DNA of 47,721 nucleotides from contig NC_057758.1 in NCBI RefSeq assembly GCF_004010195.1, positions 7,480,630 to 7,528,350 of the forward strand, in the 5' to 3' direction. The position numbers and the translations under genes are program-made. The notes below the pieces were generated by a model, which worked only from the letters and a program-made list of their open reading frames with translations, did not search any database and had not been told where the DNA came from. Positions within the stretch are counted from its first letter, which is position 1, and every line of letters begins with the position of its first letter. Shown one piece after another: positions 1 to 47,721 of this stretch. Source of the DNA: Chiloscyllium plagiosum. Taxonomy: Eukaryota.

Positions 1-457
1 TATTGTTCTGGAAACAGATACATAATGATTTCAGTTGGAAAAAAAATGAGTTCAATGGGACAGTATACTTGTAATCGAAACATATTTCACAAAGTCTCAC
101 ACTATGAGCGTGGACCTATTCATTCATCGAGTACCCCCATAGTGGAGCATGAGACAGATTTCTGATGGATGTAAGTTTGCTCACTGAGCTGGAAGATTTG
201 TGATCTTCAAAGCAGCAGAAAACCAATTATGATGCATTGATGGGTTTGCTTCTCTTGGACAAGCACAATTCCATTACAGGAAGGTAATATGAATTGGGGA
301 ATATTGAACAGCCGTCACCATTATTCTGTACTTTGGAAATTTTGTGCAGTGTTCAAGTAGAGACCTTTAAGCTATATTCTAATTTGAACACGGAAGGTGG
401 AGATCTTGTGGAAGTGCCACATTCTGAACTTTATGCCGCAATCATCACTAAATTCAC

Positions 458-748
458 AAAAATAAATGATCCAACAGAGGAAATCGATTGATTTACTTCT
501 GAACGATGAGAGTTCCCTTTGATATTGCGGGAAGAATAAAAGATTGGAGAAGAGCGATGGAGATGGCCGTGGAACCATATGGAAGCATCGAATCAAGTGA
601 TGTGAAATTGATTAATGCTCAGAAAATGTCAATATCTAGTTTATATCCTGTTATGTTCCCACGACGTATTAAAAATATTAATCATCTGTGTTAATCTCTG
701 CGTCTTGGTATCAATTCTTTACGAACGCAGGACACGTGACATCCGATT
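458..748 (-). pseudogene. Exon remnant: FN3 domain
   Basis: Acceptor tttaaatag; GNITGYKLDI / NQFHIT...RNIKGNSHRSEVNQSI match FN3 'ITGY.LE' and 'A.N..G.S.PSE'. About 290 nt to a gtgaat donor. Confidence 0.55.
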
Positions 749-1264
749 CTATTTAAAGTTGTGCACCGGAACGAAGATTAATCAAGATGAGAAAGTGCTG
801 TTAATAAATCACTGCATCTAATTAGATTAAAAGTAAATGACGTGTGAAACTGAATGCACTCATCCACACATGCGCAAAGCTAACCTATAATTTCTCTTCG
901 TATAAAAAGCCGACTGATATGATGTGTTTTTGTCCATTTTTCATCGCACACAGGACAATCTAACATTGATAACCTCCAACAAGACCTATTATCAGGGAGT
1001 TTACCCTTTCCTGTCTCAAGCTCTCTCTCTCTCTCTCACACACACACATTCGCAGACACTGATCCCTGCGAGTGAGAATCAAATAAACAAGACAGGCATT
1101 TTCAGCAAAAAAAGTAGCATTGATAAAAATGAAATTTTGGTACCAGTAACAACATCATGTTGTCGGTAATAGAATGACCAACAAATACTATATGAAGTAA
1201 CTGTGCATATCAAAAGCCAATGCATATAGACAATTAAACAATTTCTAAACTTATAAACACTTAC

Positions 1265-1513
1265 CAGGAATACTAATAATAGTAAGGATCGGATAAAGTA
1301 TTTGACTGACAACTCGTACAGTACTATGCATTTTCTCTGCGAAATTTCTGTGTTGTTTTGTACTGCAGACTGTTTTCCAAGTCCAACTCTGAAATGTTCC
1401 ATACCAGAGCATTCATTTTATACTTTCAGCGGCATCCATTGGGACACGGAAGTGTTTTGTTTTTCTCATTTGGTAAATTTTGAGTAAACAGATTACAACA
1501 TGCGTGACATCCC
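1265..1513 (-). pseudogene. Exon remnant: probable I-set Ig domain
   Basis: Acceptor tttttcatcaacag, perfect donor CCTG|gtaagt, phase 1; FRVPMDAAESIK*MLW / FRRENA*YCT...SNTL. An alternative GPCR reading is listed under rejected. Confidence 0.45.
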
Positions 1514-1592
1514 CTGTTGATGAAAAACACAGGGTGTTGAGATTTAATTAGAGCCTGAAACACTCCAAATGGCCAAGTCTGATCAGTTTAAA

Positions 1593-1797
1593 GTCGATAG
1601 TGTGGTGCTGGAAAAGCACAACAGGTCAGACAGCATCCCAGGAGCAGGAAAATCGACAGTTCGGGCAAAAGCCCTTCATCAGATTCCTGCTCAAAACGTC
1701 GATCTTCCTCTTCCTCTGTGCTGCCTGAACCGCTTTGTTTTTCCAACACCACATTCGTGACCCGACTCACCAGCATCTGCAGACTTCACTTTCTCCT
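1593..1797. mobile_element. Fold-back PLE 3'-end mini-element with degenerate HHR and 14-bp TSD
   Basis: Two inverted arms meet near 1683. TSD ctgatcagtttaaa at 1579-1592 and 1796-1809. Minus arm reads CTGATGA-A-GGGC-TTTT-GCCC-GAAC. Confidence 0.85.
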
Positions 1798-2109
1798 GAT
1801 CAGTTTAAAATATCCTCACACTTGTAAACTGCAAAACTACAACATGAGTTCAAGATCTGTATTTTATATTGTTCTAGTGCTGGATCTAACGAATCCAGTT
1901 AAACAAATTAGAACCTCAAGATAAGCACATTAAGATATTCATAGCCCAGCAAGTGACTTTTCACCCTGTACTGTCATTCACAGCTCTCTGCGGGTTTCAC
2001 TCCGCTGAGCTCACTCACCCGCTTTCTTCTTTTTCTCCTGAACATTATCCATAGCTGCTTGTTTAACTCGCTTTTGAGTAAATTTGTTATAGCTGCATTT
2101 TTCCCAGTT

Positions 2110-2409
2110 ATGTTTCTGGATTCACTTGGGACAAGATGTAATTAGATGGTTCCCCAGTGCCACCTTTGCTTGACTAATGTATAAAATTTAGCTCCATGCG
2201 TTTTTTCACATGTACACATGTGGGAGCAATGCCTCTTTGTTTGTAACGTGTGAACCCCAAATTGTAGTTATCACATCTGTCAGTTTTCTGGTTCACGAAT
2301 TGAATCCCTTCTTCAATGATGTACCTGGTTTACAGCAGCAGCTACTTCCAAAACTGACCGATGGAGCGTTGGATGTTCACGTGGAACAACCATATAATGC
2401 ACTCGATGT
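2110..2409 (-). pseudogene. Exon remnant: FN3 domain
   Basis: Acceptor tttttttacag, phase 1 (D); NIQRSIGQFWK*...RYIIEE...DRC...TRYKQRGIAP...KGGTGEPSN in a single frame with internal stops. Confidence 0.62.
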
Positions 2410-2530
2410 CTGTAAAAAAATGCACATACATGTGCATCGTTTCAAGATTTAAGTCTCTGGACAACTTGATTGCAGTGACTTCAGGGCCTAGACAGTAGAT
2501 GGTAAAATAAAAGCCTTTATTATCCTAATC

Positions 2531-2790
2531 CTATGGAGTCCTCAAACACAGACGCAGTCTGTGGTAACCTCTGAAAAGAGGACCCAGGGCCTGCGAAATT
2601 CACTGCAAACACAGTGTATTCCTGTGCTTTAAATCTCCATCGCCAGTCGTTCTGAACTACCACGATTCCAAAGTGCTCCTTCATTCTTTCAGACTGTACG
2701 AAGCTACAAAAGGTGGGGTGCTCAGCCTCCATCATCATGGAAACCTGCCTACTATCCATATATTACATCTATACGGCTGCCAACATTTCC
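2531..2790 (-). pseudogene. Exon remnant: titin/IGFN1-type FN3 domain
   Basis: HDDGG*AP...KNEGALWNR in one frame, then QEYTVFAVNFAGPGS...VFEDSI(G) in ORF 2520..2759. These are the hallmark FN3 DGG, W, AxNxxGxG and DPI motifs. Donor position reads ga rather than gt. Confidence 0.68.
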
Positions 2791-3219
2791 CTGCCAATAC
2801 TGAACTTTTAAATTGACTACTTTGCCTCAAATAATGACGATCTTGCTAACATTGGTCTGGCAGAGTGTGGAAATACAATGACTCTACCTCAGTCGTCTTG
2901 ATCTGTACATTCTCGCTTACTATCATCTGCCTGTCCTGCTCACAAAAAACCTTTCACTGTACTTCTGTACACGTGACAAGAAATCAAAAAATCAAGACGA
3001 CGCCTTTTGCAGGATCTGAACTAGAGGATTAAGAAATGAGTCAAAAAGATGCAAAGATGTAGAATTGTACGGCACAGAAACAGACACTTAGGTGTCAAAC
3101 TTGCTCTTGCCCAGATATCCTTAATTCATTGAGCCACTTTGCCAGCAACACAAACAGAAACTGCTGAAAAGAGCTCAGCACGTCTGGCAGCACTTGTGGA
3201 GCTAAGTCGGAGTTAATAT

Positions 3220-3685
3220 GGCACCCCGCTTATCTTAGGCCTCCAGTCTGAAATAGAACCTTCCACCACCACCTTGTCTCCCACCTTCAAGGCAATTTTA
3301 TATCCAAGTGATTAGCTCTGCTGGATTCCATGTGATCAAACCTTGCTATCCGGTCTGCTATGCATAACCTGACAAAAAGCCTTGCTAAAGTCCATTTGCA
3401 CAAATCCCTGGTCAGCCTTCATCAATCCTCATTGTCACTTCTTCAAAAAGTCAGTCATGCTCATGAGACATGATTTCACCCGCACAAAACCATGTGGACT
3501 GCTCATAATTAGTTCTTGCCTATCCAAATACATGTAAATCCTGTATCTAAGGATTCCCTCCAACAATCTACCTACCACTGACACCAGGATGACTGGTGTC
3601 TACTTTCCTGCAATTTCCTTACCACCTTTCTTAATTATTGACATCACGTTCGCCAATCTCCAGTCTTCCAGCGCCTCACCTGTGT
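3220..3685 (-). mobile_element. CR1-clade LINE RT fragment
   Basis: Reverse strand shows degraded ORF2 motifs (SPHGFVRVKSCL, DFSKAF, WI.NCL). Confidence 0.75.
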
Positions 3686-3689
3686 TACA

Positions 3690-5095
3690 AATACAGGAGT
3701 AGTGCGGGATAATTGGAAGGTGGCAAATGTTATTCTCTTGTTCAAGAAAGCGAATAGGGTTAATGCTGGGAATTACAGGCCAGTCTCTCTTACGTCAGCG
3801 ATGGGCAAATACTGGAATGGATTCTGAGAGACATAATTACTTGAAAAACCGTAGTTTGTTCAGAGATAGTCAGCATGGCTTTGTGAGAGGAAGGTCATGC
3901 CTCACAAACCCTATTGTATTCTTTGCGGATGTGACAAAACACGTTAATGAGGGTAGAAGTGTATATGGATTTTCGCAAGGCATTTGATAAGTTTGCCCTG
4001 ATATTTGATGTTGTAGGGTCATTCAGAAAGTAAGGAGGTTTGGCATACAGGGAAATCTAGCTGAATACAGAATTGCCTGGCCCGTACAAGACAGAGGGTG
4101 GTAGTAGATGGAAAGTGTTCAGCCTGGAGCTCAGTTCCTGCAAGTAAATGGTGTTCCACAGGGATAGGTTCTGGGGCGGTGCTTTTTATAAATGACTTCG
4201 ACGAGGAAGAGGAAGGACGAGTTAGGAAGTTTGCCGATGACACGAACATTAATGGAGTTGTGGATAGTGTGAAGAACTGTAGTATTTTGCAAAGGGACAT
4301 TGACAGGATGCAGAACTGGCCTGATAAGTGGCAGATAGAGTACAACCTGGAAAAGTGTGAAGTGATTCACTTTGGAAAATCAAAGCTAAATGCTGAAATC
4401 AGGATTAATGGCAGGTTATTGGCAGTGTGAGGAACACGGAATCTCGGGCTCCATGTCCACAGATCCATCAAAGTTGCCACCCAAGTTGATTGAAAGTGTA
4501 AGGTATGATGGTTTTCATTAGCGGGGGAAGGAGTGTAAGAGTCGCGAGGTTATGGTGCAGCTCTGTAGAGCCCTGTTTAGACACACTTTGGATAATGTTT
4601 AAAGTTCTGTTCGCCTGTTAATAGGAAAGATGTGGAAGCTTTAGAGAGGGTGCAGAGAAGGTTTACCAGGATGCTGCCTGGACTGGAGGGCATGTCTTCA
4701 GAAGAAAGTTTGAGGAAGCTAGGGCTTTTTTGATTGAAGAAGGATGAGATATGATTTGATAGAGATGTACAAGATGTTGAGAGGCGTGCATCGAATAGAG
4801 AGCCAGAAACGTTTTCCAATGGTGGAAATGTCTATGATGAGGAATTGAAATTTTAAAGCAATTGGAAGAAGGTTTAAGGAGAGGTAGATTCTTTACTCAG
4901 AGTGCTGGGTGCGTGGAATGCGCTGCCAGCAGTAGTTTTAGAGTCAGATTCATTTACGTGACTCTTGGATAGGCATATGGATGGGAATACTTGAAGGGCT
5001 TGTAGGATAGTCTGAACTTAGAGTTTAATAAAAGGCCAGCACAACATCGAAGGGCAGGAGGCCTGTACTGCACTGCCCTGTTATGTGTTCTTGAA
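3690..5095 (+). mobile_element. CR1-clade LINE, RT region to 3' end, decayed
   Basis: SQHGFVRGRSCLTN, FINDFDE...KFADDT, LQRDIDRMQNW, KCEVIHFG, then a CR1-type 3' UTR. Confidence 0.9.
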
Positions 5096-7825
5096 ACTTT
5101 CGGCGAGATAGAAAGGGTTGTAATGCAATGGGGTGGGGGAAAAGCGAAGCATTACTGATGGAGGAGAATGTCACAGCTGATATAAGAATGAGCAACTTGA
5201 AGGACCCATTTAGCGAGGTCATATGGCGAGATCTGAGGACGAGGAAAGATGCAGTCACTGTGATGGGGTTATATGACAGGCTTCCTAAAAGCCAATGGGA
5301 GGAAGAGGAACACATATGTAAGCAGTTCAACAACAGAGTTGTTGTTTTGGGTAATTTTAATTTCCCCAATATTGACTAGGACTCTCTTCGCGCTAGCCAC
5401 TGATATGAATTATGTGTATCCATGAGGAATTCTTAAAAACGTGTGCAGATCTTCCAAGTAGTGAAGGGCTGTCCCGCATCTTATACTGGGGAATGAGCCT
5501 GGCAAGGTGATAAATGTATCAGTGAGGGTGAATTTCGGAAACAAGATCATATATCTGCAAGTTCTAAAGTTGTTATGGATAAGGATAAGATGGTTTCTCC
5601 GTCAAATTGCTAAATTTGTGCAAGTCTAATTACAACAGTATGAGGCAAGAAGTGGAGAAACTTCTCCAAGTGGGAGTTTGAGGGTAAATCCACATCTGAC
5701 ATGTGGGAATCTTTTAAAGTCCAGTGGATCAAATTTCAGGAGTAGCATGTTCCTGTGAAGATGAAAGATATAAATTGTAAGATTTGGCAACCTTGAATGA
5801 CGAGACATGTTGAAACGTTAGGCAAATAAAAAAGAATGCATGTAATGGAATTTAAGCTTTATGGAACTGAAATCCAGGTCGGCCTGAGAAGTTGTTGGAG
5901 AGAACTGAACCAAGTTATTGGAAGGGTCATGAAAAAGCTTTTGCAAGTAGAATTCAAGACAATGCCCAAGTCATGTTATACACAGATTTGGGGCAAGAGG
6001 GTAACTTGGGAAAGGTTTGTTCTGCTCAAGGACAAAGGAGGGGAATATGAAGAGGTAGTTGATGAGTACTTTGCATTGGTTTTCACTCAGGAGAAAGACT
6101 TGGATTCTGATAAGATTATGGAGGCACATGTTGATATTCTGGGGAATGTCAATATTGTTGTGGTGGTAGTATTGCGTGTTTTGAAACACATAGCTAAGAT
6201 AGCTAAGTCCCCAAGACTTGATAGAATCTAACTCAGAACACTGAAGGTAGCAAGGGAGGAAATTGCTGGGGCCTTGAGAGAGATTTGTTTTGTATCCCCT
6301 TTAATAACAGACAAGGCCCAGAAGACTGGCGTATGCTGTTCCTTTGTTGAGGAAGCGCAACCCAGTACATGATTGGTCGCTAAATCTTTAATCACTCGGA
6401 GGGAAATTATTGGCGAAGGTTCTTTGACAGCGGATTTATTCAGATTTAGGGAAGAATGGACATTAGATAAAATCAGCTGTCTTTATGCAGGGGAGGCCCT
6501 GCCTCACAAACTAGATTTTTTGAGGAAGTGACAAAGATGATTAATGAGGGTAGAGCAGTAGATATTGTCTGCATGGATTTTACTATAGAATGTGACAAGG
6601 CTCCTCATGATAAGCCGATCCAGAAGATTGCGTTAAATGGAATGGACGGCAGGTTGGAAAGTTGGATACAAAATTAACTTGACTACAGAAGAGATTGCAG
6701 CTGTGGAGGGCTGGTTTTCTCCCTGGAGGTCTGTGACCTGGTGTTCTGTGAGGGTCAGTGCTGCGACATTGGCTGGTTGTTCCTCATTATTGATGAAAAT
6801 TGCAGGAGGTCTGATTAGCACGTTTGCAAGGTCTGTGGATAGTATGGGAGGTTACCGAAGGATACTGCAGTACAGAGCAGTTGGAACATTGAGTAGCGAA
6901 ATGGCAGGTGGAGTTTAATCTGGACAAGTGTGAGGTGATGAATTTTGGGAGGCAAATGCAAGAGTAAATACAGCAAATTGCAGGACTCTGAATTGCATTG
7001 ATATCCAGCGGGATCTTGTGGTGCAGAAAAGTTGCAACCCAATGAACAAGGTGATAAAGAAGGCCTGTGGCATGCTGTCCTTCATCAGTCAGGGCTTTGA
7101 GTTCGCATTTTTCAGTTGTATAAAACTTTAACGAGTCCACCTTTGGATTACTGCGTGTAGTGAGATTGTGCAGGCTTTGGAGAGAGGCCAAGAAACGTTT
7201 AACAAGATGTTGTCTGAATTAGAGTAAATTAGCTAAAAGGAAAGTCTGCAAATGGTCTCTCCACCCCGGAGGCTCCCTGCCTCATTCCTGATGAAGAGCC
7301 TTTGCCTGAAATGACGATCTTCCTGCTCTTCGGATGCTGCTTGACCTGCTGTGATTTTCCAGCACCACTCTAATCCAGATTCTGATCTCCAGTATCTGCA
7401 GTCCTCACTTTCGCCTGCACAAACTTGCAGTGTATTCACTCCAACGTCAAAATTTGAGGGACAAATTGATAGAAACATATAAAATGCTGAGAGGAAGAGA
7501 TAGGGTAGTTAGCCAGTCTTTTCTCCACGTGGATGTGTCAAATAATAGGGAACAAAGGATTAACATGAGAAGATAAGGTATAAAGGAGATGACGATAACG
7601 TTTTTTTAAAAAAAGAAGGTGGTCCGTGCCTGGGCCCTGAAACCAGGGAAGGTGGGAAAATCAGACATGATCGCAATGACTAAGAGGCATTTGGACAGAC
7701 ATGTGAAAAGGCAGGGGATAAAGGGATAGGGATAATGTGCAGGCAGGTGGAATTAGTTTGGATTGACAGCACGACCGGCACAAATGTACTGGGACAAAGG
7801 TCCTTATCCTTCTGTGTCCTGTAAA
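5096..7825 (+). mobile_element. CR1-clade LINE ORF2 (APE endonuclease, RT, 3' end), decayed and interrupted by a PLE fragment at ~7255-7415
   Basis: VVLGNFNFPNID (EN), DEYFALVFTQEKD, KSPRLDRI, RT remnants and 3' tail. Confidence 0.85.
7255..7415 (+). mobile_element. PLE 3'-end fragment with degenerate HHR
   Basis: cattcCTGATGAagagcctttgcctGAAAtgac at 7283-7315, followed by the family tail ...gcagtcctcactttc. Confidence 0.8.
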
Positions 7826-7919
7826 CAAAAGAACATTTCATTGGGGTGTGTGTTACACAGTGGAAAGTAACCGAGAGGCAGAGAGGTGATTTCTATAAAA
7901 TAACAAATACTCAAGAGTG

Positions 7920-8264
7920 AGTTATAAATTGAAATCTGACTGAGAGTTTCATATTTGACAATTGGCCCACGACCGTGCAGTATTTTTGTTACACATTCTA
8001 TTTATCCATAAATATACAGTCTGATCACTCTTTCCATGTGGCTATCAGATAGAAAGTGTCATTGACGGTGCCCCTCTGCTGTTAGGGCCTGTTCGGAACG
8101 GTGCAGTGTTCTCTTGCCCATGCCCAACCCCAGTCTCCTCCCTTTCCACTGACTCCACACTGACTGGTCCAGGAATGAGTTTCTCTTCATTCCATGGACA
8201 TGCAGGAAGATCTTGTACTGATGATCGGCGGGCTTTTCACGATGTTCTGACATTACAAGGCAAT
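7920..8264 (-). pseudogene. Possible exon remnant: FN3 domain, heavily decayed
   Basis: Acceptor ttctgtttccag, phase 1 (D); CQNIV...SSCMSME*R and YCTVVG...VRFQF are weakly FN3-like. 3' boundary uncertain. Confidence 0.3.
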
Positions 8265-8549
8265 CTGGAAACAGAATACTGAGTGAGTTCCCATACAATC
8301 ACAGACATGGAAGGCCAGAGAATCAGAGTATGTGTGTGACTGACAGAGAGAGAATGTGAGAGTGTGAGGGTGTGTACATGTTTGTGCGCATATGCATGGC
8401 TGGCTATAGTCACACAACAGTCCGTGCAAAAGTATGTATCCACACTGACATATGACAGGTCCAATATGAATCAGATGGTATTTAAGAGGCACTTTCACCC
8501 ATCAAGTTTGTGTCAACAAAACAATGCTGCTCCGAGGCAGGGTCAGGCG

Positions 8550-9420
8550 GATGGCGGGGTGGGGGTGTGGGTGGGGGATGTTGCAGAACTTGCAAATGTA
8601 GATTGGAGAGGGCAAGAACAACGGGTGGATGGTTCTGGGGTAGGGTAGGGCATGAGAACATTAGGGGGACCCAGCACGAGAGCGACTGAGGGACGGAGCA
8701 CAGTGTGAGGGAAACAGGATTTGTGGGGTAAGGGGGTTGAATGGGGTTAGCAGGGATGGACAGCGATGGCAGGGGAGGGCGGGCAGAGGTCGACAGCGAT
8801 TGGCGAGGGGCAGAGCGCGAGAGGAACTGCGGGGTTTGGGGCTGTGGGAGGAGGGCAGACTGTGGGAGCAATATGGTGTGGGTGAAATGGGGTAGCAGAG
8901 AGGGACAGCAGGGGAGGGCAGGCAGAGGTCGAGACCAACTCGAGAGGTGTGGCAGTAAGAAAGTGAGAGTGACGGGTGTGCGAGTGATAGAAGGGCCGAG
9001 CAATGGCGGGGGAAGAGAATAGCGTAAGAACCACATGACAGGAAGGGTCACAGCGCAAGAAGGTGTGACAGAGGGTGACAGCAATGGGCGGTAGGAAAGA
9101 AGGCGAGAGTGAGGGCGAAGGGTGTCGGGGAGTGAGCAAAAGAGAGAGACAGAGACAAAGAGAGACTTAAAGAGAGAGACAGAGACAGAGAGAGACCAAA
9201 GTGGCAGGATGTGGACAGAGCACGAGGAGAGAGGGAGAAAAGGGGAGAAGAAAAGGAATTAAGATAACCAAGGATAGGAGATTTAATTTTTGTAAATGAT
9301 ACAGGGCTATGCGGAGAGAGCGGAGCAGGCAGATTAGTTTGGGGATTGATAATGGACGATAGGAAGAGAGAAGGGGCAGTGCAATTCGTTTGCCGATTGA
9401 TACAGGGATGTGAAAGGAAG
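8550..9420 (+). repeat. Purine/G-rich low-complexity tract including (GA/GACA)n
   Basis: Visible G+A skew, G-runs at 8553-8578, GAGA/GACA repeats at 9140-9200; a further (GA)n run at 9649-9680. Confidence 0.7.
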
Positions 9421-9437
9421 CGGACAAAATGACTCAC

Positions 9438-9634
9438 CACTCTCATTGACATTTGGTAGATTTCACCCAGACAACAGACCATGATTGTAATCTCTCCGGG
9501 AAAAGTCAAACAACCGTCGGGAAAACAGTTGTTAAAACACTCACAGGCTCCATGCCTTCATTATTGCACTTTACCCTCGTCTTCACGGACTCGAGTGGAA
9601 ACTTTTGAGCTGCTTCATGTTCCTGCCTGCTTCC
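9438..9634 (-). pseudogene. Exon remnant: second exon of a split Ig domain (197 nt)
   Basis: (TC)n...ttgcag acceptor, donor GTG|gtgagt; GSRQ...VKTRVKCNNE...FPT / GEITIMV...GEIYQMSMRV versus IGFN1 'GSP.P...V.KRV...N.E.....IPT....SG.YTIMV....GQE.F..EIRV'. Confidence 0.65.
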
Positions 9635-9645
9635 CTGCAATGGAG

Positions 9646-9684
<39 letters not shown>

Positions 9685-9970
9685 GAAAAAGAGAGACAGA
9701 GAGTTAAGTGGGATACAACCTCATTTACAAATCGTGACAGTGACAAAAAAAAAATACGAAAGACGGGGGAGGGACACGGAGTGAAACAGGAACTGAGACA
9801 GAAAGACAGAGGGAGAGAAGAATGAAATTGGTTCCAGACGGAATGTCAGAACATATGATGGAATGAGTGCGAAAGAACCAGCGAAAGTCAAACACAGAGT
9901 CAGGCAGAGAGTCAGGGATAGACAGAGATAGACTGAATAGAAACACGTAAAAGCAGAAAGGCAGCAGTAC

Positions 9971-10058
9971 CTTGTAGCAACTCAATCTTGCCTGGTCAGC
10001 AGGACGAGTGCTGGGTGAGAAGGTTGGAGATGGCGAGGAGTCTGTAGGACCACTGAAC
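9971..10058 (-). pseudogene. Exon remnant: short first exon of a split Ig domain (88 nt), MyBP-C C8-like
   Basis: Acceptor cctcacag, donor AAG|gtactg; VLQTPRHLQ / RPADQARLSCYK versus MyBP-C 'RLQLPRHLRQ' and IGFN1 'RAGNSARL'. Confidence 0.62.
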
Positions 10059-10099
10059 CTGTGAGGACATACTGTGACACTTGCACATGCGACTAGACG

Positions 10100-10379
10100 A
10101 GGTTTGTCTCGCTGGTTGGCATCGATGTGTTGGACCAAATGATCTGTTTCCATGCTGCATATTTCATTGACTCCAAATACAAGCCCTCGCAAGCTGTTTA
10201 CTGTACTTTTTGCAGTCACCTTAAAACCTCTCGTTCAATCTCTTTTAAAAGATAACCCAGGACAAAATGCTCTCTGAAAGCCACACCATTGGCACACCAG
10301 CAGAGCATCGAGCAGGCTACCTAAGGGGTAAGGTGGTTGTGGAGATTGGAGACGGGTAACGAGGAGTGGACCAGGAAGC
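10100..10379 (-). pseudogene. Exon remnant: FN3 domain (MyBP-C C7-like)
   Basis: LPGP...ISTTTLPLR*PARCSAG / GFQRAFCPG...D* / FKVT...LVFGVNE...LVQHI versus MyBP-C 'VSDTTVSLKWRPPERVGAG..DGY.VEYCPEG..W'. Trp positions are TAG/TGA stops. Confidence 0.6.
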
Positions 10380-11434
10380 CTCGTGTAGTTCAAAAGATTG
10401 CCAAAGCTAATGGGTGAATGGAGTATTAGGGCTGTGGAGAGTACATTTCGCCGGTATGGAGTGTGTTTCCCGCAGTATCCGACATCAAGCACTGGGCTCA
10501 CTCACCAGCCGTTGGAACATCTGTTCCCGTCTTTGGGTTTCTCTGGTTCAGGGTCAAAATCCCAGGGACGTGTGTAAGATACAAGAGCCAGAGAACAGCA
10601 ATTGGGCGTGGGTGGGTGGGTTCAGGGGAGGGGTGAAATAGAGAGAGAGGCACACAGATAGACAGAAATGGAGGAACAGACAGTGACAGAGAGCGCTATC
10701 AATGGACAGGGCACGTTCACGGGATGAGTAGGTGGAGGGTTGATAAAGACGAGGAATGGTGGGATAGGTGGCGTCAATGGGCAAGGGTGAGGGAGCTGAC
10801 GAATAGGGAGACTTGTCAGTGTCTTCAAATCTTTGTGGTTTTCTGTCACGAACTGCGGAACCTATTTGTGTATCTGTGGGTGGTGCACAGCTACGTCAGA
10901 TGAATAGGAGTCCAAGGACTGGCTCCAGGTGAAACTAATTGGTGTGAACAAATTACCAGTTTTCAACAGGGACGGCTTTCCATTTGACAACAATCTCGCG
11001 ATTCATTGTCAAGACACCGAGGGGAGCCTGGGCTGTCAGCAGGGCAGTGAGAAACATCATGAGACCCTAGAGAGGAAGTAGGGTGTGTGTTACCGAAGAT
11101 TGGTTAGGCAGAATATGTCATCCCAAAAGATTGAAGCAGTTCGGGCTGTGCCAGAGAGGTGGGGTTTGTTTGGGGAACGTCAGCAGGTGGCCAGATGCAG
11201 AAGTATGGGGCTGCAAACCTAAAAGGTTGAGGGTATGTGGAGCAGAGACGATGAAGGGTTGGGGAACTGTAAAGGAAGGGATGGGATCATGGGAGGCTGG
11301 GGTGAGAAGGAAGGCAGAGCAGTGCTGCATCAGGAAAGTATCCATCCACTGTAAATGGGGATTGTGAGTATTTTGGTGCCATCCAGGATCCTGCGGTGTT
11401 TGATTCAGGGCTAAGAGACATGGAGAGGGCAGTC

Positions 11435-11580
11435 AATCCTTTCATCAGGAATGTCAGGAAGTGCTTATGGCCGAAATGTCCATTGTCCTGCTGCTCAGAT
11501 GCTGCCTGACGTACTGTGCTTTTTCAGTGCCATAAGTTCGGGCTCGGATCTCCAGCAACTGCAGTCCTCACTTTCCCCTT
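11435..11580 (+). mobile_element. PLE 3'-end fragment with short 5' inversion and degenerate HHR
   Basis: Inverted cctttcatcaggaatg joined to gaagtgcttatggccgaaatgtc and the family tail. Confidence 0.75.
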
Positions 11581-11935
11581 GACCAGATGCTCCAGTGAGT
11601 GCGAAGTGTAATTTGAGTTTTGTAAGGCAACCCTAGCCAAGACTTGTACAGTTAATAATGGGACTCGAGAGACGAGGGTGAAGAAGATGTTTGGAATGGT
11701 TGGCTTCATTGGTCAGAACATAGAATCTAGGAGTTGGGATGTCATGTTGCGTCTGTACAGGACACTAGTGAGGCCACATTTGGAATACTGCATTCAATTC
11801 TGGTCTCCCAGGTAATGGAGAAATGTTGTTAAGTGCAGAAGACATTTAAGAATGTTGAGGGTGGATTTGAGCTATGAGCAGGGGAACAATAGGCTGGCGT
11901 GATTGTCCCTGGAGTGTTAGATGCTGAGAGGTAAT
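11581..11935 (+). mobile_element. CR1-clade LINE C-terminal fragment
   Basis: Reads as LYRTLVRPHLEYCIQFWSP. Confidence 0.8.
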
Positions 11936-13395
11936 TCAGTGTGTCCATTAAATCAGTCACTCGGTATGTCAGTGCATCCATTTAGTCAGTCATTCAGTCG
12001 TCTCTGCGTTCATTCGATCAGACAGCCAGTCAGTCAGTGAGTTCAATCAGTCAATCAGTTAGTGCAGACAATCAGCCAGTCATTCAATCAATCAGTGAGT
12101 TTCCATTCAATCTATCTGTCAGTCAGTCAGAATGCCCATTCACTCAGTGAGTGTGTCCATTTGGTCAGGCAGTCTGTCAGTGAGTGTGTCCATTCAGTCA
12201 GTCATTCAGTGCGTCCATTCATTCAATCAGTCAGTCACGGCATCTCGTCATCATTCCGACCATCAGTGCGTCAGGCCAGTCAGTATGACTGTCAGTCCGT
12301 TAATTTAGTCAGCGTCCATTCACTCAGTCATTCAATCCATACGTCAATTATGTCAGTCATTCAGTCAGTCTATCAGTGCGTCCATTCATCCAGTCAGTCA
12401 GTACAGTCGTGCTTTCAGTCAGTGCATCCAGTCAGACGGTCAGTTGGTCAGTGCACCCATTCAGTCAGTCAGACAGTGCATGTGTCCGTTGAATCAATCA
12501 GTCATTGAGTGAGTGTGCACATTCTTTCAGTCAGTCAGTTATTCAGTTAGGACGACCATTCAGTTAGTCAGTTAGTATGTCCACTAAGTCAATCACTCAT
12601 TGAGTCAGAGCGTTAGTTTTGTCAGTGATTTCATTCAGTCTGTCATTCGGTGAGTGCACACATTCAATCATTCAATCAGTGCATTTATTAAGTCCCTCAG
12701 TCAGTCTATCATTGCGTCCATTCAGTGAGTTAGTCAGTTCATCAGTCAGTGCATCCAGTCAGTCAGTCAGTCTGTGCGTTCATCGAGTCAGTCAGTCATT
12801 GAATCAGTAAACCCATTCGATCAGTCCATCATTCAGTGCGTCAATACAGTCAGTGACTGCACATTCAGTATGACATTCACTGCGTCAAGTCAGCCCGTCA
12901 GTGCATGCATTTATTCAATCAGTCAGGGCGTCTCGGCGTCTCGTCATCTGTCAGACAGTCAGTACGTCCAGTCAGTCAGTTACTCAGAGTCCATTCACTC
13001 ATTCAAACAGGGCGTCTATTAAGTCAGTCAGTCAGTCAGTCAGTCAGTCTGCCAGTGCATAGATTCAGTTAGTCAGTGAACTATTCAGTCAGTCAGTCAG
13101 TGTGTCTGTGCTGTCAGTAAGTGCATCCATTCTACTAGTCAGTCACTCTATCATGGAGTTGGTCCATTCAGTCAGTCAGTCAGTAAGTCAGAGGGTCCAT
13201 TCACTCAGTCAGTATATCAATTCAGTCAGTCAATCGGCTGGTGCGTCCATTCAGTCGGTTATTGTGTCTGTACATTAATTCAGTCAGTCCATCTCTGAGT
13301 CTATGCCTCCAGTCAGTATGCCATTCGGTCAGTGCTTAAATTCATTAATTCCGTCAGTGCATTCATTATGTCTGTCAGTCAGTCAGTCTGTCATT
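11935..13395 (+). repeat. Degenerate (TCAG/TCAT)n microsatellite with recurring cagtgcgtccattcagt motif
   Basis: About 1.45 kb of cagt/catt tetramers; pure (AGTC)n at 13022-13048. Confidence 0.9.
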
Positions 13396-13409
13396 GCATC
13401 GTTTCATAT

Positions 13410-13830
13410 CCATTTCAAGAATGAATTTGGAATTTACTGAATTATTGTCACTATCCCCAAAATGCTGATCCACAAAAAAACTTCGAACTCTTGACCGGTA
13501 TTAATCATTACAGCTACCTGTAACTCTATCACATTCCTCGTGGGACGATCTATTTTTTGGCATTAAACGACTCCTGGGCTTATTTTAAATTTTGCCCACA
13601 TTGAATCATTCCACATGAAAGCAGTCTCAATTTACGTCCGCAAAGTTGAAATGCTCCCCAACTACAACATAGTCCTCTCACACATATTTGCAGTTGACTA
13701 CGTATCTGCTCATGTGTGTCTCTTCAACGTTTGGTAGATGTGCAGTCGAATCACAGCCATGTTTCTTAAATTGATTTTATTTCTAATCTCTAGTAGTTAA
13801 CGCAAGTTGTAAGTAACTCCTCGATATTTG
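13410..13830 (-). mobile_element. Old CR1 endonuclease fragment
   Basis: Minus strand resembles LEIRNK...VVGEHFNFADVN and HFGDSDNN. Confidence 0.6.
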
Positions 13831-14304
13831 CCCCTCCCCGCCCCCTCACCACCACCCCCTTCGCCAAACAAATGGAGTTTTGCCATGGGTTAAAATAGTA
13901 TGAGAGTTGGTTGACTCCCCATGAAGGAAATGTTACAATGACAAACCGTTCCCTTGATTGTTTATCATTCCTTGGACTAGGATTTCATAATTGTTAATCA
14001 TGCTGGTTTTATGACACGTTTTACACTCGAAACTATCTGCCAAACTTTCGTTTGCCTTAGAGAGAGAGGAAACATTTAAACACAAGTAGGAAGTGTTGCG
14101 GAAATACAGCAATTCTGACGGAGAGAAAGCAAAGTTAACATTTCACTTCAGTAAGCCCTCTCCATTTCTCCAAATGAGTTCTGAAAAAAGTGACGGGACG
14201 TGTATGTTCCTTCTGCTTTGTCTACACAGACTCTAGGCAACCTCATGAATTACTCCTGCACCACTACTCTTTTGTTACAGAATTCCAGCTTCCGCAGACC
14301 TTAC

Positions 14305-14488
14305 CTTTAATTACACAGAAATGCTTAACGGAGTCAGAATTTTCCCAGGCACTATGGTCCCTTCCTAAAATGGCATTCCACAGAGATCCACTTGCAATGA
14401 TTGACAGAGTTGTATGTTCTGAACGCTGGTGCTGAGTTTGCCTTTTGGATACACCTGACATCTTTAGGAAACAAGCATCCACCCACGC
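14305..14488 (-). pseudogene. Exon remnant: second exon of a split Ig domain
   Basis: Open 184-nt frame AWVDACFLKMSGVSKRQTQHQRSEHTTLSII... resembling IGFN1 'ASPWPDV.WLKDG.PVSKRVT.SN.E..S.L.I'; donor AAAG|gtaagg, phase 1. Confidence 0.55.
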
Positions 14489-14562
14489 CTCATACACTTA
14501 TTTTGCAAGTTATTTTGCAAATCATAATTGTGACACTTCTCTGGCGTAGTTTGAAAATGTAC

Positions 14563-14649
14563 CTGGATCTGGTGGTAAAGCCGCATACATGTCTGGTTAT
14601 GTTATGTTATGTCTGAGAAGTGGTTTGGGGAATGTCTAAGCTGCCACAG
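14563..14649 (-). pseudogene. Exon remnant: short first exon of a split Ig domain (87 nt)
   Basis: Acceptor ctttcttttcag, donor CAG|gtacat; ends ...TCMRLYHQIQ, like MyBP-C C8 '..V.L.IPFQ|'. Confidence 0.5.
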
Positions 14650-14689
14650 CTGAAAAGAAAGCCCGACGTGGAAATCATCTTGAATTCAG

Positions 14690-15240
14690 ACTTGGATACA
14701 TGAGAAAGTGGTGTACAGCAATAATGTGCCCTTTTCATTGTTTATAACCGACTTGGATGAGGAAGTGGAAGTATCAGTTAGGCAGTTTGCCGACGAAACG
14801 ATGTTTCGTAGAGTAGTGGATAGTGTGGAGGGTTGTTGCAGGTTGCAACGGGACATCAACAGGATGCACAACTGAGCTGATTATCGGCAGATGGAGTTCA
14901 CCTGGAAAAGTGCGAATTGATTAATTTTGGAAGTCGAATTTGAATATAAATGCTGGTTTGAAGGCAGGATATTTGGCGATGTGGAGAAACAGAGGGATCC
15001 TTGGGTCCATGTCCATAGACCTCTCAAAGTTGCCTCCCAAGTTGATTGTGAAGTTAAGAAGTGGCATGATGTGTTGTCTTTCATTTGCGGGGAAAATGTT
15101 CAGGAGCCGCGAGGTTATATTGCAGCATTATAAAGCCGTGGTTAGACCACACTTGAAATATTGTGTTCAGTTCTGCTCAGCTAATTATTGGAAGGATTTG
15201 AAAGCTTTAGAGAGGTTGCAGAGGAAATTTACCAGTTTGA
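14690..15240 (+). mobile_element. CR1-clade LINE RT fragment
   Basis: FITDLDE...QFADET, LQRDINRMHN, YKAVVRPHLKYCVQF. Confidence 0.85.
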
Positions 15241-15559
15241 ATGATAATGAAGGAGAAATCGATGGTCATTGGCGGATAATCGATATGTGCCACTGACAAT
15301 CATTGGTTCAGATTGTAATGAAAGCTCTGAATTATGACTTTGGATTTCTGTCCCATTTCAGTGCAAAATATTGTAGAACAGAAGACTTCCTGTGTGCGCA
15401 GTCAGCAACCTTAGCTTAATGAGCACCAAGCTCGAATCACCATTTAAACTGTATCTGTCACCTCTATTCTTCCTGCTACATGCATTACTGCACGTTTCAC
15501 CATATTATATTTAATAAATAATGAGAACATTTGAAGATCAGGTTGATGAGTGGCAATTT

Positions 15560-15890
15560 CTATACATACAGTCAAAGAAGGACACCACTTTACAGGGGAC
15601 AACACACACATCAGAGGACAGGCGAATAGAAGACATGCATGAGAATCCTCAGAGACAGAACAATCTCAACAGATCTCTAAGAATAAACACGTCGATTTAA
15701 ATCTTATCTACCTTCTCTTTCAAATCGAAATGGAAATGTTATCACTCGCCTTAGGAAGCTAAGACTTATAAATAGAGAGGTGAAGCATACCACGAGCGCT
15801 TCATTGAAGACTCTCACTGATTTTGTTACCTAGTATGGTGATGAAACGTCTGAAAACAAACTTTCTAGCTCAGCTAGTTAACTTACATAC
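15560..15890 (+). mobile_element. PLE (separate family) GIY-YIG C-terminus and 3' UTR with degenerate HHR
   Basis: EGHHFTGDNTHIRGQANRRHA*E...NKHVDLNLIY; CTGAttt-tgttacc-tagtat-ggtgat-GAAACGTC at 15817-15850. A short reverse-complement piece of the same tail lies at ~165-200. Confidence 0.7.
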
Positions 15891-16039
15891 TTATTGTGTT
15901 TAACCTACAAAATGTTTTCCCACTTACTTGGCCCGTGTGTACGCTCTGCTTAATATTTATGTCTTTCTCATTAGTTACCAATTCTTTGCATCATCTATCT
16001 TAGTAGGTTCACTTTCCTCGTACATATCAGCAAAATCTG

Positions 16040-16380
16040 ACTCAGTTGGTGTCGTCACACTGCCAGGACTCGGGTTTTATTGCAGCCTCGGATTTCTGTT
16101 GTACAGAGTTTGCACATTCTCCACGTGTCTGTGTGGGTTTCCTTCGTGTGCTCGGGTATAATCCCACAACGCAAAAGTTTGACGTTTAGGTGAACTTGAC
16201 ATGCTACATTGCTCACAGTGTTCAGCGATGTGTCGGTTAGGTACATTAAGCAGGGGTAAATGGATAGTAATGGGGTAGGGGAATGTTTCTAAGTGGGTTC
16301 TTCTTCGCAGGGTGAGTCTGGACTTGTTTGGACAAATGGCCTGTTGCCACACTATAGTGATTCTAAGATTCTATGATTAA
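16040..16380 (+). mobile_element. HE1-type tRNA-derived elasmobranch SINE
   Basis: tRNA-like head remnant, core gagtttgcacattctccacgtgtctgtgtgggtttcc, and CR1-like tail ending (gattcta)n. Confidence 0.85.
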
Positions 16381-16971
16381 CATTGTAAATAACTCTGGCC
16401 ACAACACTGATCCCTGGGGCAATCAAACACTTGGAGATTGAAACCCTGAAAATGTGTAATCGCCCACCAACCCATCGCCCATGCCCTCACTGCAAATCTG
16501 TCCTAGTTCGCCTAGTGTCTATGAACATAGAAAATGAGTCCAGGAATAGGGTCTTCAGCGTTCACGCGTGTTCCACAATTCAATATGACGAGAACGGAAC
16601 AACCTACTCAGTATCCTATTCCCACTTTTTTGCCATAAGTTACTTTCACCATAAGAACCTTCCATATCTCTTTCTTGAAAATATTTAATGTTTTGCATGA
16701 ACTACGTTCTATGGTGGATAATTCTACAAGTTCACCAGTCTTTGTGAAAACATATCGTCTCATCTCTGTCAAAGCACCGCACCCTGTAATCTTAGGCTGT
16801 GAATCTAATTTTCAGATCTAACAAATTTTCCTGAAGGAATCCAACTGACTGGTCTGAAGTTCTAGTGTTTACACCTATTTACACATTATAACAGTGTGGG
16901 AGTATGGAAACAACTAACTCCGACACAACTTCGTAACACACAGGGAGTATTATCAAATGACAAACAGTCAC

Positions 16972-17213
16972 CATCGTTTACACGAACACGCAGTGGTGAT
17001 CCATATTTCCATCTCAGTAGTTGTTATGATACACATGGTTTTGGAGCGAATGAGGTTAGGTGAAACAGTTTCTTTCAAGCTTGCAATTATCATCAGTGGC
17101 GGTGGATCTGAACGTTGTCACTGGAAGCTTTCCCTCTTGTGTTTACAAGGTCACTTCTTTCAATGGATGTTCCATTGTGTCTGTGGGAATATATTCTCCG
17201 CAGTTAGAGGGAT
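16972..17213 (-). pseudogene. Exon remnant: I-set Ig domain (MyBP-C C5/IGFN1 DPP-type)
   Basis: (TC)n tract plus AG, phase 1 (D)PS...MEHPLKEVTL*TQEGKLPVTTF / DPPPLMI ... LRVRVND, donor G|gtgact. Stops and frameshifts present. Confidence 0.45.
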
Positions 17214-17261
17214 CTCTAATTCGGGAGAGACAGAGAGAGAGAGAGAGAGAAAGAGAGACAG

Positions 17262-17430
17262 AGATCAGAATCTGGGAGCAAGAGGCTGGAACTTCAGAAT
17301 AAGTGTACACAATCTGACAAGAAACGATTGGAAAGATTCTACAAGAGATCTGAATCTGGGAACAACGGACTGGAGCATTCCTTCAAGGGAACCGAATCTG
17401 TAAACAATGTACTTGATATCTACAAGTCAT
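17262..17430 (+). repeat. Degenerate 42-bp minisatellite, about 4 units
   Basis: aatctg recurs at 17269, 17311, 17353 and 17395. Confidence 0.7.
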
Positions 17431-17822
17431 TTCAAGAGTCTATCCTGGTATCTTTTCGTAGCATTACGATTCAAAGTACAATAACTGCTTTAAATTATTG
17501 ATTGTTATTGCTATATTATTATTGGTTTCGTTGGAGTTTCTGGTAAGCCACTCTATTCAGCCATTGACTGTAAAGCTACATTGAGTTTATGAGCCTGCTT
17601 TCAATTGTTCACTCCCCACACTCTATGCTGCTGTTCCCTTTCTATTTGTTGAAACACTGTATCCGGAAATTGGAGGTGGAAGTATTTTGTGAGTACAGAA
17701 TATAGAACATAGAATATAACATATTACACCACAGTAATAGGCATTGAAACCACCGTGTCGGGCCGAACACGACGCCAAATTGAATTAATCTAATCTTTTT
17801 TTTCTTCCTTGAGTACATATCC

Positions 17823-18717
17823 AGCTAACAGACCCCACCACTAAGGATATATTTCCCTCCCCTGCCCTATCAGCGTTCCAGAAAGACCACTCCCTCTGCG
17901 ACTTGCTCGTCAGGTCTACATCCCCCTCCAACCCAACCTCCACTCCAGACACCTTCCCCTGCAACTGCAAGAAATGCAAAACCTGTGCACACAACTCCCC
18001 CTCACTTCCCTCCAAGGCTCCAAGGATCCTTCCATATCCGTCACAAATTCACCTGCACCTCCACACACATCATTTCCTGCATCCGCTGCACCCGATGTGG
18101 CCTCTTCTACATTGGGGAGACAGGCCGCCTACTTGTGGAGTGTTTCAGAGAACACCAATAGGACATCCGCACCAACCAACACAACCGCCCCGTGGCTGAA
18201 CACTTTAACTCCCCCTCCCACTCCGCCAAGGACATGCAGGTCCTTGGCCTCCTTCATCGCCAGAGCATGGCAACAAGACGCCTGGAGGAAGAGCGCCTCA
18301 TCGTCCGCCTAGGAACCCTCCAACTACAAGAGATGAATGCAGATTTTCCGAGCTTCCTCATTTCTCCAGCTTCCTCATTTCCCCACCCCCCATCTTATCC
18401 AGTCCAAACCCTCGGACACAGCACGGCCTTCTTAACCTGCAATCTTCTTCCCGACCTCTCCGCCCGCACCGCCTCCCCCGCCTTTCACCCTCACCTTAAC
18501 CTCCTTCAAACGATCGCATTCCCAACGCCCCTCCCCCAAGTCCCTCCCCCCTACCTTTTATCTTTGCCTGCTTGGCACACCTTCCTCATTCCTGAAGAAG
18601 GGATTATGCCCGAAACGTTGATTCTCCTGCTCCTTGGATGCTGGCTGACCTGCCGCGCTTTTCCAGCAACACATTTTTCAGCTCTGATCTCAAGCATCTG
18701 CAGTCCTCACTTTCTCC
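17823..18717 (+). mobile_element. PLE, 5'-truncated: GIY-YIG endonuclease, 3' UTR, HHR; 9-bp TSD
   Basis: CIRCTRCGLFYIGETGR...VAEHFNSPSHS...RRLEEERLIVRLGTLQ; HHR at 18592-18619; TSD tacatatcc at 17814-17822 and 18718-18726. Confidence 0.9.
18588..18623 (+). ncRNA. Minimal type I hammerhead ribozyme motif (PLE-associated)
   Basis: CUGAAGA-A-GGGA-UUAU-GCCC-GAAA-CGUU; core boxes intact, one stem II mismatch. Confidence 0.6.
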
Positions 18718-20119
18718 TACATATCCTTCTATCATGGCATCTTCATGTACTTGTCTAAGATACCCTTAAACTCCCTACGTTATCAGCCTCCATCACTACC
18801 ACTGGAAGAGCTATCCAGAAGTCTACCACTGCCAATGTCAAATACATGCGCTTCTCAGTTCCTTTGAACTTGCTCGCTCTCACTTTAAATGCACAGACAA
18901 AGACATTGAACTCTGATAATAAAATTTGGACCGTCAACCCTTTTTATGTAAATAAAAATTTTAAAGGCTTACATTAATTGTCCGCCTCTCCAAAGAAACA
19001 AATCCGAGTTTTCCCAGTCTCCACTTGTAGCTCATATCTTCTAATCCACGAAGTATCCTGAAAAGCCTCTCTTCCACTCTTTGCAAAGCAACCTTCCTGT
19101 GATGTGGCGAATACTATTTGCTGAAACAGTTCAAGACCGGCCGAACTGAAGTCCTACAAAGCTGCAACATGACAGCTTGATTCTTCTACTCAATTTCTTG
19201 ATCTAAAAAGGTAAGCATGCCGTGTGCTTTCTTTAAAGTACCATCGTGGCAATGTTCCGGGAGCTATAAACCCAAACCCCAAGATCCCTCTGTACATCAG
19301 CGCTTTTAGGGTCCTGCCAATAACTGTATACATTTCCTTAACAGATCATCGCCAAAGGTGCAGCACCAAACCTTTACGTGAATTAAAGTTACTTTACCAT
19401 TTCTCCTCCCATATGTCCAATTGACTTATGTTCCGTGACATGCTTTGGAAATCTTCCAAACTATCCTCAAATCCGCTGATATTTGAAACGTCTACAACTT
19501 ACGAACCCACCTCCAACATGTGCATTTTCTTCAAAATCATTTATATTCATCACAAATAGCAGGGGTCATCTGCAGCGCGCCATCAGTCTCTCACATCCAT
19601 CGAGGAAATTACCCTTCCAGCACTGCCCGCTTCCTTCTATAAGCAAGCCAACTCTAGAACAAAGCAGTCATACAATCGTCGACCCCATGCGTTTTTCATC
19701 TTCTGGATGAGCCGACAATGAGGGACTTACTCGAAAACCTTACTAAAACCAACATCGACAACTCCAAATGTTCCACATCGATCACCTTCGACACTTCCTG
19801 GAAAAATTCAATCATTTTTGGCAGGCATGTCATATCCAGCACAAACCCCTGCTGACTAGTCCCAGTCAAACCATTCTTTTCCAAATACGCATAAACAAAA
19901 ATTGCTAAATAATCCGTCGAATAGCTACCCAAGCGGCGATGCACGTCTTACCGATTAACCCTATTTACCTTGCCGAAAAGAGAAAGAACATTAGCTACTC
20001 ACCAGTCCTCTGTTGCATATGCAGTGGCGAGCGAGCATACAATGATCCTGGTCTGCAAAGTTCATGAAGAAATTGTTGAATGTGGATAGGGCCAATGTCT
20101 GATCAATGTTCATTCATCA

Positions 20120-20286
20120 CTCAGGAAAGCTTGAGTCGTGTCTGCCTTTGGCAATCAAATGTGCGAAGATCAAAAATGCCCATATCAGAGCAGAATGCAA
20201 CACATGTTCTTTGAAAACTGGCTCAATTTCGACTTCACTGCAAGTTCGAAAAGATGTATTCCCTTTATACCTATTTCTATTTCAGA
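20120..20286 (-). pseudogene. Exon remnant: second THB-like segment
   Basis: Pyrimidine tract then tttcag acceptor; LFELAVKSKLSQF / VAFCSDMGIFDLRT...TRLK resembles MyBP-C 'VWEIL..A.PSEYE.IAFQYG.TDLRGMLKRLK'. Confidence 0.5.
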
Positions 20287-20696
20287 CTGAAACATCGATC
20301 CAGAGAAAAAAGGCGAATGAGAAACCGGTCCTTAACTTCCGCTCCCCCATCCAGTATTCTCCCCTTTGTCCCGAACATCTTGATGTGACTCCATCCTGAA
20401 AACATTCCGTACTTTGGTCTCAACCTCTTATTGTGGCAACGGCTTCCACAGGCTCACCACTCTGCGTGAAGACATTTCTCCTCATGACAGTCCTCCACTT
20501 CATTCTTAGACTGAGACAAACTAGAATCCCGAATATCAGGAACATCCTTCTTGCGTTTCCCTGTCTTATTCTGTTTTAAATTTTGTGGATATCTGTTAGG
20601 TAATTCCCCCTTCCCACCCATTTGTCCAATCTCCAGTGAATACAGTCCCGCTATCTCAGCAATTAGACAAACACATGAACATCACACCCACTTCAT

Positions 20697-21220
20697 AGAA
20701 CATAGAATATTACAGGCTTTTCAGCCCATAACGTTGCGCCGAACATTTATCTTAATCTAAAAAAACAAAACTTCACACCCCTCCGTTTATTCCTGTACAT
20801 TTTGTTGTCCAGCAGTTGCTTAAATGTTCCTAATGTCTCTGACTCTACTAGCACGTCTGACAGTGCCTTCCATGCACCCACCACATTCTGCATAAAGAAG
20901 AGTCCATTGACATCTCCCATATAACTTTCTTCAACACCTTAAGATTATGACCCCTCGTGACAGCCATGCCTGCCATGGGGAAAGGTCCCTGGTCATTTAA
21001 TCTGTCTACATCTGTCAGTATCTTGTACGTCTCTATCAAGTCGCCTCTCTTCCGTCTTCTCTTTGATGTGAAAAAGCCCAGCTCTCTTAAAATATCGTCA
21101 TAAGACATGCCCTCCAATCCACCTCGCATCCTGATAAACCCCCTCTGCACCCTCTCGAAGGAAGCTACATCTTACCTATAATGATTCAAGCAGAAATGTA
21201 CACAATATTTCAATTGTGGT
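20697..21220 (-). mobile_element. CR1-clade LINE 3' end
   Basis: ORF 20848..21150 LRELGFFTSKRRRKRGDLIETYKIL...TRGHNLK. Older CR1 tails also at ~16520-16830 and ~20330-20660. Confidence 0.85.
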
Positions 21221-21232
21221 CTAACTATTCGT

Positions 21233-21356
21233 AAAGAAGGACTTATGCCCGAAAAGTCGATTCTCCTGCTATTCGGATGCTGCCTGGCCTGCTGTGTTTT
21301 TCCAGCACCACATTTTTCAACTATGGTGCTCCAGCATCTGCAGTCCTCACTTTCTC
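21233..21356 (+). mobile_element. 124-bp PLE 3'-end insertion truncated within the HHR core; 12-bp TSD
   Basis: TSD ctaactattcgt at 21221-21232 and 21357-21368. Confidence 0.85.
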
Positions 21357-21499
21357 CTAACTATTCGTGAGGCTAAGCCTGGAAATGAATTGCAGTTTTA
21401 TTACTGATCAAAAGGTTCTGCAGATGTTCATCACGTGGGAGAAGGAATATGTTCAAACAGATTGCAGAAGTGGAACTGTTAACTAAGTCAGTGCCTGGG

Positions 21500-24400
21500 A
21501 GATAGTCCCAACCAGTCGGAAAATTTGCAGAGGCCAAATGTCACACAGTAACAGGGGATCTCGTGGAGGAAGCAATCAGTCTGTCATTGCGTTGGCAGAA
21601 TAATAGAAATAATATACAGTCGTTGGAGGGGAAATTAAGTGATGGTTGGAAATAGGGAAAGAGAGAGAAAATCTTTGGACAGATTAAGGAGTCGTTAGTA
21701 GTTAGTCTGAGAAAATGATGAGCTGCTAATGGGACCTATTAATGGTTAGACATCAAAAGTGAGTGGTAGCAGCCCATGTGATGATACAGTCTGTTCTGTG
21801 GGTTTGGGGAAAGATTTGTGAAAAATTCTCATGCACTAAAATTGTTGTAGCAGATGCTTAGTCCAAAAAGCAGTATCATTACCAAGTGTAAAATGCGGTG
21901 CTGTTCTTCCAGCTTACTTTGGGTTTCGCTGGATCAAGTTTGAGACAGAGATCTTTGCCAAACATCCGTTGGTGTGTCTAAGTGGAAAATAACAGAAAGT
22001 TCAGGGCCATTTTTAGAGGTACAGCATAAGTGTTCTAAGAAGCAGTCAGAAGGTTGCATTTCCTCTCCCCAAAAGAGAGGAGACCGCATTGTGAGCAGGA
22101 ATAAACTAGATTGCAAAAAATGCAGGAAAAGCGCGGGTAGACCTGGAAGGTATGTTTGCAGTCTTTGTTAAACTTAAGGGGAGCAGAAACTAACCGTTCA
22201 GATATTACATATTCTGGGAAGGTGTGCCTCTGAGAACGTTTTCGGATCGAAGGAGGAGTGGACCAGGGTTTCCAAGAGGGAAGAGTAACAAGGGAGTGTC
22301 GGGAAAATGTTTCTGATGATGGCATTCTGCTCGTGGGATATGAAAAGGCGACTAATGATCCTTTGGATGAGGATACTTATGGGATAGTGGGTCAATGGGG
22401 ACTCCATCAAGGTTGTGTAAGGGAAGAGGGCGTTAAAGACTGATGTATAGGAAATGGGGTTGGATCCAGCTGAAGACTATGACATGTACATTGCAGGAGA
22501 TTCCTTGGTTGAAGTAAAAAGTGCACAGTTTGTAGATGCCTTTCTCGACATTGGCAAAATCATAGCATTTGTGATGAAGGCGGTGGAACTAGGAGAATGG
22601 AATACAGTCTTTATAGAGTCACAAAGTCATAAAGATGTACAGCAGGGAACCGGAACGTCCGGTCCAACACATCCATGCCTACCAGATATCACCACCCAAT
22701 CTAGTCAAACCTGCCAGCATCCGGCCCATATCCCTCCTAAATTTCGTATTCATATAACCATCCAAGTGGTTCTTAAATGTTGCAATTGTACCAGCCTCCA
22801 CCACTTCCTCTGGCAGCTCATTCCATGCACGTACCACCCTCTGTGTGAAAATGTTTCCCCATAGGTCTCTTTTATATCTTTCCCCTCTCACCCTAAACTT
22901 ATGCCCTCTAGTTCTGGACTCCTCTGCCCCAGGGAAAATACCTTACCTGTTTACCCGATCCATGCTCCTCATAATTTTGTAAACCTCTATAAGGCCACCA
23001 TTCAGCCTCCGATGCTCCAGTGAAAACAGCCCCAGCCTGTTCAGCCTCTCCCTGTAGCTCAAACCCTCCAAACCTGTTAAACTACTTGTAAATCTTTTCT
23101 GAACTCTTTCATGTTTCACAACATCTTTCTGATAGGAAGGAGTCCAGAATTGCACGCAATATTCCAACAGTGGTCTAACCAATGTCCTGTACATGGCCAC
23201 AACATGGCCTCCCAACTTCAGTACTTAATACTCTGACCAATGAAGAAAAGCACACCAAACGCCTTCTTCATTATCCTATGTAACTGCGACTTCACTTTCA
23301 AGGAGCTATGAACCTGCACTCCAGGTCTCTTTGCTCAGCAACATTCCCTAGGACCTTACCATTAAGATTTTCTTTCCCAAAATGCAGCACCTCGCAGTTA
23401 TCTGAATTAAACTCCACCTGCCACTTCTCAGCCCATTGGCCCATCTGGTCAAGATCCTGTTGTAATCTGTGGTAACCTTCTTCGCTGTCCACTACACATC
23501 TACTTTTGGTGTCATTTCCAAACTTATTAACTGTATCCCTTATGCTCGCATCCAAATCATTTATGGAAATGACAAATAAAGAGGACCCAGCAGCGATAAT
23601 TGAGACACTCCACTGGTCACAGGCCTCCAGTCTGAAAAACAACCCTCCATCCCCAGCCTCTCTCTTCTACCTTTGTGCCATTTCAGTATCCAATTTGCTA
23701 GTCCTCCCTGTATAAGCACCAGGGGTGTGAGAATATATAGCAACAATAGCTATGTGAGCCAGTGGGTTTGCGTTAGATATTGGTGGCCAACCTATAATCA
23801 CAAATGGAACTAAAGACGTCGAGGACGGAAGGGGAAGTCGGATATGGGCCACGTGACGGTGAAAGCGAGGTGGATATTGAAAGTGAAATAACTAAGTTTT
23901 TCTTTATAATTCTGAATGAGAAAAGGAAACAGCATCAATAATGCCATTGATTCCCAGAGAATCGGGTGATGGACAGTTTAAACTGAAACAAGGAATTTTT
24001 CATGTAGCACACAAAGAGATATTTGGGGCAATCATGGTATCCTCGATCATCCTTTTGTTCTGAAGAAAATGAGTACAGTTAAAAACTAAGTTGTTCAGGG
24101 TGCCGATAATCTTGGCCATTTGGTGGAGATTAGTCGTTGATGGGGTTATTTAAGGCTTGTCTTGAATGAAGAAATGGAAAGTCTGAGGACCATTCCAATG
24201 GAGCGCAAATGTGCAAAGGGTTTGTGCGCACATGGGAAAAACGTTTTTAGACAAAGGCATGGACAGGAAATGTTCACAAAGATTTGGGATTAGTCCCAAA
24301 GGAAAATGGGGTTAGTGCTAATGGACGCTTCTGTCAGCTTTGCCCAGTTTGAGTTGAATCGCCAGTCTCAATACTGGAGAATTTTATGACACTATGACTA

Positions 24401-24590
24401 TGACTGGAGCCCGCGAAAGATAAATTCTGAAACTGGCTTGAAGTGTATGACGAATCATGAGTGGTATTGGGAAGAGGGAAAATTTCGAGTTGAGGTTGAA
24501 AAGGATGCACACTGTCGGACATGGGCAGGAACAATCAATTGGGAGGATTGCTATCGATTCTTTTAGTAGCAAAGTATTCTGAATCAAACC
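21500..24590 (-). mobile_element. Old PLE (RT plus GIY-YIG), interrupted by a CR1 at 22613-23710
   Basis: ORF 22035..22325 FSCIFCNLVYSCSQCGLLSFGERK (GIY-YIG-like); PLE RT-like remnants at 23720-24330. Ends approximate. Confidence 0.65.
22613..23710 (-). mobile_element. Relatively young CR1-clade LINE 3' part
   Basis: WRPVTSGV, ISINDLD, KFGNDTK, YRTLVRPLLEYCVQFW, FTQRVVRAWNELP and 3' UTR. Confidence 0.92.
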
Positions 24591-24708
24591 TATTCAGACT
24601 CGTTTTGCCCACCTCTGGAGCAAGAGGAACATGATCCAGGGGCAGGTGTCCAAACCACTGCCCCAGACTTGTGCCTGTGGTTTCGATTTAATCTCTGTCG
24701 ATCCTTAC

Positions 24709-24872
24709 CATGTCAGTGTGTGTTTACTCAGCACAATTAGTGAAGTAATCAATTTTTGTCGTGTCAATTTTCCAGAATAATTCAGTTTGAGAACTAGTGA
24801 AACAACCTTGCATTCTAATATCTGATTTTGCTTCACTGTGTATATTTGGACTGCCTTGTTATCCCTTTCAGG
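24709..24872 (-). pseudogene. Exon remnant: Ig domain following the THB
   Basis: Acceptor caatag, donor gtaagg. Mixed frames give LKGI...EAKSDIRM...TELFWKIDTTKIDY...KHTLT, like IGFN1 Ig2 '...IFLYKDG..I.Y....KH.L'. Confidence 0.45.
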
Positions 24873-24928
24873 CTATTGTGAGCGCCAGTCGACTACATTT
24901 TTCTGTATTTTTATTAACATTGATTCAC

Positions 24929-25063
24929 CTCTCATTTGAATCAAGCATTCTGATATTATTCACTGTTTTTACCCTTTCTCAGAGCAAACTGCGTCACAGT
25001 TTAGATTCTTTCACCAGAAAAAATGTGAACATGTTTGCAATTGCAACCACAGATCTACAGGTT
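24929..25063 (-). pseudogene. Exon remnant: THB (MyBP-C M-motif)-like segment
   Basis: Acceptor ttcttgatcag; EPVDLWLQLQTC...CDAVCSEKG resembles THB 'DVWE.L....YE.IC.EYG'. Contains stops; 3' boundary uncertain. Confidence 0.4.
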
Positions 25064-25209
25064 CTGATCAAGAATGTAATACTATATTAGACGTTCAGTT
25101 ATCACTTTCCATTATTATTCCTGTCCTTTACACCTCTTTGTAGTTTAATCTTGCACATTAATGCTGTCAGTCTGGACTTATCTGCTGGGTGCATTGTCGC
25201 CCTCACTTT

Positions 25210-25830
25210 TGTTTATAATTGGGCCAGAAATCTCAAAACGTTTTTGAGCAGGTAGCCCAGATGGTAAATTTGGTCTTTGTTTTGCGAGGTGCAAAGTGGA
25301 TATTCCCAGTGTAAATTAGCTGGGTAGAATGCCAGGTTTTATACAAGTAAGTTTTTGTTAGAAAATTACGGAATGAAACAGAAATAACAGAAAACAGAAC
25401 GACGGGTAACTTATCCTATCCAAACTCGAATTAACGATGCTGTTCCGAAAATACTTGCAATAGTCCTAATATACAAATCCCTTCGCACAAACAGCAAAAT
25501 CAAAGACATGTTTCCAGTTTTCCAGGAGGGAGAGAAGTCCAGTAGTGTTTCACACTTCCCCGACTGTAAGTGAACTGACTCAAGTTCTGAACAGAAAAAA
25601 ATATATAATCTAAACGAAGGCGAGCTGTGCTGCGAGCTTGCTATTCCCATTTGATTATCGGCGTTTTCTTAAGATGAGAAAGTCTTAAGCTGCAGATATT
25701 ATCTGTTCAGGTAAAGAGAAAACCCCCAATGAACATATCAAGCTGCAGACAAAATGGAACCTGGCTAATTACACACTCTCTTTTTAAAAAGAAGGCATAG
25801 TAAACTTTTAACAGGAGCAGTATTGTGACA
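25210..25830 (-). repeat. 3' LTR of the Gypsy element
   Basis: Begins TGTCACAATAC directly after PPT AAGGGGGAGG (25831-25840) and ends ...AACA; colinear with 30200-31013. Confidence 0.8.
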
Positions 25831-28800
25831 CCTCCCCCTTCAAGAAGTAGCATAAATATCGAAAGATAGCTTCATTGTTCAAAACCCTCAAAAACATTTT
25901 TTTAGAAATGGTTAGTACTTTAAACACACGTATACATTCACTAACTATAAACATGCAATATGAATAATTACATTTGCATTCAGTTATCGGTTCTCCCACG
26001 ACCGAAAACCTCAATTACTCACTCGACTGTCGAGAATGCATCGTTGATCACGTTTTCTCCACCGGCCACATGGACAATTTCAAATTGTAATACCATGCCC
26101 CAATCAAAACAGTCACGCATTTGTGTGCTTTAATTCCTCAACAACTTTAATATGTTCCGATCAGTGTATACAACTGTGTCCGATGTGTTACTGGTAATAT
26201 AAACACTCAAGCGTTGTCATGCCTACACCCTACTAGATGTCTCTTTCTCAATCGTCAAATATTTCTGCTGATGAACATTCAATTTACTGGCGGAATATTT
26301 TAATCTTCTCACAGTCTTCCTGCAGGAGCATAGCATTGACACCCACATCGCTGGCAGTGATAGCCGCCTTGAAAGGCGTTGGGTGCTCAGGTGTGGCTAG
26401 TACTGGGGCAGTGGTTAAAACAGTAATCAGGCAGGGAAACGGCTTCTGCCAGTCCGCCGTCAACTGAAACTCCTTGCCTTTATTTCGCAATTCATTGAGT
26501 GGAGCTGCCAGACTGCGAAATATGGCACAAAATTTACATAAAATCAACTCAATCACATGAAACCAATTACTCTGGTTTTTGCATCTCCTGGAGCCATTTG
26601 TCCATGTGCAATAGCATGGCCTGGGAAGTTGACTTGGGCTTTCGCAAATTCACGTTTAGCTAGTTTTAGCACCACGCCTGTCTTCCAAATTCGCTCGAAC
26701 AAGCCTGATAAATGCTGTAAAATCTTCCTTCCATGAGTGACTTACAATCACCAGATCATCAATGTAGCAACACAGTTGGCTCATCCGCCAATGGTTTTAT
26801 TCGTTAGTCACTGAAATGAGGCCGCAGCTATTTTCTTACGAAATGGCATGAATTTAATGTGACACCGTCCCTGTGGCGTTACCAAAGCTGAAATGGCGTT
26901 TATTCTTTCTGATAGGGACATCTGCCAGTCAAGTCAAAATGAGAAAATTAACTTGCTTATTCCACCTTTTCAATATAGTTTTCCAGCCATGGAATTGAAT
27001 ATGCAACATTCTTTGTAACGGCACTGCCTTTGCGGTAGTCGCCAACTCCCCAACTCTATTTAATCGATCCCTAAAATTTGGCTTCTAATCCAAATGTGTG
27101 GTCTGTGAAATATGACTAATTTCTCAATCAATTTTAATGGTCCTCTCACTTTATGCCCCTAAATTAATTCAAATGGACTGAATTTGTGAGGTTCGTTTGG
27201 TGCATCTCTGACCGTAAAACAAGATGGAATTTCCTTATCACAAACATCTCGATAATCCTGACTATAAGTCCCAAAATAGTCTTTCCTGTTTTGATGCCAG
27301 CTTTCTTGCGCAGCGTTCCATTGTTTTCTGCTTAAGCTGTCCGTAAGTTCATTGAATAGTTTGGATGTGAAGATTGACACTTGACCTGACTATCTCTATT
27401 GGTAGTCGGTATCTAAAAAGAAGAGTAATTCCTCTACAATCCTTTTATCTGTGATATTGCGTAATAGAATTGCCTCAGGAAATCTCATCGGCACAACCAT
27501 ATTTTTCAACATATATTGAGTCCCACATTTTGTTTGAGACAGGGGACCCATGCAATGTATCAAGACTCTTGTAAAAGTTGCCTCAACTGTTGGAATAGGT
27601 ATTAAGGTGCAAGTTATATTACCTCTTGTAGTTTTGAAATTTCCTGAAATATGTCGCACATCTGACAAAGTTTAATCCTTGTGCACGCCAGGCCAGTAAA
27701 AATGTCTTTGTATTTCAGCCTGTGTTTTCCTCACATCGAAATGTCCTTGCAGTGGTAGCTCATGTGTCACTCGCAACATTTCTTTTTCTATACCCCACTG
27801 TAATACAATTTGATAAATCTCTGCCCATATCTCAAATACTTGAAAAGGAGATGGTCTCCATTTCTTCCGTACAATATCACTTTTCAAACAATACCACATA
27901 GAGAGACATTCAGACTGCAACTGTCTATATGTCATTTGATAAAATTTTGTTTAAGATGTTCCTCTATCTGCTGCAACCCAATTCGTTTTGCAGAGGCAAA
28001 CATATTTTCATGACTATTTCTTTGTTATTGTTTTGTCCCAACCGGCTGATTGACAACCGTCTTCACTAATGCTACTTCAGCTGCTTATCTATACTCTTTG
28101 ATCACTTTGCCTTCAATTGGTGACGTTGTGACCTCCTTACTCAGGAAACAATGCCAGATAAGAATTCTGCATTCCTTCAGTTGCTTGAGTGTCGAATGGC
28201 TTTTCTATTGCAGTAGGCAACACATCTACCGGTGAATTAGCTATATCATTTAAAAGGACAACTTGTATTCCTGGAGCCGAGAGTTTGTCCAGTACTTCGA
28301 CCACAAATTCTGTACTCTCCGCCGGACACTTTGACTTCACTTTGCATAATTGAGTGCATTTTGTCGGACCATGAATTCCCATAACCAGTATCTTTTCTAG
28401 CAACAATTCTCCAGGAATATATATCTCCTCATCCTTCAGCACCGCAGACTGAGAGAATCCTGTGTACTTTAGTAATGTAACATCTTTTCCCGCTACTCCT
28501 GGCCCATCTGAATAAACTTTACCTTTACAGGAATATATTTTTAAACAGATCAGGCGGTTGCTCCTTCATTAACCTATGATCAGCTTGTGCACTCTCATAC
28601 AACTTTCTATCTCTCCCTGCTCTTTCTGTTAGCACTACAACAACACGTCCAGGCTTATCCTGCTTTCCCACGTCTGGCTTTCCTGTGCTTCTCCAACTCC
28701 AACAACACTGTGATTTCATGTGACCCACTTCATTACAATGAAAACACATGAGCTTTTTACCTTCTTTGACTCTTAAATGATTTCCTTTTTTATTCTGTGG

Positions 28801-29494
28801 GACGTCCTCCTTTTCACTTCACTGAGGATTTCTGTTTTCCCCAAATTCTATCCCTATTGGATTTAAATTTATTCGGATGCCAAACCGTGTTTTCTGAGCA
28901 AATTCATCGTCATTAGCTAATTCAGCTGCTAACCTTGACTGCTTAATTTTTTGCTATTCCACATATGTTCGCACAATGCCGGACAATGAATTTTGAAACT
29001 CCTACAAAGTTATTGTCTCTCTAACTACTTCGTAATTTTGCTCCATTTTTGAAGCTTTTATCCACCTATCAAATTACTTTGTTTGGTCCTTTCAAACTCA
29101 ATATAGGTTTGACCAGGGTCTCCGCTTCGAATCCAGAATCGTTTCAGTCGGCATCTGATACAGGCATGTATGCATTTAAGGTAGCTTTGTTCAGCTCTTC
29201 ATACTCCCTCGATATCTATTCTGATAGTGATGCAGATGGTTCACTCGCACTTATTACCAGTTTTGTTTTCAGCAACAAATCCAACATGGTCAATGGCCAA
29301 TGCATTTTTTCAGCCACTTTTTAAAATGAAATGAAAATGGTTTCCACATCCTGTTCATCAAATGTAGGCGATGCTTGAACATACTTAAACAGCTTCGCAC
29401 CAGGCATTTGACTCCCAGAGAGACAGCCTCATTCTCTTGCTCACTTAGCCTTAGCTTTATCGTTCATCTCCATTCTTTCCTGCTGATTTGTATG

Positions 29495-29705
29495 TAGGCG
29501 AATGTGAGGAATTCAGATTTTGGAGATCAGAGTCTTGGGTAGAGTGGTGCTGGAAAAGCACAGCAGGTCAGGCAGCATCTGAGAAGCAGAAAAGTCGACG
29601 TTTCGGGCAGAGTGTTGAAGGGTTCCTGCCCGAAAACTCGATTTTCCTGCTCCTCGCATGCTGCCTGACCTGCTGTTCTTTTGCAGTCCCACTCTAATCT
29701 TGACT
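29495..29705. mobile_element. Fold-back PLE 3'-end mini-element inside gag
   Basis: Inverted arms meet at ~29612 within HHR stem II (cgtttcgggc ... gaagggttcctgcccgaaaac). Confidence 0.8.
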
Positions 29706-30199
29706 TCCGTCTTTAAGTGTCAATTTCTGTATTTCAAAGTCTCTCTCTTTTACTTCCTCTCCAGCGAGAGAATTTGTTCTCTTTCTTTCTCTTCTGCTAA
29801 AGCCCTTCGATCTTTATTTCGTTCTCATCTGACTTTAATCGTAACTGACGCAGTTTCAGCCCTTCCCTACTCTCTCGCGTCTAACTCAATCTGATTCATT
29901 GGCAATTGAACTGTTGCAATCTTCACAGACCATGATGGCGTTTCCAAAAATTCCAAACGCTAAGCCATTGCTGAAATCATCTCATCTTTCCCCAAGTTAG
30001 GAGGTAAATTCAACCTCAGCTTGTCCAATAATTCGCGCAGCTGGGTCATATCTGCCTTTTGTAAACCTTCAAGAAACTCCTTGCTGACTGAATGAGCCAT
30101 TGGTTCCCAAGCTATGTTTAAACCAATTAAGTTAACACGCGAAACAAAAGACACTAAGACCTACCACTCGTTGCTGAAATCCAGCAGAAATCCCCAACC

Positions 30200-31013
30200 T
30201 GTTTTGGAATAGGTCAGCCCCCTCAAAACATTTTCAACCAGGTAACCCAGACTGCAAATTTGCTATTTATTTCGCTCAGTGTATAGTGGATATTCCTGGA
30301 GAAAAGTAGATAGGTCGACTTGTAAGTTTTGAACAAACAAGATATATTCACAAAATTATGGAATGAATCACAAAGAAAAGAAAACAGAGTACTGGATAAC
30401 GTGTCCAATGCAATAGGGCGAAAGTGAGGACTGCAGATGCTAATGAATAGAGTCGGGAGTGTGTTGCTGGAAAAACACACAGCAGGAATATGATGAAGGG
30501 CTTTTCTGAAACGACCATCGTCCTTCTACTTGGATGCTCCCTGAACCGCTGTGCTTTTCCAGCACTGCAAACCCGGATCCAATTCAATCCAGACTTAATG
30601 ATGATGTTCTGATAAATAATTGCAACATCCGAACACAAACACACGCACACACATCCCCCAGCACAAACAGTAAAATCAAAGTAAATTTTGCAGTTTGCAG
30701 GGGGAGAGAGCAGTCCAGCAGCCTTTCCCATATTCCATGCAGTGACTGCTCTGATTCAAGTTCTGATCTGAAAACAAAACACTAACCTAAACGAAGGTTC
30801 TCTATTCAGCTAGATGTCCATTCCCCTTTGTTTGTTTTTTTTTCCCCTAAGTCATGAAAGTCTTAAGCTGGATGTATTATCTGTCAGGTAAAGAGAAACG
30901 CCCCACTGGACACTTCAAACTACAGATATGATGGACCCTGGCCAATTACCCCATCTCCACAAAACAATACATCCAGGATATAGTAACCTTATTACAGAAA
31001 CAGTACTGTAACA
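30200..31013 (-). repeat. 5' LTR of the Gypsy element, containing a PLE mini-insertion at ~30415-30585
   Basis: Begins TGTTACAGTAC and ends ...AACA, followed by a degenerate PBS-like ttggggatttctgctggat. Shares blocks such as gaaagtcttaagctg and caggtaaagagaaa with the 3' LTR. Confidence 0.8.
30415..30585. mobile_element. Fold-back PLE 3'-end mini-element inside the 5' LTR
   Basis: Minus arm aaagtgaggactgcagatgc...acagcagg joined to plus arm tgatgaagggcttttctgaaacg... Confidence 0.75.
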
Positions 31014-31152
31014 CATTTGACCGATTTGCAGTGATCTGCCGTCAGAACCATCAAAAGCCGTACTGTATCAAAAGAATTGAAATCCTGTTAGTAACAGTCA
31101 TTACGGGTGTGATCGTATCGCTGAAAATGCCAGTTTTTGTTTTCTTATGAAC
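31014..31152 (-). pseudogene. Exon remnant: Ig1 second half; its 3' end abuts the Gypsy 5' LTR
   Basis: Acceptor tattttttcag, phase 0, VHKKTKTGIFSDT...VTN...QYG, like IGFN1 'IHKV...ADTYKC.A.NEYG'. A likely original donor gtgagg lies beyond the LTR element at 25201-25206. Confidence 0.45.
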
Positions 31153-31722
31153 CTGAAAAAATAATTAGCAAAGTATAGTGGGGCAGCCAGGTAAGAACAA
31201 TTTTTTTCTTGACTACTGCCTGTGTAAAATGTGTCTGGTTTTGCACCGCCTGAGTGATTTACCTTATCTTTACTCTGATTACCTTGTTATGCTTCATTAA
31301 CTGTCCAACTTATTGTCGTGGCAAATAGACAGCAGAACCTCAAGGATCAAAGAGATTCAAAAACATAGACCACAGAAAGTCCCTCCTTTTATTACTGTAT
31401 ATGTCAGTAAGTTATCTTTTTGTCTGGTTGACAATTGCCTTGACTTTAGGTGTTCCTAAACTAACGAACACCGTTTATTCCAAAGGCCAGTAGACAAACG
31501 CTAAAATCACCGCTATTGAAGTTTTAGATGCCTCGCAGCTTTTGAATTGTTTTCGAAACACTTGTATTTATGCAGAGACAAAGATCAAGTTCAGGGCAGA
31601 ATCTGAAGAATATGGAAAAATCACCATGGATGTTAATTTGGTGATCAGGTCAAGAGAATTTTGTGAAATGAATTCAATGCAGCAATTAGTTCTGACCAAT
31701 AAAGTTTTTCTTTCTCATCTTT

Positions 31723-31884
31723 CTCCATCAGAAAACGTCCTTGTCTGTCTTAAAATGAAACATTATTCATTTCAATATTTGTATATCTTGGATTCACCAT
31801 AGTACCTTTGACTTGGGTAATCTTTTACGTTTTCCCATTTCTTTGTTGAGAAAAGACAGCCTACTCCAGTAAAAATAGCATTTC
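31723..31884 (-). pseudogene. Exon remnant: Ig1 first half
   Basis: Acceptor ttcag, phase 1, reads (G)NAIFTGV... and after a frameshift ITQVKGTMVNPRY...DRQGRFLME, like IGFN1 'GK.AIF.AVV...VTW.R.KG.M....Y.....GEYILE'. Donor not found. Confidence 0.55.
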
Positions 31885-31962
31885 CTGAATTCAGAGATCC
31901 ACAATAACGGAGTTAAAAATCACACAACACCAGATTATAGACCAACGGGTTTAATTGGAAGC

Positions 31963-31999
31963 ACACTAGCTTTCGGAGCGACGGTCCCTCGTCAGGTGG
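31963..31999 (-). ncRNA. Minimal type I hammerhead ribozyme motif
   Basis: CAC-CUGACGA-G-GGACC-GUC-GCUCC-GAAA-GCUA-GUG; stem I CAC/GUG, one stem II mismatch. Confidence 0.65.
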
Positions 32000-32222
32000 T
32001 AGTGGAGGGATCAACCCTAACACACAGAATTTATTAAAACTTACAGTGTGACGTAACTGAAATTACACAGTGCAAACTTGATTTTCTGTTAAGCCTTTCA
32101 TTTGTGAGTATACAGTGATATCTTCACTTCTTTCATGTGTAAATCACAAAACCTTTTCTTAAAAAAGATGCATTCTTGAGTTAGCTGTTAACAATGGTGA
32201 TAGCTAGACAATATGTTGAAGG

Positions 32223-32934
32223 TTCTGGATTAGTGGTGCTGGAAGAGAACAGCAGTTCAGCCAGCATCCAAGGAGCTTCGAAATCGACGTTGCAGGCAAA
32301 AGCCCTTCATCAGGAATAAAGGCAGTGAGCCTGGAGGGTGGAGAGATAAGCTAGAGGAGGGTGGGGGTGGGGAGAAAGTAGCATAGAGTACAATGATTGA
32401 GTGGGGGAGGAGATGAAGGTGATAGGTCAGGGAGACAGTGGGAGAGGGACTCCCTGAGATTCCTGTAGAGAGAGGAGGAAAAATTCTTCAAGGCAGGCAT
32501 CCTTGCAAGAAGATTCGCAGTAGGGTTAAAATCAACGAGGTAAAAACAATGACTGCAGATGCGGGAAACCAGATTGTGGATTAGTGGTGCTGGAAGAGCA
32601 TAGCAGTTCAGGCAGAATCCAAGGAGCTTCAAAATCAACGTTTCGGGCAAAAGCCCTTCATCAGGAATAACGGCAGTGAGCCTGGAGCGTGGAGAGATAA
32701 GTTGGAGGAGGGTGGGGGTGGGGAGAAAGTAGCCATGAGAACAATGGTTGAGTGGGGTAGGGGATGAAGGTGATAGGTCAGGGAGGGAGAGGGACTCCCT
32801 GAGATTCTTGTAGAGAGAGGAGGAAAACCATTTCAAGACAGGCATCCTTGCAAGAGGATTCGCAGTAAGGTTAAAATCAACGAGGTAAAAACAATGACTG
32901 CAGATGCTGGAAACCAGATTCTGGGTTAGTGGTG
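32223..32934 (-). mobile_element. Head-to-tail dimer of a ~350-nt HHR-containing unit (non-LTR retrozyme-like or tandem pseudo-LTR)
   Basis: ttagtggtg recurs at 32230, 32581 and 32926 (units of 351 and 345 nt); one HHR per unit. Confidence 0.85.
32633..32668 (-). ncRNA. Minimal hammerhead ribozyme, core intact
   Basis: CUGAUGA (32664-32658)-A-GGGC-UUUU-GCCC-GAAA (32644-32641)-CGUU. The sister copy at 32283-32317 has GCAA for GAAA and a GUC triplet. Confidence 0.75.
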
Positions 32935-33329
32935 TTGGCCCCCTGAGTTCTCTGTCTATGCCATGATGTTTAGATTGATACTAATCTAAAAATTAGGATA
33001 ACGGAGTTTTACATAAATTCATGCAGTTTTGAGCTCAGAGATCTTCATGATTGCATGCAGTATTTGAGCAAAGTACAATGTAACCCTGCAAGTACAAATT
33101 GACCCCATAAAATATATGTGTGCACGTTGGTCTTTGTCTGTCTGTCTGTGTGTGTGTCGGTCTGGATTGGGGGTTGAGAGTGTGAGAAAGTGTATATGTG
33201 TGTGTAGTGAGTGCAGAGTGTCTTAAGTCTGTGAGGGGGTGAGTGTGGGAGTGTGTGTTTCTGTCATGGTGTGTGTGGGTGTTTATGTGCGCGTCTTCAT
33301 CTATGTGTGTCCGTGTGTATGTGTGTATT

Positions 33330-36300
33330 ATCCAGGCAGAATACTTTCCAACTATAGCCACTCTCTGCCTTCTGTCAGCCAGACAATTCTGAATCCAAAT
33401 AGCCAAATTTCCCTGTATCCCATACTTTCTGACTTTATGAATGAGTCTACCATGAGGAATCCTATCAAATGCCTTGCTGTAAACTATATACACCACAACC
33501 ACTGTTCGACCATCGTCGACATATTTTGTCACTTGCACGAAGAATTCAATGCAATTTGAGAGGCATGACCTGCCCCTCACAAAGCCATGCTGAATGCCAT
33601 TAATCTCACGATGCTTTGCCAAATAGCTATAATTCCTATCCCTCAGAATTCTTTCCAAAACTTTACTGACCACAGACGTAAGACTGACAGGTCCGTAATT
33701 GCCAGCGATTTCTCTATTCCCTTCTTGAAACGAGGGACACCATTCACATCCCTCCAATCCTCCAGTACGACTCCCGTAGAGATTGAGGAGACAAATATTC
33801 CCGCCAGCGCCTCAGAAACCTCCTGCCATGCTTCCCGAGCAGCCTAAGATAAATCTGATCTGGCCCTGGGGACATAATCAACCTTAATGTTTGCCGAACT
33901 TTCCACCAAATCAACTTTATCGATCTTGATCTGGTCAAGACTGTATCCCAGCCCCTCAAAGTTTTCATTTACGTCAATTTGCCTTTCCTTGGAGGAAACT
34001 GAAGCAAAACACTCAGTTAGGGCTTCCCCTATCTGCACAGATTCCATGCACAAATTCTTTCCACTATCCCTGTTCGGCCCGAACTTCTCCCTGATCATTC
34101 TCTTATTCAGCACGTATGAATAACATGCCTTTAGCTTCTTCCTAATGCTTCTTGCCTTTTTCATGCCTCCTCCTGGCTCTCCTTAGTTTATTTCTTAGCT
34201 CGTTTCTAGCAGGCCGGTAATCCTCTAAAGCTGATCCTTGCCTCCTCCACTTTCTGGAAGCTGCCTTTTTCCTTTTGACGAGAAGCTCCTCTGTTCTCGT
34301 CATCCAAGATTCCTTATCATTACCCCTTCTTACATTTCTCTGGGGGACAAATTCGTGCATTACTCGCAACGACTACTATCTAAATAGTCTCCACATATCT
34401 GCTATGCCTTTTCTGTGGAACAATTAATCCCAGTCTGTACTTCCCAACACCTGTCTGACAACGTCATAATTTCTTTTTCCCTAATTAAATATTTTCCCTC
34501 GGTAACTGCTACATTCATGCTTCAGGTTTATGCTAAATATGAGGCAATTGTGATCAATGTCACCAAAGCGCTCTCCCACAGCGAGATCTGACACCTGTCC
34601 TGGCTCTATTGCCGAGCACCAAATCCAAAATGGCCTCTCTCCTCGTCGGTCTTTCTACATACTGAGTAAGGAAACCCTCCTGAACACACCTGACAAAAAC
34701 GGCTCCATCCAAACCATCTGCACATAGGAGGTTCCAGTCGATATTGGGAAAGTTCAAATTACCCTTAATAACAACCCTGTTACTTTTGCATTTTTCTGGT
34801 ATCTGCCCACCTATGAGTTCTTCAATCTCTCTACTGCTATTAGGTGGTCTGTAGAAAACCTGCAATGCGGTGGCTGTACCCTTGCTTTTCCTAACTTCCT
34901 CTCATACTGACTCAGTAGACAAATCTTCCTCAACAACGTTCGTTTCTGTAGCTGTGATGCACTCTCTGATTAGAAATGCTACATCCCCTCCTCTTTTTCC
35001 ACCCTCCCTGTTCTTTATCAACGTTCTGAACCTTGGAACATCAAGCAACCATTCCTGTTCCTGTGAAACCCATGTCTCCGTTATTGCCACAACATCGTAG
35101 CCCCAAGTACTGATTCATGTTCTACGTTCATCATTCTTATTTCGGACTCTCCTTACATTAAGGCAGACACACTTTAACCGATCCCTTTGTTTAATCGCAT
35201 GACAAACCTTCCTAATAGATTTAATACATCCTGTCACTGACCCATCTACAACTGACCATCTCTCAGAAATGTGGCTGATTCCCTCCCCCCCTGCCAAACG
35301 AGCTTAAACCTTCCCGAATCACACGAGCAAACTTCCCACTCAGGGCAGTTGTGCCTCTCCAGATCAGGTGCAACACCCCGTCCTTCACGTACAGGCCCCA
35401 CCTTCCCCATATGGTATCCCAATGGTCTAGGTATCTGAAGTGCTCCCTCCTGCCCCAGACTCGCAGCCACGTGTTCTGCTGCATTCGCTCAATGTTCCTT
35501 ATCTCACGATCTCATGGCACCCGTAGCAAACCTGCGATCACTACTCTGTTCGTCCTGCTATTCAGCATCCAACGTAACTCTCTGTAGTCACTTTCCAGGT
35601 CCTCAATCCCTTTCCTGGCCATGTCATTGGTGCCAATATGTAAAAGGATTTCTGTTTGCTCACCCTCATCCTTCACAATTTTACCAACCCGATCGGCGAC
35701 ATCCTGTTCCCTGACACCGGGCAGGCAACATTCCTTCCGGGAGTTCGGTGCCTGACCACAAAATCTCCTGAAAATCCGTCTAATTATTGAGTCCCATACC
35801 ACTTCCGCTTTTCTAATTTCCCCACCTCCCTTCTGAGCCACAGTGCCAGGCTCAGTGCCAGAGGCCTGACAACCTAATAGGCTGTCCCCATCAGCAGTAT
35901 GCAAAACGGCATACTGAGTGCTGAGGGGAATAGCCACAGGTGTCCCTGCTCTGACAGTCGGTTCACTTTCCTCCCCCTGAACGCAACCCAGCTGTGCTTA
36001 TCCTGTGTCTGGGAAGTTACCACCTCCCTGTACATTCTCTCAATACCCCCTTAGCCTACCGGATGATCCATTGTTCATCCAGCTCCAGCTCCAGTTCCCT
36101 AACTTGTTTTTCGAGGAGCTGGAATTGGGCGCACATCCCGCAGATTTAGTCGGCAGAGACAGGTGAAGTGTCTCTCACCTGCCACATTGTGCAGGAGGAA
36201 CATGCAACTGCCCTAACATCCATATCCCGGTACTCTGAAAGCCAGCACATGACTAAGCTAAGGAAGAGGAAAAAAAGAGAGAAATCTGAAAACTTAACTA

Positions 36301-36490
36301 GCTTACAGACCCTTATTAAAGTTAAAAGAGGTATGTGGGAGGGAGGCCCTATGCTGTAAGGTCTCGGGTTTAGATCTCACCCACTTAAAAACTTCCCAGC
36401 AGTCCTTTGCTCCTCCCTCGCACCTCTCGGCAAATGGAAGCCCTGACGCCGCAAGTAAGTGTTTTAAGCAGTCAGACTCACCTTCCCAGC
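33330..36490 (-). mobile_element. CR1-clade LINE 5' two-thirds: 5' UTR, ORF1 (SGNH esterase-like), EN and RT N-terminus
   Basis: EVVWDSIIR...CCLPG...HIGTNDM (ORF1); AITETW, FYRPPNS, GNLNFPNIDW, AILDLVLGN (EN); NYGPVSLTSVVSKVLE, QHGFVRGRSCLSN (RT). Confidence 0.92.
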
Positions 36491-36539
36491 AATCTGTTTC
36501 TTTTTAATTGTCATTTATTCAATCAATCTCTGTAGTTTG

Positions 36540-38990
36540 GAGCAGTCAGAATGAAGGCAAGCACAGTTGCATGTTCCTCTTGCAGGATGTAGGAAATAAA
36601 AGACTCCACCGGTGCACTTACTGACTTTGCTGGCGAGAAGTATACCGAACTCCAGCTCTCAGAGACTGCAGTTGGAACTGGACAAACTTCGGAACATTAG
36701 GGAGGCGGAGTGGGATGAATGAAGAGGAGTTATGGGGAGACAGTCACAATTAAGTTGCAGTAAAAAGGTGGCTCCGCTACCGTGATCGGATGGAAAGAGA
36801 ATAGACAGACATTGTTGGGCCGTTCAAGCAATAGTCAGAATGCAGTTTTGGAAACTGCTAGCGGAGGAGCACGCAGTGTCCACCAACACCATGGAATTGT
36901 TCAGGGAGAGGTGAGCGCCGCAGGGAGTGGAGTGCATTATTGCCCCATCCAAGTCTATTTTGATTTGATCCCTGCATCCCCTTCACTATCTCATCACGCA
37001 GCATTATCTATGGATGTGAAGGGTACTGCTTGTCACAGGCCAGTCGGCTGTTTCCTTTCTTCCTGGTGGTGGAAAATTGAGGAGAAAGTGAGGTCTGCAG
37101 ACGCTGGAGATCAAAGCTGAAACTTTATTGCTGGAACAGCACAGCAGGTCAGGCAGCATCTCGGGAACAGAAGATTGAATAAAGATTCGTGCATCTCGTG
37201 TCTTTCACTGTGTCTCACACCTGCACACACACAACATGGGTGCTGGGGAAAAATAAGCACTACCGCAGTTAGGTGTTAGTGTAGGGGTAAAAAGGGGTAG
37301 GAGTGTATAAAAAGGAAACTGCTAGCGGATCGACCGACAAGGGGAAATCCAAAGCGGCCAGATTTCTGACGCTGAACCTGGCTATGTGGCTGATAAAATA
37401 AGAGGGGAGAATAGGACAGCAATAGGGATAGGAGGTTCAGTGGTGAGAGAAACAGACAGGAAATTCTGTGGCGTGAGTTGGACTCCTGGATAGTGTTGCC
37501 TTCCGGCTGCCAAGGTCAGGGCTGCCTGTGATCGCGTCTACAGGATGCTTAAGGGGAGGTAGAGCAGCCAGAAGTCGTGGTGCACATCGGTAGCCAATGG
37601 CGTTGGGAGAAAAAGGGAGGAAGACCTAAAAAGCGAATATACGGAATTTAGTTGTAAGCTAGAAGGCAGTATGAACAGAGCAGTAATCTTCGGATTGTTG
37701 ACCGTGCCACGTGCTAGTGAGGCTATGAATAGAGAGCTAGAGCAGATGGAAACGTTGGTTGCAGGGTTGTTGTCCAAGGAAGGGCTTCAAATATGCGAAT
37801 ATTTAGGATACTTTCTAGCGAAGGTAGGAGCTTTCCAAGAAGGACCGATGGCATCTGAACTGTAGGAGCAACAATATTCTGGGCACCAAGTTTGCTCGAA
37901 ACTGGTTTTGCATGGTGGTAGGGACTGAGCTACGGTTCAAATAATGGAGTATGTAGCGAACGCCCAGATACAGCGCACAGAGTGTCTGTGAGGAGGGAGA
38001 GGCACTTGAAAGAGAAGAGATGCAGTCAGAGGGTTTAACTGTGTCTATTTTAATGCAAGAGTGTCAGAATAAATTTTGGCGAACTTGGAACATAGATCAG
38101 TACTTGCAACATGATGTGGTATCCGTTATGAAGACTTGGATATCACAGAGAGAGGAATGGTTGTTGAATGTTCCAGGTCTTGTGGTTTCGAACTGATGAG
38201 GGGAAAGTAAAAGACTTGGTGGAGTGGCATTGCTAGTCAGTAATACTACACGTGCTCTAGAAACAGAAATCATCGAGAAGGGGTTGTCTCCAGAATCAGT
38301 GCCGGTGGAAATTAGGAACAGGAAAGGAACATCACTTGATTGGGAATTTTCTATCGGCCACCAATACCAACAGAGGCAAAGAGGAGCAGACTGAGAAGCA
38401 GATACCGGAAATGGGTCGAAGTAATGTGGACGTTGTTCTTGGTGACTTCAAAGCCACTAATATTGCTTTGAACCTACTTAGTTCAAGCAGTTGGATGAAG
38501 ATTTTCTCAGATGTGTCCAAGAAGGGTACTTGATGCAATATATCGATTGGCTGGGTAGAGATAAGGCCAAATTGAATATTAGTGCGTGGCAATGAACCTA
38601 GCCAGCTGAAAAATCTCTCGGTGGGAGAGCATTTTAGTGCTAGCGATCACAGCTCCATGACATTAACTCTCCTCATGGAGAAGGATAGCAGCAGACGGTA
38701 TTGGAAAGTTTTTAATTGGGGGCTAGGGAATCATGTTACTTTTCAGCAAGAACTGAGGTACCTAGATTTGGAAGCAATATTCTCAGGAATGTGCATAACA
38801 AAAATGTGGAGTTTCTTTCAGAAGCACCGACAGAAAGTGCTACTCAGTTTTGTCCCAGTGAGGCAAGGAAGTAGTTTGAAAGAATCTCGGATAACAAGTA
38901 ATGTGGAAGATCTCGTCCACAGGATGATCAATATTACTCAAGGTTGAAGAGGTAAGGATCATACGGGGCTTTAGAGGATTGCAAAGTAGC
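36540..38990 (+). mobile_element. CR1-clade LINE ORF1 plus EN, decayed, with a PLE-related insert at ~36870-37320
   Basis: VIFGLLTVPRASEAMNR (ORF1); VVLGDFKATNI, EHFSASDHSS (EN); PLE tail ggagaaagtgaggtctgcag at 37081. Confidence 0.8.
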
Positions 38991-39179
38991 CAGGAAGTAC
39001 CATCAATTTTTGGGAGGAAAGTAGCCAGGAAGTACCATCAATTTTTGGGAGGATAGAGAGTGAGAGAGAGAATGTGTAATGGAGAATGGGACAGAGAGAG
39101 AGAGAGAGAGAGATAAAGAAAGAGAGCGTTAGAGAGAGAGGAAACTAGTGGCTGACGGGAAAGTAAATTTCCCCAGTTA

Positions 39180-39760
39180 AAAGGCACTAAACTCGAGCCT
39201 CAGTGGCCTTCGAGCTTTGAGTGACCCGATGTCGTTTAAGGAGTACGGTTTGTGTTCGAAAACGAGACTCCCCAATGGTATGTAGCCACCCAGGTGTACT
39301 CAGAGCGGCCGCAGAACATTCTGAAGATGGAAGGTGAACAACCAATTGTCGTGGTGCATAAACGTACCAATGATGTAGGTAAAAAAAAAGGACTGGCATC
39401 CGACAAGCAGAATTTAGAGAGCTTGTTGCCAAGTTAAAAAGTACGAACTCAGTGGTAGTAATGGCAGGGCTGTTACCAGTGCCGCTTGCTCACCAGAGTT
39501 GACATGAAAGAATAAACATGGCTTGAGCGATAGTGCAGGAGGAAGGGTTCTGATTTTTGCGACATTGAGACTGGTTCTCGGGCAGGTGCGACTATTACAT
39601 ACTTCACAGTCGACACGTGGACTGGACTGGAACCAATGTCCTCAGGCTTGCTTTTTGTGATACAGTGGGGAGGGATTAAAGTATATTTTCGCAGTAGCGA
39701 TGGAGAGAAACAGAGATACAGAGGACCAGGGGCCTGCTGGGAAGGGTAATTTCCCATTTA
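39180..39760 (+). mobile_element. CR1 ORF1 esterase fragment
   Basis: QNILKMEGEQPIVVVHKRTNDVG. Confidence 0.75.
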
Positions 39761-39939
39761 AAGTGTCAGGCTTCCATTTGCAACAGCGGTGAGAGCGACG
39801 AGCGGAGTGGGAGCGGTCGAATAGCCACTCGGAAGGTGAGTGAACCAATACATTTGGTGAGTGGATGAACCCCCAACACAATACGCGTGTAATGTTTCCC
39901 ACCCGCTCTCGTCCTCCAATCAAAAACAAAGGACTCTGT

Positions 39940-42900
39940 GAAATGTTGATCATGTTTTAGTTTTTTTTAATCCTGTGCATTTCCTTTTGTTCATTATCCC
40001 TTTATCTAAGTTAAGATTACGATTAGAAATGGCAGGAGATAAACTGTTTTTCTTCGGTTTTTCAATATGGAAGCTCAAGAAGACACCTGATGTCCCTGAC
40101 TCCTCGTGTGCTGTAAAGGTGTTTCGCTGCAACACTTGTTCGACCGCATGACAGCTCTGGAGCTGCGGATGGACTCACTTTGGAGCTTACGCGATATTGA
40201 GGGAAGTTGTGGTTTGCACGTTTAGTGAATTGGTCACACCATAGATTAGGATTGCTGAGGGAGAATCGGAATGGGTGACGAAACGGTACAGAAAGCGCAG
40301 GAAGGCAGTGCAGGTGCAGCCTTCGGGTCATCTCCTTCCAAACAGGTGTACCGTTTTGGATGCTGTCACGAGAGATGGACCCTAAGAGAACGCAGCATCG
40401 GTCTGGTTCAGAGCACCTTGACTGGCTCTGGTGTACAGAAGGGTGGGAAAATGAGTCGAAGGCCTATATTCATCGGGGATTCAACTGTAAGTGGAATACA
40501 TAGTCCGTCTTGTGTTTGGAAACGAGACTCCAGAATGGTATGTTGCCTCACAGGTTCACGGGTCAGAGATGTTTCAGATCGGCTGCAGAATGTTCTGAAG
40601 AGGGAGGATGAACAGCCAGTTGTTGTGGTGCATACAGATTGCAATAGCAGAGGTAGGAAAAGCGGAGAATCCTACAAGAAGTACTAAGGGTGTTGAGAAT
40701 CATGTTAAAAATTAAGACCTCAGATGTAGTAATCTCAGGATTTCCAACACTGCCACCCGCTCCTCAGATTCCATGTTAAAACATAGGCAGGATGAATGTG
40801 TAGCTTGAGAGACGGTCCGTGGGAGGGGTTCATATTTTTTGAGATTTCAGAACTGGTTCTGGCTAAATGGAAAAATGACAATTTGGATTGTCAACAGCTG
40901 GGTCGGACTGGACTAAAGTCCTTGTGGATGCTTTTTCTAACGCTGTTGTGGTGGATTTAAACCAATGTGGCAGCGGATGGGAACCAAATGAGGAAAGTAG
41001 CGGACAGTAGGAAGGTAGTAACTGAAGGCTAGAAGGATCTAGAAATTGAGGTCAACGGGATTCAAGAGAAGTTTAGGCAGGGAACTAATGATGATCGAAA
41101 AGGGAGTGGTTGCCTGAGATGCACTTGTTTTAATGCAAGAAGTTTGTTCGGAAAGGTAGATGAACGTCTACCTGACAGAATGACATTATTGCCATTACTG
41201 AGACTTGGTTGAGGGAAGGGTACAGAACATAGAGTATTGACCATACAAAGTAACAGCGCAGTTCCGTCCCTTTGGCCCTCGATGTTGCTCCAATCTGTGA
41301 CATTAATCTGATGCCCATCTAACCTACCATGTTCTGTTAATATCCATATGTTCGTCCCATGCCTATTTAAATGCCCTTAACGTCGGCGGGTCTATTACCG
41401 TTGCAGTCACGTCGGTCCACGAGTCGACTATTCTCTGAATAAAGAAACTACCCCTGATATCTGTCCTAAGTCTCTCACCCTTCAATTTAAAGCTATGTTA
41501 GTCGTCACCATCCTGGGGGGAAAAGGCATCCATTGTCCACCGTATCTAAGCTTCTGATCAACATGCACGTCTTGATTAATTTGCCTCTCAACGTTCTTCT
41601 CTTCAACGAAAATAGCCTCAGTTCCCTCGGTCTTTCCTCGTAAGACCATTCTTTCATACCAGGAAATATCCGAGAAAATCCTCTCTGAAACCTTTCCAAA
41701 GCTTCCACATCTTTCCTATATTTTGGTGACCACACTATAAGTAAAACCTCAGGTGCAGCATTACCAGCATGTCCTCGTGGCTTTGAAACTCAATCGCTGT
41801 ACCAGTCAACGGCAGCACATCCAGATCATTAATAGACATGACAAACAACAGTGGCCCCAAAACAAATCCTTGTGGCACACCACTGGTAACTGAGCTCCAA
41901 TATGAACATTTCCTATCAATCATCACACTCTGTCTTTTTCAGTTAACCAATTACCGATACAGATCTCTAAATGACCTTCAGTCCCGAAACACCACATTCT
42001 ATGCAATGATAGGCAACTAAATTTGCCAGGATATCGATGGTTCAGGCCGGATAGGGAGGGCAGTAAAAGTAGTGCAGATTTTGCAGAAAATAGGGTTCGA
42101 TGGAGGACTAGAGCAGTGAGGCAATATGGGCAGACCTCAGAAAAAATAGGGGTGCAGTAACAATGTTGGAGCAGTACTACAGGCCTCCCAATGAAGAGTG
42201 TAATTTCGAGGTGCAAATATATAAACAGATTATAGAAAGACATCAGGCATCAGGGTGATGGCGACAGGAGACTCAATTTTTTCAACATTGACTGGAATTC
42301 ATTTAGTGTTAGTGGTGTAGATGGAGCAGCATTTGTCAGGAGCATCCAGGAGGGCTTTCTAGAGCAGTATATAAATAATCAAATTCAGGAAGAGGCCGTA
42401 CTGGACGTGGTGTTGGGGAATGAGACCAGCCAGGTGGTTGATGTTTCAGTATGGGATTAGTTTGGGAATAGTGATCACAAGTACATACGTTTTAGAATAC
42501 TCATGGACAAGATGAGAGTGGTCCTAATAAAAGAATGCTAATTTGGAGTACCGACTACTATTGCAAAATTCGGCAGTATCTGGGCAATTTAGAATGGGAA
42601 CAATGTAGGACCAATCTGGAACGAGGAATTCAGAAGGAGAAAAGGGTCATGAGATATCTTTACAAACAGGGTTAACTGAAATCATGAGGCCTTGTATTCA
42701 TATATAAGGAGCAAGAGAGTGACTCGAGAAATGGTTGGCCCACTCAGGAGACATAGGAGGAAAGCTATGCATGGAGTCAGAAAAAAATGTTTGAGACTCT
42801 TAACGAGTTCTTTCAGTTCGTATTCACCGAAGGGTCGGAGGTGGCGGCTGCTAACGTGGAAGATAGACATTTGCTTACTTCAGGTCATGTCGGCATAAGG

Positions 42901-43080
42901 AGGAAGAAAGTATTGTATTACAAAAGGCATGAAGGTGGAGAGGTCCCCAGGTCCAGATTTGATCTATTCCAGGCTAATTGGCGGAAGTGAGAGAGGATTT
43001 AACAGACACCTTAATAGATATCTTTGCAGCATACTTGAACACACGTGATGTCCTAGAGGACTGGATAATTGTTGACGTTG
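39940..43080 (+). mobile_element. CR1-clade LINE ORF1-EN-RT start, interrupted by an opposite-strand CR1 3' part at ~41225-41990
   Basis: FIGDSTVSG...VCCLTGSRVRDV (ORF1); CTCFNARSL, IAITETW and YSYIRSKRVTRE (ORF2). The nested minus copy has VTSGVPQGFVLGPLLF. Confidence 0.85.
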
Positions 43081-44050
43081 CAAGACCTCACATTGAGCAA
43101 TACTTAGGACCGCTCACCATCTTTTGGACCACATCCCCAGCTGACCAATGCTGAGCTGAAATTTCAGGACAACTTTCATCACTGTCCACAATACCACCAA
43201 TTGCAAACTTAGTAATCATACGTTGTACATTCTAATCAAAGTCATTTATATCGACAACAAACAATAATCGGCCGAGAACCGTCTCCTCAGGCGTTCCACT
43301 GGACACAGATCTCCCGTCCAACAAGCATCCTTCCACTATTACCACCTGCTTCCTTCCATATTACTAATTATGCATCGAATTTGCCAACACTCCCTGGATT
43401 CCATGCGATGTAACCATCCCGAGCACCCTACCATTTGGAACATTATCAAAGACATTTTTGAAATGCATACAGACCATGCCCAAGGCCCAGCCTTCGTCAA
43501 CCCTGTTGGTCACTTCGTTAAATAACGCTAATTTGTTGAACATGATCTCCCACACAAGAAACCATTCTAACTCTTCCTAATCAAACCCTGTCTTTCCAAA
43601 TAAATGACAGGCTTTTCTTTCAGAATCTTCGCAATTAAATTACCCACCACAAAGTCGACGCTTGCCGGTGCATGTTTCCCAAGTTTTTCTTCTTCGCACT
43701 TCTTGAATAATGGCACAATGTTGGTCAACCTCCAATCTTTCAGGACGTCACCCGTGGCTATCAATAATGTAAAAATATCAGCATGAGCTCCCACAAATTC
43801 GGTGAGCGCGTCTGGCAGTGTTCTTGGATTTATCTCGGCAGGCCTAGGAGGTTTATTCACCTTCAAACATTCTAATACATGTAACACCTCCTCTACTGGG
43901 AAAAGGACTGACCACCAACTTCAGCAAGATCCCATGACTTCAAATTGTTCTTTCCGATAAACACATCAAATAAGTATTCACTGAGGACCTCGTCCATCTC
44001 CCTTCACACGTATATATTAGCTTTGTCGTTGAGAGACCCTATTCTGTATT
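43080..44050 (-). mobile_element. CR1-clade LINE RT fragment
   Basis: DWRLTNIVPLFKK, HFKNVFDNVP. Confidence 0.8.
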
Positions 44051-44657
44051 TCATAATTCATTTTCTCCAAATATACGTAAATAGTCAACTTTTACCAATT
44101 ATGCTGTGCCTTCTGCCAACAATTGTAATAACCTGTAGTCCGATAAACAATGTTATAATTAAGAACATTATCTTGAGATAATGCCTGTGAATAGAGAAAA
44201 ATGTAATTGGTTTCTCAGTCCATCCCTCCACGCATAACATCAATACATTTATGCTGTCTGTATCTGTGTGTTGCTGGACGTTTATTTGGGAGTTAGTGTT
44301 TTCATTTTTAAAGTTATATGTCGATAGCCCATGACTGTCTAGCCACTGTCACAAGTTATGAAATAATTCTTGGCAAGTCCAAGAATTCGCTTATTGCCGA
44401 ATTAGGTCCGACGAATTGGGAAATTCGGTGCATTCAATGTGCACTTTTATGACAACTATGAGATTAACGGGGCCTTCAATTACGAAGTTTCCTCTCTGAG
44501 GGATAATGCGGCTGTATATTACTAAGGATTCTGGACTACAAAGTCTGATCAAGCACTATGTCCTGTGAGCACAGTCTTCCAAATTGTGGCCTCAACCACT
44601 TTCCTTCTGAGCCTGTGGTTTGGAGGGACGTTGGCATCAATTGATAAATCCATTAAC

Positions 44658-44853
44658 CTGCTTGTTGATTCCCAGAATATGGAGGACCTGCTGGCAACTT
44701 ACTAAATGTTGAGAAAAAAGTATATGGAGGTATTTTCTCTGTCATTTGCAATGCAAGAATCGTGCAATGAATGTAGCCATTGTCTGATGCAAACAAAACT
44801 GACAGGTCAGTACACAAAATGCATGGTCCACTCTCAGAAGAGGTTTTTGATAA
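44658..44853 (-). pseudogene. Exon remnant: IGFN1-like segment leading into Ig1
   Basis: Acceptor ttttattttatactgttccag, donor G|gttaat. The 196-nt frame is open: ...ILALQMTEKIPPYTFFSTFSKLPAGPPYSGNQQA(G), resembling IGFN1 'MITQFVEEIPEG.STPDF.RKP.ALTIQEG'. The phase-1 end matches the next exon. Confidence 0.55.
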
Positions 44854-44875
44854 CTGGAACAGTATAAAATAAAAC

Positions 44876-45375
44876 NNNNNNNNNNNNNNNNNNNNNNNNN
44901 NNNNNNNNNNNNNNNNNNNNNNNNNNNNNNNNNNNNNNNNNNNNNNNNNNNNNNNNNNNNNNNNNNNNNNNNNNNNNNNNNNNNNNNNNNNNNNNNNNNN
45001 NNNNNNNNNNNNNNNNNNNNNNNNNNNNNNNNNNNNNNNNNNNNNNNNNNNNNNNNNNNNNNNNNNNNNNNNNNNNNNNNNNNNNNNNNNNNNNNNNNNN
45101 NNNNNNNNNNNNNNNNNNNNNNNNNNNNNNNNNNNNNNNNNNNNNNNNNNNNNNNNNNNNNNNNNNNNNNNNNNNNNNNNNNNNNNNNNNNNNNNNNNNN
45201 NNNNNNNNNNNNNNNNNNNNNNNNNNNNNNNNNNNNNNNNNNNNNNNNNNNNNNNNNNNNNNNNNNNNNNNNNNNNNNNNNNNNNNNNNNNNNNNNNNNN
45301 NNNNNNNNNNNNNNNNNNNNNNNNNNNNNNNNNNNNNNNNNNNNNNNNNNNNNNNNNNNNNNNNNNNNNNNNNNN
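44876..45375. other. Assembly gap, 500 N
   Basis: Exactly 500 N, suggesting a fixed-size scaffolding gap. Confidence 0.99.
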
Positions 45376-47425
45376 ACGTTCATCTACCTTTCCGAACAAA
45401 CTTCTTGTATTAAAACAAGTGCATCTCAGGCAATCACTCCCTTTTCGATCATCATGAGCACCCTGCCTAAATTTCTCTTGAATCCCGTTGACTGCAATTT
45501 CTATTTCCTTCAACGCTTCAGTTACTACCTCCATACTGTCCGCTACCCTCGTCATTTGTTTCCCTTCTGCTGCCACATTAGTTTAAAACCACCACAACAG
45601 CGTTAGAAAACGCATCCCCAAGGACATTGGTCCAGTCCGACCCAGGTGTTGACCCAGGTGTTGACAATCCAAATTGCCATATTTCCATTTAGCCAGAACC
45701 AGTTCTGAAATCTCAAAAATATGAAACCCTCCCACGGACCGTCTCTCAAGCTACACATTCATCCTGCCCATGTTTTAAAATGGAATCTGAGGAGCGGGTT
45801 GCAGTGTTGGCAATCCTGAGATTACTACAGCTGAGGTCTTAATTTTTGACATGATTCTCAACACCGTTCGTACTGCTTGTAGGATCTCTCCCCTTTTCTA
45901 CCTCTATCATTGCAATCTGTATGCACCACGACAACTGGCTGTTCATCCTCCCTCTTCGGATTATTCTGCAGCCGATTTGAAACATCCCTGACCCGTGAAC
46001 CTGTGAGGCAACATACCATTCGGGAGTCTCGTTTCCAAACACAGGACGGACTACGAATTCCACTTACAATTGAATCCCCTATGACTCTTTTTCCCACCCT
46101 TCTGTACACCAGAGGGTGGTTTAAGGTGCTCTGAACCAGACCGATGCTGCGCTCTCCTGGGGTGCCATCTCTCGTGACAGTATCCAAAACGGTATACCTG
46201 TTTGGAAGGAGATGACCGGAAGGCTGCTCCTGCACTGCCTTCCTGCGCTTTCTCTATCGTTTTGTCACCCATTCCGATTCTCCCTCAGCAATCCTAATAT
46301 ATGGTGTGACCAATTCACTAAACGTACGAACCACACCTCCCTCAGCATCGGTAAGCTCCAAAGTGAGCCCATCCGCAGCTCCAGAGCTGTCATGCGGTCG
46401 AACAAGTGTTGCAGCGAAACACCTTTACAGCACACGAGGAGTCAGGGACAGCAGGTGTCTTCTTGAGCTTCCACATTGAAAAACCGAAGAAAAACACAAT
46501 TTATCTCCTGCCATTTCTAATCGTAATCTTAACATTGAGAAAGAGATAATGAACAAAAGGAAATGCACAGGATAAAAAAAGTAAAACATGATCAACATAC
46601 CGCAGAGTACTTTGTTTTTGATTGGAGGACGAGGGCGGGTGGGAAACATTACATGTGTAGAGGCTCGGGTTCATCCACTCACTAAATGTATTGGTTCACT
46701 CACCTTCCGAGTGTCAATTCGACCTCTCCCACTCCGCTCGTCGCTCTCACCGCTGTTGCAAATGGAGGCCTGACACATTAAGTGGGAAATTTCCCTTCCC
46801 AGTAGGCTTCTGGTCCTCTGTATCTCTGTTTCTCTCCATCGCTACTGCGAAAATATACTTTAATCCCTCCCCAACTGTATCACAAAAAGCAACCCTGAGG
46901 ACATGGGTTCCAGTCCAGTCCAGGTGTCGACTGTGAAGTATGTAATAGTCCGACCTGCCCGAGAACCAGTCTCAATGTTGCAAAAATCAGAACCCTTCCT
47001 CCTGCACTATTGCTCAAGCCATGTTTATCCTTTCATGTCAACTCTGGTGAGCAAGCGGCACTGGTAACAGCCCTGCTATTACTACCTCAGAGGTCGTACT
47101 TTTTAACTTGGCAACAAACTCTCTAAATTCTGCTTGTCGGATATCAGTACATTTTTCTTACCTACATCACTGGTGCCTTTATGCACCACGACAATTAATT
47201 ATTCACCTTCCACCTTCAGAATGTTCTGCGGCCACTCTGAGTACATCTGGGTGGCAATATACCATTGGGGAGTCTCGTTTTCGAACACAAACCGTAGTCC
47301 CTAAACGACATCCGGTCACTCAAAGCTCGAAGGCCACTGATGCTCGAGTTTCGTGCCTTCTAACTGGGAAAATTTACCTTCCCGTCAGCCACTAGTTTCC
47401 TCTCTCTCTCTAACTCTCTCTTTGT

Positions 47426-47468
<43 letters not shown>

Positions 47469-47721
47469 CCATTCTCCATTACACATTCTCTCTCTCACTC
47501 TGTATCCTCCCAAACATTGATGGTACTTCCTGGCTACTTTGCAATCCTCTAAATCCCCGTATGATCCTTTCCTCTTCAACCTTGAATAATATTGTTCATT
47601 CTGTGGACTAGATCTTCCACATTACTTGTTATCCGAGATTCTTTCAAACTACTTTCTTGCCTCACTGGGACAAAACTGGGTAGCACTTTCTGTAGGTGCT
47701 TCTGAAAGAAACTCCACATTT
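45376..47721 (-). repeat. Inverted copy of 38802-41167 (segmental duplication arm, truncated by the gap and the window end)
   Basis: The reverse complement is colinear with 38802-41167, including TE junctions, the (GA)n tract and the spacer; roughly 90% or more identical by eye. Confidence 0.92.

Follow-up and report, generated by a model that had tools for sequence, protein, structure and literature searches.

A retrozyme-like tandem in Chiloscyllium plagiosum: two decayed PLE pieces that may have been joined by RT jumping

How does a tandem dimer of a hammerhead-bearing unit arise in this genome, and is it a retrozyme? The question is raised by a 710-nt insert in the window, by which we mean the whole 47,721-nt stretch of Chiloscyllium plagiosum DNA that was analyzed (contig NC_057758.1, positions 7,480,630 to 7,528,350). 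The original prediction described two units about 90% alike, inserted inside another PLE with ggt at the junctions, and both statements hold. The units lie head to tail at 32226-32576 (351 nt) and 32577-32921 (345 nt). They are identical in 320 of 342 aligned columns, with 12 gap columns (89.6% by BLAST), and the monomer word is found at 32224, 32575, and 32920. The total length equals two units plus 14 nt; the dimer is absent from the output of Tandem Repeats Finder run on the window. The empty site of the host repeat is known from 905 exact genome copies, and reads and contigs connect 32220 with 32931 over a 710-nt skip, with three letters (GGT) fitting both sides. There is no clear target-site duplication beyond this possible GGT, and the 5′ end of the insert displays an 8-nt near-match between element and target.

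The element is read on the minus strand, with U1 at window position 32921 in unit A (the second unit of the original prediction) and 32576 in unit B. Positive U positions run into the tail and the ORF start, and negative ones denote the pseudo-LTR preceding U1. Each unit consists of a PLE tail and the first ∼140 nt of the element joined to its last ∼210 nt, i.e. the 3′ pseudo-LTR with a minimal hammerhead (Table 1). About 3.5 kb of ORF is absent from each unit, which is non-coding, containing only N-terminal ORF fragments and encoding neither RT nor endonuclease. The element had been described as non-autonomous, derived from a pseudo-LTR, and retro-inserted into another PLE, all of which is supported; an origin from the PLE tail alone is not, since each unit also contains ∼140 nt of the PLE start. 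The unit B join is 6 nt longer than the unit A join.

Table 1. Features of the insert and its host element, in window coordinates
Feature	Position	Strand	Remarks
Host PLE (other family), left part	31911..32223		own hammerhead motif at 31964-31998, minus strand
3′ end of insert, at U2-3	32224..32225	minus	tail-less one of the two preferred family 3′ ends
Unit B second part: 3′ end/pseudo-LTR	32226..32434	minus	
Unit B minimal hammerhead motif	32280..32320	minus	core GAAA changed to GCAA at 32292; GUC kept; predicted cut after 32286
Unit B join, leader U141 to pseudo-LTR about U-205 to U-208	32425..32452	minus	single genome copy at ≤2 mismatches
Leading part of unit B (the 3′ unit): tail plus leader, up to U141	32436..32576	minus	
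Unit A second part: PLE 3′ end/pseudo-LTR	32577..32784	minus	
Unit A minimal type I hammerhead motif	32631..32671	minus	intact core; GUU triplet in place of family GUC; cut predicted after 32637
Unit A join, leader U137 to pseudo-LTR about U-207 to U-213	32776..32797	minus	present here and in the near-copy on C96664 only
Leading part of unit A (the 5′ unit): PLE tail at U1-39 plus the beginning of the long ORF region, up to U137	32785..32921	minus	
5′ stub of insert, from a third pseudo-LTR (its final ∼12 nt)	32922..32933	minus	host overlap by microhomology, element GGTGCTGG vs host GGTGTTGG (plus strand)
Host PLE, right part	32931..33122		reaches about 33320 against one copy

The host element is another PLE (about 31911-32223 together with 32931-33120 and beyond), with a weak RT match in one of the six host loci examined (L111). 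In five paralogous flanks (86-90% identity) matching stops at 31911-31914, and these are therefore without host and without insert. A near-copy of the locus on contig C96664 is 96-98% alike (96% to the left of the insert, 98% to the right) and has both host and insert, with ∼210 nt of unit B lost. Its units A and B differ in family-type letters at five sites, and its unit B shares the private core change of window unit B. The window units share rare letters, with a family frequency of 3% at two sites and 10-13% at three. None of the 12 flank paralogues compared, among them the five without the host element, has a one-unit form of the locus.

As compared with L117 and L168-L177, window 31000-39577 belongs to a group of segments that have been duplicated, many of them lying on contig C49; the flank of this region gave 40 scored matches (64-96%). 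An independent insertion of the same family (L129:960-1920) occupies the identical position in the same host repeat, with 14 nt of target sequence duplicated and a 5′ piece in inverted orientation, which suggests a preferred target site. Pfam identifies an RT fragment of a LINE-like element adjoining the host PLE (33035-33811, minus strand) and an RNase H-like fragment of an LTR-type element (26284-26649, minus strand). The window also contains a large inverted duplication, about 90-95% alike over >2 kb (38802-41167 and 45376-47721), and a long degenerate simple-repeat tract based on TCAG (11938-13392).

A genome search with the middle of the unit gave 1,239 candidates, of which 40 were scored. 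In 30 loci compared, U1-137 is ∼96% alike and is followed either by the ORF or by a join to the element 3′ end, the join point varying by locus; the first part of unit A is 96% like 19 of these 30, which continue differently past U137. Proteins predicted from the ORF of relatives match Pfam RVT_1 above cut-off in two of three cases and GIY-YIG in two of three, the latter with E values of 4e-4 and 1e-3 that are below the Pfam curated cut-off. As read in L091 and L095, RT is followed by a C-terminal GIY-YIG domain with two Cys between GIY and YIG, and a CX4CxxC linker lies ahead of GIY-YIG, while L102 spans leader, RT, and pseudo-LTR across ∼3.8 kb. This domain order was pieced together from separate natural copies, no intact full-length parent ORF being present among 12 partly read loci. 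According to the available text of the sources, a CX2-5CxxC linker between RT and endonuclease marks Neptune and Nematis (PMC8557442), and Neptune and Poseidon are the vertebrate PLE clades (bioRxiv 10.64898/2026.07.22.740005). The parent is therefore, by its linker, a Neptune or Nematis element, and it is assigned to Neptune as the vertebrate clade, on sequence motifs rather than on an RT tree.

The family has the pseudo-LTR with a minimal hammerhead and the optional 30-40 nt tail, and it is abundant. Exact pattern searches of the genome gave 18,175 hammerhead motifs and 1,490 leader words, 632 of which reach a hammerhead 40-230 nt downstream, as well as 22 leader-leader pairs 200-450 nt apart at 17 loci. 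These counts are lower bounds, the window itself being missed by one mismatch, and reversed-pattern controls gave 0. Sister families have left at least eight older PLE end fragments in the window, which are 68-87% like the pseudo-LTR of the unit (1602-1752, 7256-7403, 11458-11566, 17813-18758, 21226-21345, 29543-29693, 30491-30587, and 37129-37172). Several are inverted pairs, and the fragment at 17813-18758 comprises a decayed endonuclease region and has retained a hammerhead motif.

Each unit had been credited with one minimal hammerhead. A motif is indeed present once per unit on the minus strand, but the core is changed in unit B and the triplet is GUU in unit A. The motif call rests on reading against published features of minimal hammerheads, because both Rfam, which gave no hammerhead match in a scan of the window at E≤1, and Tandem Repeats Finder were silent. 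The cut is predicted between U-60 and U-59. Among 167 family copies, <1% have the C that is found in the unit B core. Altering the GAAA at this position would block hammerhead cleavage, and the unit B hammerhead is predicted to be inactive. The locus lacks both a run of two units with complete type I hammerheads (unit B has GCAA, unit A has GUU) and a canonical hammerhead with helix III, its motif being of the minimal PLE type on which Rfam is silent. The monomer has a GC content of 49%, and a modeled circle is 40% paired, with a predicted energy of −60.3 kcal/mol vs −52.3 ± 4.2 for 100 shuffles, about 1.9 SD below.

Release of a monomer today, as originally envisaged, is unlikely because only one core is whole. 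It is hardly conceivable that the locus is at present a self-cleaving cassette giving monomer or circular RNA. On the dimer model, the unit A core could cut the GUC of unit B in a double hammerhead, giving one cut; two are required, however, and the unit B core is altered. Moreover, each unit has 9-15 rare private changes, a pattern resembling neutral decay, and the near-copy is without ∼210 nt of unit B. Sequencing data of a library type blind to circles, namely two raw poly(A) single-cell runs and contigs compared with 32100-33050, yielded 1,151 family-level reads in one run, 92% of which diverge, and zero in the second, with no pile-up of starts or ends and no piece spanning the stretch. 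The best share of the locus covered in any RNA run was 0.37, from poly(A) single-cell reads and contigs of relatives only, and four contig sets gave nothing further when compared with L047.

The ends of family members bear on how copies are made. Ends were called in 122 locus clusters, giving 143 3′ ends and 131 5′ starts. The 3′ ends peak at U1-7 (41 of 143) and at U35-41 (52 of 143), while the cleavage site at U-60/-59 has no 3′ end and three 5′ starts. Circularly permuted ends, which the original prediction expected, were thus not borne out; the insert ends at U2-3, a fixed family end. Two further clusters were rejected as end signals: 5′ starts at U-90 to U-83, which include sister families whose likeness begins at the hammerhead, and 29 of the 143 3′ ends at U-10 to U0, mostly alignment ends in sister subfamilies. 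Flank repeats of 8-15 nt are found in 8 of 63 multi-part inserts, and therefore at least some short copies inserted already short. In the anole PLE, two internal RT start sites bracket the tail, as reported in the available text of PMC11167929. A fixed 3′ end alone is compatible with a circle, because RT would begin at that internal site on a circle as well.

We next consider the joins. At ≤2 mismatches, a genome search found the unit A join in two places (the window and the C96664 near-copy) and the unit B join only in the window; a gapped join pattern gave four matches, including one further locus with a different join. A retrozyme family built on the window monomer is therefore unsupported: its joins are private to this locus and one near-copy, and there is no multi-copy family of this monomer. 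Joins are diverse, 30 consecutive short leader-hammerhead loci falling into 22 join classes. In 17 distinct young joins the mean overlap is 2.2 nt vs 0.98 for random pairs, a weak statistic that is biased upward by best-of-several matching and confined to young joins, older copies differing from the references.

Including the window, 21 loci have at least two consecutive leader-to-pseudo-LTR joins. In 19 of the 20 other chains the last two joins are unlike, and in one (L045) they are alike, with 15 of the 20 carrying a single shared young join and L054 and L055 perhaps not being independent. Identical joins also occur inside longer chains (L016 and L043), and monomers with two hammerheads exist (L007, L057, L070, and L075). 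The most widely copied unit, defined by one join common to 18 loci, has spread although its hammerhead is mostly changed: in 15 of 18 loci the pseudo-LTR after this join has CUGAUGG instead of the core CUGAUGA, and in 11 of 18 it bears five shared marks, whereas the next pseudo-LTR downstream has a normal core in 14 of these 15. This young 281-nt unit (L118-L135, on 16 contigs) is dispersed within chains of 2-6 units and is the closest thing here to a propagated retrozyme-like subfamily, though its core is changed. Its spread is in line with the normal in vitro insertion of anole hammerhead mutants. A monomeric circle would give like units and like joins, whereas chains such as these would be expected from a linear donor that bears an additional 5′ unit and is copied each time with a new jump across the ORF; the family pattern points to copying from linear templates with jumps, and rolling circles fit it poorly. 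A 299-nt unit (L063, L065, L068, L072, L086, L037, and others) has at least six break points in one fixed leader/pseudo-LTR register, as if a jump guided by an imperfect match had been resolved at different places. A 34-nt minisatellite derived from leader U63-102 lies inside a PLE at L081:1148-1454 and L085:1710-1987, with the same downstream join.

Taken together, these findings lead us to propose, with about an even chance of being right, that the insert consists of two decayed, ORF-less Neptune-type PLE pieces, probably made by RT jumping on linear RNA from a fixed start. Target-primed reverse transcription would begin at U2-3, and RT would copy ∼210 nt of pseudo-LTR before jumping to the leader (U141). 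It would then copy the leader and the pseudo-LTR preceding it and meet a second join of the same kind, which may reflect another jump or a unit that a rare linear donor already contained, and would stop at a short match to the target. Neither hammerhead cleavage nor a circle would be necessary. Here, as under the two alternatives considered below, the copy has decayed since insertion; it is likely inert. This proposal is consistent with the frequency of ORF skipping (632 of 1,490 leader copies, with varied joins), the two 3′-end peaks resembling the tail-bracketing RT start sites of the anole PLE, the unlike last joins of other chains, and the overlap at young joins. The 18-locus join is flanked by unlike pseudo-LTRs, as expected from a linear donor, unit B of the C96664 near-copy has other family-type letters than unit A, and anole PLE hammerhead mutants still insert in vitro. 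The window joins, however, nearly coincide (to ∼1 base on the pseudo-LTR side and a few nt on the leader side), which independent jumps seldom give. The units also share rare letters, as expected from one template or from duplication, no donor with the unit A join was found in the genome search, and the comparison chains are dominated by one young join, include two loci that may be dependent, and offer one counterexample among the older chains (L045). Single joins could possibly result from DNA-level deletion after insertion; rotifer PLE copies have internal microhomology deletions ascribed to DNA repair in the part of PMC3846280 available to us.

The near coincidence of the joins and the shared rare letters would be readily explained if a jump-made monomer had inserted and had later been doubled in place at the DNA level, by unequal exchange or slippage over the 14-17 nt terminal repeat, with a 6-nt loss altering one join. 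That the joins are private, that monomers of this build far outnumber chains (632 vs 22 leader-leader matches at 17 loci), and that local amplification is proposed as a route in the accessible text of Li et al. (bioRxiv 10.64898/2026.07.22.740005) point the same way. We nevertheless regard such doubling as less likely than jumping: the one-unit form is absent among the flank paralogues, and in the near-copy the two units are unlike at five family-type sites, although its unit B shares the core change of window unit B. The latter pattern calls for conversion at a later stage whichever model is adopted, and it is more easily explained by units that were unlike at the outset. Still less probable is the route put forward originally, in which a deleted copy with two hammerheads is transcribed, cut twice, and closed to a ∼350-nt circle, around which PLE RT travels twice from its usual internal start. 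A circle would account for a length of two units plus 14 nt and for near-identical joins, it is compatible with the fixed 3′ end, two-hammerhead monomers and a chain with the same join twice (L045) do exist, and such a route has been proposed for PLEs (PMC4209133, in the text available). It is disfavored by the other chains of the family, 19 of 20 of which end in unlike joins, and by the mostly changed core of the most widely copied unit. Furthermore, the genome searches found no donor or sister copy with the window join, the cleavage site is nearly devoid of ends (no 3′ ends and 3 of 131 5′ starts), and the would-be circle is only 40% paired. In the portions of the literature available, metazoan minimal hammerheads cleave poorly even as dimers (PMC4209133), and eight of nine Xenopus dimers were uncleaved (bioRxiv 10.64898/2026.07.22.740005). 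RT jumping on linear RNA thus remains our preferred explanation. Extended to the family, it suggests, a little more tentatively, that retrozyme-like tandems are born without circles: RT would jump from the 3′ pseudo-LTR to a narrow leader zone in about four of ten leader copies, and the resulting units, fixed at the 5′ end of linear donors, would spread as chains of unlike units despite a changed core, the window dimer being an old product.

How does the insert compare with known systems? As described in the text available of the cited papers, Neptune-clade PLEs share the hammerhead build, i.e. an extra base after CUGAUGA, a G-C closing stem II, a palindromic CG, and no stem III loop (Cervera and De la Pena 2014, PMC4209133), and likewise display a pseudo-LTR, an optional 30-40 nt tail, partial tandems, and inverted 5′ pieces (PMC4209133; Craig et al. 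2021, PMC8557442). Their ORF (RT, Cys linker, and C-terminal GIY-YIG) is as in the parent of the insert (PMC8557442). In contrast, the insert has only the two ends, twice, and encodes no RT or endonuclease. In Poseidon of Anolis carolinensis, two RT start sites lie on either side of the tail, in agreement with the two 3′-end peaks found here (Frangieh et al. 2024, PMC11167929), and insertion did not need hammerhead cleavage, mutants inserting in vitro. However, this element belongs to another clade, and ORF-skipping jumps are not described in the part of that paper available to us.

Retrozymes in a cartilaginous fish have been reported, although the original prediction was not aware of a described elasmobranch family. 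The accessible text of Li, Clavereau and Pollet (2026, bioRxiv 10.64898/2026.07.22.740005) describes vertebrate non-LTR retrozymes, including some in one cartilaginous fish that average 363 bp, ties them to PLE pseudo-LTRs, and reports cleavage of one of nine Xenopus retrozyme dimers. The insert resembles these in having non-coding tandem units near 363 bp that are related to a PLE pseudo-LTR. Unlike the retrozymes termed active there, it lacks two consecutive complete motifs, and unlike the retrozymes in general it has no monomer family, its unit includes the ORF start, and its family forms chains of unlike units. The family may already be listed in the supplementary species and family tables of that preprint. 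The definition of non-LTR retrozymes was based on canonical hammerheads, monomers present in multiple copies, and circles in abundance (PMC7229834, available text). Coral, mussel, and axolotl retrozymes (Cervera and De la Pena 2020, PMC7229834) share with the insert a 150-450 nt monomer, a head-to-tail arrangement, a GC content just below 50%, and a type I hammerhead. As presented in the same text, they have canonical hammerheads, homogeneous multi-copy families, and abundant self-paired circles, whereas the insert has a minimal PLE-type motif and a private monomer and is known here from DNA alone. Our literature search, which covered sources other than Repbase and subscription papers, found no account of a shark retrozyme of this family, of the window PLE family, or of frequent ORF-skipping jumps in PLEs; in the part of PMC6155905 available, sharks are mentioned for the name of a ribozyme only.

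The locus is therefore a decayed tandem of two non-autonomous PLE pieces, a real feature of an ordinary kind, and, according to the available text of the 2026 preprint, retrozyme-like tandems in one cartilaginous fish and their PLE origin have already been reported. In itself the locus is minor, one decayed copy in a genome with >18,000 PLE ends that bear hammerheads. More can be learned from the way in which jumps and unlike units recur throughout the family, as this bears on the origin of PLE tandems and retrozymes. Joins and marked pseudo-LTRs in hundreds of loci offer a DNA-only readout that distinguishes rolling circles from template jumps on linear RNA, and the present sample points to jumps. 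Screens for a tandem plus a hammerhead will score such scraps as retrozymes. If tandems arise without circles, many vertebrate "non-LTR retrozymes" would be products of jumps rather than of rolling circles.
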